Below are positions 1 through 64,000 of a DNA stretch of 64,000 nt, piece by piece. The stretch comes from Macrostomum lignano (taxonomy: Eukaryota), in NCBI GenBank assembly GCA_002269645.1, contig NIVC01000303.1, forward strand, positions 186,001-250,000, given 5' to 3'. The notes beneath the pieces were generated by a model, which worked only from the letters and a program-made list of their open reading frames with translations, was not told where the DNA came from and made no database searches. A program made the translations under genes and the position numbers. Every line of letters starts with the position of its first letter. Within the stretch, counting starts at the first letter, position 1.

Positions 1-2070
1 AAGATCCGCCCCAATCTAAGAAGATCCGCCCCCAATCTAAGAAGATCCGCCCCCAATCTAAGAAGATCCGCCCCTAATCTAAGAATATCCGCCCCAATCT
101 AAGAAAATCCGCCCCAATCTAAGAAGATCCGCCCCAATCTAAGAAGATCCGACCCCAATCTAAGAAGATCCGCCCCCAATCTGAGAAGATCCGTGCCAAT
201 CTAAGAAGATCCGCCCCAATCTAAGAAGATCCGCCCCAATCTGAGAAGATCCGCCCCAAATCTGAGAAGATCCGCCCCAAATCTAAGAAGATCCGCCCCC
301 AATCTAAGAAGATCTAAGAAAATCCGCCCCAATCTAAGAAAATCCGTCCCAATCTAAGAAGATCCGACCCAATCTAAGAAGATCCGCCCCAATCTAAGAA
401 AATCCGTCCCAATCTAAGAAGATCCGACCCAATCTAAGAAGATCCGCCCCAATCTAAGAAGATCCGCCCCAATCTAAGAAGATCCGCCCCAATCTAAGAA
501 GATCCGCCCCCAATCTAGGAAGATCCCCCCCCAATCTAAGAAGATCCGCCCCAATCTAAGAAGATCCGCCCCAATCTAAGAAGATCCGCCCCCAATCTAA
601 GAAGATCTGCCCCCAATCTAAGAAGATCCGCCCCTAATCTAAGAATATCCGCCCCAATCTAAGAAAATCCGCCCCAATCTAAGAAGATCCGCCCCTATCT
701 AAGAAGATCCGACCCAATCTGAGAAGATCCGCCCCAATCTAAGAAGATCCGCCCCAATCTGAGAAGATCCGCCCCAATCTAAGAAGATCCGACCCCAATC
801 TAAGAAGATCCGCCCCCAATCTAAGAAAATCCGCCCCAATCTAAGAAAATCCGCCCCAATCTAAGAAGATCCGCCCCAATCTAAGAAGATCCGCCCCCAA
901 TCTAAGAAGGTCCGCCCCCAATCTAAGAAGATCCCCCCCCAATCTAAGAAGATCCGCCCCAATCTAAGAAGATCCGCCCCAATCTAAGAAGATCCACCCC
1001 AATCTAAGAAGATCCCCCCCCAATCTAAGAAGATCCGCCCCAATCTAAGAAGATCCGCCCCAATCTAAGAAGATCCCCCCCCAATCTAAGAAGATCCGCC
1101 CCAATCTAAGAAGATCCGCCCCAATCTAAGAAGATCCGCCCCAATCTAAGAAGATCCGCCCCAATCTGAGAAGATCCGCCCCAATCTAAGAAGATCCGCC
1201 CCAATCTGAGAAGATCCGCCCCAATCTGAGAAGATCCGCCCCAATCTAAGAAAATCCGCCCCAATCTGAGAAGATCCGCCCCAATCTGAGAAGATCCGCC
1301 CCCAATCTAAGAAGATCCGCCCCCAATCTAAGAAGATCCGCCCCCAATCTAAGAAGATCCGCCCCTAATCTAAGAATATCCGCCCCAATCTAAGAAGATC
1401 CGCCCCAATCTAAGAAGATCCGCCCCAATCTAAGAAGATCCGACCCAATCTGAGAAGATCCGCCCCAATCTAAGAAGATCCGCCCCAATCTGAGAAGATC
1501 CGCCCCAAATCTAAGAAGATCCGCCCCCAATCTAAGAAGATCTAAGAAAATCCGCCCCAATCTAAGAAAATCCGCCCCAATCTAAGAAGATCCGCCCCAA
1601 TCTAAGAAGATCCGCCCCAATCTAAGAAGATCCGCCCCCAATCTAAGAAGATCCGCCCCAATCTAAGAAGATCCGCCCCCAATCTAGGAAGATCCGCCCC
1701 TATTCTAAGAATATCCGCCCCAATCTAAGAAGATCCGCCCCCCCAATCTGAGAAGATCCGCCCCCCCAATCTGAGAAGATCCGCCTCCCCCCTATCTCAG
1801 AAGATCCGCCCCCCCCATCTCAGAAGATCCGCCCCCCCATCTCAGAAGATCCGCCCCCCATCTCAGAAGATCCGCCCCCCCCCATCTCAGAAGATCCGCC
1901 CCCCATCTCAGAAGATCCGCCCCCCCCCATCTCAGAAGATCCGCCCCCCCATCTCAGAAGATCCGCCCCCCATCTCAGAAGATCCGCCCCCCATCTCAGA
2001 AGATCCGCCCCCAATCTGAGCAGATCCGCCCCAATCTGGAAAATCCGCCCCCAACCTGACAAATCCGCCG
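1..2070. repeat. Minisatellite, ~20-21 bp unit AAGAAGATCCGCCCCAATCT (runs off the left edge)
   Basis: About 100 near-identical units read directly; C-run length varies and the unit drifts to CCCCCCATCTCAGAAGATCCG after ~1790. Confidence 0.98.
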
Positions 2071-2489
2071 AATACCCTGGGAAAATCTGTCATTTATCTT
2101 AAGGATTCCGACTAAATCGCTTAATACGCTGAATCCCCATCATCTCATCATCAGTAGGAATCAGAGTCTACCTGACCAATTCCTTTAGCCTCAAGTTTAA
2201 TATATCAGAGGCAACTTGGAAAATTCGAACCCTGACACGTTGAAATCGTAATATATCAGGTTGGAAAATTTCAGCATATCGACACTAGCGGCCATCTACA
2301 GCTTGCACCTGGCTCTCTTTTAGACCCCTTTCTAGAATATAATTACTTCTTCGCGAAGGTTGCACGTTGTGTGTGTGTCTTTCAATAATAGAGCTAGCGA
2401 AATATTTTATTATAAACACCTGAGTGCAGGTGCGCAGCAAGGGGCAGGGAGGCGAGGGGGGGCGCCCCCCACAATAGGCTGGTTAAAAG

Positions 2490-3150
2490 TTAGGACGCCT
2501 CTTGTTGCTGGCGCCCCTTGGTGCTGGCGCCCCTTGGTGCTCTGGCGCCCCTTGGTGTTCTGGCGCCCCTTGGTGCTGGCGCCACTTGGTGCTGGCGCCC
2601 CTTGGTGCTCTGGCGCCCCTTGGTGCTCTGGTGCCCCTTGGTGCTCTGGCACCCCTTGGTGTTCTGGCGCCCCTTGGTGCTCTGGCGCCCCTTGGTGCTC
2701 TGGCGCCCCTTGGTGCTGGCGCCACTTGGTGCTGGCGCCCCTTGATGCTCTGGCGCCCCTTGGTGCTCTGGCGCCCCTTGGTGCTCTGGTGCCCCTTGGT
2801 GCTCTGGCACCCCTTGGTGTTCTGGCGCCCCTTGGTGCTCTGGCGCCCTTGGTGCTCTGGCGCCCTTGGTGCTCTGGTGCCCCTTGGTGCTCTGGCACCC
2901 CTTGGTGTTCTGGCGCCCCTTGGTGCTCTGGCGCCCTTGGTGCTCTGGCGCCCTTGGTGCTCTGGTGCCCCTTGGTGCTCTGGCACCCCTTGGTGTTCTG
3001 GCGCCCCTTGGTGCTCTGGCGCCCTTGGTGCTCTGGCGCCCTTGGTGCTCTGGCGCCCTTGGTGCTCTGGCGCCCTTGGTGCTCTGGCGCCCCTTGGTGC
3101 TCTGGCACCCCTTGCTGCTCTGGCGCCCCTTGGTGCTCTGGCGCCCCAAC
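2490..3150. repeat. GC-rich minisatellite, 17-18 bp unit CTCTGGCGCCCCTTGGTG
   Basis: Tandem units read directly; the ORFs in all six frames (GAPWCS/GAPEHQ) are repeat translations. Confidence 0.97.
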
Positions 3151-3559
3151 GATTCTTCCCAATCGAAAAACCTGCCTATGGCCCAATGCAATCACACTTG
3201 CAGCCTTCGTTATGCATACTTAAATCGATTTAATTATTGTACACTCGCAGAAACTATCAAAGCAACAATTGCATCTTGGCTACACATTCATTAGAGATTG
3301 GTTATATTAATCAATGTCAGTCAAAAATGAAGCTATAGCAGTTTCCGATGGCGTGTAGGGTTCAGAATGATTCAAGAATGCTGGGAAGGAGATTGCAATG
3401 AAAGATGATGGCGCATCGACGATGGTACCTGGCATATATAGGCAGATATGAAAATATGCAGCTTTGACAGTTGAAAAACAGACTGCAGTTGGGTTAATAT
3501 CAGTATGTATCAATAGTAATTAAACAGGTACATCATTTTGGAAAGTCTGTGATAATAAA

Positions 3560-4415
3560 GTAGATACAGTCATAATAGAGTAGATACAGTGAGAATAGAG
3601 AAGATCAACAGTGAGAATAGAGAAGAGACAATGAGAATAGAGAAGATCAACAAGTGAGAATAGAGGAGACAGTGAGAATAGAGAAGATCAACAGTGAGAA
3701 TAGAGAAGATCGACAGTGAGAATAGAGAAGATGCAGTAAGAATAGAGAAGAGACAATGAGAATAGAGAAGATCGACAGTGAGAATAGAGAAGAGACAGTG
3801 AGAATAGAGAATATGCAGTAAGAATAGAGTAGAGACAGTGAGAATAGAGAAGAGAAAATGAAAATAGAGAAGATCGACAGTGAGAATAGAGAAGATGCAG
3901 TAAGAATAGAGAAGAGACAATGAGAATAGAGAAGATCAACAGTGAGAATAGAGTAGAGACAGTGAGAAGAGAGTAGAGACAGTGAGAAGAGAGTAGAGAC
4001 AGTGAGAAGAGAGTAGAGACAGTGAGAAGAGAGCAGAGACAGTGAGAATAGAGAAGATCAACAGTGAGAAGAGAGTAGAGACAGTGAGAAGAGAGTAGAG
4101 ACAGTGAGAATAGAGACGAGACAGTGAGAATAGAGAAGATCAACAGTGAGAAGAGAGTAGAGACAGTGAGAAGAGAGTAGAGACAGTGAGAAGAGAGTAG
4201 AGACAGTGAGAAGAGAGTAGAGACAGTGAGAAGAGAGCAGAGACAGTGAGAATAGAGAAGATCAACAGTGAGAAGAGAGTAGAGACAGTGAGAAGAGAGT
4301 AGAGACAGTGAGAATAGAGACGAGACAGTGAGAATAGAGAAGATCAACAGTGAGAAGAGAGTAGAGACAGTGAGAAGAGAGCAGAGACAGTGAGAATAGT
4401 GAAGAGAAAACATGA
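3560..4415. repeat. Purine-rich minisatellite, 20-22 bp units (GAGAATAGAGAAGAGACAGT variants)
   Basis: Tandem units with interleaved variants, read directly. Confidence 0.96.
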
Positions 4416-4507
4416 GAAAAGACTCAATGAGTCAGTCTAACTCCAAAACAAACTCTCAACCACACTAAACACAGATTTTCAACGGACAAACGGACTCAGA
4501 AGACGCC

Positions 4508-4936
4508 ATGCCACCAATCTATTCAAGCCAATCTATGAATGGCAGCTCAAAGTCTTTGACGAATAACCATCAACAGCTCAGTGACCGTGCTCACTTGATG
4601 CAACCGCCGCCACCGCCACCGCCGCTGTACCCCATGGAGCATCACGAGCATCAGCTGTTGCAACCAGACTTACTCGCATGCCATCAGCTGCACGAACAGC
4701 CTCATCAAACCGGCTACTTCTGTCCAGAGCCGTCTACAGCTGCCGCCTCTATGGAGCAACCATTCTACTATCAGAATCAGCCTCAGAATGAGTTACATCC
4801 TGCTGACTTTTATCAGGATGCACCATTCGAGTATCACAGTCTGTACGATTCCTCTGTTGTGTCGGGTTCTTGTCAGCAGCAGCAGCAGCATCATCAAGGA
4901 TTAAATTATTTTGATCCAACATCCGTCGCCTTTTCT
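4508..4936 (+). CDS. da: E-protein (daughterless/TCF4-like) bHLH gene, first coding exon (Q/P/H-rich)
   Basis: ATG at 4508; 429 nt ending at GTAAGT donor (4937), phase 0, in frame with downstream exons leading to the bHLH. An in-frame AG acceptor at 4473-4474 means the true start could lie upstream. Confidence 0.75.
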
Positions 4937-4969
4937 GTAAGTTTCTTTCCGGGAAGGAAGGAGTGAATA

Positions 4970-5450
4970 TTTACTGTTTACAGTGACTATTTACACTTTA
5001 GAGTGACTATTTACACTTTAGAGTGACCATTTACTGTTTAGAGTGACTATTTAATGTTTAGAGTGACTGTTTACTGTTTAGAGTGATTATTTACTGTTTA
5101 GAGTGACTGTTTACTGTTTAGAGTGACTATTTACTGTTTAGAGTGATTATTTACTGTTTAGAGTGACTGTTTACTGTTTAGAGTGACTATTTACTGTTTA
5201 GAGTGACTATTTAATGTTTAGAGTGACTGTTTACTGTTTAGAGTGATTATTTACTGTTTAGAGTGACTGTTTACTGTTTAGAGTGACTATTTACTATTTG
5301 GAGTGACTATTTACACTTTAGAGTGACTATTTACTGTTTAGAGTGACTATTTACTGTTCGGAGTGAAACTTAAAGACTATTTACTGCTTAGAGTGACTGT
5401 TTACTGTTTAGAGTGACTATTTACTGTTTAGAGTGACATTTGAAAGTTTT
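4970..5450. repeat. Intronic minisatellite, 20 bp GAGTGACTATTTACTGTTTA
   Basis: About 22 tandem units inside intron 4937-5490. Confidence 0.96.
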
Positions 5451-5490
5451 GAGTGACGTTGAGTACATATTGCACTTTTTCTTAATCCAG

Positions 5491-5541
5491 GATCCAGCTA
5501 GGTCGGATTTCTATGCTTATCAGCAGCACTACTATCAGCAG
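5491..5541 (+). CDS. da: E-protein exon 2 (DPARSDFYAYQQHYYQQ)
   Basis: TTTTTCTTAATCCAG acceptor, 51 nt, GTGAG donor; phase 0/0; Q/Y content matches flanking exons. Confidence 0.75.
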
Positions 5542-5599
5542 GTGAGGTCTCCCCTCTTAAGTCGCATTCGTTCACCTTATATGAACTTTTAGGTCTAAA

Positions 5600-7622
5600 A
5601 ATCTCCCTCGTTCCAAATCTCCCTCATTCCAAATCTCTATCATTCCAAATATCTCATTCCAAATCTCTCTCATTCCAAATTTCTCATTCCGAATCTCTCT
5701 CATTCCAAATCTCCCTGTTTCCTAATCCTTCATTCCAAATCTCCCTCATTCCAAATCTCTCTCATTCCAAATCTCCTTCATTCCTAATCCTTCATTCCAA
5801 ATCTCCCACATTCCAAATCTCTCTCATTCCAAATCTCTCATTCCAAATCTCTCATTCCAAATCTCTCATTCCAAATCTCTCATTCCAAATCTCTCTCATT
5901 CCAAATTTCTCATTCCAAATCTCCCTCATTCCAAATCTCCCTCATTCCAAATCTCCCTCATTCCAAATCTCCTTCATTCCAAATCTCCTTCATTCCAAAT
6001 CTCCTTCATTCTAAATCTCTCATTCCAAATCTCCCTCATTCCAAATCTCCCTCATTCCAAATCTCCCTCATTCCAAATCTCCCTCATTCCAAATCTCCTT
6101 CATTCCAAATCTCCTTCATTCCAAATCTCTCATTCCAAATCTCCCTCATTCCAAATCTCTCATTCCAAATCTCTCATTCCAAATCTCTCATTCCAAATCT
6201 CTCTCATTCCAAATCTCCCTCATTCCAAATCTCCCTCATTCCAAATCTCCCTCATTCCAAATCTCCCTCATTCCAAATCTCCTTCATTCCAAATCTCCTT
6301 CATTCCAAATCTCCTTCATTCCAAATCTCCTTCATTCCAAATCTCCTTCATTCCAAATCTCTCATTCCAAATCTCCCTCATTCCAAATCTCCCTCATTCC
6401 AAATCTCCCTCATTCCAAATCTCCCTCATTCCAAATCTCCCTCATTCCAAATCTCCCTCATTCCAAATCTCCTTCATTCCAAATCTCCTTCATTCCAAAT
6501 CTCCTTCATTCCAAATCTCTCATTCCAAATCTCCCTCATTCCAAATCTCCCTCATTCCAAATCTCCCTCATTCCAAATCTCCCTCATTCCAAATCTCCCT
6601 CATTCCAAATCTCCCTCATTCCAAATCTCCCTCATTCCAAATCTCCCTCATTCCAAATCTCCCTCATTCCAAATCTCCCTCATTCCAAATCTCCCTCATT
6701 CCAAATCTCCCTCATTCCAAATCTCCCTCATTCCAAATCTCCCTCATTCCAAATCTCCCTCATTCCAAATCTCCCTCATTCCAAATCTCCCTCATTCCAA
6801 ATCTCCCTCATTCCAAATCTCCCTCATTCCAAATCTCCCTCATTCCAAATCTCCCTCATTCCAAATCTCCCTCATTCCAAATCTCCTTCATTCCAAATCT
6901 CTCATTCCAAATCTCCCTCATTCCAAATCTCTCATTCCAAATCTCTCATTCCAAATCTCTCATTCCAAATCTCTCTCATTCCAAATTTCTCATTCCAAAT
7001 CTCCCTCATTCCAAATCTCCCTCATTCCAAATCTCCCTCATTCCAAATCTCCTTCATTCCAAATCTCCTTCATTCCAAATCTCCTTCATTCCAAATCTCC
7101 TTCATTCCAAATCTCCTTCATTCCAAATCTCTCATTCCAAATCTCCCTCATTCCAAATCTCCCTCATTCCAAATCTCCCTCATTCCAAATCTCCTTCATT
7201 CCAAATCTCCTTCATTCCAAATCTCCTTCATTCCAAATCTCCTTCATTCCAAATCTCCTTCATTCCAAATCTCCTTCATTCCAAATCTCCCTCATTCCAA
7301 ATCTCCCTCATTCCAAATCTCCCTCATTCCAAATCTCCCTCATTCCAAATCTCCCTCATTCCAAATCTCCCTCATTCCAAATCTCCCTCATTCCAAATCT
7401 CCCTCATTCCAAATCTCCCTCATTCCAAATCTCCCTCATTCCAAATCTCCCTCATTCCAAATCTCCCTCATTCCAAATCTCCCTCATTCCAAATCTCCCT
7501 CATTCCAAATCTCCCTCATTCCAAATCTCCCTCATTCCAAATCTCCCTCATTCCAAATCTCCCTCATTCCAAATCTCCCTCATTCCAAATCTCCCTCATT
7601 CCAAGTCATCCTCATTCCAAAT
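5600..7622. repeat. Intronic minisatellite, 14/16 bp CATTCCAAATCTC(CC)T
   Basis: About 2 kb of tandem units filling intron 5542-7643 up to ~20 nt before the acceptor. Confidence 0.98.
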
Positions 7623-7643
7623 CGCCTCACCCTACTTCCCCAG

Positions 7644-8311
7644 CAACAGCACCATTTGCCGCCGGCACCTCCGCTGCCGCCACAGCCACCGCAGCTGGTG
7701 GACTCGCAAGTCGCTCAGCCTCCTCCACCATCTCTACGGCCGCAGCCGCAGCCGCAGCCTCAACCGCGGCAGTCAGCGAAGCGACCTGCAAACCCCGCCA
7801 CTGCCGCGGCTCCTCCGATCGCCAAACCGACAGCCAGCCGGCCAAAATCGGCCAAGCCATCGCAGTCGAACAAACAGCAGCAAGCTGTCCAAGCGTCCAG
7901 CCTCGATCCCTCGACATCGTCCACGAAGTCTTCGAAAAACTCGACGCCCCAGTCGGTTCCGCTGCCCAAGCCGAAGCCGTTGCCTAGCAACGGTTACGAG
8001 CGTCGACGCCGACTACTTGCCGATATTAGTCGAACGACAACTGATTCGGCTGCGGAAACTTTTGCCGGCTGCAACAAGGCGCAGCAGCAGAAGAGAGCCG
8101 GCAAGAAGAGGCCGAGCCAAGCTGGCGACTCCACAAGCGACAACCTCAGCGACAATAACGACGCTGACCGACTTGGTAGCGACATGGACGACGACATGGC
8201 CGACGAGGATGCTGAGGACGATGAAGAGGACGAGGACGATGCCAATTTGACTCCGGAGGAGAAGCTGATGCGAGAGAAGGCGCGCCGGCACGCCAACAAT
8301 GCCAGGGAGAG
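7644..8311 (+). CDS. da: E-protein exon 3: P/Q/S-rich region, acidic patch and bHLH basic region (EKARRHANNARER)
   Basis: CCCCAG acceptor, phase 0; ends ...ANNARE-AG|GTGAG (phase 2). LTPEEK..REK.RR.ANNARER is the E-protein signature. Confidence 0.93.
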
Positions 8312-8479
8312 GTGAGGCGGATCTCTCTCCGGGTTGGAAATGCTTTTCAATGTTTCAATATCTTTGCCAAAGTTTCGCTGGGAGATGAACGCAATCTCAA
8401 AAAGATTGAATCATCGGATCAATAATGGATGGGAAGAATTTCCTTTAGTAGGGGAATTCTCCCTAATTGGATGAGATGA

Positions 8480-10030
8480 TTCTTCTCAATCAGATGGAAT
8501 CATCTCACCCCCCAATCAGATGGAAAGATTCCTCCTCAATCGCATGGAAAGATTCCTCCCCAATCAGATGGAAAGATTCCTCCCCAATCAGATGGAAATA
8601 TTCCTCCCCAATCAGATGGAAATATTCCTCCCCAATCAGATGGAAAGATTCCTCCCCAATCAGATGGAAATATTCCTCCCCAATCAGGTGGAAAGATTCC
8701 TCCCCAATCAGATGGAAAGATTCCTCCCCAATCAGATGGAAATATTCCTCCCCAATCAGATGGAAAGACTCCTCCCCAATCAGGTGGAAACATTCCTCCC
8801 CAATCAGATGGAAATATTCCTCCCCAATCAGATGGAAAGATTCCTCCCCAATCAGGTGGAAACATTCGTCCCCAATCAGATGGAAAGATTCCTCCCCAAT
8901 CAGGTGGAAACATTCCTCCCCAATCAGGTGGAAACATTCCTCCCCAATCAGATGGAAAGATTCCTCCCCAATCAGGTGGAAACATTCCTCCCCAATCAGG
9001 TGGAAACATTCCTCCCCAATCAGATGGAAATATTCCTCCCCAATCAGATGGAAAGATTCCTCCCCAATCAGGTGGAAACATTCGTCCCCAATCAGATGGA
9101 AAGATTCCTCCCCAATCAGGTGAAAAGATTCCTCCCCAATCAGGTGGAAATATTCCTCCCCAATCAGATGGAAATATTCCTCCCCAATCAGATGGATGAT
9201 TCCTCCCCAATCAGGTGGAAAGATTCCTCCCCAATCAGGTGGAAACATTCCTCCCCAATCAGCTGGAAAGATTCCCCTCAATCAGATGGAAAGATTCCTC
9301 CCCAATCAGATGGAAATATTCCTCCCCAATCAGGTGGAAATATTCCTCCCCAATCAGATGGAAATATTCCTCCCCAATCAGATGGATGATTCCTCCCCAA
9401 TCAGGTGGAAAGATTCCTCCCCAATCAGGTGGAAACATTCCTCCCCAATCAGCTGGAAAGATTCCCCTCAATCAGATGGAAAGATTCCTCCCCAATCAGA
9501 TGGAAATATTCCTCCCCAATCAGATGGAAAGATTCCCCTCAATCAGATGGAAATATTCCTCCCCAATCAGATGGAAAGATTCCTCCCCAATAAGATGGAA
9601 AGATTCCTCCCCAATCAGGTGGAAACATTCCTCCCCAATCAGGTGGAAACATTCCCCTCAATCAGATGGAAATATTCCTCCCCAATCAGATGGAAACATT
9701 CCTCCCCAATCAGATGGAAAGATTCCCCCCTCAATCAGATGGAAATATTCCTCCCCAATCAGATGGAAAGATTCCCCTCAATCAGATAGAAATATTCCTC
9801 CCCAATCAGATGGAAAGATTCCTCCCCAATCAGATGGAAACATTCCTCCCCAATCAGATGGAAAGATTCCCCCCTCAATCAGATGGAAATATTCCTCCCC
9901 AATCAGATGGAAAGATTCCTCCCCAATCAGGTGGAAACATTCCTCCCCAATCAGATGGAAATATTCCTCCTTAATCAGATGGAAAGATTCCCCCCAATCA
10001 GTTGGAAAGATACCCCTCAATCAGACGCAA
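8480..10030. repeat. Intronic minisatellite, 24 bp CCTCCCCAATCAGATGGAAAGATT
   Basis: Tandem units; translations WKDSSPIR / MERFLPNQ have an 8-aa period. Confidence 0.98.
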
Positions 10031-10166
10031 AGATTCTCCTCTGCAAAATAAAAGTCTTTAACTATAGGAAAATACCCCCTAATCAAACAGAGATTATCGC
10101 CGCAGATCTGTTACAGATTTTGTGTTATACAAAATTCGATAAATATAAAACGGCTCGGCCCAACAG

Positions 10167-10327
10167 GCTGCGAGTGAAAGACATCAATGACGCATTCAAA
10201 GAGCTCGGCAAGGTGGTTGACTTGCACTCGGAATTGGATAGTGGAAGCCAGCAGCCGCCTTTGACAAAACTGGCTGTCCTGCAGCAGGCGGTCAGCATCA
10301 TTGCTTCTCTGGAGCAGCAGGTTCTAG
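10167..10327 (+). CDS. da: E-protein HLH exon A (alternative): [53 protein letters not shown]
   Basis: CAACAG acceptor, 161 nt, phase 2 in / phase 1 out, GT donor at 10328; class I HLH motifs DIN.AFKELG, TKL..L.QAV, LEQQV. Confidence 0.85.
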
Positions 10328-10479
10328 GTTGTACTTTTAAACTATTCGAAAGTACAAGATGAACTCAATTGTTGCTGTGCTGTTTTGTGCCGGCTTTTGA
10401 TTTTGTTCTGGTTTATCGCTGTGTTGTTTTATGCAACGATTTCAAAACATCTGTAGCCAGCCTCGCAAATAAAGCATTG

Positions 10480-10760
10480 GAATGCATTGCTAATCTATAG
10501 CCAACCTCGCAGATAGAAGATTAGAATGGATTGCTAATCTATAGCCAACCTCATAGATAGATGATTAGAATGGATTGCTAATCTATAGCCAACCTCGCAG
10601 ATAAAGGATTAAAATGGATTTGTAATCCATAACTAACCTCGCAGATAAGGCATTACAATAGGTTGCTAATCTATAGCCAACTTCGTAGATAAAAGATTAG
10701 AATGGATTGCTAATATATAGCAAACCTCAGATAAAGAATTTAAAGGGATTGTTAATCTGC
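10480..10760. repeat. Degenerate ~42 bp tandem repeat between the two HLH exons
   Basis: About 6 copies of CTAATCTATAGCCAACCTCGCAGATA..GATTAGAATGGATTG. Confidence 0.85.
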
Positions 10761-10939
10761 TCAGACACATGTAAGGCTACATATATCGAGAGGTCGTATC
10801 CAGCCTGAATGATTAATTACCAGTTTTGGAAACATTTATTCCTTGCGTTTCCATGGTGACAGACGTTTGATGTAAATCAATCAGCTGAATTACAGCCAAA
10901 TAAATCAGAAATCGTTAAACAAAATATCGCGTTCTACAG

Positions 10940-11085
10940 GATTCGAGTTCGGGACATCAACGGCGCCTTCAAAGAGCTGGGCCGCATGACCATGATGCAT
11001 TTGAAGTGCGAGAAGCCCCAGACTAAGCTGTGCGTATTGCAACAGGCTGTGACAGTCATCACAGCGCTGGAACAGCAAGTCAGAG
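10940..11085 (+). CDS. da: E-protein HLH exon B (canonical): [48 protein letters not shown]
   Basis: TTCTACAG acceptor, 146 nt, same phases as exon A; closely matches the Daughterless/TCF4 HLH sequence. Confidence 0.93.
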
Positions 11086-11229
11086 GTTTGCCTGCGCGCG
11101 ATTCTTTATGACTTAATTGATTTTATCAGATAATTTCTCGCGGTGTGCAACATTTTGTTTTGCCGCGGTATTTGGTTTTTTATCTTCTTATCTGCAGCGT
11201 ACATTCAGTGTACCGAGACCGATTCTAGG

Positions 11230-11480
11230 GTCCAAAAATAGCCAGTTTACATTCTGTGTAGCCATAACCCTAGTTTCTAAAAATAGCTAGAGTGTACATT
11301 CAAAGCAGCCTTAACCCTAGTTTCTATAAATAGCCAGTGTGTACATTCAATGTAGCCTCAGCCCTAATTTTTTAAATAGACGCCAGAGTGTACATTCAGT
11401 GTAGCCTCAACCCTAGTTTCTAAAAATAGCCAGAGTGTACATGCGGTGAAGCATCAATCTTAGTGTCCAAAAATAGATCA
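11230..11480. repeat. Degenerate ~46 bp intronic tandem repeat
   Basis: Recurrent AAAAATAGCCAGAGTGTACATTCAGTGTAGCCTCAACCCTAGTTTCT-like units. Confidence 0.75.
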
Positions 11481-11565
11481 GAAAATTTAGGCGTAATGTA
11501 CATTCTGTTTAGCATCAAAGTTACAAAGTTATCACGACAACTATAAACCCATCTGTTCCGCTCAG

Positions 11566-11655
11566 AGCGCAATCTGAACCCCAAAGCAGCCTGTCTGAAG
11601 CGCAGGGAGGAGGAAAAATCCAGCGATCACGAGTTTCCAGGGCCTTCGGGAGAGA
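11566..11655 (+). CDS. da: E-protein post-HLH exon (ERNLNPKAACLKRREEEK...)
   Basis: CTCAG acceptor, phase 1; ERNLNPKAACLKRREEEK is the conserved E-protein C domain. Donor at 11656 or 11661. Confidence 0.93.
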
Positions 11656-12019
11656 GTAAGGTAAGACAGCCGGGTCATTAAACGCAATTCAATGGAATGT
11701 ATTGGGAACAATATTTTCTACGATGTGCCCGATATCATACTAACATCAATTATGCTTTGTTCATTTCAGAATCCATTTCGAATTTTTCTGATTTGATTGC
11801 AAAAATTTGATTTATTTCAACTCGTAATTTTTCTGAAGCTATTAGTTTTGAAGAACTGGATATTGTGTTTCTTTATTAGTAGATTTTGAATGCGGTGAAA
11901 GGTTTTTGTTTTGGAAATTTTACCATTTGTATTAGTATGATATAATATTAATACTTAATATAAAAGCCCGAACTTTTGATTTATCTATTGAATCCATCCG
12001 AAAGTAGTTTAAATAACCC

Positions 12020-12320
12020 CACCCCTCTCTAAAAAGTACATTGAGCGCCCCAATCCCCTTTCTCCGAAAAGTACATTGGATGCCCCAACCCTTTTCTCCT
12101 AAAAATACAATAAACACCCCAATCCGTCTCTTTAAAAGTACATTGACTACACAACCCTTTTATCCAAAATATTAAACACATCAGACCCTTTCTTTCAAAA
12201 GTACATTGAGTACCCAACTCCATTTCTTCTAAAAGTACATAGAGTACCTGAAACCTTTTCTCAAAAAACTACATTTAGCATTCCGACCCCCTTTCTCTTA
12301 AAAGTACATCGAGTCAAGGA
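12020..12320. repeat. Degenerate ~36 bp intronic tandem repeat (AAAAGTACATTG...CCCTTTTCTC)
   Basis: About 8 diverged copies. Confidence 0.75.
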
Positions 12321-12594
12321 ACAGCTAATATTCACTAGTGCAACACTCTATGTTCTTCATTTGCCCTTAATTGATTACCCTACCACTGTATTCTCAAAGT
12401 ACTCTGAGTACTCTAATCCCTTTTTACCAATTTCAATTTGTTATTTATAATCCAGCTTGATTTAAATTTTGAAAAATTTTAGTTTTGATTTATAAAACCG
12501 GTGATTCGTGATTAGAATTTCTATTAAAAGCCACGAGCTAGTTGTACTGAGATTTAGTTTATTAATTATTTTTCAATTGCAAAACACCTTCCAG

Positions 12595-13043
12595 ACTACT
12601 CACTAACTGGCTGTACTCAGCCTCAAGCTCAGCAACAGCTGGATAGTCAACCAATTTCCGCATTCTACAATCCAACTGAACAGCCGCCGTCACTTCGCCA
12701 GCAGCCGCATTTCCAGGAAAGCCACAACAGCGCGGTGGCTGCTCAGCAGTACCTAATGTACTTTACTACTAACAGTAGCAATCAGCATTGCCAGCAACCA
12801 GATGAACAGCAGCCGCAAACAATGCCAACTAGAAATAGAATCGACGCCACAATATCCGAAGCTATTGGCCAGCCATTCGATAATGCCCCAACCGATCAAG
12901 TGGCAGCAGTAGCAGCAGAAGCAGAAGATTCCACAGCAGCAGCTCTTGGCTTCAGTGCCGACGAGTTTTTGATGCCGCATCCGGAGCCGTTGAGACCGGA
13001 TGTTGAGAATGCTGGCGGCATTGCTGGCCGCCATGATTCCTAG
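12595..13043 (+). CDS. da: E-protein terminal exon (Q/A-rich tail, stop TAG 13041-13043)
   Basis: CCTTCCAG acceptor; open to 13043 in phase 1, matching the 11656 donor; composition like the other exons. Confidence 0.7.
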
Positions 13044-13084
13044 ACGCACTAGCTATATAAAACATACTAAATTCATACTATGAC

Positions 13085-13200
13085 AGCGGGGAGGCCCTGG
13101 CGCAGTCGTCTATGGTTTGTTTATTAAGATTAGAAAGTCCTGGGTTCGATTCCTAATGCATCGGTCAATCCATCCTGAATTAAAGGAAAACACTTTGTGG
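13085..13200 (+). mobile_element. Decayed tRNA-derived SINE head
   Basis: A-box-like TGGCGCAGTCG (~13098) and B-box GGGTTCGATTCC (~13142) at tRNA-like spacing, with no complete cloverleaf. Confidence 0.5.
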
Positions 13201-14027
13201 GATTATCATATAGCATATTCTAAAAGTATATTGCACCTCGACTGAAAATTACTGCATAAAATCCTGCAGATTATCACAATCTGCCGATATGTATCGATGC
13301 ATAATAAAACAATGTTGTGTATCATAGTAACTCCTAAATTCAAAAAAGTGAAGTGGCTGCTTTTGGCAATACTCCAACAGGAATGTAAATAGACTCGTGT
13401 TAATAAAAACATCTCTCAAAAATGGCCCTCTGATTCTTGAGGCTCATTGTTTGATCCAATGTTAGTTTCGCGAGCATTCAGAGCTGCGACCATAAGAGAT
13501 TTGCGTTCGCAGCCGATATGTATCGAAATATAAGTTTTTCGTGCTTTACCGTGATCCAACCCTACAGTACGTCATTTACTTAACATGATTTTATTCATTG
13601 AGCTGATTAATATTAACTGTTCATGCTACTCGTATAAACCTATTTCATATTTAATAATTGCCATTTCAAACCCATTTATTCTCGTACTGTTAAAAATTAA
13701 TGACTTGATAAAACTGCATAAAATTAATCCTGCTCTGCATGCAATGTACTACTCATTCATTAAACAGCCTATTTCTCTTTTGAAAAAAAAACTGCAAAAC
13801 TCTGGCACTGCGCGTTTGACAGCACAAAATTTATGCTTGCACAGAAACTGTAAACAGGTTGTGCTCGTCAGATTGATTTTTCTGTCACATGGAGCTATCG
13901 TCATTCTGATAACATGTTGCTGACCTTTTCACTAATAAATCATTTTCACTGGCAAAAATCTTTTAAGTTTCTTACTGCCTTCTGACTAACTCAAATACAG
14001 CACTCACGACGGATTACGAGTAACTCC

Positions 14028-16340
14028 TGTGCCTCTCCCTGTGCCTCTCCCTGTGTCTCTCCCTGTGCCTCTCCCTGTGCCTCTCCCTGTGCCTCTCCCT
14101 GTGTCTCTCCCTGTGCCTCTCCCTGTGTCTCTCCCTGTGTCTCTCCCTGTGCCTCTCCCTGTGTCTCTCCCTGTGTCTCTCCCTGTGCCTCTCCCTGTGT
14201 CTCTCCCTGTGCCTCTCCCTGTGTCTCTCCATTTGTTTCTCCCTGTGTCTCTTCATTTGTCTCTCCCTGTGTCTCTCCCTGTGTCTCTCCCTGTGCCTCT
14301 CCCTGTGTCTCTCCCTGTGTCTCTCCCTGTGCCTCCCCCTGTGCCTCTCCCTGTGCCTCTCCCTGTGTCTCTCCCTGTGCCTCCCCCTGTGTCTCTCCCT
14401 GTGCCTCTCCCTGTGCCTCCCCCTGTGTCTCTCCCTGTGCCTCTCCCTGTGTCTCTCCCTGTGCCTCTCCCTGTGTCTCTCCCTTATCTCTCCCTGTGCC
14501 TCTCCCTGTGCCTCTCCCTGTGCCTCTCCCTGTGCCTCTCCCTGTGCCTCTCCCTGTGCCTCTCCCTGTGTCTCTCCCTGTGCCTCTCCCTGTGTCTCTC
14601 CCTGTGCCTCTCCCTGTGTCTCTCCCTTATCTCTCCCTGTGCCTCTCCCTGTGCCTCTCCCTGTGCCTTTCCCTGTGCCTCTCCCTGTGTCTCTCCCTGT
14701 GCCTCTCCCTGTGTCTCTCCCTGTGCCTCTCCCTGTGTCTCTCCCTTATCTCTCCCTGTGCCTCTCCCTGTGTCTCTCCCTTATCTCTCCCTGTGCCTCT
14801 CCCTGTGCCTCTCCCTGTGCCTCTCCCTGTGCCTCTCCCTGTGCCTCTCCCTGTGCCTCTCCCTGTGTCTCTCCCTGTGTCTCTCCCTGTGCCTCTCCCT
14901 GTGTCTCTCCCTGTGCCTCTCCCTGTGTCTCTCCCTTATCTCTCCCTGTGCCTCTCCCTGTGCCTCTCCCTGTGCCTTTCCCTGTGCCTCTCCCTGTGTC
15001 TCTCCCTGTGCCTCTCCCTGTGTCTCTCCCTGTGCCTCTCCCTGTGTCTCTCCCTTATCTCTCCCTGTGCCTCTCCCTGTGCCTCTCCCTTATCTCTCCC
15101 TGTGTCTCTCCCTGTGTCTCTCCCTGTGTCTCTTCCTGTGTCTCTTCTTGTGTCTCTCCATGTGTCTCTCCCTGTGTCTCTCCCTGTGTCTCTTCCTGTG
15201 TCTCTTCCTGTGTCTCTTCCTGTGTCTCTCCCTGTGTCTCTTCCTGTGTCTCTCCCTGTGTCTCTCCCTGTGTCTCTCCATTTGTCTCTCCCTGTGTCTC
15301 TCCCTGTGTCTCTCCCTGTGTCTCTCCATTTGTCTCTTCCTGTGTCTCTTCCTGTGTCTCTCCCTGTGTCTCTCCCTGTGTCTCTCCCTGTGTCTCTACC
15401 TGTGTCTCTCCATGTGTCTCTCCCTGTGTCTCTCCATTTGTCTCTCCCTGTGTCTCTCCCTGTGTCTCGATCCATGTGTCTCTCCCTGTGTCTCTCCATT
15501 TGTCTCTCCCTGTGTCTCTTCCTGTGTCTCTCCCTGTGTCTCTCCCTGTGTCTCTCCATTTGTCTCTCCCTGTGTCTCTCCCTGTGTCTCTCCCTGTGTC
15601 TCTCCCTGTGTCTCTCCCTGTGTCTCTCCCTGTGTCTCTCCCTGTGTCTCTTCCTGTGTCTCTTCTTGTGTCTCTCCATGTGTCTCTCCCTGTGTCTCTC
15701 CCTGTGTCTCTCCCTGTGTCTCTCCCTGTGTCTCTCCCTGTGTCTCTCCCTGTGTCTCTTCCTGTGTCTCTTCTTGTGTCTCTCCATGTGTCTCTCCCTG
15801 TGTCTCTCCCTGTGTCTCTCCCTGTGTCTCTCCATGTGTCTCTTTCTGTGTCTCTCCATTTGTCTCCCCCTGTGTCTCTCCCTGTGTCTCTCCCTGTGTC
15901 TCTCCCTGTGTCTCTCCCTGTGTCTCTCCCTGTGTCTCTCCCTGTGTCTCTCCCTGTGTCTCTCCCTGTGTCTCTCCCTGTGTCTCTCCCTGTGTCTCTC
16001 CCTGTGTCTCTTCCTGTGTCTCTTCTTGTGTCTCTCCATGTGTCTCTCCCTGTGTCTCTCCCTGTGTCTCTCCCTGTGTCTCTCCATGTGTCTCTTTCTG
16101 TGTCTCTCCATTTGTCTCCCCCTGTGTCTCTCCCTGTGTCTCTCCCTGTGTCTCTCCCTGTGTCTCTCCCTGTGTCTCTCCCTGTGTCTCTCCCTGTGCC
16201 TCTCCCTGTGCCTCTCCCTGTGTCTCTCCCTGTGTCTCTTCCTGTGTCTCTTCTTGTGTCTCTCCATTTGTCTCTCTCTTTGTCTCTCCCTGTGTGTCTC
16301 TTCACCCTCCCTGGTGTCTCTCCCACCTCCCTGGTGTCTC
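14028..16340. repeat. Minisatellite, 12 bp CCTGTG(C/T)CTCTC
   Basis: About 190 units with a C-to-T variant gradient left to right; the long ORFs are repeat translations. Confidence 0.98.
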
Positions 16341-16510
16341 TCCAACCCCGTGTCTCCCGTTGAGGTCCAGACGGTAAGATTTTTTCAACTTGGCACAGCG
16401 CTTGCAACAGCCCTTCGGATGACCAACGACAACGGGATCTAGGTTGCCACGGACTTCCGGGTTGATAAGTGCACTGAGAGGTCTCTGCCTGATGGGAGAG
16501 CAATATTCTA

Positions 16511-18238
16511 TCAGCTTATTAGCTGATAAAAGAGGGATTCACAGCTGAACACCTGCAGTCTGCTGTTGCCATAGTAAGATACAATCAGCTGCTCGCGCGG
16601 ACCTCCCGTCACCACCGCCAGACCCAATGGAACGTTGAATCTGCCGTCTTCACTGCCGCTCTCGCCCGGAGTCCCCAGAGTCCACAGCAGCGACCCGTCG
16701 TCTGCAGCCACAGCACGCACTGAGTGACCAGCGAAATCACTCACGAACAGGCGGCCTCTGCTGTCGACGGCCACACCCCTTGGATAAGCAAACTGTTGGA
16801 GACCGGTACGCTGAGTCGGGAAGGAGGCGACCAGCTGCTGGGTGTCGATGCGCACTCTGTGCACCTGATTGTGCATCCTGTCTGTCACCAAAATGCAGTT
16901 GTCGTGAGTCGCCAGGTTACCCAGTGCAGCATGAGGAAGCTGAGACAGCGTGATGACCGTCTCCATCTGCCAAGTCGCTTTGCTGAATGCAGCAATTTGG
17001 TTTCCACTGGACACAAACACGGAGGCTGCGTTGCCGCCGATTCCCATGATGTCACCGAAGCCCTCGATGTGTGGGCGGACTCAACGCACCGCGCGACCGC
17101 TCAGGTCCGTCACTGTCACTGCCTCAGACTGAGCAATGAACAGCAGCTGACGGTCGCAGTGAAGGCCACAGATGTACTTCTTCCAGTCAATGTCGCAGTG
17201 ACACCGCAGCTTCTGTGAGCCGTCCACAGACAGCACCAGTAGGTGGTCTCTGTTCAGACAAAATGATGCAAGGATGCAGGGTTGAGGCAGAGCCTCGCTG
17301 CCGTCTCCCGCTGAGTCGGCGGGAACCACACGGCCTGAGCGGTCACGAACGAATCCGCTTGTGTCGCTGCACACAGCCAGCCATGCAGCATCGCCATCCA
17401 GCTTCACCTCGTGACTGAAGACCATGGGCTTAAAAATTCTCTCTCTCTGAGCAGCTATATCTCTGTCTATCTCCTCGGATGTCGCGGTCACCGCAGCGTC
17501 TCTCGACCAGTCGCCCTCTTCACTGCGTCCCGCACAAATGCTGACCAGCCGCTCGAGCTGGGCCAGAAGCCGCAGCTGCAGCTCCTCATTGTCGCTCTGG
17601 TCTCTGAGCAGGCGCTCTGACCTCTCAAAGTCGGCCTCCAAGTCTCCAAGCGATTCGTGCATGGACTGGACCAGGCGAAGCAGCTCCGCCATGTCGCCTG
17701 CAGCCTCCGCCGTGGCCACCTCCTGCTTGTAGCTGGAGACGTCCTCGAGGTCCCGCTCGCACACACGCACTGTCTCAAGCACACCTGAGAGCTGGCCCGT
17801 CACCCTGCTACGAAAAGAGTCGATGTGTTGCTGTACCAAATCGAATTTGTGATTGACCTCTTGCAGCTGCTGTTGGATGTCGAGAGCGAGACGACGCAGC
17901 GACTCAGCGTCTTGTCTTGGTCGCAGCAGCTCTGCACGGCCAGCTGCACCTTCTGCGCCTTGTGACTCTTGTGACTCTTGTGACTCTTGTGACTCTTGTG
18001 ACTCTTGTGACTCTTGTGACTCTTGTGACTCTTGTGAGTAGGCACGCAGCAGCTCTTCGACCTCCTCCTTGAGCTTGAATAGATTGGCCACATCGACACT
18101 GAGGTGTTGACTGCACATGTGGCTGCGGGAGAACGAAGCCACACCGACTGCAGCTTGGTCGCAGATGATGCAGAGAGGAGTTGGGGTAGCGGCAGGCGCT
18201 TCCGAACTCGAGCTGTCGCTGGAGTCTCTGAGGCTCAT
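16511..18238 (-). pseudogene. B-box-like/coiled-coil/NHL-repeat protein, copy 1, in-frame TGA at 17081-17083
   Basis: Paralogous to 23861-25663 and 33324-35114. ORFs 17081-18238 and 16511-17047 are in the same frame, split by one TGA (CGA in copy 2, CAA in copy 3). Also a Cys-to-Ser change in the Zn motif. Confidence 0.8.
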
Positions 18239-18269
18239 CTTGTGGGCGATCTGAATAACTGAGAGGATG

Positions 18270-18365
18270 GGAGACTCAGGTCAGGTGGGAGACTCAGGTC
18301 AGGTGGGAGACTCAGGTCAGGTGGGAGACTTAGGTCAGGTGGGAGACTCAGGTCAGGTGGGAGAC
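18270..18365. repeat. Short tandem repeat, 18 bp GGGAGACTCAGGTCAGGT, ~5 copies
   Basis: Read directly. Confidence 0.9.
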
Positions 18366-19529
18366 AAGGCCCATGATGGAACAAGCAATCAGTAATGTCC
18401 TGCAGTCATATCACGGCACAGAAATTCGGATTAAAACGAACAGAACTCAGATATTAATAACCCAGCTCACCTTCACAATTGTGCAAAAGTCAGGGTGAGG
18501 CGTTGTGCTGTTCCAGTCTCTAGATTGGGGTCTTAGTAGCTCGAGCCACAGCCACAGCTGCTGATATAACTCAAATCTGAGCCCAGCAGCGGTTGCTATC
18601 AGCAGTTGCCATGGTTACCAAACTGCGGGACAGTCAGGCAGCCAGCAAAGCCGCACTGCACACAGATAAAGCTGATTCTACCGCACACAGACTCAAAGCT
18701 CTGGGTGCAGCTGCTTATCTTTAATTTGAGCTCAATTTCGCAGTTGTGGCTCTGCGCAACCTGATCACGCTCTGTGAGCTGAGTTGGATCGAACTCCAGA
18801 CCTTCTTATCATTGACTGCTCAACCTACCCAACCTGGGTCTCTGGTATTTCTCCCATCCCTGACCCCAACTGAGCACAGGTGTGCTTCTCCAAGTAGGGA
18901 AACTTCTACTCCCACAGGGGGGAGACAGGTGGCGATGCCATCACCCACAGCGGTCCCTGGCACTTCCCGTCAGCAGCGGCAGCCGGAGGACGGGTCTATG
19001 AAATTTGCTTGCGAGGTTTGCCAGCCAAAGTTTTGCGGAACCTTAAAGAACCTATTTTTGAGCTCTTGTATTTCTAATTTTCATTTTCTAAGATTCGTGG
19101 AAGTCGCCTATAGTGTCATGATTTTGTATGAGGATATGGCGGATTATTAATTACATTTTATATACTAAAATATTATTAGTATATGCATTATTATACATTA
19201 GCATTACTGCAAATATCATAACTGCTCAATCGTGCTGAAATCAGGAACTACAAAGATTTATACTGTTACCGATCCCTATCTACCTATACTAAATCTCTAA
19301 GCATTCTATATACTAAATTCTTAGAATGAAACTCTATAAGCCTAGTTTGAAAGCTCAGTGTCAAGTCAGTTTACGTCGACTGATAAGAATCCACTTGCAA
19401 AGCATCTGTAGTAAGTAATAATTGACTGACCAACTTTACAAGCAATCAAAACAAGCAACCAAACAAGAAAATAATTCTGCAAGTTAAAACCTGGCGATTG
19501 TGTGATTGCAAATTTCTAGAAAGCAGACA

Positions 19530-20250
19530 TCAAAATTTCGCAAGCAAAGCTCGGCAAGCAAACTTCGGCAAGCAAAGTTAGGCAAGCAAAATTCCTGCAA
19601 GCAAAGCTCGGCAAGCAAAGTTCGGCAAGCAAAATTCTGCAAGCAAAGCTCGGCAAGCAAAGTTCGGCAAGCAAAATTCCTGCAAGCAAAGTTCGGCAAG
19701 CAAAGTTCGGCAAGCAAAGTTCGGCAAGCAAAATTCTGCAAGCAAAGCTCGGCAAGCAAAGTTCGGCAAGCAAAGTTCGGCAAGCAAAGTTCGGCAAGCA
19801 AAATTCTGCAAGCAAAGCTCGGCAAGCAAAGTTCGGCAAGCAAAATTCCTGCAAGCAAAGTTCGGCAAGCAAAGTTCGGCAAGCAAAGTTCGGCAAGCAA
19901 AATTCTGCAAGCAAAGTTCGGCAAGAAAAGTTCGGCAAGCAAAGTTCGGCAAGCAAAGTTCGGCAAGCAAAGTTCGGCAAGCAAAATTCTGCAAGCAAAG
20001 TTCGGCAAGCAAAGTTCGGCAAGCAAAGTTCGGCAAGCAAAATTCTGCAAGCAAAGTTCGGCAAGCAAAGTTCGGCAAGCAAAGTTCGGCAAGCAAAGTT
20101 CGGCAAGCAAAGTTCGGCAAGCAAAGCTCGGCAAGCAAAGTTCGGCAAGCAAAGTTCGGCAAGCAAAGTTCGGCAAGCAAAGTTCGGCAAGCAAAGTTCG
20201 GCAAGCAAAGTTCGGCAAGCAAAGTTCGGCAAGCAAACTTCCCGCAAGCA
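19530..20250. repeat. Minisatellite, 14 bp GCAAGCAAAGTTCG with variants
   Basis: About 50 units; 14-aa period in translations. Confidence 0.97.
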
Positions 20251-20399
20251 AACGTCGTACTCCCCTGAGTGCCTGCACAAAATCTGTGTCCACGTGGACG
20301 GGACACTGAACGACACCCGGGTAGAAGTCGCAGTTGCTCATAGTGACGACTTCCTCTGAGTCAGCTCGGCATTGAAGTCTGCGGTTTGCCGATGGTCTC

Positions 20400-21860
20400 A
20401 GAGCGAGACTTGAGCAGTTGTTGGCCAACCGCACTCAGATCTTCTATGATGAGGCGTTACTGTCTGAGGACCAACGTTACCGCTGGTTCCAGTTATGATG
20501 GTGCCACACACTCGCGAATGATGGTATCACATAACCTGCTCCACGGTTTTGGCCTCCGCCAAACTTTGTTTGGGGCGGACTGGACCGGCTTCAGAAGGGA
20601 CCTTAACCTCACCGCCATCCAAAAAGTCAACACACCGCCAACTGCTAGCAGAAAAATAGCTACTCACCTTGGTGGAACAAAGGAACTCATTTGAAGAAAA
20701 ACTCTCTTTGCTTGCAGCGGATTGCAAGCCAGAAAACATCTCAGGGGACTGAAAGACATATAAATCGGCTGCTAGAAGGCCAAAAAGAGACAACTGAAAG
20801 GCCGAAAATAGACACCTGGAAGGCCAAAAAGAGACATCAGGAAGGCCAAAAAGAGACATCAGGAAGGCCAAAAAGAGACATCAGGAAGGCCAAAAAGAGA
20901 CATCAGGAAGGCCAAAAAGAGACATCAGGAAGGCCAAAAAGAGACATCAGGAAGGCCAAAAAGAGACACCTGGAAGGCCAAAAAAGAGACACCAGGAAGG
21001 CCAAAAAGCGACATCAGGAAGGCCAAAAAGAGAGACACCAGGAAGGCCAAAGAAAGAGACATCAGGAAGGCCAAAAAGTGACATTTGGAAGGCCAAAAAG
21101 AGACACCAGGAAGGCCAAAAAAGAGACATCAGGAAGGCCAAAAAGAGACAGCAGGAAGGCACCAGCACATGACATGACAACCTGGTCCAGTGCAACTCGC
21201 TCCCACACAAGAATGATAACTATTCCAGAATCACTGAAGACTCATTCAAGCTGCTCTTCTCTTCATGCTTCCCAATTGGCCCCGAGAAAATCGCATGGAT
21301 AAATGTCGCTCACTGTGTTTTGCAGGAAGCAGTCAAGATGCAGAGTTTCTCAGACCTCATCATTAACTGCTTCACCACAGGCTACATCCTCACTAATTGG
21401 AGGACTTACCAGGTCGGTCTTCATCCCAAGCCCGCCTAAGGCTACTAACTATTACTAGGGTGAAATCCTTCCGCTCCATCAGCCCAACATTCTTCTGCAT
21501 TAAGTTGATGGAGCGAGTCATCTTGCGTAGGCGGAGCACCAATTCGCCTTTCAACCATGTAAAACAGCCAAGCAAGCACTGCGTGTTGTAACCTCAGCCA
21601 TTGAGAAGGCTATTGTCAGCAAGCAGATAGCCTGTGGGCCTTCTGTGATATCAAAGGGGCCTTTGACAATTTATAAACAGTGGCTCCTTCACAGACTCCC
21701 TTTACATAAAAGGTCATAAGAACAAAAACTAGCAATGTACGATGGATCGAATACATGATTCGCCATTGGCACCCATGCGGTGATGATCGAAGGGCGAAGC
21801 TCGAGGCGGGGTGCTCACCATAACTGCTCTCGAACCTCGTGATGGACAACTCCTGACAGC
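20400..21860 (+). mobile_element. Decayed non-LTR retrotransposon ORF2 (R1/LOA-like), endonuclease end to RT
   Basis: Frameshifted motifs: LSEDQRYRWF (SDHRY-like), ADWTGF, KSFRSISPTFFCIKLMERVI, DIKGAFDN (~21650), GGVL..LLSNLVMDN (~21800-21850). Confidence 0.75.
20775..21160. repeat. Minisatellite, 22 bp GAAGGCCAAAAAGAGACATCAG, inside the LINE remnant
   Basis: About 17 units. Confidence 0.95.
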
Positions 21861-22419
21861 TGACGTCCCTGTAGCAGCGTCATCAGAGCCTGCAACGCAG
21901 AAGACATCAAAAAGCCATGGACCTGACAGCACATCAGCTCCCAAGACGGTACGGTGGATCTGTGCGGGCATCATCCGCCCCAGAATCTCTTGCGCGTCCT
22001 TCATCTGGTCCAGCTCGCTAGAGCTGAAGATTCATTCTCTCGACATCTCCCCAACATTTCGTCACTTCACCGACATCTCGCCGACACATCCTTAACGTTT
22101 CCCCCATCAATTCCTTCTTTCGTTTCCTCTGCCACAGCTCCAGGCCAGGGTCGCAGCGGTGCCCAGTCTGTCAGCGGGACAGTCGGTGCAGTGACAGCTC
22201 GGCACCAGCTCTGCACTTTTGCGCTGCCCCCCCCGGGTGGCAACGGTTGAGTTGATGTGGGAATTCACCAAGTCTAGCCGTCTGTGAGAGCCTGGAATGC
22301 TCTGCATCAGGGGGGATTTTGTAGGCTCAGTTAATTCAAAAACCATCCAAATATACTAAATCTTGCGATACTAAATGCATCAGTGGCTCATGCAGTCTTC
22401 AGTTGCTGGAGTCACAACC

Positions 22420-22615
22420 CAAATCATCATCCCATATCTCTATCCCAGATCCCCATCCCAGATCCTCATCCCAGATCCCCATCTCAGATAGCTATCCCAG
22501 ATCCCCATCCCAGATCCTCATCCCAGATCCCCATCTCAGATAACTATCCCAGATCCCCATCCCAGATCCTCATCCCAGATCCCCATCCCAGATCCCCATC
22601 CCAGATCCCCATGCT
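22420..22615. repeat. 13 bp tandem repeat ATCCCCATCCCAG
   Basis: About 14 units. Confidence 0.9.
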
Positions 22616-23860
22616 CAGATCGCCTATTCCAGTTAAATTCATTTGCAGGCAGCCAGCTTCCAATCTGCATCAAAGCCCTGTAAAATTTGCACTTCTTGTC
22701 CGTCATCTCTGCGTAGATTTGCCTTCACTTTTTCACACGCAGCTTAGAAGGTGCATCTGGAGTTCCTGACAGCGCTTTGATGTAGCTACATGAAAATTGA
22801 GTTGGTATTATACACTCAGTTGTGACATCTGCAGTTTCTACTTTCCAAAACACTCATATTTTAACAATATTCTCTCAGCTAAAAACACCTGTTCCCATGC
22901 ATAGAAAACACACAGCAGTGACCCACTGAGGAAAATGCAACACAGAAGCGAGCGCTGAGTCTGCAGTGAGTGAAATATTTCAATATCTTGGCGTCAGGGA
23001 CTCTCACTGCAGTGGCTGTCTGTGATTTTTATTCCGAGTGTCGGAGCCAAAATAGCTGAGGCGGCAATTCAACCGACTTTTCCTGATGATGCAGTCACAA
23101 GGGTGACTCACAGTCCGATGTATTTGATGTCAATTTAGTGTCAATCACAGTGATGCTGGCTTACAACAGAGAGTGCATGGGCAGCCACTCCAAGTCAGGA
23201 GTTTCCGAATATTTTGAGCTCGCTCTGAGGTTCTGCTGAGGGGAGTCCTAGGAGTCCTTTGCTAGGATCAGCTGGGCTAATCTGCTCACTTCGAGTAGTT
23301 CGGCTGAGACTGCCTGCTCAGGTCGGAGAAAGTTTAGTGCACGTGCGAGGGAGAGAGGGCGGAGCTTCTTGATTTGTTTAACATGGGGTTTAACAGCATT
23401 TTCAGTCATTTACAGATTTCCATTGTACATTGCTGCTTGCTATTGGCTGAGGCTGGGGTCTCTGCATCAGCTTCTGCTTGTTTGAGCAGTTTCATTGGTT
23501 GGCAATACACTCACAGCTGAATAGCATTTTAAGGTCCGATTATAGTTTAGGAGAAAAATATAATTATGAAATCAGGAGAGCCGGTTAAAAGAGAAATGAC
23601 ATCATATTTGACATCGGCTCTGACAGAAAAGGTTAAGCGTAGAGGCTGCATATAATACGAGCTATCAAGGAAAAATTGATGCAATATCAAAACTGGCTTG
23701 CTTTTAAATCAAGTAGGTTGCAGAGCAAACTGAGGAGGCGGTTTGGAGAAAACTTTGGAAGCGCGCGAATGATAAAAATTATTGAACAGTTGAGGGTCAA
23801 AAGCCGAAGTTGAATAAAGTACAAATAATTCATAAAGTTTAATGTGCTTAATTAATAGAA

Positions 23861-25663
23861 TTAGGAAGCACTGAACACCTGCAGTCTCCTGTTGCCAAAG
23901 TCAGCCACCACCAGCTGCTCGCGCGGACCTCCCGTCACCACCGCCAGACCCGATGGATGCCTGAATCGCCTGTCTTGGCTGTCTCCGCTGCCGCTCTCGC
24001 CCGGAGTCCCCTGAGTCCACAGCAGCGACCCGTCGTCTGCAGCCACCGCTCGCACTGAGTGGCCATCATTTTCACTCACGAACAGGCCGCCTCTGCTGTC
24101 GACGGCCACATCAATTGGACCAGCAAACTGTTGAAGGCCGGAACGCTGAGTCGGGAAGGAGGCGACCAGCTGCTGTGTGTCGATGCGCACTCTGTGCACC
24201 TGATTGGGCTGACAGTCTATCACAAGAATGCAGTTGTCGTGAGTCGCTAAGTTACGCAGATCAGCACGAGGCAGCTGAGACAGCGTGATGACCGTCTCCA
24301 TCTGCCAAGTCGCTTTGCTGAATGCAGCAATTTTGTTTCCACTGGACACAAACACGGAGGCTGCGTTGCCGCCAATTCCACTGATGTCCCCGAAGCCCTC
24401 GATGTGTGGGCGGACTCGATGCACCTTGCGACCGCTCAGGTCCGTCACTGTCACTGCGTCAGACTGAGCAATGAACAGCAGCTGACGGTCGCAGTGAAGG
24501 CCACAGATGTACTTCTTCCAGTTGATGTTGCAGTGGCACCGCAGCTTTTGTGAGCCGTCCACAGACAGCACCAGTAGGTGGGCCTTGTTAAAAAGGAATG
24601 ATGCCAGAATGCAGGGCTGAGGCAGAGCCTCGCTACCGTCTTCCGCTGAGTCGGCGGGAACCACCAGGCCCGAGCAGTCACCAACGAATCCGCTGGTGTC
24701 GCTGCACACAGCCAGCCATGTAACAAGGCCATACAGCTCCACCTCGTAACTGAAGACCATCGGATCGAACAGCAGTCTGTGAGCCGCGTCTATCTCCTCG
24801 GATGTCGCGGTCACCGCAGCGTCCTTGGCCCACTCATCCTCTTCACTGCGTCCCGCACAAATGCCGACCAGCCGCTCGAGCTGGCCCAGAAGCCGCAGCT
24901 GCAGCTCCTCATTGTCGCTCTGGTCTCTGAGCAGGCGCTCTGACCTCTCAAAGTCGGCCTCCAAGTCTCCAAGCGATTCGTGCATGGACTGGACCAGGCG
25001 AAGCAGCTCCGCCATGTCGCCTGCAGCCTCCGCCGTGGCCACCTCCTGCTTGTAGCTGGAGACGTCCTCGAGGTCCCGCTCGCACACACGCACTGCCTCA
25101 AGCACACCTGAGAGCTGGCCCGTCACCCTGCTACGAAACGAGTCGATGTGTTGCTGTACCAAATCGAATTTGTGATTGACCTCTTGCAGCTGCTGTTGGA
25201 TGTCGAGAGCGAGACGACGCAGCGACTCAGCGTCTTGTCGGTGTCGCAGCAGCGCTGCTCGGCCAGCTGCACTTGCTGCGCCTTGTGACTCTTGTGACTC
25301 TTGTGGCTCTTGTGAGTCTTGTGACTCTTGTGGCTCTTGTGACTCTTGTGAGTCTTGTGAGTCTTGTGGCTCTTGTGAGTTTTGTGAGTCTTGTGAGTCT
25401 TGTGGCTCTTGTGACTCTTGTGACTCTTGTGTGTCTTGTGAGTCTTTTGAGTCTTTTGAGTAGGCACGCAGCAGCTCTTCGACCTCCTCCTTGAGCTTGA
25501 ATAGATTGGCCACATCGACACTGAGGTGTTGACTGCACATGTGGCAGCGGGAGAACGGAGCCACACCGACTGCAGCTTGGTCGCAGATGATGCAGAGTTG
25601 GGGAGTTGGGGTAGCGGGAGGCGCGTCAGAACTCGAGCTGTCGCTGGAGTCTCCAAGGCTCAT
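23861..25663 (-). CDS. B-box-like/coiled-coil/NHL-repeat (TRIM-NHL-like, RING-less) protein, copy 2
   Basis: Intronless ORF, likely start MSLGDSS at 25663; CIIC..CHMCSQH Zn motif, (S/T/P)Q(E/D) repeat, long coiled coil, NHL motifs (F..P.DVAVDSRG.LFVS; F.HP.GLAV..LVVADFGN.RLQVF). Confidence 0.85.
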   Translation of the reverse strand: MSLGDSSDSSSSDAPPATPTPQLCIICDQAAVGVAPFSRCHMCSQHLSVDVANLFKLKEEVEELLRAYSKDSKDSQDTQESQESQEPQDSQDSQNSQEPQDSQDSQESQEPQESQDSQEPQESQESQGAASAAGRAALLRHRQDAESLRRLALDIQQQLQEVNHKFDLVQQHIDSFRSRVTGQLSGVLEAVRVCERDLEDVSSYKQEVATAEAAGDMAELLRLVQSMHESLGDLEADFERSERLLRDQSDNEELQLRLLGQLERLVGICAGRSEEDEWAKDAAVTATSEEIDAAHRLLFDPMVFSYEVELYGLVTWLAVCSDTSGFVGDCSGLVVPADSAEDGSEALPQPCILASFLFNKAHLLVLSVDGSQKLRCHCNINWKKYICGLHCDRQLLFIAQSDAVTVTDLSGRKVHRVRPHIEGFGDISGIGGNAASVFVSSGNKIAAFSKATWQMETVITLSQLPRADLRNLATHDNCILVIDCQPNQVHRVRIDTQQLVASFPTQRSGLQQFAGPIDVAVDSRGGLFVSENDGHSVRAVAADDGSLLWTQGTPGESGSGDSQDRRFRHPSGLAVVTGGPREQLVVADFGNRRLQVFSAS

Positions 25664-26149
25664 TGCTGCACGGCAGGTCTTTAATTTTATTTTGTTTAAA
25701 AGCAAAAACTGAATTTTCGCACTGGGCTGCCTTTTAAGTATGCGAGTGGCAGCAGCTGCGCATCGGTGGGGACGCACAGTTTACATTGGCACAGGGTAGG
25801 TGACTGTTCGCAGCCCAGAGTCCGCATCTGCGTGCGTGTTTGGATCTGTGCGAAGCAGAGCGAATTTGTTTATTTCTTTGCTGTGTATGTGGACTGGAAG
25901 ATTGGCTCAGCGATTCACTCAGCGATTCTTGTTCATTGACATATTCATGGTCTTTCTAGACGCCGTTTAGTATTGAGTAACAATGCTTTTGCGGCTCATT
26001 GTTTGATTGTCTGTAAGGAGCTGAAATGCAGATGAAGTTTAAAAAAATTGCATTAAGAGGTGCTATGTACTCGTAAGTTGAAAATCATTCAAAAGAATTG
26101 AGGAGAGGAAGAAGAAAGATAGAGGAGCAGATAAAGAGGGAGTAGAGAG

Positions 26150-26510
26150 GGAGTGCTGAGAGATGTGCTCACAAGAGATGTGCTCAGGAGAGATGTGCTC
26201 AGGAGAGATGTGCTCAGGAGAGGTGTGCTCAGGAGAGATGTGCTCAGGAGAGATGTGCTCAGGAGAGATGTGCTCAGGAGAGATGTGCTCAGGAGAGATG
26301 TGCTCAGGAGAGATGTGCTCAGGAGAGATGTGCTCAGGAGAGATGGGCTCAGGAGAGATGTGCTCAGGAGAGATGGGCTCAGGAGAGATGTGCTCAGGAG
26401 AGGTGTGCTCAGGAGAGATGGGCTCAGGAGAGATGTGCTCAGGAGAGGTGTGCTCAGGAGAGATGTGCTCAGGAGAGATGTGCTCAGGAGAGATGTGCTC
26501 AGGAGAGAGA
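26150..26510. repeat. Minisatellite, 15 bp GATGTGCTCAGGAGA
   Basis: About 23 units. Confidence 0.97.
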
Positions 26511-26994
26511 AGGCTGTCAGTGGGCAGTCATTTTGTATTTACAACGTCCATATTCGAATGCAAGAAAGTGTAAAGTTTAAATGTGCGATGTCACAGATCT
26601 GTCGGCGCTGGTTGAGTCCGCGTGCGCCGCGGCGACTGCGGCGGCGGCTGTCATCGTGGCGTCTTTGAGCACTTTTAACTGCTCTTCTCTCGAATAAATA
26701 GGGCCATAGACAAACTCGGTGGAGAAAATTCCTCAAAAGAGAACTGAATTTGCACTGCGATGCGAAAAGCACAGTTCCTTACCTGCCTGCAGCAGGTTGT
26801 TTCTAAGAAAGATCCAGCTTCCTACAAATAAATGAAAAACCAAAAAAAATTGTCTTCGTCACCGCTCTGGCGATTCGATCAACCAGCTGCTGTCATGTCT
26901 GATTGGCAATCATGCTGCAGTCGCTACGCAGCATGAAGTCAGTTAAAGTCCCTAAGCTGGTGATGCAGCAGCGGTTAGTCACTTATTTTCAATG

Positions 26995-27725
26995 TTAAAG
27001 AGTCCCCAATTCTCCAATGGTCCCCTGTCCGTGGCCCCCACCCCCATCGTCGTTGTCACCACTTGGATCAACCAGTGGGTGGCTTCTAAGCACAGGGAGA
27101 GGTGGGCTAACGCCCCCGACTGCCGGCAATCCCGCGCGGCTGTCCCTTGTCTTTTTTCCGCTCTGCCAGGGCCCTGCTTGGACTCAATCGCAGGGACATC
27201 AGGGCGGTGACCATGGCCCTCTCGGGTCATGGCTGTTTTGCCAGGCATCGTCACCTCCAGGTAAAAATGCGCAGTGAGGAATGCCCATTCTGCCACTCCG
27301 GTGTCGAGAACGCGGAGCACTTCATCTGTAAATGCCCCCCCTTTACTCAGGACAGGCTCACCTACCTCGGCCCAAACCCGGACCTCTCCGACGTTTTCAG
27401 GCCCGAGAATCTCTGCCAGCTCGTCCGCTACCTAAGGGCTACCGGGCGAGCGACAATCCACCTCCTGGACTCTCCGGAGGGGGATCCACGCTGCGGACAC
27501 CGGTGCCACCGGAACTCCCTGCGCGACACCGCAGCACCAGCTGCCCGTGGTCGCCAGGGGTTAGCGAGATGGGCGGCAACGCCTCCTCGCTGTTTCCGGA
27601 CGCACGGAGCCCCCTGCAGCTAAGTCAAAGTCCCCAATTGTACGCGCGATCTTGCATAGTCCCGACTCTGGGATCCTAAGCCCCCTTCTCCGATGAATTA
27701 CTAATGACTCACTACTTACATGTAC
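26995..27725 (+). mobile_element. 5'-truncated non-LTR retrotransposon 3' end (post-RNase H region, C-terminal CCHC domain, 3' UTR)
   Basis: WINQW...[52 protein letters not shown] are typical of R1/LOA-group ORF2 C-termini. Confidence 0.8.
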
Positions 27726-28570
27726 CCACTCCATTCCTTTTCATCCACCTTAATCTCCATTCTTTTGTTTTGAATCCGCAATTTTGACCCTGATCTCCGT
27801 TAGCAATTTCCATGGTGTGATGACCTCAGTTAGTTCAACTTATTATGCGTTGTTTCGTTGTTGTGATCACGTAACGCATAATTCCTTCTTTGCTCCCCAG
27901 GCTCAAGCCTTCTCGTCTCATTGTACGCAATGGAACGTTCTCCCGCAAATTTGTCCATATTTTTGCAAACACTGAGTAAAGAATGATAATTTTACAAGGC
28001 ATCTGTTCCGCCAACTAAAGCCAACTAGAGCGCCTGGAGCAGTTTTTCGTTGCGAATGAGATCGGCGATGAGAAGAAGCGAGCTGATTTAGAGTCTGCTT
28101 TCGCCCAACAAGCAGCTAGCACCGCCTACACCGACATATGCGACAAACTGAAGGAGCACTTCGATCCTGTGCCTCCGCAGAGATTGTCCTGCGCTTCAGG
28201 TTCTACAACAGAAGCCGCGCTTCAGGTTCTACAACAGAAGCCGCGCTTCAGGTTCTACAACAGAAGCCGCGCTTCAGCGTCGACTGCTCTCCGAGAAGGA
28301 GCTGACGCTTGAGAAGGCCCTGTCGCTGGCGCAGGCGCACGAGTCGGCGACCGAAGGCAATCAGCTGGTGACCAGAGCCACCGGCTCTGACACAGTGCAC
28401 GCTTTTCAACATTCAGCAGTGCCAAGCCGTGCTATCGGTGCCTGTCACACCGGCAACCAACAGCCTCACCGATGCAGCTTGCAAGTCAGCTGCGAAGCGC
28501 GAGGATCGGGCGCTGCTTTTCAACGAGCAGGCCGCCGCGGCGTCTCGGCAGTCCAGGGACTAATAGAGGA

Positions 28571-28625
28571 GGATCCTAAGCCCCTTTCTCCGATGGATTA
28601 TTGATGATTCACCACGTACATGTAC
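28571..28625 (+). mobile_element. 55-bp copy of the LINE 3' tail inserted in the Gypsy gag-protease junction
   Basis: GGATCCTAAGCCC...TACATGTAC is about 85% identical by eye to 27671-27725. Confidence 0.7.
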
Positions 28626-28744
28626 ACCCACCCCCTCGCTGCACGCGATAGAGGCAAGATTCCACCAATCGAGACCTCTGTTAATATCGACAGCACACTG
28701 GTGCACATGGAGGTCGACACAGGAGCATCGGTGTCGAGAACCTT

Positions 28745-29571
28745 TGTAGAGGCTTATTCATGGAATGCTACTTCAAGTAGAGCAACGCACACATGCGCAC
28801 CAAAACTTCAACTATGAATCATGTTGCTATTTATAACGAGAAAATAAATCATGTTATCTTCTATGGCGAAAAGATGAATCATGTTACTATTTACGAGTAT
28901 ATCTCGCGGAAATTTTTGTATAAATACAAGCGCTCTGCGAGCCTGAGAAACCTCAGACTCGGAGCAGCCTCAAGAGGACTTGAGAACACCCAAGAACTAC
29001 GAGGCTACATCTCTGAGAGAAGTAGATACCGTTCAGTAAGCCTTTGTTCGAGTCCTCGTTATTTGATTATTGAGAGCGGTTTTATTGCCGGCCATTACTG
29101 ATCAGTTGATTTTATTGAGTTACTGACTATTCCTAAGGGATTGGATATAGAGGATTATCGATTTGATTGATTTTGTTATCCTAGAGTACGATAGGGGCAC
29201 ACGACTCCGATTCCCTTATTTCTAGAAGAAGACGCCCTTTTTGGAGGACCCCGTTATTGTTATAGATTTGACTTTGTTATTAGGGCGCATCTCTGACTTC
29301 TGCACTCGAGGAATACTCCGACGTCGAAGGATTTAATTGTTACGCTCTCACGTTCGGCCAATTTTAGAACACAATAAGACTACTCCGAAGGAAGAAGATT
29401 TGAAGAAACGAGCTCGGAGAACCTGCGGACAAAGAGGAGCACACACCGGTAAGTGATCACTGATTTTGTTCCCAGGCTTGAGGTCTGGAAGTGGGAGTTC
29501 GTGCGTTTAGACACTAGACTAATTCTCTCTCTCTCTTTCCCGCTCTCTAGAGTGCTAAAGCAAACTCTTCA
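28745..29571 (+). mobile_element. Solo LTR (827 bp)
   Basis: TGTAGAG...CTCTTCA termini (imperfect inverted repeat), CCTT 4-bp TSD (28741-44 / 29572-75), TATAAATA at 28919; it splits the protease between DTGASVS and LRTYSGE. Confidence 0.8.
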
Positions 29572-30407
29572 CCTTCAAAAATGTGCTGAAGGGGCGACCG
29601 CGGAGCTCGAGCGCGCCAACATGCATCCTGCTGCGGACGTACTCCGGCGAGGCGGTGCCTGTGCTCGGCCGGATTCGGGCCAGACTGAGGGCAGACCGAG
29701 GCCGCCAGTAAAGTGCTGCCGCTGCTCGTATTCGACGGCGCCGGCTCGGACTTGATTGGCCGCGACTGGTTGTCCGAGCTGTCTCTGGACTGGTCCGGCA
29801 TCAAGCAGGTGCGGCAGCATCCGCACCCAGAACTACAGGCCCTGCTAGACAAGTACGCTGAAGTTTTCGAGCCAGACCTCGGTAAATACACAGGTCCCGC
29901 TGTTCGCCTGCAGCTGAAGGCGCGCTCGAGATTCTTAGAGGCCTGGAACGTCCCGCTCGCATTGAAGGAGAAAGTGGAAGCTAAGCTCGAGAAGGAGATT
30001 GAGCAAGGAGTGCTCAAGCCGGTGAGCAGCTCCGTTTGGGGTGGCTCCGGTGGTCGCCATTTTCCAACGCCAGATGGACTGCCTCCTGCAGGGAATTCCT
30101 GACGTGACCTGTTTGTTGACGACCTGCTGGTGACTGGCGTGGACGACGTCAGCCACCTGAGAACTCTGGAACAGGTGCTTAGCGGCTCCAGCAGAGCGGC
30201 CTGCGCTGCGGTCTGAATAAATTTTGCTTCATGCAGCAAAGCATTGCTACCATGGCCACCGGATCGACGCTGAAGGTCTTCACCCACTGCAGGACAATGT
30301 GTGAGTGATCCTTGGCATTTAATGGCCACCCAGGTCGCCGCGTTCTGCCAGTGGAAGTCGCTGTTCAGTCAGGCGCCGGTACTGGCTCATTTCGACCGGC
30401 AGTGAAT

Positions 30408-30690
30408 TAGTGCATTAGTAAATTAGTGAATTAGTGAATTAGTGCAGTTGTGAATTAGTGAATTAGTGCATTTGTGAATTAGTAAATTAGTGCATTAGTA
30501 AATTAGTGAATTAGTGCATTAGTGAATTTGTGAATTTGTGCTTTAGTGAATAAGAGAATAAGTTATTTTGTGCATTAGAGAATAACTATATTAGTGAATT
30601 AGCGAACTAGTAAGTTAGTGCATTGGTGAATTAGTGAATAAGTGAAATAGCAGCGAATTGGTGGAATAGTGAATTCGTGAATTAGGTAAA
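30408..30690. repeat. Degenerate ~9-10 bp repeat (ATTAGTGA/ATTAGTGC)
   Basis: Read directly. Confidence 0.85.
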
Positions 30691-30747
30691 TAGTGCATTA
30701 CTTTGAAAAACAAATAACAAAAGAATAACAGAACTTGCTGAGTTTGT

Positions 30748-32340
30748 TTGAAGACAGATCCCCGGCTTGAAGGCACAGATCCCCAGCTTGAAGGCAGAGA
30801 TCCCCAGCTTGAAAGCAGAGATCCCCAGCTTGAAGGCACAGATCCCCATCTTGAAGGCAGAGATCCCCAGCTTGAAGGCAGAGATTCCCAGCTTGAAGGC
30901 AGAGATCGCCAGCTTGAAGGCAGAGATCGCCAGCTTGAAGGCAGAGATCGCCAGCTTGAAGGCAGAGATCGCCAGCTTGAAGGCAGAGATCCCCCAGCTT
31001 GAAGGCAGCAGAGACTGCCAGCTTGAAGGCAGCAGCCTCAGGCAGGCAGAGCCTGTGGAAGGTGCCTCAGATGGGGCACCCGACGGCGGACTGCAGGAAT
31101 CGAGCGGTTTGCCAATTAACTGCGGCCAGGGCCATGCACACCTGTGCCAGGGGCTATGAGTCACCAGGCTGCTCAGAGTCAGGAAAACGGGATGGGGGCC
31201 CGGCCAGACCACGTCACGGCCCCGTCTGCAGTGATTGAAGAAGCGTCAGGGCCAGAGTGTGCTGGAGAGAACTGGATTGGGTAATTTTGATGCGAAGTTT
31301 GAGTCTGGGCTCTTAGTTGCTTGTTTTTTGGACTCATTACTCAGTAGTAGTTTCATAAAATATGCCAAAATTAGTAGTGGAATTCAGCATTGAAGCACTG
31401 ATTTTTCAATTTGCATAGCGAGTGGCGAGACAATTCGAACTTACTCTAAATTTTTCTTTTGGTGAGTCCGATTTCGGCCACAAATTCTTTGCTATTGAGG
31501 AAATTTTACAGCCATGGATTTCAAAGATTTTTTCATTAGGTGCTGCGTGATAAATCATTTCGCTTTTCCGTTTGTGTGCTGACAGACCTCTGGTGTGCCG
31601 CATCGCGCTGCGCCAGGCTGTCCGGGTGGTCCGTATTGGAGAAGCTGGGGTCAGTGCACCTTCAGAGGAATCAGCACGGAAAACGTGAAGCCTGAGACTG
31701 AAGCCTTTCCCAGAGTCGCCGCACTGGAGAAATGAGGTTGACAAACAGGTTGATCAGTTGCTGGCTTAAGGCCGCATCTCCCTGTCAGTCCCCCTGGTCG
31801 AGCCCACTGGTTCCGGTTAGAAAGTCGGATGGCAGTCTCAGAATGCGTCTGGATATCAGGCGTCTGAACAGCGGGACCTTGCCTGACCCCCTGCCTCCGC
31901 CCCGAATAGATGAGGCTCTTGGTGCGCTCGGTGGAAACTGCATCTTTTTCACGATGGACCTACAGTAGCATCCGGATACGAACAGTGCTCTCTAAAGTCG
32001 AAAGCCCAGTTAAAAACCGCTTTCGTGGTGCCGAATCGGGGACAGTCTGTGTGGAAGTGCACGAGTTTCGGGCTCAAAAACGCCCTTCACGAGACTCATT
32101 CATGTCAATGGCATGGTCTACTTCGACAGCATAGTTGTCTTCCCTTCGACTGTGCAGCAGCACTTCGAGTGCCTTGAGCATGTGTTCCAATATCTCAGAA
32201 GGCCTAACATTCAGCTCAAGCCAGAAAAATGAGTCTTTCTGGCAGAAAGATTAGCTTCTTGGGTCACGTGATCTGCAAGGATACGACGAGCCCAGAAAAG
32301 TGTGCGAAATCCTGACTGGCCCAGGCCTTGCAGTGCGGAC
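30748..32340 (+). mobile_element. Second decayed Ty3/Gypsy element: 21-bp heptad array, two frameshifted CCHC knuckles, RT fragment
   Basis: CGRC..MGHPTADC (~31055-31100) and C..CGQGHAHLC (~31110-31150); SPWSSPLVPVRKSDGSLRMRLDIRRLN..PRIDEAL (31790-31930). Confidence 0.8.
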
Positions 32341-33323
32341 ACACATGCCAGCTCTCGAATTGGGGTCGGTATTGTGATCGAATGACCCTTTCTCTACTCA
32401 GTTTTGACACCGAGTTCAATGGGAATTACTTCTAAGAAAAGACTTCTAAGACTTCTACTTCTAAGACTGGGAGGCTGATGCAGCTGATGGAGTGAATGGA
32501 GAAATTCGGATTTGCCATTCACCGCAGAAATTCTGCTGACAAATCATGCCCATGATGAACCCCAGTTCCAGCATCCTAGCATCTTCCTATCCCGCGGATT
32601 CCAGACTGAGTTCTGCTGATCTCAGATAGTCAAATCAGATTAATATGCTTCGACCTCCTCCAGTTTACGGCACTTTTAAGGCAGTCAGCTTCTAATCTGC
32701 ATCAAAGCCCTGTAAGATTTGCACTTTTTATCCGTCATCTCTGCAAAGATTTGCATTCGCTTTTTCACTCGCAGCTCAGAAATGCTTCAATGTACATGAA
32801 AATTGAGTTTTGCATGCACACTCAGTTGTGCCGTCAGTTCCAACTTTCTAAACCACTCATCTTGACATTAATTTCCTGGCTAAAAACACCTGTGCACATG
32901 CATATAAAACACAACGCATGCAGTGAGTCAGTGACCCATTGAGGAAAATGCAACACAGAAGCGAGCGATGAGTCTGCAGCGGTTGAGGAGAGTTTAAGCA
33001 AACTGCATGCCATTTTGCTGGAATTCATTTTAACAGTCAAGTCACAAGTCACTTCTAGAAAAAGAAAAACAATGAGAGAAGAGTTAAGGACCAATGTAAG
33101 TGTAATTTATTTACGTAAAATAAGCATAATGTTTAACGTGCTTCTACCAGTATTCAATAAATATCAATTGAGTATGCTGGAAATGATAAACAATTGTAAG
33201 ACAAAGGTCATGACATGATTGAAAATTCTATAATAAGAAAAACTCCGCTGAAAACCCGGCCTCGAATAATCCAGTCGCTGCAGAAATACCCCAGTTCGAT
33301 TCTTATTCGGTCTGTGAATAAAA

Positions 33324-35114
33324 TTAGGAAGCACTGAACACCTGCAGTTTTTCTGAACAGTCAGCCACCACCAGCTGCTCTCGCGGACCTCCCGTCACTA
33401 CCGCTAGACTCAATGGTCTGCTGAATCTGCCGTCTCCGCTGCCGCTCTTGCCTGGAGTCCCCAGAGTCCACAGCAGCGACCCGTCGTCTGCAGCCACCGC
33501 TCGCACTGAGAGACCCCGCCATTCACACACGAACAGGCGGCCTCTGCTGTCGACGGCCACATCAATTGGACCAGCAAACTGTTGGAGGCCGGAACGCTGA
33601 GTCGGGAAGGAGGCGACCAGCTGCTGGGTGTCGATGCGCACTCTGTGCACCTGATTTTGCACCCAGTCTGTCACCAGAATGCAGTTGTCGTGAGTCGCCA
33701 GGTTGCGCAGGTCAGCATCAAGAAGCTGAGACAGCGTGATGACCGTCTCCATCTGCCAAGTCTCTTTGCTGAATGCAGCAATTTTGTTACCACTGGACAC
33801 AAACACGGAGGCTGCGTTGCCGCCGATTCCATTGATGCCACCGAAGCTCTCGATGTGAGGGCGGACTTGACGCACCGCGCGACCGCTCAGGTCCGTCACT
33901 GTTACTGCGTCAGACTGAGCAATGAACAGCAGCTGACGGTCGCAGTGAAGGCCACAGATGTACTTCTTCCAGTTGATGTTGCAGTGGCACCGCAGCTTTT
34001 GTGAGCCGTCCACAGACAGCACCAGTAGGTGGGCCTTGTTAAAAAGGAATGATGCCAGAATGCAGGGCTGAGGCAGAGCCTCGCTACCGTCTTCCGCTGA
34101 GTCGGCGGGAACCACCAGGCCCGAGCAGTCACCAACGAATCCGCTGGTGTCGCTGCACACAGCCAGCCATGCAACAGGACCATTCAGCTTCACCTCGTGA
34201 CTGAAGACCATCGGCTCGAACAGCCGTCTCTTTCTCTCAGCAGCGTCTATCTCCTCGGATGTCGCGGTCACAGCAGCGTCTCTCGACCAGTCGCCCTCTT
34301 CACTGCGTCCCGCACAAATGCCGACCAGCCGCTCGAGCTGGCCCAGAAGCCGCAGCTGCAGCTCCTCATTGTCGCTCTGGTCTCTGAGCAGGCGCTCTGA
34401 CCTCTCAAAGTCGGCCTCCAAGTCTCCAAGCGATTCGTGCATGGACTGGACCAGGCGAAGCAGCTCCGCCATGTCGCCTGCAGCCTCCGCCGTGGCCACC
34501 TCCTGCTTGTAGCTGGAGACGTCCTCGAGGTCCCGCTCGCACACACGCACTGCCTCAAGCACACCTGAGAGCTGGCCCGTCACCCTGCTACGAAACGAGT
34601 CGATGTGTTGCTGTACCAAATCGAATTTGTGATTGACCTCTTGCAGCTGCTGTTGGATGTCGAGAGCGAGACGACGCAGCGACTCAGCGTCTTGTCGGTG
34701 TCGCAGCAGCGCTGCACGGCCAGCTGCAGCTGCTGCGCCTTGTGAGTCTTGTGAATCTTGTGACTCTTGTGACTCTTGTGTGTCTTGTGACTCTTGTGTG
34801 TCTTGTGAATCTTGTGACTCTTGTGACTCTTGTGACTCTTGTGACTCTTGTGTGTCTTGTGACTCTTGTGACTCTTGTGACTCTTGTGACTCTTGTGGCT
34901 CTTGTGAGTCTTTTGAGTAGGCTCGCAGCAGCTCTTCGACCTCCTCCTTGAGCTTGAATAGATTGGCCACATCGACACTGAGGTGTTGACTGCACATGTG
35001 GCAGCGGGAGAACGGAGCCACACCGACTGCAGCTTGGTCGCAGATGACGCAGAGAGGAGTTGGGGTAGCGGGAGGCGCTTCCGAACTCGAGCTGTCGCTG
35101 GAGCTTTTGCTCAT
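33324..35114 (-). CDS. B-box-like/coiled-coil/NHL-repeat protein, copy 3
   Basis: Intronless ORF, likely start MSKSSSD at 35114, preceded by a polypyrimidine tract and TTCTCAG acceptor; same domains as copy 2. Confidence 0.85.
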   Translation of the reverse strand: MSKSSSDSSSSEAPPATPTPLCVICDQAAVGVAPFSRCHMCSQHLSVDVANLFKLKEEVEELLRAYSKDSQEPQESQESQESQESQDTQESQESQESQESQDSQDTQESQDTQESQESQDSQDSQGAAAAAGRAALLRHRQDAESLRRLALDIQQQLQEVNHKFDLVQQHIDSFRSRVTGQLSGVLEAVRVCERDLEDVSSYKQEVATAEAAGDMAELLRLVQSMHESLGDLEADFERSERLLRDQSDNEELQLRLLGQLERLVGICAGRSEEGDWSRDAAVTATSEEIDAAERKRRLFEPMVFSHEVKLNGPVAWLAVCSDTSGFVGDCSGLVVPADSAEDGSEALPQPCILASFLFNKAHLLVLSVDGSQKLRCHCNINWKKYICGLHCDRQLLFIAQSDAVTVTDLSGRAVRQVRPHIESFGGINGIGGNAASVFVSSGNKIAAFSKETWQMETVITLSQLLDADLRNLATHDNCILVTDWVQNQVHRVRIDTQQLVASFPTQRSGLQQFAGPIDVAVDSRGRLFVCEWRGLSVRAVAADDGSLLWTLGTPGKSGSGDGRFSRPLSLAVVTGGPREQLVVADCSEKLQVFSAS

Positions 35115-35949
35115 TGTTGGATTGTCTGAGAAGAGCATAAATGCAGTTAAAATGAACGCAGTGAGAGATAGAGAAGAGAGGGAGAAGGGAGGGAGAAAAG
35201 GGAGAAGAGGCAATTAAGTCGAAGCCTTGAAGCCTCAAGCTCAAGTGAGAAATGGAGAAGAGAGGGTAGGAGGGAGAGCTGCCCAGCCCAGTGCTGCAGT
35301 GCCAGTGACTGACACACCACCACAAGTCCTGCTTGCACGAGACACCCTCATCGCACAGGCCAGTCACCCACTAAAGACCGCTCAGTGGAGACCTGGTTTG
35401 ACCTTGCAATGTACCACTCAAATGAGAAAAATGAACTACAAACCGGCAGGTCAGAAGAGTTTTGTGCAAACTTAAAATTACTGGAAATTATTGGGATGAA
35501 AATTAGCGAGACGAGCGCTGATTGCATGTTTATTTGTTACTAAGGAGTTAATTACGATTATTAAATTAATTCATTAAGTATAAAAAATAAACGTACAAAA
35601 TAGCTTTATTTTGGGTTTAAAAATGCTTTAATATTTTGCATAAATAAAAATGCCATTTAAGCAGAAATAAATAGCAGAGTAAATTAGAGAAGCAGACAAA
35701 TGCGGTTACCATAGCAACATAACAGTAATTTTAGCACCATATGGTAGCCGGAGTTGCAGAGCGGCTTCAGTGGATATAACAGTTGACAGTGCAAAATAAG
35801 ACTGATTGGAAATGCAGTGCAGAGTAAGTTTATTATCATAATTAAATTAGCATAAATTATTGCATGGATAAACAGGAGCATGCGGGACTGCACTACTCAA
35901 CTGGTTTGAGTAGTAGAGATGAAATGAAACTGAAACAGCTGAGATTGAT

Positions 35950-36692
35950 TGAGACAGATTGAGAGTGACATATGGAGTGAGAGCCACACAGATTGAGAGT
36001 GAGATATGGAGTGAGAATCACACAGATTGAGAGTGAGATAAGGAGTGAGTCACACAGATTGAGAGTGAGATATGGAGTGAGTCACACAGATTGAGAGTGA
36101 CATATGGAGTGAGAGCCACACAGATTGAGAGTGAGATATGGAGTGAGAATCACACAGATTGAGAGTGAGATAAGGAGTGAGTCACACAGATTGAGAGTGA
36201 GATATGGAGTGAGTCACACAGATTGAGAGTGAGATATGGAGTGAGAGTCACACAGATTGAGAGTGAGATATGGAGTGACAGTCACACAGATTGAGAGTGA
36301 GATATGGAGTGAGAGTCACACAGATTGAGAGTGAGATATGGAGTGACAGTCACACAGATTGAGAGTGAGATATGGAGTGACAGTCACACAGATTGAGAGT
36401 GAGATATGGAGTGAGAGTCACACAAATTGAGAGTGAGATATGGAGTGACAGTCACACAGATTGAGAGTGAGATATGGAGTGAGAGTCACACAGATTGAGA
36501 GTGAGATATGGAGTGAGAGTCACACAGATTGAGAGTGAGATATGGAGTGACAGTCACACAGATTGAGAGTGAGATATGGAGTGAGAGTCACACAGGTTGA
36601 GAGTGAGATATGGAGTGAGAGTCACACAGATTGAGAGTGAGATATGGAGTGACAGTCACACAGATTGAGAGTGAGATATGGAGTGAGAGTCA
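35950..36692. repeat. Minisatellite, 32-34 bp GAGTGAGATATGGAGTGAGAGTCACACAGATTGA
   Basis: About 22 units ending ~80 nt past the RRM2 stop. Confidence 0.96.
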
Positions 36693-36770
36693 GTGAAGCA
36701 GGCAGCTCAGCCCTAACAACAGCAGACTTCAGCCTGTGGATGCCCAGAGTCCCCCAGAAGTGCCCAGGCC

Positions 36771-37889
36771 TCAGAAGTCGGCATCCAGCTTGAACTCGCG
36801 GTCATTCTGGCCCATGACGCGGCTCATGACTCCAGCCTTCTGGTACTCGCCCACCCGCTTCTCAAAGAAGTTGGTTTTGCCCTCCAGGCTGATGTTCTCC
36901 ATGAAGTCGAAGGGATTCTCAGAGTTGAAGGCCTTGGGGCAGTTCAGCTCAGTGAGCAGCCTGTCAGCCACGAACTCGATGTAGCGGCACATGGAGGCGC
37001 AGTTCATGCCAATCAGGGACACCGGCAAAGCCTCCGTCAGGAAGCTCTGCTCGATGCGCACCGCGTCACGGATGATCTCCTCGATGCGCTGACTGCTTGG
37101 CGGCCGCTGAAGGTGGCGGAACATCAGGCAGGCAAAGTCAGTGTGGAGGCCTTCGTCGCGGCTGATGAGCTCGTTGCTGAAGGTCAGGCCTGGCATGAGG
37201 CCGCGCTTCTTCAGCCAGAAGACGGCGGCGAAGCTGCCGCTGAAGAAGATGCCCTCAACAGCTGCGAAGGCCACCACGCGCTCGCCGAAGGTGGCCCGCT
37301 TGTGGGAGATCCAGTTGAGCGCCCAGTCTGCCTTCTGGCGCACCGGCGGCAGCGTCTCGATGGCGTTGAACAGCAGGTCGCGCTGGGCCGGGTCCCGCAC
37401 GTAGCTGTCAATCAGCAGCGAGTACATCTCCGAGTGGATGTTCTCAATCATGATCTGGAAGCCGTAGAAGCACCTGGCCTCCGGGATCTGCACCTCCTGG
37501 GCGAACCGCTCCACCAGGTTCTCGTTCACGATGCCGTCAGAGGCAGCGAAGAAGGCCAGCACGTACGAGACAAAGTGCCTCTCGTTGTCTGTGAGCTGCT
37601 TCCAGTCCTCCAGGTCCTTGCTGAGGTCCACCTCCTCCACTGTCCAGAAGCTGGCCACCGCCTTCTTGTACATCTGCCAGATGTCGTGGTACTGGATGGG
37701 CATGATCACGAAGCGGTGCGGGTTCTCCTTCAGTAGCGGCTCCGAGGCCTCCGCTGCCTTCAGCTGCTGCTGCTGCAGCTCCGGCTGCTTGGCGTTGAGC
37801 TGCTTCAGCGGGCTCAGCAGCTGCTGGGAGGCGTCCTGCGCCTGCGGCGGCTGCGAAGGCGGCACGTTCTCGGTGGCGACTGAGTCCAT
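36771..37889 (-). CDS. RRM2: Ribonucleotide reductase small subunit (R2)
   Basis: [56 protein letters not shown]-terminal DADF; uninterrupted from ATG 37889. A phase-1 acceptor at 37967 may add an upstream exon. Confidence 0.97.
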
Positions 37890-37969
37890 GGCGACTGGCT
37901 GGCGAGGAGCTGCTGGAGCATCAATGATGCGAGCCGGCTGCTTTGACTTTGATGCTGGGCTGATTGCTG

Positions 37970-38470
37970 TGACCCACAACTGGCTTTCAGTGACCCAACT
38001 GGCTTTCAGTGACCCAACAACAGGCTTTCAGTGACCCCAACTCGCTTTCAGTGACCCCAACTGGCTTTCAGTGACCCCAACTGGCTTTCAGTGACCCAAC
38101 AACAGGCTTTCAGTGACCCCAACTGGCTTTCAGTGACCCAACTGGCTTTCAGTGACCCAACAACAGGCTTTCAGTGACCTACAACTAACTTTCAGTGACC
38201 CACAACTGGCTTTCAGTGACCCACAACTGGCTTTCAGTGACGCACAACTGCCTTTCAGTGACCCTAACAGGCATTCAGTGACCCTAATGGGTTATCAGTG
38301 ACCTACAACTGACTTTTAGTGACCTACAACTGGCTTTCAGTGACCTACAACTGGCTTTCAGTGACCCCTACTGTCTTTTAGTGACCCCTAATGGCCTTCA
38401 GTGATCCCTAATGTCCTTCAGTGACCCCTAATGGGCTTCATTGACTCCTAGTGGCTTTTTAGTCACTTTT
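37970..38470. repeat. Minisatellite, 19-23 bp ACTGGCTTTCAGTGACCCCA, decaying rightwards
   Basis: Abuts the putative RRM2 acceptor. Confidence 0.93.
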
Positions 38471-39189
38471 ACTGACCTTCACTGACACTCAAGATAACCC
38501 AGTGACCACACAGATATCTAATGTGCCGCATCACAGCATTCATCATCAGTGACCCTAAAAGTATATTCTACACTTTAACAGAGCCATAAAGCCTATGACT
38601 AAGCTATTAATATCTATAATTAAAATCAATTAAGTAAAAAGAAAGAAACCAAAAAACCTAGCTCGTTGACTTTAAAGAAAAAAAATTAAATTAAGTATAT
38701 ATTAGATTAAATTACAATTTTTACTGTAGAAATATGACAATTCAACACAGCGTGGAACCAACTAACTCACTTTTAACTTCCTTACTTAGAGTTTTTTAAC
38801 TACGAACGCAAAAAGCTTAATTGTTTTCACATGCCATTCTATTATGCTACTTATTTAACTTGATTATTACTTATTACTTATTACTGATTATATATAACTG
38901 ATTATAAGTTATTATAACATATTCACTCTATGTACAGGGTTTTAAAAAAAAACTAGAAATAAAAATGAAAATGAAATTTAAGAATATTTCCATATCTCGT
39001 TATGATTTTGTTCATTGCATTAGTAGCGGAGACAGAGTGACACATATACAATTATATATGCACATCAAGATAGAAGATAATATAATATAAGCCTACAGCG
39101 CTTGCGCTTCTTTACCGTGTGCTACTGTGTGAATGTGCGTGTGCGTTATTTTTCCGGAGAAACTGTGCTAAGCTGACAGCGGATGGCGG

Positions 39190-39910
39190 AGAGGATTGAG
39201 GGTGGGGGCGGATGGATGGGAAACTGAGGAGTGGATGGGAAAGCGGACAAGGGGTGGAAGGGATGCATGCGGCGGACATGATGGGATGATGATGGGAGCG
39301 GATGGGGGGATAGAGGAGCGGATATGGGAGCGGATGGCGGGATAGAGGAGCGGATATGGGAGCGGATGGGGGGATAGAGGAGCGGATATGGGAGCGGATG
39401 GGGGGATAGAGGAGCGGATATGGGAGCGGATGGGAGCGGATGGGGGATAGAAGAGCGGATACGGGAGCGGATGGGGGATAGAGGAGCGAATACGGGAGCG
39501 GATGGGGGGATAGAGGAGCGGATACGGGAGCGGATGAGAGCGGATGGCGGGATAGAGGAGCGGATACGGGAGCGGATGGGGGGATAGAGGAGCGGATACA
39601 GGAGCGGATGGGGGGAAAGAGAAGCGGATATGGGGAGCGGATGGGGGCGAATGGGGGATAGAGGAGCGGATATAGGGATAGAGAAGCGGATATGGGAGCG
39701 GATGGGGGATAGAGGAGCGGACATAGGAGCGGAAGTGAGAGGATATGGGAGCGATATGGCTGTTGGGAAAGCGGATATGTGGGCGGATGGGGGCGGATAC
39801 GGTGGCGGATGGGGGCGGACGGAAGAGCGAATGGGGAGCGGATATGGGGGCGGATAGATGAGCAAGGGGGGCGGATATTGGAGCTGATGGGGCGGATAGG
39901 TGATAGATGG
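39190..39910. repeat. G/A-rich ~32 bp repeat GGATAGAGGAGCGGATATGGGAGCGGATGGGG
   Basis: Read directly; G-run rich. Confidence 0.9.
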
Positions 39911-40759
39911 GGATGTAGTGAATGCGAGTGGAGACATAACAAAGAAAGATAACTACAAATATGCATGAATATTATGTGAGATGCAGCGCACAAGCAAAGT
40001 TAAACAAAAATGTTTAAAAAAGTGACACATACTACTAATAGACAGATATAATTAACAGAAGGCTCATTATAAGTCAACAACACATACAGATGTACATATT
40101 AAAATACGCATAAATATGGCTATCCCTGGAGGAGAAACAATATTTGTCATTAAACAAAACAATATATTTACAAAGTGGACACTTTAAGCGCTTAAGTGCG
40201 CGCAAACTAAATTATCAGACTGTTATTTACTCAAATTAAGCAACTACTTCTAGCAAAGCGGCACGACAAACTTAAGATAGATTTGCTGACAAATACCTAA
40301 GGTAGAAGACGTTGTACTTATAAAAAACAAATATAAACAGTGTGAGCTAATAAATGAACAATGAGTAATTACTTTCATTGTGCTCAATTTAGAGTACAGA
40401 TATCCAAATTTGAAAACCTGTAGAATACAGGCAGGTCAGGCCATAGACAACACGCCTGATTCTCACGCCACACGACCCTTCTGTGAATATTATTATACGT
40501 CTATGTCTATGGCCCAACCTGTCTTTACTCTATTAAAGCTTCTAACTTTGAATGTCAATTCTCTAACTTGGCGAAACAAAAGCTGTAACTATGTGTGGGT
40601 GTACATAAATTTATAAGAAAAATTCAGTATAATTTCATACACATTTTATATACATCTTGACCTTAGCCTACTTACAGTAGCTAGAAGAGAATAAGCGTCA
40701 GTAAAAATGAGATCACGGAAAATATTACATAAATAAATATTGTTTATTTAAAGTTATAC

Positions 40760-40987
40760 TCAACCGCTTCGGAGCCTGCTAGACTTGAACAGCTCCATCA
40801 AGAGGCTGTTAGTCTCCAGATAGGGGCTCAAATCTTTGCCAGCCAGCATTGCCCAAGCCGCAGTTGCTGTGCGCTTCAAGTCTGCCACTTTGAGAAACAA
40901 TTCCGCAAATTTGTTCGGCTCATTTGGACAGGCGGTCACCGTGTGGGCCATGAGAGACTGGCACATCTCGTCTAGGCAGGCTCGCAC
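40760..40987 (-). CDS. NR5B/HR39-like nuclear receptor, last exon (LBD helices 10-12)
   Basis: CCGCAG acceptor, phase 0; PNKFAELFLKVADL, NSLLMELF (AF2-like); TGA at 40760-40762. Confidence 0.85.
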   Translation of the reverse strand: MRACLDEMCQSLMAHTVTACPNEPNKFAELFLKVADLKRTATAAWAMLAGKDLSPYLETNSLLMELFKSSRLRSG

Positions 40988-41039
40988 CTGCGGCGGTGTG
41001 GGCAGTTTCAGAGGATCACTCTCGATTCTGTATGACCTC

Positions 41040-41510
41040 ATTCTAACTTATCTATGACCTCGCCATCTTTTCTCTGTTATTTCCTTCTAACTTTTCTATG
41101 ACCGCACTATCCCTTCTTTATGACCTCACAATCCCTTCTTTATGATCTTACTATCCCTTCTCTATGACCTTAATATCCCTTCCCTCCTCTATGACCTCTC
41201 TATCCCCTTTCTATGACCTCACTATCCCTTCTCTATGATATCTCTTCTCACTTCTATTTCGACGACTGCACTCTTCACAATCTATGACCTCACAACCTCT
41301 TTCTGTGATCTCACTATCTTTCCTCTATGACCTCATTCTACGTTCCCTTTGACGTCACTCTTCACTTTCTATGACCTCATTTATCCCCTCTTTAGGACCA
41401 CACTCTTCTCTATGACCCCACTATCTCTTTCGCTATGGCTCTAGCTGTCAACGATCTTATTCTCATAGCAAAAACGATCTTAATTTCCCTTCTCTATGAC
41501 TTTATACAAA
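41040..41510. repeat. Degenerate ~22 bp intronic repeat CTATGACCTCACTATCCCTTCT
   Basis: Fills intron 40988-41550. Confidence 0.8.
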
Positions 41511-41550
41511 TTAATTAAAAATCTCATTCTTCATCAATCCCAAATCTCAC

Positions 41551-42346
41551 CTTTTCAGGACAGGACAAGCCCTGGGCGTCCGGCTGCATGAGCACGATAA
41601 CCTTCAGACAGGCGTACTCAGTCAAGCTCAACCCAATCCGGCACAGATCTCCAGTCAGGGCGAGTATCTCTCCAACAATACCATGGGCGCCGAGCTCCCT
41701 AGCGGCCTCTAAATTGATGCACTTATTAGCTGTCAATCTGATCTCACTAGGAGTCTGTAAGGAGCGCCAGCAGCAGTCGAAACAGAGCAGTTCTACCCAG
41801 CAGTTCTGCAGCAGAGCGATCTGATCCTCTGTGCTAACCGTATTAAACGCTGGCAGATGCCGGGACCAACGAACCAGCCGGTACAGGCGCCGCTCAGCCA
41901 ATAGCAGCAGAGCTCGATAAACTGCAGTCTCATCTGCGGCAGATTCAGCCAAATCTAAACTGTCCTCCTCGTGCATAACCATGCGCTCGCTGTTGACTGC
42001 TTCAATTATGCAGGTAGGCAGACTGGAAGCTGACGAGTCTGATGAAGGATCAGTCTGCTGTTGCTGTTGCTGTTGTTGCTGGGAGCTTGCCAGCGTTGAA
42101 GATTCAGTAGAATTGGAGGACGAAGAAGTCTGAGAGAGCTGAGCGGCGCCTGATGAAGAAGCAACTGCAACAGTTGCGGAAGCAGCAACGGAAGTAGGAG
42201 CAGCTGGAGCAGCAACAACAGAGTTCTGCTGCAGCCGCATGCCGGTGTACAAGGACCGACCGCCGCGGGTTCGATCGCCGCGAATTGCTTCAACTTTCAT
42301 GCCCTTCTCCAGGCATTTGCGCATGCGGCAGGCTGGGCACTTTTTC
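41551..42346 (-). CDS. NR5B/HR39-like exon 3: end of DBD, FTZ-F1 box, hinge, LBD
   Basis: KKCPACRMRKCLEKGMKVEAIRGDRTRGGRS; LVRWSRHLPAF...DQIALLQNCWVELL; EYACLKVIVL; acceptor at 42347, donor at 41550. Confidence 0.93.
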
Positions 42347-42394
42347 CTGCCGCGTTGTGGGGGGAGTTGGGGTACTGGGGTTGCTTTTATGGGT

Positions 42395-42985
42395 GAAGAA
42401 TGAGCTTTGGGGGCGATTCTCAGATAGTTAGGGGCGATTCTTAGATAGTTAGGGGCGATTCTTAGATAGTTAGGGGCGATTCTCAGATAGTTAGGGCGAT
42501 TCTTAGATAATTAGGGGTGATTCTTAGATAATTAGGGGCGATTCTTAGATAATTAGGGGCGATTCTTAGATAGTTAGGGGCGATTCTCAGATAGTTAGGG
42601 GCGATTCTTAGATAGTTAGGGGCGATTCTTAGATAGTTAGGGGCGATTCTCAGATAGTTAGGGGCGATTCTCAGATAGTTAGGGCGATTCTTAGATAATT
42701 AGGGGTGATTCTTAGATAATTAGGGGCGATTCTTAGATAATTAGGGGCGATTCTTAGATAATTAGGAGTGACTCTTAGATTGTTAGGGGCGATTCTCAGA
42801 TAGTTAGGGGCGATTCTTAGATAATTAGGGGCAATCCTTGAATAATAAGGGGCGATCCTTAGATAATTAGGGGTGATTATTAGATAATTAGGAGTGATTC
42901 TTAGATAATAATGGGTGATTCTTAGATAATTAGGGGTGATTCTTAGATAATTAGGGGCGATCCTTAGACAGTTCAGGAGTGATAC
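42395..42985. repeat. Intronic minisatellite, 21 bp TTAGGGGCGATTCTTAGATA(G/A)
   Basis: About 27 units in intron 42347-43026. Confidence 0.96.
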
Positions 42986-43026
42986 TCAAATGCAAAACGA
43001 TAATATGGGTTCATTTAAGGTCATAC

Positions 43027-43355
43027 CTGGACAGCAGAGACATCTCGCAGGCAGACTGGCTACCCCTGTGACAAACGTAGGTCTTGCGATTTTGCACAGT
43101 TCGTTTAAAAAATCCTTTGCACGACTCGCATGAGAAAATGCCGTAGTGATAACCGGAGATTTTGTCACCGCAGACTGGGCACGGGCCCATGTTAGTGAAC
43201 TGCTTAATGTACTGCTGCCACGGAGAACCATTCACGCAGCCGCTGCCACCGATTGTGATGCCGCTGCCTGCGCTGCTGCTGCTGCCTGCATGGCCGGCGA
43301 CGCCACCAGCTCCGTCAGGCTGAGACGGCGTTGATGGTGCCGAGGAGAATGTCGT
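43027..43355 (-). CDS. NR5B/HR39-like exon 2: first zinc finger and P-box
   Basis: [33 protein letters not shown]; ATCCAG acceptor at phase 0, GTATG donor at phase 2, joining exon 3 in frame. Confidence 0.95.
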
Positions 43356-43371
43356 CTGGATATTTAATGGT

Positions 43372-43812
43372 GAGGGGTAGAAGCCTCACTAATTGATAAG
43401 GAGTGGGGTAGAAGCCTCACTAATTGATAAGGAGTGCGGTAGAAGCCTCACTAATAGATAAGGGCTGGGGAGAAGCCTCACTCATAGATAAGAATGGGGT
43501 AGAAGTCTCACTAATAGATAAGGGGTGGGGTAGAAGCCTCAAAATAGATAAGGATTGGGGTAGAAGTCTCACTAACAGATAAGGATTGGGGTAGAAGCCT
43601 CATTAATAGATAAGGGTGGGTAGAAGCCTCAAAATAGATAAGGAGTGGGGTAGAAGCCTCACTAATAGATAAGGGCTGGGGTAGAAGCCTCACTCATAGA
43701 TAAGAATGGGGTAAAAGTCTCACTAATAGATAAGGAGTGGGGTAGAAGCCCGACTAATAGATAAGGGCTGGGAGAAGCCTCACTAATAGATAAGAATGGG
43801 GTAGAATACTCA
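43372..43812. repeat. Intronic minisatellite, ~32 bp GGGGTAGAAGCCTCACTAATAGATAAGGAGT
   Basis: About 14 units in intron 43356-43852. Confidence 0.95.
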
Positions 43813-43852
43813 CTCTAACATGTAGAATATGAAAAATTGACACCTATTTTAC

Positions 43853-44656
43853 CTGTTCAATCTTCGGTCTAACAGAGACAAGCTTTTTAAACTGAGGCTG
43901 CTGCTGCACAGACTGCGGTTGCAATTGAGGAATCAGTATTGGTTGCTGCTGCTGCTGTTGCTGAGTCTGCAGTTGAAAATTTGCAGCCGCAGAATCGATA
44001 GGAATTAGCAAGACATTTCCGCTAGTAGCGGCGATTCCCGGAGCAGCAGCAGTTGCTGTAGCAGCAGCGGGACCACAGGTAGCCATAATTGGTTTATTAT
44101 TTAACAGCAACACCTGCTGCGTTGTAGTTGCTATGGCAGCATTAGATGGACACTGTATACTAGTGACTATAGGCGCATTGTTGTCCACAACAACAGACGC
44201 TGTTGGCATGGTAACTACAGACACTCTCCTATGCTGCTGCTGTTGTTGCAGTTGAAATTCTGGTTCAGGTTTAACCACAGACAATACTGGACAGCTGGGC
44301 GTGCTACTCTGCTGTGGCTGAGTTCTGATGATGATTTTCTGACCCAAGTTAGCCGAATCGTCTGAACCATCAATGGCTCCAGTGAGGCTACTGGAATTTC
44401 TCAACTGAGCCAGAACTGCTGACAATTTCTGTTGCAGAGCCATTGGATCTGACAACTCAGACGAGGTCAATACGATTTCAGCGGCTGCTGGCAACTGCTG
44501 AGAAGACAATTGTTGTTGTTGCTGCAGTGGCTGCTGAGTCTGAATAGCTGGCCCAGATGACGAGCCAACAAGATTAAACAGAGCTGCAATCTCTTCGGCA
44601 GATGTGGGCGTCATGTTTGTAGCAGAAGCAGGATTTGTTGATGTTGTGGTTGCCAT
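43853..44656 (-). CDS. NR5B/HR39-like exon 1 (Q/A/S/T-rich A/B domain)
   Basis: ATG at 44656; 804 nt to GTAAAA donor, phase 0, in frame with exon 2. Confidence 0.75.
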
Positions 44657-46004
44657 GGTTTCTACTGCACTGAGGCTTTTTGAAAGTTATTTACAGACAA
44701 TTATTGAACAACATCGACAACTGCATCCCCAGATGGGATGATAGCTTATGCCTAATAGCTGGACTGAATTCATGAATTGAAATTTACATTCATGAATACA
44801 CAATTAACCCACTTTCATACAACAATATTATGTATTGGCCTGTACAACCAACCTGCTCTCTAGAACAATTTGAATAAACAAAGCTATCTGTATTTTTTTA
44901 ACTATCAAGATCTTGAATCTTGATTTCAGATAAAAACTGCAAATGATTTTAGGAAGAAAATTCAGATTGAAAAAATACTTATAAGGACACTATATAAATA
45001 TATGCCAAACTAATATTTTAGCCTAATTGCAAATATAGCATTTTGCAAGCTAGTAGAAACTACAAGCAAGCAATTTAATACAAGATAGGGCCTAGCAAAA
45101 ACATATGCATTTTGAGCCTTGTTGCTAGTAGTCTATATGGTAAAAAGTATGTCAAACCAGCAGGCAATTTAATCCTTGGAGCACTCATTTAAGCATAGAA
45201 ATCCATAAACAGCGCTGTCTATGCTGTTCCACTCTCAGTTTCTTCAACATGTCAGACAAAAGTGACCAAGCTGGCACCATTTGGAAGATATTGATCAACA
45301 GAATCACTGCCAAAGATGCTGGAGTGCCACCTATGTAATATGCTAAGATTAGTGACAAGAAACATAGATTTTTTTCTATTCTATTTGATAAAAAATTATT
45401 TACCTAAAGCTAAGTAAGATTGCATTCTACTTAACTTAAACTAATTTTATGCCTAATATATAATTTCATTTTATAGCTTATTAATCCTTTATCTATTAAT
45501 GATAGGAAATCTACTATAGCAAAAATAGTTATAAAACATTTGCAACTATGCCCGAAAACTTTGATCTTAGGCCTAGTTAGGCCTAAAATATATAGGAAAA
45601 CTATAGTTCTATAAAAAACATTATTGACATTTAGGCCTATAATAAAACTAAACCAATTCTTTCAATTCATTTTATAGGCTTTAGAATATAAACACAAGTT
45701 AGCATAGGCCTAATAAAAGTTGTTTCTTAACTAGGAGCAACAAAGCTAATTTATTAAAAAAGTAAAAATAGAAGTTATCAAAATTTAAAGTATATCTTAT
45801 ATAAAAGATTAGCCAGGCCTAGTAAAAAACTAACCAACTAACTAAACAACTAATGAAAAAATGGCCCTTGGCACTTTTGAAATTCTATTGGATTGCCTTG
45901 ACCCACTTTTTTGGACTATATATTTTGTTTTGCTTAAATATAATGGTGTTGTGAATTAAGGTTAATTGAATTGGCCTAGACAATATCTTATCTTCAACAA
46001 AATG

Positions 46005-46200
46005 TCAAGGGTGGTGGAGCCTAATATTTGAAGGGGGCACTGGGCACAGGGCAAGGGGGGCATAGGTACCTTTATAAGCTGCCTAATTAAGACCTAAAAT
46101 CAGAAGAAAAAAACACTAAAAATTACCACGTGGCGTGGACTCATTTTCTGGGAAGGGGGCACATGCCCTCGGTGCCGCAAGCTCCTGCTGCCCATGCAAA
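46005..46200. mobile_element. Possible short MITE remnant (GC island with GGGGGCAC / TGCCC motifs in AT-rich DNA)
   Basis: Compositional island with GAAGGGGGCAC present twice; no TSD confirmed. Confidence 0.3.
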
Positions 46201-48202
46201 ATGTGTTGGCTAAAAAGAAAAATTGGCAATCTTTTAGTTTGTTTTACAATATTATTTTCAAGTTTGAAACAATGTATCAATGTAGTAAAACAACAGAAAA
46301 CATTAAAGCCATGTTAAAGAAATTATTGTAAATACAAAGCTGATGAAACTCTAGAGCAAGAGCAAGAGCAAGAGTCTAAGTGAAGTCAGTGAAATCAGAA
46401 TGTCTTTAACAGTGCTATTTCATATCCTTTTTGGCCATAGACATCATTTTTTGATATGTTATTATATTGACGCACCATTTCAAACTTGGAAATAATATTG
46501 CGAAACAAACTAGAAGATTGCCAAAAAAAATTATTTAATGTTTTTGTTGACATTTATTTTCTTAGGCCTACATATAAATAAAGTCACCCTCCTTTAAAAT
46601 ACTGGGCTTACAACCAGACAATGGTAGGGCTATGCTTATCAGCTTATGACCCACAAATATAGTTGTCGAATATCATATTAGGCAATCTTCTTGAATTGTT
46701 TGTTTAATTATTTCCGGAATTATTTTGACCTCTATTTAAGGGTGGTGGGGGTGGGGTTGGAATTAAATGAACAATTTGAGAAAATAGCCCCATATTATTT
46801 GTATTGTAAAAAGTAAGGGTAAGCATGACTGCATGAGCAAGCACAAAGATCCCAAAGCACAAATTCAAAGAGGATGGCATTAATTTTAAGGCAGTGCTTA
46901 TCCCCACGGTACTGTAGGAATAATTTCTGTCTTATTCCACCGTGGAATAAGATCCAAACTTTTAAATTTTGATACAATACAATAGCTAAAAGCATCCAAA
47001 AACATGGACATGGTTATTTTGACCATAATCCTCATGAAGCAGTAGGCCTACTATTTAGGAACTCTACACACATGACACACATTATATAACCTACGACTTA
47101 TGAGGCTACAACTACATTATTTTATTAATAATAACTAGTAATATAAATAAATAGCTATATCAGATTTAGACATTATTTCCTCATTTAATTAAAAACCACT
47201 TTTGATACTCGGAGAATCGCTATATACATTGATAACATTAACATTTATAGGTATTAATTCATACAATGAACCCAAACATTTCAAAACAATCAACCAGATG
47301 GAAGAAAGAGGCCAGACTGGCGGGAAACAGACAAACAGACAAACGGGACTGAGCTGCTGGAGCAAAGTTACAAAAGCTACAAAATGTAGTAGTAGTAGTA
47401 AGTTGGCTCAGGCAAGAAGCCTGTTTGGCCAATATATTTCTGTGTATTTTAAGATTATTTCAGGAGCAGAAGGCAATATTTTAGCATTAGTTATTTACTA
47501 CGATTACAAAGTACGACGTACGAGTTTTGCAGTATGGTATTTGAAATAACGCGTAAATTTTGTCGACGAAACTTTGGAAAACTAACGAGGTGAAAGAAAA
47601 AGCAGGGAGTTAAAAGGTATTGCGTGAAATTTATGTATGTAGTAGCGATATTGCGCAAAACAGTTTAGCCCATAGGTTATAAAAATAAGTTATATTAATA
47701 ATGCATTCAACAAAATTCGTAAATTTAAATTAATGACTTATAAGCCAAACATTATAATAAGTTCTATTTTGACACTAAATGCTGCCTAATTATTAAAAAA
47801 CAAGACAAATTACATACTTCTAAGATTTTTTTAGAAATGTTATAGATTTGTCTACTGAATTCAAATTTTTGTAGATTGGATTTCCTTTTTAAATTCCTAT
47901 TTCTAACTAATTCTTTGAACTGTATGTCGTCTGCCTGGGGTGCCAGAAACCGTCTGTCTGTCTGGCTTACATTAATTGCAAGCATTTCCTATTTTTGTTT
48001 GTCTATCACCCATGACCCATGTTAGCTGACTCCCCTATAATAGGAGATACTATTATTTGTCAATCTATCTAATCATTCGACATTCTTATCATTTGGCATA
48101 TTTAGTATGTAGGTTTTAGAATTAGATTTTAATTTTTGGCTGTTCTCTAAAGTCTATTGCAGCCTTGGAAACTTGACCTTGAAGAAAACTTGATCTTAAG
48201 AA

Positions 48203-49657
48203 CAGTGTTCGGAGCGTGGAGCGAATTCGCGCCTGGCGCGAAAATGGCTCGGACAGGCGCGAATCAGCGAATTCTGAAGCCATGGCGCGAATTTTTTGGC
48301 TCCTCAATGGCGCGAATTTTCAAGCCCTGTTTCATCTAATTGCCTATACACACAGCAAATTTTGCTGCTTTTTTCTACTTGTCTGTCACTTCTGTGTTTA
48401 TTAAAATTTCCAAAACTTTGTGTAAACCATGTTTGTAGCCTGCACACCAAACTTTTTTTCCTTTTGAGTCCCGTGTTATTTCATTCCAGTAGGGCCTAGC
48501 CTAGGCTACTTTTACCACTTGCTTTGCCTTATTGTCTTCCTAGTTGCTACTAGTTATTTTCCTCCAAGGGGACAAGAATAATATAAGGAAATATTGTGTT
48601 GTGTGATTCGTGCATCATTAGGCCTATAGAAGATTGAGCTGGGAAAATGCAGTAGACCAGTGATGTGCCTGTCTACCAGATGAGATGCCAGTAGAAAAGG
48701 AAGTTGGATGTAATTGACAGGTAGAATGGAGGGCATGCAGTTCATGAAAGGCTTCATTCCACTTTCCCCGGGGTTTGATTTGATGGCAATGTATTAATTG
48801 AGGCCCAGGATCAAGCTGCTCATATTCTAAAGAATTTATTATTCAGTTTACATTCTATTCATTTCTAGTAATCAGTAGTTACCTACAAGCCACAAGCCAG
48901 TGTGCCTGTGTCAGATATAGTTAAAAACATAGTTTCATAATGTCGTGCATACATTACATTATTTATTAACAAAAAATTGCAGAATCAAAAGTGCAATCAC
49001 AGTTGGATCAGTTTATTAAAGTTTCCAAGATCACCACTAAAGCCACAGCCAGTTAACATTCCTTCATCCTTCCTTGTTCCCTGATCCGTTCGGCGTTCCC
49101 CTACTTTCTTTACTGCATCTCCAAGTATTTTCTGTCCTTTCATCAGTTGCAGACTTTACTCTGTCACAACCATTCTTGCTTAGGCCCTTAGCATAGGCTC
49201 TGTCTTTTTCTAGGGGCTTGTTGAATCCTGTTTTACAAGTACCAACCTACAGGAAATCTTCGTTCTCTCACGATTTTCAAGTACTGCTTGTCCTTTGCTT
49301 TGCATAGGAACTACTTTGCTTTTGTCAGTGCTGTTTTCCGGTACAATATATCGCCTATTCTACTGTGTGCTACGCAATGTAGTAAGGCACATGTTTAGGA
49401 TGTGGGTTAAACGATAGAGTCCTTGCCTGCAATCATTTTTGCATTTTTCCTGCTGTGGATTTATTTTTGTTTATGTAAAATGCGCTGCGGAAATTAGTAC
49501 AGAACCTTAGGCATTGAAAATACTTTTAAGGGCTAAAATTTGAACACTACCGGGATTTACCTGTTGTTTTCAGTAGACTACGCCCCTAGGCATACTCATG
49601 GGCGCAAAAATTTACCCCAGGCGCGAAAAATTGCAGGACCTCCCACTCCGAACACTG
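48203..49657. mobile_element. Non-autonomous hAT-type DNA transposon (1455 bp)
   Basis: TIRs CAGTGTTCGGAG / CTCCGAACACTG; perfect 8-bp TSD CTTAAGAA (48195-202, 49658-665); subterminal GGCGCGAA repeats; no intact transposase. Confidence 0.92.
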
Positions 49658-50759
49658 CTTAAGAAGTCTGAACATAAGAAGCATCTCGTCTCAAATCTTA
49701 TCATATTGTCTTGAATCTTAATCTAGAACAAAATCTCAATATCAGCCACTTGTAAAAAGAAAAATATAATGTTCCAATTTCCATCTATATTTTAATGGCA
49801 CTGCTGGATCCATAGCCGTTAGAAAATGGGTTCCGGTGCTGGAACTCTAGCCATAGCTGCCTGTGGCAATGTCAGTACCCTGTTAACACATTTGGTCACT
49901 TTCTCTACTAGGTAGGGCCTAACCCATTACTACCCACTAATTGGCTTTAATGATAATTTAAACTATTAAATACTTCAATGAGTTTTTGTAGGACATGATT
50001 TGACAATAAAATTTGTTAATTTTGATTGTTAATAATCATTTTAATTACATATAAACAGTTTATTTAAAATGAAAAAAATAATTTGACAAACAAAACTATA
50101 GTTATGCCACATGTATAAATGTAATTAAATGTAGGCCTATAAATTTGTCATATTACAACAATTGGCATAGGGCTGGCCTAATCCTAGTTTATTGCATTAA
50201 ATTATTTCAATACTTTTTTGTTCTTTAGCTTAGGCCTAGCCTAACTAGTGAATCTACAGTAGTTTGCAAAATCATATCTCACTAAATCATTGCAAGACTT
50301 CTACACTACCTACAGAAGACTGCTAGATCTATAGCCATTAGAAAATAGGTTTGAGTGCTAGAACTCTAGCCAATACTAGAATCTATAGTAGAATTAGAAT
50401 GGAACAATATAGTAAATACTAAATTGTGGAATATATAGTGGAATGGTTTCTACGTGTCTGTGTTTTCATGTGTTTTTTCTTGCATGTTCTTATTTTTTAA
50501 CTTGTTGTATACCTGCTATTGCATCTTCCTCTGGCCAATACCATCCTAAGATAGGCCTAGTTTCTCAATCCTGCAACAATTTCAGAGACTTCCTTTGATT
50601 TTCCAACTAAGTTGGCTAAAACATTGAAGTTTGCTAAAGACTTTGCTAAAGACTTGCTAAAGACTTTTAATAACTTTTGTTCTCTGGTATCAATTTTAAA
50701 AATTAAAAAAGCAGTCTGTAGAAGAGATTTGCCGCTATTAGTTCATAAAATTTTAAATC

Positions 50760-51190
50760 ACAGGAAGCTATAGAACGAGAGCTACAGTTGAAAGTATCAA
50801 GCTATTTTTTGGACACCCCTCGTAGAAAATGCAACTCCTTGGATTCCTTCACAGTCAACACATGCCTGTTGATGTTGATCAATGGTTTTCTGAAGGCTGT
50901 CTTACTTGCAAAATGTTCAAGTTTGGCCCAAAGTACATCGCCAAGGGCTTTAATGCCAGACAAAACCTGCCTGTTCAACAGCAGCACATGCAGAAAGAAA
51001 AAGAGCTTTGTGAGGCGTGCCTAGCACAAGAAGCTGCTAGTAGTGCTAGATCAGAGAAGGAAGAAAGGCTGGTAGATAAGATGCTGCTGCATAAGGATAA
51101 GCAGCAGCTGCTTGATGCCAAAATGGAGAAGGCAAATGCCCTACTAGAAAAATACCAGCAAAAGATGCTTGCCTTGCAAGTAAAGTGAAA
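50760..51190 (+). pseudogene. Possible frameshifted DNA-transposase C-terminal remnant followed by a coiled coil
   Basis: ATVES..., NSLDSFTVN and NARQ + K/E/Q-rich helix, split across frames; the resemblance is weak. Confidence 0.25.
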
Positions 51191-51460
51191 GAACAAGAAA
51201 GTGACAGACAAGTTAGTAAGCTTTGAGTTATATGTAAGAGTATACAAAAAGGACTTGTCCTTTGCAAGTAGGTTATTGGTTAATGTTTATGTAAGATAGG
51301 AAATGTGCCTGTATGTTTTTTTATTTTTAATACCTATTTGCCTATTATTCATAAGAAAACCTATATTTACTACTTTAAGCAGGCCTAATAGATATTGCGT
51401 ACTATTATTTCTAGACTCTAATTTAGTTTGCCTTTAAATAGAATCATATTATATTTTTTA

Positions 51461-52237
51461 TGTACTAGTGCTATGCCTTTATCATAGTATACTCGAATGT
51501 TCTTTCAATGTAATAACTGTATATTCGAATCTTTCTTAGAAACTGAATCTACGCGAACGCCAAATAATAGTTTGTTTTAATGCGCGAAATAAATTGGAGA
51601 ATTATTTTTTTTGTTTTAATCGTATGTGGGGAAAATCACTATATATAGGAGCGGTTTCGCGACAAATATACTCTAACTGTCTTTTACTCGTGAGCAAATA
51701 ATTGCGAACAGAATAAGCAGTTCAATCTAAACCATTTCAAAGTCTTTGAGCTAAATAGCGACTTATTTATTTGCAAAACCTGTGAAACGATTCTAAGAAA
51801 TTTGCTAAGAGAAGGGAATTGGGACTAATTCTTGGAGATATACCAAGAGAGGCGCCGTGACCCTCTAGTCTCGGTGAACGCCCGATTAGGACTATTCACT
51901 AATACATATATCAGTACTAGACCGCTCAGGCCATAAGCTACCAGAACGCTACCAGAAAGCAGGCCATAAGCTACCAGAACGCTACCAGAAACGCTACTAA
52001 GAACGCTACCCAGAAATATTTAAATGAAATTCTAAGAAATAGTTAGGAGTTTAGAAAGACAGAGGTGAAAGACCTGTCACAGCTGGTAGCAAATCGGTGG
52101 GATTATTTCAGTGAGAGCGCCCACCCCTACGACAACTTGGTGACATAGCGGTGGAATCCTTATAGAGAGCCAAAGGGCCTATAACAACTTGGTGTCAGCG
52201 GCTGAGATTTCTAGACAGAGCAATTAGCCCTACAACA
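51461..52237 (+). repeat. 5' LTR
   Basis: TGTACTAGTG...CCCTACAACA; direct repeat of 55700-56475. Confidence 0.96.
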
Positions 52238-52241
52238 ACTT

Positions 52242-52260
52242 TGGTGGCAGCGATAAGGAT
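52242..52260 (+). promoter_or_regulatory. Primer-binding site, tRNA-Leu type (TGGTGGCAGCG)
   Basis: 4 nt after the LTR end; 11-nt perfect complement to the recalled 3' end of metazoan tRNA-Leu(AAG/TAG), ...CGCTGCCACCA. Confidence 0.8.
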
Positions 52261-52340
52261 TAGAGAAACGGCGCGAACTCTTAAAGCTAGATTCAGAAGA
52301 ATTCCGAAGAATAATTTGAAAAGTTTTTCGTAAAGAGAAG

Positions 52341-52919
52341 ATGAATCAGAATCAGGCTAATGATGCCATCGCCATGCTGGCAGAGGAACTGCGGAAACAT
52401 CTCAAGTTAGGATCGAAAGAAGCTGAAGTGCAAGTAGAAAAGTTCACGCCTGGTCAGAACATTAGGCAGTGGATGAACACGTTTGAGCAACAGTGCAGAA
52501 TCCAAGGGATTACAGTCGAGAAACAGAAGGAAGCTCTCTTTGCTAATCTAAACATCCCAGAGGGACTGAAACGCCGAATCAGTCACAGAAAAGAGCAGAG
52601 TCAGTACCAGGAGATTAGGCGAAGGATCATCGAAGAATTTGAGCCGAAGCAGCAGAACAAGAAAGAAGGGATTGACGCATTAGTAGAGTGTCTAATGACT
52701 CTGTCAATTGTGCTAACGAACATAAGCCTAGAGCCAAAGACAGGGCAGCAGCATCAGTCAGTACCAAGACCTCGCCGCCTGAACAGATTCAGTGGAATCA
52801 GGCCAGAGCCGAAACCTGGTCACTGCTTCTTCTGCAACCAGCCAGGACCCATTAGGCCTCAGGCAGGACACCAGTGCCGAATCAACTTCAACCGGCACGC
52901 CCAGCAGAAGCCACCCTAA
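52341..52919 (+). CDS. Short Gag-like ORF (192 aa) with degenerate zinc knuckle
   Basis: First ORF after the PBS; EKF.PGQNIRQWMNTFEQQC resembles retrotransposon capsid N-termini; CFFCNQPG knuckle lacks the canonical His/Cys. Confidence 0.65.
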   Translation: MNQNQANDAIAMLAEELRKHLKLGSKEAEVQVEKFTPGQNIRQWMNTFEQQCRIQGITVEKQKEALFANLNIPEGLKRRISHRKEQSQYQEIRRRIIEEFEPKQQNKKEGIDALVECLMTLSIVLTNISLEPKTGQQHQSVPRPRRLNRFSGIRPEPKPGHCFFCNQPGPIRPQAGHQCRINFNRHAQQKPP

Positions 52920-53714
52920 GAAGACTCGTACACAGGAGCGCGAATCTGAAAGCTATTTGTAAATATGTTTCAAATATGCAAAAAAAATATAAAAACGAAT
53001 AAAAAAATTCAGAAAACCCAAAAAAATATTTGTTTAAGAAGTATTTCGTCTGCATACTGCAATGTACTGACCAAGTAAGCCGTCTAAAGTTCGTTAAATA
53101 GCTAAAAATTTAGGAGGTAACCCTTAAAAGGGCCGTTTGACCTTAAAAGGGCCGTTTTACTAAGAAACTTATTTAGGAAAGCCAGGGAACTGCAATTTCG
53201 GACTGAAAACATTGAAGGAAGATTATTTTACTCAGAGAAGTTGACGAGAAGTTGATGCTGAGAGAATTGTGCAGAATTGTGCGAAGAGAATTGTCGAAAA
53301 GATTGGATTGCAGAGATTGGCATGACGCGCGGACAGCTACGCATGCTGACCAATTGCGGATTGGCCAAAGGCAGAAAGAAGAGGCCGATGACGCTTTCAG
53401 AAGAGCCAAAAAAGGTTCAGAGAGTCAGGCCATGCAGGAAAGGAAGGGCAGTAAGGCCTAAAGAGCAGATTAATACAGAATTTCTATGATTCTACTGACG
53501 AGGCCAAACTGAGATAGCGGAAGGGGATTCGAGATTTGGGAATTTGTTAAGAGTTGTAGGACCCGTGACAGTAGAGCTGTAGCTGGCATGAGTTCAGCAG
53601 AGAAGCTTTCGAGAGGTCAGGGTCGAGTCGAGATATTGAGTCGAGAAGTTGTTGAGTTGAGATGAGATGGAATGAAGATGAGATTTCGAGGAGAAGCTGT
53701 GAGAATTTGCAAAG

Positions 53715-54188
53715 TTGTTCGAAGAGAAACATAGAAATAATCTGACTCCAGTACCGAAATCCGAAATTAATTTACCAGAGGAAATTAATAATAATTTAAA
53801 ACCAGCACCAGTGTCAACTAAGAAGAAAGAACCGCCGAAGCCGAAGAAAAGAATTTGCCATAGACAAAAAGAAGTTAGAATTCCAGAAGTTCAAATTTTA
53901 GAGGAGGAAAGCTCAGACGAAGAAAACAGAATTCAATGGAGAGTATTCGCAGATCCGAATTCGCAGAGTGAAAACGAAGGAAATGAAGAATTGAACAGTG
54001 AGAATACAGAGAGAGCGACTGACTCAGATGAGCCATCAGAAGAAGAAGAAGGAGCATTAGAGTTAGAGGAGGAACGAGTTCAGCCAGAGAATAGGTATAA
54101 CTTTAGGATGACTCAGCGAAGGAGAGAAAGAGAAGGCGCGACAGGATTTGTGCCCCGAAGGCGCTACGTGAAATATTTAGCACCTTAA
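53715..54188 (+). CDS. Acidic ORF, probably the residual post-integrase tail of pol
   Basis: E-rich with an RYNFR motif; preceded by stop-ridden LLRVVGPVTVEL (GPY/F-like) at ~53545-53580. Confidence 0.4.
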   Translation: MFEEKHRNNLTPVPKSEINLPEEINNNLKPAPVSTKKKEPPKPKKRICHRQKEVRIPEVQILEEESSDEENRIQWRVFADPNSQSENEGNEELNSENTERATDSDEPSEEEEGALELEEERVQPENRYNFRMTQRRREREGATGFVPRRRYVKYLAP

Positions 54189-54497
54189 ATCATGACGTAA
54201 GCAATTTCCCATAAGAAACAGTGTTAAATAGTTAAAATTCCGTATTAGAATTACTTATCTGCTTATAAAATTTGACATGCTGTACATAGAGCGAATCTGT
54301 AAATACCATATTAATCTACAAAATGCGATCTTTAATTTGATACTTTACTCAAGAAAATCTATCAAAAAATAAAAAAGTTATAAAAAGAAATAGAAAATCC
54401 ATAAAAATTTAGTTGTCAAATCTGTCAAATCTGGCATGCCCCGCCCCACGCGCGAGGGGAGTGCTTCGAAGAGGTCCAGTTTTTCGGCCCGCCAGCT

Positions 54498-54505
54498 TAT
54501 AAATA
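54498..54505 (+). promoter_or_regulatory. TATA box upstream of ORF3 of the LTR element
   Basis: CTTATAAATA ~90 nt before ATG 54589, in a GC-rich island. Confidence 0.5.
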
Positions 54506-54588
54506 CGAGCACCCTGCAGGCCCCACAGATCCCATAGCTCACTGCTAGCTTCCTTTCTATTCTAAGAGCCATTCGCAGAGAAATCAAA

Positions 54589-55416
54589 ATGAACAACTCT
54601 ATTGATATCTTGGACGAGTTAATTGGCAATCTGTCAGACGATATGGAGCCCCAGCCAGCGCCCAACACCGACGAAAATGAGGCACCGCTTCGATGTGCAA
54701 CACGTCCAAAGGCGCCTGGTGTATCCAGCAAACGGCCAAGAACATCATCGCCAGCTTCATCGCCTTGCCGCCAAATGAGGGTCGAAGGCCCCGAGCAGAA
54801 GCGCGCCGCCCTGGTGGCAGCACAGGCAGCTGCGCCCGTGCGCTCCTATGTTGTCAAGGCCACGCCAGGATCGTCGACATCAAGCCGAACGCAGCAGTTG
54901 GTGTCACCGCCAGCTGCCCCATCATCGAGAAAGACCCCGGCACCACGGCAGAAGAAATCGACAGCTGCGACACCGCCAGCTCAGCAGCCAGCGTCGCAGC
55001 CGAGCCTGCAATCAGCGCAGCAGTCAGCACTACAGCCGAGCCAGCAGCAATCGAATTCGCAGAGAGATTTTCATCGCATCGTCCGAGAACTTGTGGAGAC
55101 TCGCGGAGCAGAGGTGGAAAAGCTACGCTTCCACATTGAGCAATACGCACTGAAAGTAGCGTACCACCGATCCGACAGCCGACAGCGCTACCCCCAATGC
55201 TCGCAAATTTGGACACATCTGAAGTTTCTGAGGGATCAATTCAGTTACCAGGAAGCTGTCGCTGTTCTCCAGGACGTCGCCTATCGCCTCCAGCGAGCTA
55301 TAAGAGCCAACCCGCCGCCAGCGCTGACGGTCCTCGACGAAGAGTACCGATGGTTTTTCGCTCAAGTCGGCTGGCCCTACTATCGCGACCTCCCGGAGCC
55401 CTGCATGTTTATCTGA
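54589..55416 (+). CDS. Element-borne ORF3, 275 aa, unknown function (disordered P/S/Q/basic N-terminal half plus ~120-aa predicted helical domain)
   Basis: Intact ATG-to-TGA ORF with coding-like composition between AT-rich spacers; no signal peptide or TM segment evident. Confidence 0.7.
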   Translation: MNNSIDILDELIGNLSDDMEPQPAPNTDENEAPLRCATRPKAPGVSSKRPRTSSPASSPCRQMRVEGPEQKRAALVAAQAAAPVRSYVVKATPGSSTSSRTQQLVSPPAAPSSRKTPAPRQKKSTAATPPAQQPASQPSLQSAQQSALQPSQQQSNSQRDFHRIVRELVETRGAEVEKLRFHIEQYALKVAYHRSDSRQRYPQCSQIWTHLKFLRDQFSYQEAVAVLQDVAYRLQRAIRANPPPALTVLDEEYRWFFAQVGWPYYRDLPEPCMFI

Positions 55417-55689
55417 ACTATTGAGGTGAACTAACTTTTGCGTTGCCTTTAATAACAATTTTGCCTTTTATAATACTTTTATAATAGTTCGTTTTGCTTC
55501 CATAATAGTTCTCACTTTAATGGTTTACCTACATAATAGTTCTATCACAACCATTTTATGCACCAATTGTTTTAGCACTGAATTGTGTTTTCTGCACCTT
55601 GCTTTGCACCTTTTCACCTGCATTTTCCTACGATATCAATTTTTCACTGTATACATATAATATAGTATTTCGTTCAAAATTTGATATAT

Positions 55690-55698
55690 AGAGGAAAG
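55690..55698 (+). promoter_or_regulatory. Polypurine tract AGAGGAAAG
   Basis: 1 nt before the 3' LTR. Confidence 0.7.
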
Positions 55699-55699
55699 T

Positions 55700-56475
55700 T
55701 GTACTAGTGCTATGCCTTTATCATAGTATACTCGAATGTTCTTTCAATGTAATAACTGTATATTCGAATCTTTCTTAGAAACTGAATCTACGCGAACGCC
55801 AAATAATAGTTTGTTTTAATGCGCGAAATAAATTGGAGAATTATTTTTTTGTTTTAATCGTATGTGGGGAAAATCACTATATATAGGAGCGGTTTCGCGA
55901 CAAATATACTCTAACTGTCTTTTACTCGTGAGCAAATAATTGCGAACAGAATAAGCAGTTCAATCTAAACCATTTCAAAGTCTTTGAGCTAAATAGCGAC
56001 TTATTTATTTGCAAAACCTGTGAAACGATTCTAAGAAATTTGCTAAGAGAAGGGAATTGGGACTAATTCTTGGAGATATACCAAGAGAGGCGCCGTGACC
56101 CTCTAGTCTCGGTGAACGCCCGATTAGGACTATTCACTAATACATATATCAGTACTAGACCGCTCAGGCCATAAGCTACCAGAACGCTACCAGAAAGCAG
56201 GCCATAAGCTACCAGAACGCTACCAGAAACGCTACTAAGAACGCTACCCAGAAATATTTAAATGAAATTCTAAGAAATAGTTAGGAGTTTAGAAAGACAG
56301 AGGTGAAAGACCTGTCACAGCTGGTAGCAAATCGGTGGGATTATTTCAGTGAGAGCGCCCACCCCTACGACAACTTGGTGACATAGCGGTGGAATCCTTA
56401 TAGAGAGCCAAAGGGCCTATAACAACTTGGTGTCAGCGGCTGAGATTTCTAGACAGAGCAATTAGCCCTACAACA
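55700..56475 (+). repeat. 3' LTR
   Basis: Direct repeat of 51461-52237, followed by the TTTA TSD. Confidence 0.96.
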
Positions 56476-58399
56476 TTTATATCTTTTTTATATGGTTACA
56501 TTATATTACCATAGGCATAGCTATATATATTCAAGATTCAAATTTTTTGATTCTTATACTTTGGGTTTTACTTCAAGTTAGTAGAATCTGTAGTTCATTC
56601 TGCAATTTATCATTCCTTTATAGATTCTGAATTTAACTGTGTTATTCTATTTAAATTCTACAATTTACTAGGTAGGCCCTTATTTCTAAACCTAGAAATA
56701 GGCTGTGTCATGCAACTATAGTTTGTAGAAGCACAATAAATCATATTTAAGTTATACAAATTTTAGTACTTTAAAAATTTAATAAGAATTTTTATCTAGT
56801 TTAAAGTTGCAAATATGTTGTTTAACTTTTTTGCAAGTATATTATAAATATATAAAGGATAACAGCTTTATTGAAGGAAACATTTGTATTTTTTATTTAT
56901 ATGTTTGTATTGATGCTAGAGGAGGCCTAAGCTAGAGTCTAGTAGATCCTAGACTCATTGTTAGTATAACCCACACTATACTAATGCATTTGCTTAGCTT
57001 AGCCTATGTGTACAAATGCAGCCTCTGAAATTAGACCTGAAATCTGAACTTGCTACCTAATACCATAGTAGCCAAAGCTTAATTTTGACTGAGAGTATAT
57101 TTTTTGTTTTATGACTTACCTAGGGCTAATCTGATTCTTTGTATAACTTTTTTTATAACTTGTTTTTTGGCTATCAATTTTGCAATTTATCTTTGCCTTG
57201 GTTTGCCACAATTTATATTCATATGCTAGAAGTGATTAGGTTACTTAGAAATTATAAATGTATCAAGGTATACAGAATTTAATCAATTTATATAGCTTAT
57301 TACAAAGAGAAACAATAAATAAATTTATATTTTTTTATTTTCAAACCAATTAAAATCTAAAAAATAGCTGGATCATTTAGCTAGCTTCTTCCCAAATAAA
57401 TTTTGCTAGCCTTTTTTGTTAAACAAGGCCTAAAAATATAAAACCTAATATATGTATAACCTTTTAAAATTACATTATTTAATTTTATCAATTTGCAATT
57501 TTTTTCATAAACTAAATTGGTAAGCAGTTATGCATTTCCATGTATAAACCTAAAATAGATACCCTAATTGTAATTTTTTTTCATAAAATAGGGCAGTGTT
57601 TGAAAATCTGTATTTTTATATCAATATAAGTATCTATCAATAGATGTCTTTTTGGTATTTTAAATTTAGGTGTAGAACAAGTTGGTACTAGACACTTCAT
57701 TTGTATTTTAGGATAAGCTTAGCTTTAATTATAGCCTTTGGATATATTAGTAGACCTAGCATTAAAACAAAGGCATTTCTTAATTTAAGCATAAATTATG
57801 TTAAATTCCTCCTTAATTAATTATTTAGCACCATTGATTTATTATCAATGGTCTATACCATGGGCTATATATAGACTGCAAAGCCTCTTTATATAGCCCC
57901 TGGATCTTTTGATGCTTTATAATAATAATATAGCTTGCTCAGTGTGTGTAAATCTTCTCCCTTAAATTATTTTTTTTCTTTTTTTTCTTATCTCTTATCT
58001 TGCATCACTTCTCTCACTTTTTTCCCTCTTCTCTCTTTTCTGTTCTATTTTCCTACTCTCTCTTCCTCCTTTCTCCTCCTCTTGTTCTCTTTTCCTCCCT
58101 CCACTTATCTCTTCTCTTTCCTTCATTTTTCTCTTCGACCCACAGTCATGCATTTGATTTTTTATCTGGCCTTTTTAGTTAAAAAAAGTTTGCCAGTCTC
58201 TGCTTTAAAGTGAATTTCATTTTTTTGGTTGTATTCATTCATTTATTTCTGTTGTTCTACACCCTGCCAATGAAATCAAGGGCTCCAATGGCCTTTCAAG
58301 TATTTTAAGTCTTAGTCTTAGTTATTGAATAGCCAATATCAGTAAATGAGATAGCACTTGGTGAATCCGTCAATCTGCCTAATGTATCAATTTGCAGCA

Positions 58400-58951
58400 A
58401 TGGCCACTCTGCGTGTCTGCCAACCAATGTTGGTAACTAGGCTGTTGCTAGGCGGATCTCGCCGCCTATGCAGCCAATCTACTAACGAAATCCGCATGGT
58501 AGCCAAACGCGAAATGGAGCACTTCTGGGAGAAGAATCGCAAGCTGAAACGCCCATGGAGTCCGCATCTCACTATCTATGGCAATAGCATCACCATGATA
58601 ACCTCGCTAATTCATCGCGTGTCTGGCATAGCCATGGGCCTGGCCTGGCCAGTGCTGGGCGTTGCCGGTTTCTATGCAGCCGGCAACTGGTCCAGAGTGG
58701 TAGACTGGGCCCGGGGCAGCCAGCTGGGATATCCAGTTGTGTTCGGGGTTAAATCCGTTGTCTGCTTCCTGCCAGTGTACCACATGATCAACGGCATCAG
58801 GCATCTGTGCTACGATCTTGGCTACGGATTTGATCTGGCTGTTACTAAACAGACTGGAGTGGTTGTCATCGCATTGGCCGTTGCCTGTACTCTGCTGCTG
58901 GCTTCGGTCAGACTGGCTCCTCAACCGGCTGCTTCGAAGAAACAAAGATAA
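58400..58951 (+). CDS. SDHC: Succinate dehydrogenase cytochrome b560 subunit
   Basis: Presequence-like N-terminus; FWEKNRKLKRPWSPHLTIY, SLIHRVSG, HMINGIRHL (heme His), three TM helices; intronless; TTTGCAG acceptor 3 nt before the ATG. Confidence 0.95.
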   Translation: MATLRVCQPMLVTRLLLGGSRRLCSQSTNEIRMVAKREMEHFWEKNRKLKRPWSPHLTIYGNSITMITSLIHRVSGIAMGLAWPVLGVAGFYAAGNWSRVVDWARGSQLGYPVVFGVKSVVCFLPVYHMINGIRHLCYDLGYGFDLAVTKQTGVVVIALAVACTLLLASVRLAPQPAASKKQR

Positions 58952-59494
58952 ACATAATATTCTGCAGTCGACTTTTACATTAAAAATACACTTTTTGGAT
59001 TGCTTTAAGTCGCCCTTTCAGCTTACAAATTTGTGACCTTAGTTGTGTTTAGATAATAAAATAATAGTACATTAGTGTACAAGTATAAAAGTCCCCGAAA
59101 CATGAGAAAAATTAACTAAACTACTTATCCACTTTTTCTGCAGTCGATGTGAAATATATTACTTAGTAAGTAGTAGCTCCCCGCAAGTATAACAGTTCTC
59201 CTTTTCCTAAGAACACCGCGTAATGTAGATTGACGGTAGATGTAATGTAATAAACTTAGCAATTAAGTTATAAAATACAATAAATCATTATAATGTTAAT
59301 CTCGACTCCAAGTTCGAGAGAAACTATTATTGGATAGAAGTTCTGGTTTTTTTAGCTGGCCTCTGGTTGCTTAGTAATTCAGTCTGTATTGTTTCTTGAC
59401 TTGTTTATCTTGATGACTTGTTGACTTGACTTATTGAAACAATCTGGACTTGTTTATTTTGTTAATCTTGTGTTTTGAACCTCATTTCTACTAT

Positions 59495-61525
59495 TCTCCA
59501 TTGAGAATCGTCCCTATTCTCTATTCAGAATCTCTCCATTCTCCATCCAGAATCTCCCCATTCTCTATTCAGAATCTCTCCATTCTCCAACCAGAATCTC
59601 CCTATTCTCCATCCAGAATCTCCCAATTCTCCATCCAGAATCTCCCTATTCTCTATTCAGAATCTCTCCATTCTCTATCCAGAATCTCCCCATTCTCCAT
59701 CCAGAATCTCCCCATTCTCCATCCAGAATCTTCCCATTCTCCATCCAGAAACTCCCATTCTCCATCCAGAAACTCCCCATTCTCCATCCAGAATCTCCCC
59801 ATTCTCCATCCAAAATCTTCCCATTCTCCATCCAGAAACTCCCATTCTCCATCCAGAATCTCCCCATTCTCCATCCAGAATCTCCCCATTCTCCATCCAG
59901 AATCTCCCCATTCTCCATCCAAAATCTTCCCATTCTCCATCCAGAATCTCCCAATTCTCCATCCAGAATCTCCCCATTCTCCATCCAGAATCTCCTCATT
60001 CTCCATCCAAAATCTTCCCATTCTCCATCCAGAATCTCCCCATTCTCCATCCAGAATCTCCCCATTCTCCATCCAGAAACTCCCCATTCTCCATCCAGAA
60101 TCTCCCCATTCTCCATCCAGAATCTCCCCATTCTCCATCCAAAATCTTCCCATTCTCCATCCAGAAACTCCCATTTTCCATCCAGAATCTCCCCATTCTC
60201 CATCCAGAATCTCCCCATTCTCCATCCAGAATCTCCCCATTCTCCATCCAAAATCTTCCCATTCTCCATCCAGAAACTCCCATTCTCCATCCAGAATCTC
60301 CCCATTCTCCATCCAGAATCTCCCCATTCTCCATCCAGAATCTCCCCATTCTCCATCCAAAATCTTCCCATTCTCCATCCAGAATCTCCCAATTCTCCAT
60401 CCAGAATCTCCCCATTCTCCATCCAGAATCTCCTCATTCTCCATCCAAAATCTTCCCATTCTCCATCCAGAATCTCCCCATTCTCCATCCAGAATCTCCC
60501 CATTCTCCATCCAAAATCTTCCCATTCTCCATCCAGAAACTCCCATTTTCCATCCAGAATCTCCCCATTCTCCATCCAGAATCTCCCCATTCTCCATCCA
60601 GAATCTCCCCATTCTCCATCCAAAATCTTCCCATTCTCCATCCAGAAACTCCCATTTTCCATCCAGAATCTCCCCATTCTCCATCCAGAATCTCCCCATT
60701 CTCCATCCAGAATCTCCCCATTCTCCATCCAAAATCTTCCCATTCTCCATCCAGAAACTCCCATTCTCCATCCGGAATCTCCCCATTCTCCATCCAGAAT
60801 CTCCCCATTCTCCATCCAGAATCTCCCCATTCTCCATCCAGAATCTCCCCATTCTCCATCCAGAATCTCCCCATTCTCCATCCAGAATCTCCCCATTCTC
60901 CATCCAGAATCTCCCCATTCTCCATCCAGAATCTCCCCATTCTCCATCCAGAATCTCCCTATTCTCCATCCAGAATCTCCCCATTCTCCATCCAGAATCT
61001 CCCCATTCTCCATCCAGAATCTCCCCATTCTCCATCCAGAATCTCCCCATTCTCCATCCAGAATCTCCCCATTCTCCATCCAGAATCTCCCCATTCTCCA
61101 TCCAGAATCTCCCCATTCTCCATCCAGAATCTCCCCATTCTCCATCCAGAATCTCCCCATTCTCCATCCAAAATCTTCCCATTCTCCATCCAGAATCTCC
61201 CCATTCTCCATCCAGAATCTCCCCATTCTCCATCCAGAATCTCCCCATTCTCCATCCAGAATCTCCCCATTCTCCATCCAGAATCTCCCCATTCTCCATC
61301 CAGAATCTCCCCATTCTCCATCCAGAATCTCCCCATTCTCCATCCAGAATCTCCCCATTCTCCATCCAGAATCTCCCCATTCTCCATCCAAAATCTTCCC
61401 ATTCTCCATCCAGAATCTCCCCATTCTCCATCCAGAATCTCCCCATTCTCCATCCAGAATCTCCCCATTCTCCATCCAGAATCTCCCCATTCTCCATCCA
61501 GAATCTCCCCATTCTCCATCCAAAA
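59495..61525. repeat. Minisatellite, 22 bp CCATTCTCCATCCAGAATCTCC
   Basis: About 90 units; 22-aa period in translations. Confidence 0.98.
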
Positions 61526-62164
61526 TATTCCACTAGCTTTAGAATAACTACTACTACCACTAGCTTAAAGAAAAGAGATTGTGAAACATGAAGCCATTCA
61601 GTTTTCGTTTCTTTATGTAAAACGTTTTGGAATTCTTTTTCTGAAATTCTTTACTTAGCTTTACTTAAATGGAAATAGTGATTTCAAAATGTATATATAC
61701 GAGTACAATGTTCCTGAATCAGCAATAAGAAGTTTAAAAAGTTGATATAGTTAATAAATATCAGTGTTTATTTAACAGTAACATGCAGTATAAAAACATG
61801 TTTTAGCGGAGCATGCAACAAATTTAATTTAATAACATGTCACTTCTACATATCAATATGTTGTCGGATAGTGTTTGCTTTAAAAATCCAGCAAGGAAGA
61901 CTTACCGCGACTACAGTAATGTTACAGTGTATTACCAGTGTAACACGCAATGTTCGAATGTTATTGTGAGAAAGAAAAGAGCTAAAGTGTGCTCTTCTCG
62001 TCATGGTTCTACGTGCTCGAATAATTTTTACACGACGTACGTATAATTACATGATATATAGTAAGAAAAGCACGTGATTCCGTTGTCCATGACTCAGCTT
62101 AGTTTTGTCTATGATTCAACCCCCATACACTTTTCTAGCTGACACAGGCCTAATAAAGCTGAAC

Positions 62165-62680
62165 TACTGACCTAATATAGCTGACTCACACCCTGACCCA
62201 ATTTCTAGCTGACCCACACCCTGATCCACTTTCTAGCTGACCCACACCCTGACCCACTTTCTAGCTGACCCACACAGTGACCTAAGATCTAGCTGACCCA
62301 CACACTGACCTAAATTTCTAGCTGACCCACACACTGACCTAAATTTCTAGCTGACCCACACACTGACCTAAATTTCTAGCTGACCCACACAGTGACCTAA
62401 GATCTAGCTGACCCACACACTGACCTAAATTTCTAGCTGACCCACACACTGACCTAAATTTCTAGCTGACCCACACACTGACCTAAATTTCTAGCTGACC
62501 CACACACTGACCTAAATTTCTAGCTGACCCACACACTGACCTAAATTTCTAGCTGACCCACACACTGACCTAAATTTCTAGCTGACCCACACACTGACCT
62601 AAATTTCTAGCTGACCCACACACTGACCCAAATTCTAGCTGACCCACAAACTGATCAAATTTGTAGCTGACCCGCTGACC
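62165..62680. repeat. Minisatellite, 29 bp CTAGCTGACCCACACACTGACCTAAATTT
   Basis: About 17 units. Confidence 0.96.
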
Positions 62681-62750
62681 CAATAACAGCTGAGCTTCAG
62701 TCATGTGACACAGGTACATGTAACTGTATGCACATCATCAGCAAGAAAAT

Positions 62751-63197
62751 CTACCTAATTTTATACACAACAAGTTGCTTCTTGAACAGATCAGCCACAA
62801 CTAGCAGTTCTTTTCTGTTGCTAGCCAGCCTAGCGCCGCCTGGAACAGCCGGCACAATGGCCAAGCCGCAGGGGAAACCGGCCACTGGTCGATCCTCAGT
62901 GCCTCCCCTCGGCGCCGGTTCCGACTCAATTGAGCACAGCGAAGCGCCGTCGGTTCCGGCTGACACAACCCGAATGGCGTCCCGACCGCTCTCGCTGATG
63001 TACAACCGATTGCGACTGTCAACTGCTGCATCGAGAGGCCGGTGGAAATTGTCCAAGCCAGTGCGCTTGGTTGGGTGAGCGACCAGCACAGTGTGGGGGC
63101 TGTCAGCCAGCAGGCGGTACACTTTGCCGTGCCGCATGTCTGCGGCGAGCAGGCAGTCCTGGTGGAAAGCGACACTACGAAGCTCGGCATCCGGTAT
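62751..63197 (-). CDS. Divergent NHL-repeat paralogue (copy 4), last exon
   Basis: CAG acceptor at 63198-63200, phase 0; IPDAELRSVAFHQDCLLAAD, FHRPLDAAVDSRNRLYISE, LLVVAD align with copies 1-3. Confidence 0.8.
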   Translation of the reverse strand: MPDAELRSVAFHQDCLLAADMRHGKVYRLLADSPHTVLVAHPTKRTGLDNFHRPLDAAVDSRNRLYISESGRDAIRVVSAGTDGASLCSIESEPAPRGGTEDRPVAGFPCGLAIVPAVPGGARLASNRKELLVVADLFKKQLVVYKIR

Positions 63198-63289
63198 CTG
63201 CCGGTTAGAAATAATTATATGGAATAGATGGATCTCATCCTTGTGGCGAAATGCTCAGCAACTTTCAGTGAGATTATATTCTCCATCCA

Positions 63290-63745
63290 TCAGAATCTCA
63301 CCGTGAGCAGATTCATAATCTCACAGAAAAATCATCCTCATCAGAATCTTGACCCAATCAGAATCCCAACCTAATCAGAATCTCACCCTAATCAGAATCT
63401 CATCTTAATCAGAAACTCATCTTAATCAGAATCTCACCCCGATAAAAGAATCTCACCCTAATCATAATCTCACCCCGATAAGAATCTCACCCTAATCAGA
63501 ATCTCACCCCGATAAGAATCTCACCCTAATCATAATCTCACCCCGATAAGAATCTCACCCTAATCAGAATCTCACCCCGATAAGAATCTCACCCTAATCA
63601 TAATCTCACCCCGATAAGAATCTCACCCTAATCATAAACTCACCTTAACCAGAATCTCAGCCTCATCAGAATCTCACCGTGATCAGAATCCCACCCTGAT
63701 CAGAATCTCAGCCTCATCAGACTTTCAACCTCATCAGAATCTCAA
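63290..63745. repeat. Intronic ~19-20 bp repeat AATCAGAATCTCACCC(T/C)
   Basis: Fills intron 63198-63781. Confidence 0.9.
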
Positions 63746-63781
63746 CTGAGAGAGACAGAAATCCCACCCTTGGGAACTCAC

Positions 63782-64000
63782 CTCATCCAAGGTAATCATA
63801 GTCTGCAGTTGCCCAGTTGCTTTGGCCATCACGGCAATCTTATTACCGCTAGACAGGTACAAACTGCCGTGAGAGTTGCCGCCAATACCTCGAATAGAAA
63901 AGCCATCGTCGGGAGCCGGTATCACTCGAATCAGTCGGCCGCTCAAGTCCGTGACTGTCACGCTGGACTTTTGGCCAACAAACAGCAGCTGCCGGTCGCA
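63782..64000 (-). CDS. NHL paralogue copy 4, penultimate exon (runs off the window)
   Basis: CDRQLLFVGQKSSVTVTDLSGR...GIGGN...SGNKIAV...TMITLDE|GTGAG; homologous to CDRQLLFIAQSDAVTVTDLSGR in copies 1-3. Confidence 0.85.

Follow-up and report, generated by a model that had tools for sequence, protein, structure and literature searches.

A probable pair of ancient, mutually exclusive helix-loop-helix exons in an E-protein gene of the flatworm Macrostomum lignano

Background

Nearly all tissue-specific bHLH factors, among them the proneural, myogenic and Twist/Hand proteins, have E-proteins as their obligatory partners; E-proteins are also targeted by Id/Emc inhibitors, and invertebrates are usually regarded as having one E-protein partner. 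We considered a 64,000-nucleotide stretch of Macrostomum lignano DNA, referred to below as the window, in which the exon encoding the basic, DNA-contacting region of such a gene is followed by two homologous exons, A and B, each encoding a helix1-loop-helix2 module. This locus raises the question of whether the two exons are alternatives of which every transcript receives one and, if so, how old such an arrangement would be. As set out below, we regard A and B as cassette exons that probably form an ancient, mutually exclusive pair in the M. lignano class I bHLH (E-protein/daughterless/TCF3-4-12) gene.

Exon structure of the locus

The features of the window, and those of the loci compared with it, are collected in Table 1. 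The acceptor of the shared upstream exon at 7643/7644 (ccccAG/CAACAG, the slash marking the splice boundary) agrees with the start of the public model P0142 (QQHHLPP..), and its phase 2 donor (GCC AGG GAG AG/gtgagg) closes an exon encoding ..ANNARE and two bases of an Arg codon. Exon A lies between the acceptor ..cccaacAG/G and the donor CTAG/GTtgta and encodes 53 residues after the split (R), and exon B lies between ..ttctacAG/G and AGAG/GTttgc and encodes 48 residues after the split (R); the splice sites of both exons are weak. The shared downstream exon (acceptor ..ccgctcAG/AG CGC AAT CTG, giving ERNL..) opens on AG CGC AAT CTG, so that the final G of either cassette completes the GAG codon for the E of ERNLNPKAAC. 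Its donor (AAG/gtaaga) is in phase 0, the alternative being read-on to a stop at 11678.

The first-pass annotation had described two homologous HLH exons of 161 and 146 nt, bounded by AG/GT, entered in phase 2 and left in phase 1. Our recomputation reproduced this description to the base, and the junction coordinates proposed with it (8311, 10167, 10327, 10940, 11085, 11566) all match the recomputed boundaries. It had also claimed that only one cassette is usable at once, and translation of the joins bears this out. The lengths of both exons are 2 mod 3 and their splice phases are the same, as recomputed from the sequence, so that double inclusion and double skipping alike lead to a premature stop: A joined to B meets a stop 18 codons into B, and 8311 joined to 11566 is frameshifted and stops at the end of exon 11566-11660.

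Towards the 3' end, the exon at 12621..13043 is tentatively taken as the last coding exon, having no homology support. At the other end, a motif scan of all forward frames of positions 1-8400 found neither the LH motif (..LDDAI.VLR.HA..) nor AD1, and the 5' part of the gene therefore probably lies outside the window, upstream.

Long minisatellite arrays are unusually abundant in the window, with periods of 12-47 nt and up to 190 copies, and each intron flanking the HLH exons holds one. Among the neighbouring genes, each of the NHL-repeat paralogs carries an SQE/SQD repeat encoded by 9-nt CTTGTGACT arrays, and the first copy is broken into two ORFs (16511-17047 and 17081-18238) and is a possible pseudogene.

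Table 1. Positions of features in the window and of HLH exons at E-protein loci of other animals (each in the coordinates of its own sequence)
Feature	Positions	Strand	Remarks
Shared upstream coding exon	7644..8311	+	Pro/Gln-rich region, acidic stretch, basic (DNA-contacting) region ..EEKLMREKARRHANNARE(R)
Intron 1	8312..10166	+	mostly a 24-nt minisatellite at 8487-10036, about 65 copies
Exon A, alternative HLH	10167..10327	+	161 nt; A-type ('PLTKL') helix1-loop-helix2, loop 5 residues longer than usual
A-B intron	10328..10939	+	612 nt; 44-nt repeat array at 10449-10758
Exon B, alternative HLH	10940..11085	+	146 nt; canonical B-type ('KPQTKL') helix1-loop-helix2
Intron 3' of exon B	11086..11565	+	47-nt repeat array at 11234-11476
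Shared downstream exon	11566..11660	+	encodes (E)RNLNPKAACLKRREEEKSSDHEFPGPSGESK, the E-protein signature C-terminal to helix 2
Last coding exon (tentative)	12621..13043	+	PQAQQQLDSQ...GRHDS and stop, phase 0, 3' of an actaac branch-point-like motif
Minisatellite arrays, first five	1-2051, 2508-3147, 3549-4407, 5599-7623, 8487-10036		
Minisatellite arrays, remaining six	10449-10758, 11234-11476, 14026-16300, 19540-20252, 35954-36692, 59493-61526		
Three tandem paralogous genes with C-terminal NHL repeats	16511-18238, 23861-25777, 33324-35213	-	apparently intronless
Ribonucleotide reductase small subunit gene	36771-37979	-	intronless; Pfam 386 bits
Nuclear-receptor ligand-binding-domain exon	41524-42324	-	
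Succinate dehydrogenase cytochrome b subunit gene	58358-58951	+	intronless
Cichlidogyrus casuarinus, monogenean (L008)	A 1173-1318, B 1380-1525		both 146 nt, AG/GT, 61 nt apart
Heterobilharzia americana, schistosomatid (L005, OX104127.1)	A 10778-10922, B 11232-11377		A 145 nt
Capitella teleta, annelid (L003, KB294417.1)	10293-10438, 11141-11292, 11549-11694		146, 152 and 146 nt
Homarus americanus, lobster (L001)	62483-62628, 62911-63056		both 146 nt
Lottia (L002)			single HLH exon
Limulus (L004)			single HLH exon

Protein family of the two isoforms

The peptides of exons A and B share 55% identity (BLASTP, E=6e-20). Against the Pfam HLH profile PF00010 (cutoff 20.7 bits), the spliced isoform A scores 49.4 bits and the spliced isoform B 42.9 bits, and each isoform can be aligned over its whole length with solved bHLH structures of E2A/TCF4, the full-length alignments to the E2A chains 8UBK and 2YPA scoring 101-120 bits; these alignments place the 5 extra residues of exon A in the HLH loop. 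The E-protein basic region ..RR.ANNARER is present and the tail ERNLNPKAACLKRREEEK follows helix 2 directly. As the best database matches are exclusively TCF4, TCF12, E2A and daughterless, the gene is assigned to the class I bHLH E-proteins. The two cassettes differ in helix 1, loop and helix 2, and the basic region and both flanks are common to them.

Distribution of the exon pair in other animals

The genomic loci of relatives were fetched and their HLH-like exons located by tblastn. The multiple HLH exons of Cichlidogyrus, Heterobilharzia, Capitella and Homarus were thereby confirmed in genomic DNA, flanked by AG/GT and in phases equal to those of the window. At all six loci tabulated, the upstream exon ends in ..ANNARE/R in phase 2 and the downstream exon starts with ERNLNPK. 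The intron after ANNARER is an old invertebrate intron, found also in Lottia and Limulus, and no special trait of the M. lignano gene. A survey of E-protein/daughterless relatives for duplicated HLH exons, which the first-pass annotation had suggested, recovered pairs in flatworms, annelids and crustaceans. The accompanying idea of an origin confined to this lineage does not survive, since a second M. lignano gene has the A/B pair too, as do Cichlidogyrus, Heterobilharzia and Schistosoma rodhaini and the annelids Capitella and Lamellibrachia.

Among flatworms, the second M. lignano E-protein gene (P0128) is strongly diverged and carries an A-like and then a B-like module behind one basic region. 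The A-B intron of Cichlidogyrus (1319-1379, 61 nt) may be short enough to hinder splicing of A to B, giving steric exclusivity. Exon A of Heterobilharzia has a 1-nt deletion in a run of T (about 10800-10812) and is otherwise nearly identical to the intact A exons of S. rodhaini and Protopolystoma; the deletion may reflect a fault in the assembly or a loss that is very recent. For S. rodhaini there are models whose last exon is an intact A and another that begins at B, and the Protopolystoma protein model has A only.

In annelids, the three tandem HLH exons of Capitella all have AG/GT sites and the same phases, and the JGI model takes the third of them only (B). The tubeworm Lamellibrachia has A and B within one protein model, and the annotated proteins of Ridgeia and Dimorphilus have A spliced directly to ERNLNPK. 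The protein models of Amphibalanus, Darwinula, Hyalella and one further arthropod-like protein have two modules behind one basic motif, and at the protein level the insect sequences retrieved carry only the second-exon (daughterless) type. ORFs P0458 and P0473 run on across a short intron from one tandem HLH exon into the next and indicate a further lineage with the arrangement. Two other candidates, Popillia P0129 and Scophthalmus P0121, contain two complete and identical bHLH copies, probably assembly or model duplications, and were set aside.

Selection and use of the two exons

Comparing the monogenean with the digenean (Cichlidogyrus against Heterobilharzia), exon A is identical at 43/48 amino acids and 16/48 third codon positions and exon B at 44/48 amino acids and 22/48 third codon positions; such high protein identity alongside low identity at third positions marks purifying selection on both exons, which is strong on the A-type exons. 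For exon A of the window against that of Cichlidogyrus, conservation is likewise highest at codon position 2, then 1, then 3 (41/33/19 of 48). Exon B of the window is 46/49 identical to the B of its M. lignano paralog and 38/48 to neodermatan B exons. Exon A of the window is 36/49 identical to the A of the paralog, its rate of evolution being about four times that of B. Of the A-type copies examined it has diverged furthest, with a 15-nt insertion in the loop and a final Leu replacing an invariant Arg.

Spliced transcripts are available for oysters, as two Logan contigs, L006 (SRR24489175) and L007 (SRR11285563), one of which clusters with Magallana gigas A0A8W8NY20. The encoded proteins are identical at 275/285 positions. 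Of 50 differences in the CDS, 37 fall inside the 146-nt HLH exon, starting from its first base, and most are synonymous. This is the pattern expected of two alternative exons of one gene and shows, at the transcript level, alternative use in a spiralian; it suggests that the A-type exon was duplicated a second time, specifically in bivalves. For M. lignano itself, the protein collections searched contained no transcript of either isoform, nor was there one among the proteins recovered by the short-query homologue search, which returned proteins <190 aa only. Two M. lignano-like models, P0366 (from the basic exon to A) and P0365 (from B to the tail), each contain a frameshift and were not counted as evidence of expression.

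It might be supposed that exon A of this gene copy is an unused, slowly decaying relic and that B alone is spliced here, the A/B pair being functional elsewhere. The insertion, the terminal Leu and the lower identity of A than of B to the paralog would fit such a decay, as would the lack of transcript evidence in the collections searched, and gene duplication could have relaxed the constraint on one copy. We nevertheless consider it unlikely. The ORF of exon A is intact, both its splice sites are kept and its length remains 2 mod 3. The inserted nucleotides, a multiple of 3 in number, fall within the loop, a region tolerant of variation in length; the hydrophobic HLH core is retained, the Pfam score of the exon A isoform exceeds that of B, and the codon-position pattern is typical of coding sequence. 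Moreover, the M. lignano paralogs are old, with strongly diverged flanks, so that a neutral exon should already be disrupted.

Exon types and origin of the duplication

Neighbour-joining (NJ) trees were built from the HLH modules, whose roughly 49 residues each carry limited phylogenetic signal. According to these trees, exon A belongs to an A-type clade (bootstrap 74 and 69 with ~49 residues) with the signature ..QPLTKLM(V/I)LQQAV.., composed of the A exons of both M. lignano genes, the first exons of schistosomatids, the monogenean and annelids, and the HLH exon of molluscs (the sole one of Lottia). B-type exons (..KPQTKL..) fall outside this clade; the two M. lignano B exons pair together (bootstrap 80-83) and neodermatan B exons form a group of their own (bootstrap 74). 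The second exons of Pancrustacea cluster tightly with insect daughterless (bootstrap 97-99), and the first exons of crustaceans are similar to those of chelicerates. E12, E47 and TCF4 cluster together and apart from A and B, with weak support (bootstrap 52-56, ~49 residues), which suggests a separate duplication.

From these sequences, the simplest reading is that the A/B duplication would predate the split of flatworms, annelids and molluscs and that the vertebrate duplication would be a separate event. Of the independent origin proposed in the first-pass annotation, the part concerning E12/E47 thus stays plausible, on account of the differing 5' exon boundary and the grouping in the trees, and the part concerning a novelty of this lineage falls away. 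A recent, local tandem duplication specific to Macrostomum would explain that the exons are adjacent and homologous, and the first-pass annotation was aware of no report in the lineage; it is nonetheless highly improbable, because A and B share only 55% identity, exon A groups with the first exons of flatworms and annelids and the mollusc exon and exon B with the B-types, and A and B recur in that order in other flatworms and in annelids.

A more far-reaching proposal is that HLH swapping is an ancestral property of protostome (or bilaterian) E-proteins, the spiralian and pancrustacean pairs deriving from one duplication. We hold this to be possible but on the doubtful side. If it were true, invertebrates would have two or three dimerisation isoforms in place of the textbook 'single universal E-protein partner', the condition of insects, Lottia and Limulus would be due to secondary loss, and the vertebrate E12/E47 pair would re-create an older logic.

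Public gene models

The sequences of the upstream exon, of exons A and B and of part of the intron all stand verbatim in model P0142 (UniRef A0A1I8FSE8, M. lignano), which is faulty. The exon pair is likewise mishandled in P0128, P0131, P0132, P0148, P0130, P0244, P0245 and P0241/P0243, where the two exons are fused through ad hoc joins or intron read-through, or the gene is split at the pair. Automated annotation thus fuses the exons or splits the gene, and catalogues of bHLH proteins for these phyla are wrong at this gene. That P0128, P0131, P0132, P0148 and P0244 hold both modules in one ORF might be taken to mean that both exons are included by means of shifted splice sites, giving a protein with tandem HLH modules, but the chance of this is close to negligible: the joins differ by species, are not conserved and are ad hoc or read-through, the S. 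rodhaini gene was split by the predictor instead, the conserved AG/GT sites break the frame in every species examined, and the oyster transcripts and the Ridgeia and Dimorphilus models hold exactly one module.

Proposed mechanism and significance

Under the mutually exclusive reading, the activation and acidic regions, the basic region and the ERNLNPKAACLKRREEEK tail would be common to all mRNAs, each of which would receive one of two helix1-loop-helix2 modules, splicing of both exons in M. lignano being our inference. The reading frame, at least, would enforce exclusivity, aberrant products being prematurely stopped and so non-functional or degraded. The HLH being the dimer interface, the isoforms should recognise the same E-box half-site and differ in dimerisation, in at least one of homodimer stability, the choice of tissue-specific class II bHLH partners and sensitivity to Id/Emc-type inhibitors. 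A tandem exon duplication older than the divergence of flatworms, annelids and molluscs would have produced the pair, with later loss or modification: Lottia would have kept A only, oysters would have duplicated A again, and Capitella would have come to three exons.

As to how the choice between A and B might be made, a steric block is unlikely in M. lignano given the 612 nt of the A-B intron. Inverted repeats of the docking/selector kind amounted at the A/B locus to just 12-17-nt imperfect pairs, in about the number expected by chance, and no splicing regulatory element for the choice was identified at the locus.

An old and conserved switch of the dimer interface would add a hidden choice of partners in flatworms, annelids, bivalves and crustaceans, lineages that include stem-cell and regeneration models such as Macrostomum. 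It would also amount to an experiment of nature that varies the dimerisation part and leaves the DNA-reading part constant.

Comparison with known systems

The closest known system is TCF3 (E2A), whose exons 18a and 18b give rise to E12 and E47, isoforms with different dimerisation properties (PMC6795145, PMC6120717) that differ in both dimerisation and DNA binding (PMC6795145). TCF3 belongs to the same protein family, likewise has a tandem pair of homologous, mutually exclusive exons, and has the identical 3' boundary, in phase 1 after ..LEQQVR and before ERNLNPKAAC (P0125). However, each alternative exon of TCF3 encodes its own basic region and upstream residues, whereas the basic region of M. 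lignano lies in the shared exon, so that only helix1-loop-helix2 is swapped. This difference, pointed out in the first-pass annotation, is visible in the models containing both exons, which have two NN.RER motifs in vertebrates and one in invertebrates (flatworms and crustaceans). A and B do not appear to be the respective orthologs of E12 and E47, according to NJ trees of weak support on ~49 residues. The choice of TCF3 exon is governed by hnRNP H1 and PTBP1 through silencers in exon and intron, and nothing comparable was identified at the M. lignano locus.

In our full-text literature searches, no account of invertebrate E-proteins with alternative HLH exons came to light, and the pancrustacean genes with two HLH exons, present in public models, were not found in the literature searched. 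The mutually exclusive exons of Bicyclus anynana daughterless (PMC9218548) were considered and put aside, being described, in the text consulted, as newly found unannotated exons with no stated link to the HLH. The pancrustacean daughterless/E-protein genes (Homarus, Amphibalanus, Darwinula, Hyalella) resemble that of M. lignano in having a shared ANNARE/R exon, two HLH exons and ERNLNPK, both HLH exons being 146 nt with phases equal to those of M. lignano. They differ in the exon types, the first being chelicerate-like ('AF..KAQTKL') and the second of the insect daughterless type ('AL..KPQTKLGILNMAV'), and neither groups with the spiralian A-type. Crustacean proteins with two exons are P0130, P0132, P0148 and P0431.

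The COE/EBF family offers another metazoan transcription factor in which an exon encoding part of the HLH dimerisation motif is duplicated; it is a different family and, going by the title of that report, its duplicated exon is mandatorily included in vertebrates, not alternative (PMC2394523). More generally, the M. lignano pair shares with mutually exclusive exons born of tandem duplication, such as the muscle myosin heavy chain clusters (PMC3912159) and those of the human landscape (PMC5740500), neighbouring homologous exons of the same phase and compatible lengths, an ancient origin and one exon per transcript. The docking/selector RNA structures or steric constraints of such systems are not evident in M. 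lignano and, unlike these generic cases, the module exchanged here would be the one through which a hub transcription factor dimerises.

Follow-up and report, generated by a model that had tools for sequence, protein, structure and literature searches.

Structure of the Element

The window, that is, the whole stretch of 64,000 nucleotides analysed here (Macrostomum lignano, contig NIVC01000303.1, positions 186,001 to 250,000), contains at its positions 51461-56475 a 5,015-bp element, which is a young, pol-less Ty3/gypsy element. Long terminal repeats (LTRs) of the TG...CA type, a target-site duplication (TSD), a primer-binding site (PBS), as well as a polypurine tract (PPT) are all present, as is typical of Ty3/gypsy elements (Table 1). 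The 5′ LTR (51461-52237) and the 3′ LTR (55700-56475) are identical in 776 of 777 columns.

Table 1. Features of the element and their positions in the window.
Feature	Position	Strand	Details
Left TSD	51457..51460	+	TTTA, 4 bp
5′ LTR	51461..52237	+	TG...CA, 777 bp
tRNA-complementary tracts	51878..51942	+	complementary and collinear to host tRNA-Leu(AAG): variable-arm stem (ACGCCC...GGACT), then D-arm/5′ end
Three ACGCTACC copies	51946..52010	+	at 51946, 51979, and 52003, in a 33/12-bp tandem repeat
Module 1	52073..52134	+	att-like end 52073-52081, linker GC, decayed PBS 52084-52103, spacer type C, CA at 52134
Module 2	52135..52186	+	linker ACT, decayed PBS 52138-52157, spacer type B with terminal CA
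Module 3	52187..52237	+	linker ACT, decayed PBS 52190-52208, spacer type T up to the true LTR end
Module 4	52238..52260	+	linker ACTT and working, imperfect PBS
5′ leader	52261..52340	+	starts with the family-wide AGAGAAACGG motif
Shortened gag-like ORF	52341..52919	+	192 aa
pol C-terminal remnant	53703..54188	+	recognized by a shared LTPVPKSEINL stretch
Third ORF	54589..55416	+	275 aa
PPT and GT dinucleotide	55690..55699	+	GT mirrors the AC/GC beyond the U5 CA
3′ LTR	55700..56475	+	modules 1-3; PBS-like starts at 56322, 56376, and 56428
Right TSD	56476..56479	+	TTTA

In pol-bearing relatives, the gag ORF measures 341-344 aa from stop to stop and contains a zinc knuckle, which is recognized as zf-CCHC in the relative L071 (Pfam, E 1.7e-7) and is degenerate in the window copy. 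Protease, reverse transcriptase (RT), and RNase H as well as the integrase core are all absent from this copy. The pol of L071, which belongs to the same genome, shows the protease-RT-RNase H-integrase order of Ty3/gypsy elements (Pfam), and the RT region of the relatives from this genome is 100% identical to a protein named by NCBI as one of Macrostomum lignano. The third ORF is kept in pol-less and pol-bearing copies alike and has no match in Pfam or the Atlas; a TATA-like motif lies ahead of it, near 54498. The elements of the family are 4.9-9.3 kb long and are characterized by gag and the third ORF. As a lead to their closer affinity, the Leu primer and the 4-bp TSD presumably resemble those of Mdg3/micropia.

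A contig of the public run X1 fuses the flanks of 51456-56476 without the element. An empty allele thus exists, and the insertion may be polymorphic or restricted to one homeolog. Downstream, an intronless-looking ORF for the succinate dehydrogenase cytochrome b560 subunit (58355-58951; Pfam Sdh_cyt, E 8e-22) is found, and minisatellites with units of 8-34 bp form a dense patchwork over 1-45000 and 59400-63750.

The Row of Four Modules

Four modules follow one another across the end of the 5′ LTR, each with a linker and a site complementary to the 3′ end of a tRNA. Their TGG starts (52084, 52138, 52190, and 52242) are spaced by 54, 52, and 52 bp, as had been given in the preliminary description, and the 3′ LTR does carry modules 1-3 and stop at the CA equivalent to 52237, ahead of module 4. 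The same description wrote the linkers as (AC/GC)T; they actually read GC, ACT, ACT, and ACTT. Throughout the family, the linker from the CA to the PBS consists of AC or GC with zero to three further T before TGG and varies among junctions. A tandem-array TRIM or a simple tandem repeat, with near-identical head-to-tail units, was rejected as a description of the row, as Tandem Repeats Finder does not report it at score 30 and the spacers are mutually unlike.

The sites had been assigned to tRNA-Leu(AAG/TAG), and genes for both tRNA-Leu(AAG) and tRNA-Leu(TAG), each with the 3′ end in question, were recovered from the genome of the flatworm itself. Four sites score at least 18 in 51461-52262; among 200 dinucleotide shuffles, 194 contain no such site and six contain one. 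When the modules are matched to 11 host tRNA sequences, a partial set (63 candidates were scored in an Rfam search), the tRNA-Leu(AAG/TAG) 3′ end scores best for all four, module 3 being tied with an intron-containing Leu tRNA and module 2 scoring 21 versus 20 for one doubtful ARAGORN call. The proposal that the modules are sites for different Leu isoacceptors is therefore unsupported, since within this partial set all four fit AAG/TAG best or tie. One tRNA-Leu of the genome (L100) combines a CAG-type body with an AAG anticodon.

The PBS of module 4, although the working one, is imperfect too, with an exact match of 11 nt to tRNA-Leu(AAG/TAG). Predicted duplexes with the last 18 nt of the tRNA amount to −24.0, −23.4, −21.2, and −25.5 kcal/mol for modules 1-4 and to −39.0 kcal/mol for an exact site; in predicted binding, the working PBS would be hardly better than the inner ones. 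RNA folding of 51880-52300 gave nothing unusual (z −0.04).

A Second tRNA-Complementary Tract in the LTR

Another relation to the primer tRNA, new with respect to the preliminary description, is located further upstream in the LTR. The tract 51918-51942 is complementary to nt 1-22 of tRNA-Leu(AAG) with a score of 32, compared to a shuffle maximum of 26 (n = 300), and Leu(AAG) is the best of the 11 tRNAs, all others scoring lower. Taken alone, it is predicted to form a 22-bp duplex of −40.8 kcal/mol and may represent a putative second tRNA-Leu site. The ACGCTACC motif, repeated downstream of it, is the exact complement of nt 1-8 of tRNA-Leu(AAG/TAG).

The D-arm core motif is present by pattern in 64 of 74 copies, and a variable-arm-like motif stands before the core in 48 of 49. 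The full 65-nt collinear alignment exceeds all 200 shuffles in just two of six subfamily representatives, and a whole antisense tRNA relic in every subfamily was rejected on this basis. Such a relic was not found in seven LTRs of the sister lineage described below.

Variation of the Row within the Family

A leader-anchored pattern search gave 79 places in the genome. Besides the element of the window, 74 elements were fetched, comprising most of the 79 places and some BLAST hits, and 74 of the resulting 75 could be parsed. That module number should differ among relatives had been anticipated, and the 74 copies have from one to eight junctions: one in 2 copies, two in 35, three or four in 24, and five to eight in 13, with decayed upstream modules that have no CA-linker being undercounted. 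Modules are 42-86 bp long (median 55 bp). Their spacers fall into about 25 types, a count that depends on the clustering threshold, and 39 arrangements occur among the 74 copies. The row of the window (types C, B, and T) is unique among them.

The row and its surroundings evolve at different rates. Upstream of the row, the window copy and seven siblings are identical in 534-585 of 587 bases, at least 568 in six of the seven, whereas within the row only 100-144 of 194 bases agree; the leader and the start of gag are 100% identical to those of L117. The three modules of the window recur in the order 1, 3, 2 in L003/L137, a solo-like LTR, and spacer type B recurs in subfamilies with otherwise very different LTRs. 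As the row is replaced or reordered while the flanking LTR stays near-identical, it turns over as a cassette, faster than by point mutation. In this regard, the idea that an ordered ladder arose by serial duplication of a single junction did not hold, because modules are reordered in L137/L003 and the whole row is replaced in LTRs that are 97-99% identical. The row is a cassette that is shuffled and swapped between subfamilies and not a simple tandem duplication. Exact tandem repeats of a single module do exist (L062, L059, and L202), so slippage contributes to row building. In L068, the 3′ LTR has one module more than the 5′ LTR. The att ends showed no covariation with the 3′ half of PBS variants next to them (p 0.79 for the upstream module and 0.50 for the module's own).

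The genome assembly is fragmented and redundant, with duplicate flanks in L114/L130 and L125/L135, and the rows might be imagined to be products of assembly or of collapsed repeats. This explanation is largely refuted and must be regarded as very improbable: the same row is found in both LTRs of each copy, clean 4-bp TSDs bound 49 copies, the spacers are diverged and not collapsed copies, and module joints are present in independent contigs, those of four public runs containing other module joints together with an exact PBS.

Some copies have an unusual overall organization. L060/L136, L183, and L191 are tandem elements with a common middle LTR (LTR-internal-LTR-internal-LTR), the L060/L136 pair lying inside one TSD. 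L108 is rearranged at its 3′ end, where, besides a truncated 3′ LTR, there are a short inverted stretch, an additional PPT, and a mini-LTR of about 45 bp that bears the TSD.

LTR Ends and tRNA Copies at the Junctions

An LTR pair with a TSD was found in 49 copies, 47 after the duplicate flanks were dropped; the other 26 of the 75 fetched copies, which have no TSD-bounded LTR pair in the stretch taken from the redundant assembly, are uncounted, and L108, L112, L113, and L115, whose LTRs are rearranged or interrupted, are excluded from the end count. The LTR end coincides with the last junction of the 5′ row in 43 of the 47. In the remaining four (L064, L072, L074, and L109), an inner module serves as the LTR end with its own TSD, a case that the preliminary description had proposed to look for, and one or two modules are retained in the leader. 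In total, TSDs accompany 15 different 10-nt ends; a module end can thus serve as an integrase end. To this extent, the view of the row as a fossil record is borne out: the ends of modules are, or once were, ends of an LTR.

Among 79 last-position PBSs, counted from the listing and including some assembly duplicates, 24 match the 18-nt tRNA complement exactly, 3 lie one step away from it, and 52 are A-rich and imperfect. Exact and imperfect sites precede the same leader, and the 19th base matches the element, not the tRNA. The exact 18-nt copies, with base 19 left free, indicate that the tRNA is copied into progeny.

An exact 18-nt PBS occurs at three of the four inner junctions that serve as LTR ends and at three of 96 LTR-internal junctions, the latter taken from 3′ LTRs (Fisher p 5e-4, with copies that are not independent). 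In L064, L072, and L109, the pair of left and right neighbours at the junction occurs, among 74 rows, only with an exact PBS, while the spacer types involved carry decayed PBSs behind other neighbours. The row of L064 lies wholly inside both LTRs of L058, and that of L109 likewise inside those of L184/L185.

Exactness does not by itself fix the end. L058, L184, and L185 (all with TSDs) and L213 (a solo LTR with a TSD) have an exact inner PBS yet end further on, and about a dozen more LTR ends lie beyond an exact inner PBS, these counted with no TSD check. It seems from such LTRs that adjacency to the leader, not complementarity, determines the priming site.

The row also shows a modest polarity. 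With distance from the LTR end, the sites diverge increasingly from the tRNA (rho 0.24, p 0.014, n 103), and the first module exceeds the last by 0.87 edits (p 0.001, within-row permutation of 31 rows). G to A accounts for 82 of 126 substitutions in 45 PBS variants. The inner PBSs retain TGGT..CA and GAT, and positions 7, 8, and 18 are unchanged in all 45.

Related Rows in Other Lineages

A sister Leu-primed lineage of the same genome, with 48% identity over protease-RT-RNase H, has PBS modules inside its LTRs as well. Its members (L146, L142, L140, and L149-L174) have LTRs with inner exact PBS modules; L146 shows three of them at 86-bp spacing, two lying inside both LTRs, with the TSD CATT. 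In this lineage, a conserved upstream 10-nt PBS half is followed by a complement resembling the tRNA 5′ end.

In one marine metagenome assembly, three contigs (L218, L219, and L220) contain att-PBS tandem units, which are homogeneous, whereas the spacers of the flatworm row are unlike. In L219, a 47-bp inverted-repeat end together with repeated units of att and tRNA-Leu PBS makes up the whole of a 359-bp element, which has a 4-bp TSD. No viral contig showed the tandem PBS pattern.

Origin of the Row

The row is a hypervariable cassette of former, interchangeable LTR ends and tRNA-Leu PBSs, which was probably assembled and reshuffled by homology-guided strand transfers from one such site to another in the course of reverse transcription. 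Normal priming at the last PBS would copy the upstream modules into both LTRs. If two RNAs shared one particle, plus-strand strong-stop DNA, ending with the 18-nt tRNA copy, could anneal to an upstream PBS-like site on a minus strand templated by the partner RNA. Such a strand transfer would leave the modules of the partner outside the LTR, behind an exact tRNA copy; in the next round, the captured modules would enter both LTRs. Jumps between module homologies would delete or reorder modules, and unused PBSs would decay, mainly by G to A. We infer that RNAs are co-packaged, that strands are transferred in this way, and in which direction the steps run. This origin does not presuppose that the inner modules bring a selected benefit.

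Two observations agree with the strand-transfer origin in particular. Neighbour pairs at the exact junctions are seen only with an exact PBS, as a chimera predicts, and the rows of L064 and L109 lie inside both LTRs of L058 and of L184/L185, as would be seen after one further round. For the pairs L064/L058 and L109/L184, the direction is left unfixed, since a long row that already existed would look the same after internal priming. The inner end of L074 speaks against this origin, as it has a decayed PBS; this is an older copy, with LTRs 97.7% alike. When a two-parent origin of L064 and L072 was sought by SNPs and segment-wise nearest neighbours, the parents were inseparable within a subfamily that is 99-100% uniform. 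Retroviruses have been described to copy the tRNA with 50:50 inheritance (PMC7472051), and for HIV-1 it is documented that second-strand transfer can be aberrant and premature (PMC12657518). For Ty3 and Ty1, the PBS is reportedly not inherited from the tRNA, as far as the accessible text goes (PMC5371799), and the tRNA-copy step assumed here is for this reason borrowed from retroviruses.

For the four inner ends, the chief alternative is still internal priming. Rows would then be built by ordinary slippage and recombination, and the tRNA would sometimes prime an inner PBS, thereby shortening the LTR and renewing the site as an exact tRNA copy, with no modules added. The four inner-junction ends among 47 copies fit this reading, as do L058 and L064, which have the same row with different ends, and L074, for which no tRNA copy is needed; moreover, the inner sites are predicted to bind the tRNA 3′ end nearly like the last site (−21 to −24 versus −25.5 kcal/mol). 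We nevertheless consider it unlikely, in that an exact inner PBS does not capture priming in L058, L184, L185, and L213, and the neighbour pairs of the three exact junctions never occur with a decayed PBS, although sampling may simply have missed a parent in which these neighbours flank a decayed PBS.

A different reading concerns the persistence of the row and is compatible with the recombination route. The row might be a selected device for anti-silencing and tRNA capture, in which the working PBS is detuned against 3′ tRNA fragments, the D-arm site restores binding energy, and the extra PBSs act as sponges or loading sites. Last PBSs are A-rich and imperfect in 52 of 79 cases and in several subfamilies, although tRNA copying should favour the perfect form, and the same pattern has been taken, in the accessible text of PMC7472051, as escape from tRNA-derived fragments (tRFs) in mouse ETn, MusD, and IAP. 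The D-arm complement in 64 of 74 copies, the inner modules of the sister lineage at 48% pol identity, and the motifs retained by inner PBSs (TGGT..CA and GAT, with positions 7, 8, and 18 constant over 45 variants) point the same way. However, shared ancestry and a bias towards G-to-A mutation could account for these invariant positions, the decay of inner sites increases with distance, many active-looking copies (37 of 74) have just one or two modules, and there is no folding signal (z −0.04). Selection for such a device appears quite improbable. A bolder combination, also to be held as doubtful, would see in the row a polarized, CRISPR-like U5 cassette: plus-strand transfer at PBSs would capture LTR ends from co-packaged relatives, so that subfamilies exchange integrase ends and PBSs at a rate far above the pace of change in the remaining genome, and selection would preserve the detuned PBS, the D-arm site, and the spare PBSs so that the element can still be primed while it evades silencing by tRNA fragments.

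Comparison with Known Systems

No description of a shuffled att-PBS array was found in the literature searched, most subscription papers, Repbase, and GyDB being outside its reach. Each part is known by itself; a shuffled array that runs through a whole family, captured intermediates included, seems not to have been described in that literature. The family records single reverse-transcription events in the form of exact tRNA copies at new junctions, LTR pairs one module apart, and one row with two ends. Thanks to such records, the exchange of LTR ends and PBSs between elements becomes testable from sequence in a tractable animal. It can also be tested whether the trade-off between priming and tRNA-fragment silencing proposed for mouse endogenous retroviruses (ERVs) shapes invertebrate Ty3/gypsy elements. 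On the practical side, PBS rows can mislead the annotation of LTR boundaries and PBSs.

Ty3/Mdg4 families have been catalogued in the same host (PMC12801592), and the present family must be among or near the 129 listed (Table S1); the terms PBS, primer binding, tRNA, and tandem are absent from the main text of that paper. According to the accessible part of PMC13524379, one PBS is called per element.

Helenus/TRIMp3 (Kojima 2024, PMC10886601) likewise has a tRNA-related sequence in the LTR and a 4-bp TSD in animals. According to that paper, Helenus elements are protein-less TRIMs of less than 1 kb, and no relation exists between their PBS and their tRNA-like part. An identity with Helenus/TRIMp3 was ruled out, the flatworm elements being 4.9-9.3 kb long with gag and the third ORF. 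In contrast to Helenus, the flatworm tract is complementary to the primer tRNA-Leu itself, and its A- and B-box equivalents are broken.

Bipartite tRNA binding has been reported for yeast Ty3 and Ty1 (PMC5371799), and two PBSs for Drosophila gypsy (PMC1635307), as given in the accessible portions of these sources. What is common with the flatworm family is a short PBS with a further site that lies in the LTR or close to it and has complementarity to other arms of the tRNA, and an extra, non-priming PBS; the putative D-arm site might act like the bipartite site of Ty3/Ty1 or the second PBS of gypsy. The flatworm family differs by the use of tRNA-Leu, not initiator Met or Lys, and by the repetition of att-PBS junctions. 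It is, moreover, a gypsy-type element that evidently inherits its PBS from the tRNA, which yeast Ty3, on the same partial account, does not.

In mouse ETn, MusD, and IAP, the imperfect common PBS has been read as escape from 3′-tRF silencing (Cullen and Schorn 2020, PMC7472051). There, as in the flatworm family, most copies have a mismatched PBS, and a smaller part of them has gone back to an exact copy of the tRNA, a pattern of exact and imperfect PBSs that the accessible text explains by primer copying in plus-strand synthesis. The flatworm element is of the Ty3/gypsy type, its mismatch includes a 1-nt insertion, and no array is described for mouse in that text.

The canonical retroviral and Ty3/gypsy junction, as presented in the accessible parts of PMC7472051 and PMC12657518, shares with the flatworm family the TG...CA LTRs, a dinucleotide past each end, a PBS a few bases beyond the LTR, the presence in some of the progeny of an exact 18-nt copy of the tRNA, and, in HIV-1, the existence of aberrant second-strand transfers. 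In the flatworm family, however, this junction is present from one to eight times, with unlike spacers and mostly inside both LTRs, and its aberrant products are not dead ends but are integrated, young, and inherited.

Follow-up and report, generated by a model that had tools for sequence, protein, structure and literature searches.

A conserved accessory gene, unlike env, downstream of pol in Ty3/Gypsy elements of the flatworm Macrostomum lignano

What is an open frame of 275 codons doing in the env position of a retroelement, if it does not look like env? The question is raised by a stretch of Macrostomum lignano DNA (64,000 nucleotides, positions 186,001 to 250,000 of contig NIVC01000303.1; ‘the window’ hereafter). 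LTR retrotransposons of animals are generally regarded as ‘simple’ for the most part, and only a handful (CERV) are known to have regulatory accessory proteins of the sort found in complex retroviruses. The initial annotation of the window had placed a TATA box, TATAAATA, at 54498 and an ATG at 54589 followed by 275 open codons within a GC-rich island, and all of this holds. The island has 56.5% GC against 26–44% in the adjoining bins, and none of 2000 shuffles reached a frame of 275 codons or more (median 118).

The frame, called ORF3 here, is housed in a 5.0-kb LTR element at 51461-56475 (Table 1). LTRs of the TG...CA form, TSD, PBS and PPT were all found in the window copy, as befits a Ty3/Gypsy LTR retrotransposon. 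The 5′ LTR has a TATA of its own at about 51640, and its U3 is AT-rich and lacks the motif of the ORF3 promoter. The window ORF3 has a linker 16 aa shorter, in frame, than that of most close copies.

Table 1 Features of the window copy (positions within the window)
Feature	Positions	Strand	Remark
TSD, 4-bp	51457..51460		second copy at 56476-56479
5′ LTR (TG...CA)	51461..52237	+	99.87% identity to 3′ LTR
Array of about 52-bp units, each LTR-end-like with PBS-like TGGT	52084..52260	+	
Short Gag-derived ORF, 192 aa	52341..52919	+	39% identity to full-form Gag N-terminus
Stop-rich spacer, typical of short form	52920..53729		no pol similarity detectable
Pol tail, open	53730..54188	+	residues 1365-1516 of full form, 97% identical
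Promoter-proximal motif core GGTCCAGTTTTTC, conserved	54473..54485	+	
TATA box of predicted internal promoter	54498..54505	+	
ORF3, 275 aa	54589..55416	+	stop codon at 55414-55416
Acidic amphipathic N-terminal motif	54589..54648	+	hydrophobic-x-x-hydrophobic-hydrophobic; 6-9 D/E in first 22 aa
Basic middle, conserved	54679..54888	+	APLRxxTRP, two KR clusters (predicted NLS), short helix 69-80
Five-helix C-terminal domain	55045..55413	+	pLDDT 81-96 (full-length model)
Polypurine tract	55686..55699	+	
3′ LTR	55700..56475	+	

ORF3 had been taken as conspicuously intact beside a pol remnant riddled with stops. By tblastn at E up to 1, the stretch with the stops (52920-53728, 12–18 per frame) has no pol similarity, and the real pol tail, which is open, has 97% identity to a full element. 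The argument fails on two counts: the stretch in question is not pol, and the whole 3′ half, which begins at the pol tail (53730), is shared with a helper; ORF3 is intact in the window copy largely because of this recent sharing. The window copy is a recombinant short element, with a 3′ half about 98% identical to a current full element.

Incidentally, PBS-like TGGT units lie at 52084, 52138 and 52190, within U5, in addition to the PBS in use at 52242. Up to six tandem units of LTR end plus PBS-like sequence occur in the U5/leader of the window (52084-52260) and of four other loci (L044, L047, L056 and L058). The units differ in their tRNA-like ends, so that LTR length depends on the PBS used; a literature search found no paper on them. 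Elsewhere in the window, positions 1-43000 and 59380-61600 are dense minisatellite arrays with periods of 8–34 bp, the long frames at 59438-61650 being repeat artefacts, and an intronless ORF at 58355-58951 seems, by its motifs, to resemble the succinate dehydrogenase cytochrome b subunit.

How widespread is ORF3? The species’ own genome gave at least 180 matches (pieces, hence a lower bound), and the homologues named at NCBI are hypothetical proteins of M. lignano. ‘Orphan’, as ORF3 had been called, is therefore apt outside the genus and wrong within this genome. Among 98 loci examined, the window included, 41 are full elements of 8–9 kb, 35 are short ones of 5 kb and 22 are unclear. ORF3 lies between pol and the 3′ LTR in both forms, on the sense strand, and follows pol in every locus with a placeable pol, out to elements with Gag only about 60% identical. 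Full-form elements L041, L043 and L047 carry a gag with a zinc knuckle and a pol of the order PR-RT-RH-IN, which places them in Ty3/Gypsy; assignment to a clade (Mag, CsRN1, Osvaldo and Mdg3 were tried) gave no resolution. Many insertions are young, with LTRs 99–100% identical.

Some loci depart from these forms. L040 is a chimera of a full gag and part of pol joined to the short-form spacer, and L042 is a short element with an insertion bearing a 733-aa frame. Beside pol in a distant Gypsy clade (L228, L232 and L235) stands an ORF3 that has a J-domain, an acidic linker and a helical C-terminal part unlike the present one. The literature search found no paper that names these Mlig genes or describes this ORF3; its reach did not extend to an earlier M. 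lignano classification paper (cited in PMC12801592) or the main supplement of PMC5730564, either of which might mention ORF3. PMC12801592 classifies M. lignano LTR families and, in the parts covered, mentions no such ORF.

ORF3 is under purifying selection. In the C-terminal domain (C-domain), dN/dS is below 1 in all 72 measurable pairs (median 0.32), where measurable means dS between 0.1 and 2; this holds for 72 of 231 pairs, most of the others being saturated and a few nearly identical. Between the window and the L032 ORF3, pS is 0.77 and pN 0.11. The 32 close copies, which were not randomly chosen, differ by 55 synonymous and 37 non-synonymous substitutions and a single change to a stop. 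On the other hand, 16 of the 32 have frameshifts, and the rate in ORF3 is 0.57–1.06 per kb in this non-random sample, compared with 0.79 in pol and 0–0.14 in gag. Six frameshifted copies share one site in a homopolymer run on differing SNP backgrounds, and L033 and L138 represent a single insertion, one of them having the homopolymer frameshift and the other lacking it. This suggests that assembly error or slippage accounts for some of the frameshifts.

Nor is ORF3 env-like. The best 19-residue hydropathy window of the window protein is 1.02 and there is no R-x-K/R-R site in it; in all 23 ORF3 proteins, the best window is 1.11 or lower and the N-terminus is acidic, leaving no env-type TM segment. 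The view of ORF3 as a retained, non-env accessory gene is borne out, and ORF3 is almost certainly functional as such. As to its function, we tentatively favor the reading that ORF3, likely transcribed from its own internal promoter, would encode a protein that is likely nuclear and transactivates the LTR, similar to foamy virus Tas in its role but without evident kinship to it. The frameshifts described above, more frequent than in gag, count against this reading.

The protein itself has a layout that would fit a transactivator: an acidic motif, a disordered linker, basic clusters and a folded domain. The acidic N-terminal motif is present in 16 of 18 aligned rows, the two others being one (L047) that starts a few residues late in the alignment and one without an N-terminus. 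The basic clusters noticed at first sight are conserved across the aligned ORF3 proteins, two KR clusters being found in 16 of the 18 rows, and APLRxxTRP is invariant. Linkers of freely varying length separate the conserved parts. Helical character had been suggested for the C-terminal part, and residues 153-275 are indeed predicted to be helical, the N-terminal half being predicted disordered; AlphaFold gives the C-domain as a confident all-helical model with five helices and no strands (mean pLDDT 85, pTM 0.81), and in the full-length model the first half is disordered.

Relatives of this domain were sought widely. A search with the single protein gave no distant relative at E 0.001, and nothing reached E 0.001 when the C-domain alignment was compared with longer proteins. 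A profile search of 1.84 billion proteins gave seven matches, namely four from M. lignano, one from Logan and two weak ones to repeat proteins, P0006 and P0007 (pyrin-repeat protein), which were set aside as multi-stretch accumulations. The Logan protein, with only 38–46% identity to its best genome matches, represents an ORF3 type absent from this assembly. Pfam gave ORF3 proteins only sub-cutoff matches, PDB sequences nothing below E 0.15, the ESM Atlas nothing usable, and Foldseek no match at E 0.001 against PDB and BFVD. The suggestion of a captured host or viral gene found no backing, as no source gene turned up in the sequence, Pfam, PDB and Foldseek searches. PF04195 was matched by none of 22 members. 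A J-domain identity was rejected (HPD in 0 of 24, hhalign probability 0.05%, negative HMM scores). No match to Tas appeared in the searches of Pfam, PDB or BFVD. Neither Foldseek nor VIA recognized a known DNA-binding fold in the C-domain, and its charge is nearly neutral (17 basic, 15 acidic residues), both of which speak against a transactivator.

The best structural neighbor in VIA is the C-terminal domain (CTD) of Gle1, an mRNA-export factor (Z 8.2, rmsd 3.3, 118 aligned), with further rows of the MIF4G/MA3 type lower in the list. This neighbor suggests another role, that of a Rev- or CERV-like factor that exports or stabilizes genomic RNA. The leucine-rich N-terminal motif matches an NES pattern in 8 of the 18 rows, and CERV provides an example of a nuclear export factor in an LTR retrotransposon, as far as the covered parts of PMC10309623 describe it. 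However, Z 8.2 is at the noise level for helical bundles, so the Gle1 likeness was set aside, the NES pattern is missing from 10 of the 18 rows, and the G-protein-like domain of CERV is absent from the model. An LTR block of about 35 nt (window about 51856-51895) is conserved in 14 of 15 types, and no strong shared RNA structure was found around it (consensus −1.69 kcal/mol, three pairs), nor is there any listed splicing that would need a Rev. An export factor is unlikely, if still worth keeping in mind.

A transactivator gene with a promoter of its own should show promoter-like DNA upstream. A non-coding motif ahead of the TATA box is better conserved than the TATA box itself, its core occurring in 70 of 81 inner-clade loci. 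Behind the motif, a TATA-like box follows after 5–6 nt (16 loci) or 12–15 nt (54 loci), the TATA-like variants having been picked after the sequences were inspected. Type L044 has a stretch of 30 bp that matches a host histone H1 promoter exactly, and in the outer clade three of four starts examined have CCAAT and TATA in place of the motif. The predicted ORF3 promoter is thus supported by conservation, and we think it probably active.

Contigs from what are probably RNA runs extend over the element, and in three out of four runs the bins of non-coding host sequence close by are empty; the region containing ORF3 thus appears to be transcribed. Of the promoter claim, the promoter-like DNA stands as conserved; a separate transcript is not shown, as the contigs cross the TATA box without a break, a point against the transactivator. 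Among the joints listed for eight runs, there is no splice, leader joint or loose end into ORF3, in contigs that drop rare forms, and this favors a promoter-driven transactivator gene. Cis- and trans-splicing onto ORF3 were set aside, with none listed and no holder of ORF3 on record as RNA. A contig start at 54539 (run X2) is an assembly-bubble overlap rather than a start site, and no TAR-like hairpin after the LTR TATA was convincing (z-scores −2.1 to +1.7).

The motif is not confined to these elements. It also lies ahead of a histone H1 gene (L079:6700-7600, L082) and ahead of an orphan ORF beside a tyrosine recombinase that has a weak DUF3504 match and is presumably Crypton-like (L081:4102-7725). 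In its 21-bp form, it has 403 exact matches in the genome, compared with none for the reversed control, and is the common core of minisatellites of many periods (about 29–50 bp; L071-L078, L086, L178-L197), which weakens the case for a transactivator. An snRNA-type promoter element was rejected (motif in 0 of 8 U2 loci), and so were terminal repeats of giant transposons, since the loci with inverted motif arrays look like minisatellites within duplicated host sequence.

The motif also marks an exchange boundary. Full elements with near-identical RT (pS 0.02–0.05) bear ORF3s with saturated synonymous sites (pS 0.61–0.79, pN 0.17–0.41). Similarity is lost directly behind the motif, 50–120 nt ahead of the ATG, and is largely regained only in R/U5. 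Typing of 58 of the 98 loci gave 13 ORF3 types, 17 U3 types and 6 upstream types, and four of the six upstream types carry two to four ORF3 types. Further down, the branching of ORF3 broadly matches that of RT. ORF3s of at least 13 ancient types move, mostly with U3, between near-identical gag-pol backbones, the exchanged block starting just after the promoter motif and usually including U3.

If ORF3 acts on the U3 next to it, the two should travel together, and they do in that 16 of the 17 U3 types have one ORF3 type each and 9 of the 13 ORF3 types one U3 type each. On the other hand, co-travel of neighbors can be expected from physical linkage alone, and the lock is leaky, as 4 of the 13 ORF3 types occur with two or more U3 types and L147 has the ORF3 of one type on the U3 of another. 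These facts suit a different account, in which ORF3 has one fixed helper role (e.g. in the particle or in integration), its diversity hitch-hikes on a fast-evolving U3, and short elements keep ORF3 only by taking over the helper’s 3′ half. A single crossover at the conserved motif is enough to carry both ORF3 and U3 across, discordant pairs exist, and six ORF3 types occur on both short and full forms with C-domains identical or near-identical. This account leaves the own promoter and the activator-like layout unexplained, and within a backbone group neither the Gag nor the integrase types run parallel to those of ORF3; we hold it to be quite improbable.

The persistence of ancient, divergent types on near-identical backbones could also reflect an arms race, with ORF3 suppressing host silencing (piRNA or chromatin) independently of sequence. 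A disordered chain that bears short linear motifs is well suited to interference between proteins, and a truncated stand-alone copy (see below) may be a host counter-measure. However, there is no non-synonymous excess, with every measurable pairwise C-domain dN/dS below 1, a general suppressor need not travel with U3, and Pfam and fold searches gave no likeness to known suppressors. A silencing suppressor is rather unlikely.

The Gag of the short form has pS 0.20 and pN 0.01 between the window and L032, and zero frameshifts in 7.9 kb. The short form is not a simple deletion; it is a separate old satellite lineage, with its own short Gag under purifying selection and with helper ORF3 types. In the window and in 35 short loci, the short Gag ends in a conserved Cys/His motif of unusual spacing.

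Truncated Gag can act as a dominant negative (Ty1 p22), and a truncated Gag kept under selection in the short form is possibly of this type. Together with the swapping of many old types as cassettes, this suggests a factor of interference or immunity, one that would hold down rival or cognate elements for copy-number control, like phage immunity cassettes. Acidic amphipathic motifs suit activation better than repression, and ORF3 has one at its N-terminus; moreover, the young insertions are numerous. We regard such a factor as the least probable of the roles considered.

The C-domain is also found alone. P0004 (Mlig026206) consists of the C-domain only, at three loci (L108:6313-7400, L109 and L098), with no LTR, gag or pol nearby. 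Even so, it keeps the motif and the TATA box, whose conservation extending to an LTR-less copy favors the transactivator. Its three copies differ at four synonymous and two conservative positions. Mlig gene models derive from a genome-guided transcriptome, according to the parts of PMC5730564 covered, so Mlig026206 is probably transcribed. P0004 is possibly a case of domestication.

How would a transactivator work here? A host factor would bind the motif, which is common to the histone H1 promoter, and fire the internal promoter, with the AT-rich LTR weak in the meantime. Through its basic middle, the ORF3 protein would enter the nucleus, where the folded C-domain, perhaps with the basic middle, may dock on U3 or on a U3-bound factor and the acidic N-terminal motif would recruit co-activators. 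Short satellites that keep a helper’s ORF3-U3 block could then be switched on with that helper and copied by it.

A bolder and improbable version makes ORF3 and U3 a lock-and-key activation cassette. Frequency-dependent selection would maintain a dozen or more ancient types, which would be shuffled in the manner of phage immunity regions between helpers and an old short-Gag satellite lineage, with the host-domesticated, C-domain-only copy as a dominant-negative brake. Whatever its role, ORF3 has a new folded domain that is clearly under selection, and its function can be tested directly because the flatworm is a model animal open to transgenesis and RNAi; old accessory types on young backbones, a protein-coding satellite and a truncated LTR-less copy make a natural system for helper, satellite and host conflict.

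Among known systems, TR-GAG and Dasheng are Gag-only or chimeric non-autonomous LTR elements. The short elements resemble them in lacking RT and having LTRs in common with a helper, and differ in that the short Gag evolves separately under purifying selection and the helper’s accessory gene is also carried. Accessory genes in the same position are known from plants. In the parts of PMC11963269 and PMC7264820 covered, Grande gene23 and Retand TRP28 are conserved, non-env genes between pol and the 3′ LTR of Ty3/Gypsy elements, with their own promoter, nuclear products and a proposed regulatory role. They are antisense, plant-specific and of PF04195, whereas ORF3 is sense, animal, without Pfam match and of many types swapped with U3.

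The precedent for the proposed transactivator is foamy virus, where an internal promoter drives Tas and Tas binds both the LTR and the internal promoter, as outlined in parts of PMC12282171. Comparable in ORF3 are a predicted second promoter near the 3′ end and predicted modules of activation type, NLS type and folded type. The module order of ORF3 is reversed, with the acidic motif N-terminal, the carrier is a retrotransposon without env, and no kinship in sequence or fold was found. In Oikopleura Tor3b/4b, animal Ty3/Gypsy elements, env is expressed from an internal promoter between pol and ORF3 and not by splicing, according to the covered parts of PMC4402516; the predicted promoter here has the same place. 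The Tor ORF3 is a membrane glycoprotein, whereas the flatworm ORF3 has no TM segment or signal peptide by hydropathy.

CERV of C. elegans Cer1 is likewise an orphan, fast-diverging accessory protein with structured domains on flexible linkers and candidate NLS/NES. As parts of PMC10309623 describe, its mRNA is spliced and overlaps gag, and the protein consists of H, M and G (GTPase-like) domains; ORF3 has no listed splice joint, lies downstream of pol and matches none of these. LTR elements of bdelloid rotifers also carry non-env cargo in the env position, in the portions of PMC5408684 covered. Their GDSL and DEDDy cargoes and the DnaJ ORF3s of the present genome are captured known domains, whereas this C-domain is an orphan. 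Thus, own-promoter accessory genes in this position, non-env ORF3s and CERV are already known, and what appears to be undescribed is the domain, its exchange as a cassette of many types, the satellite with a short Gag and the stand-alone copy.
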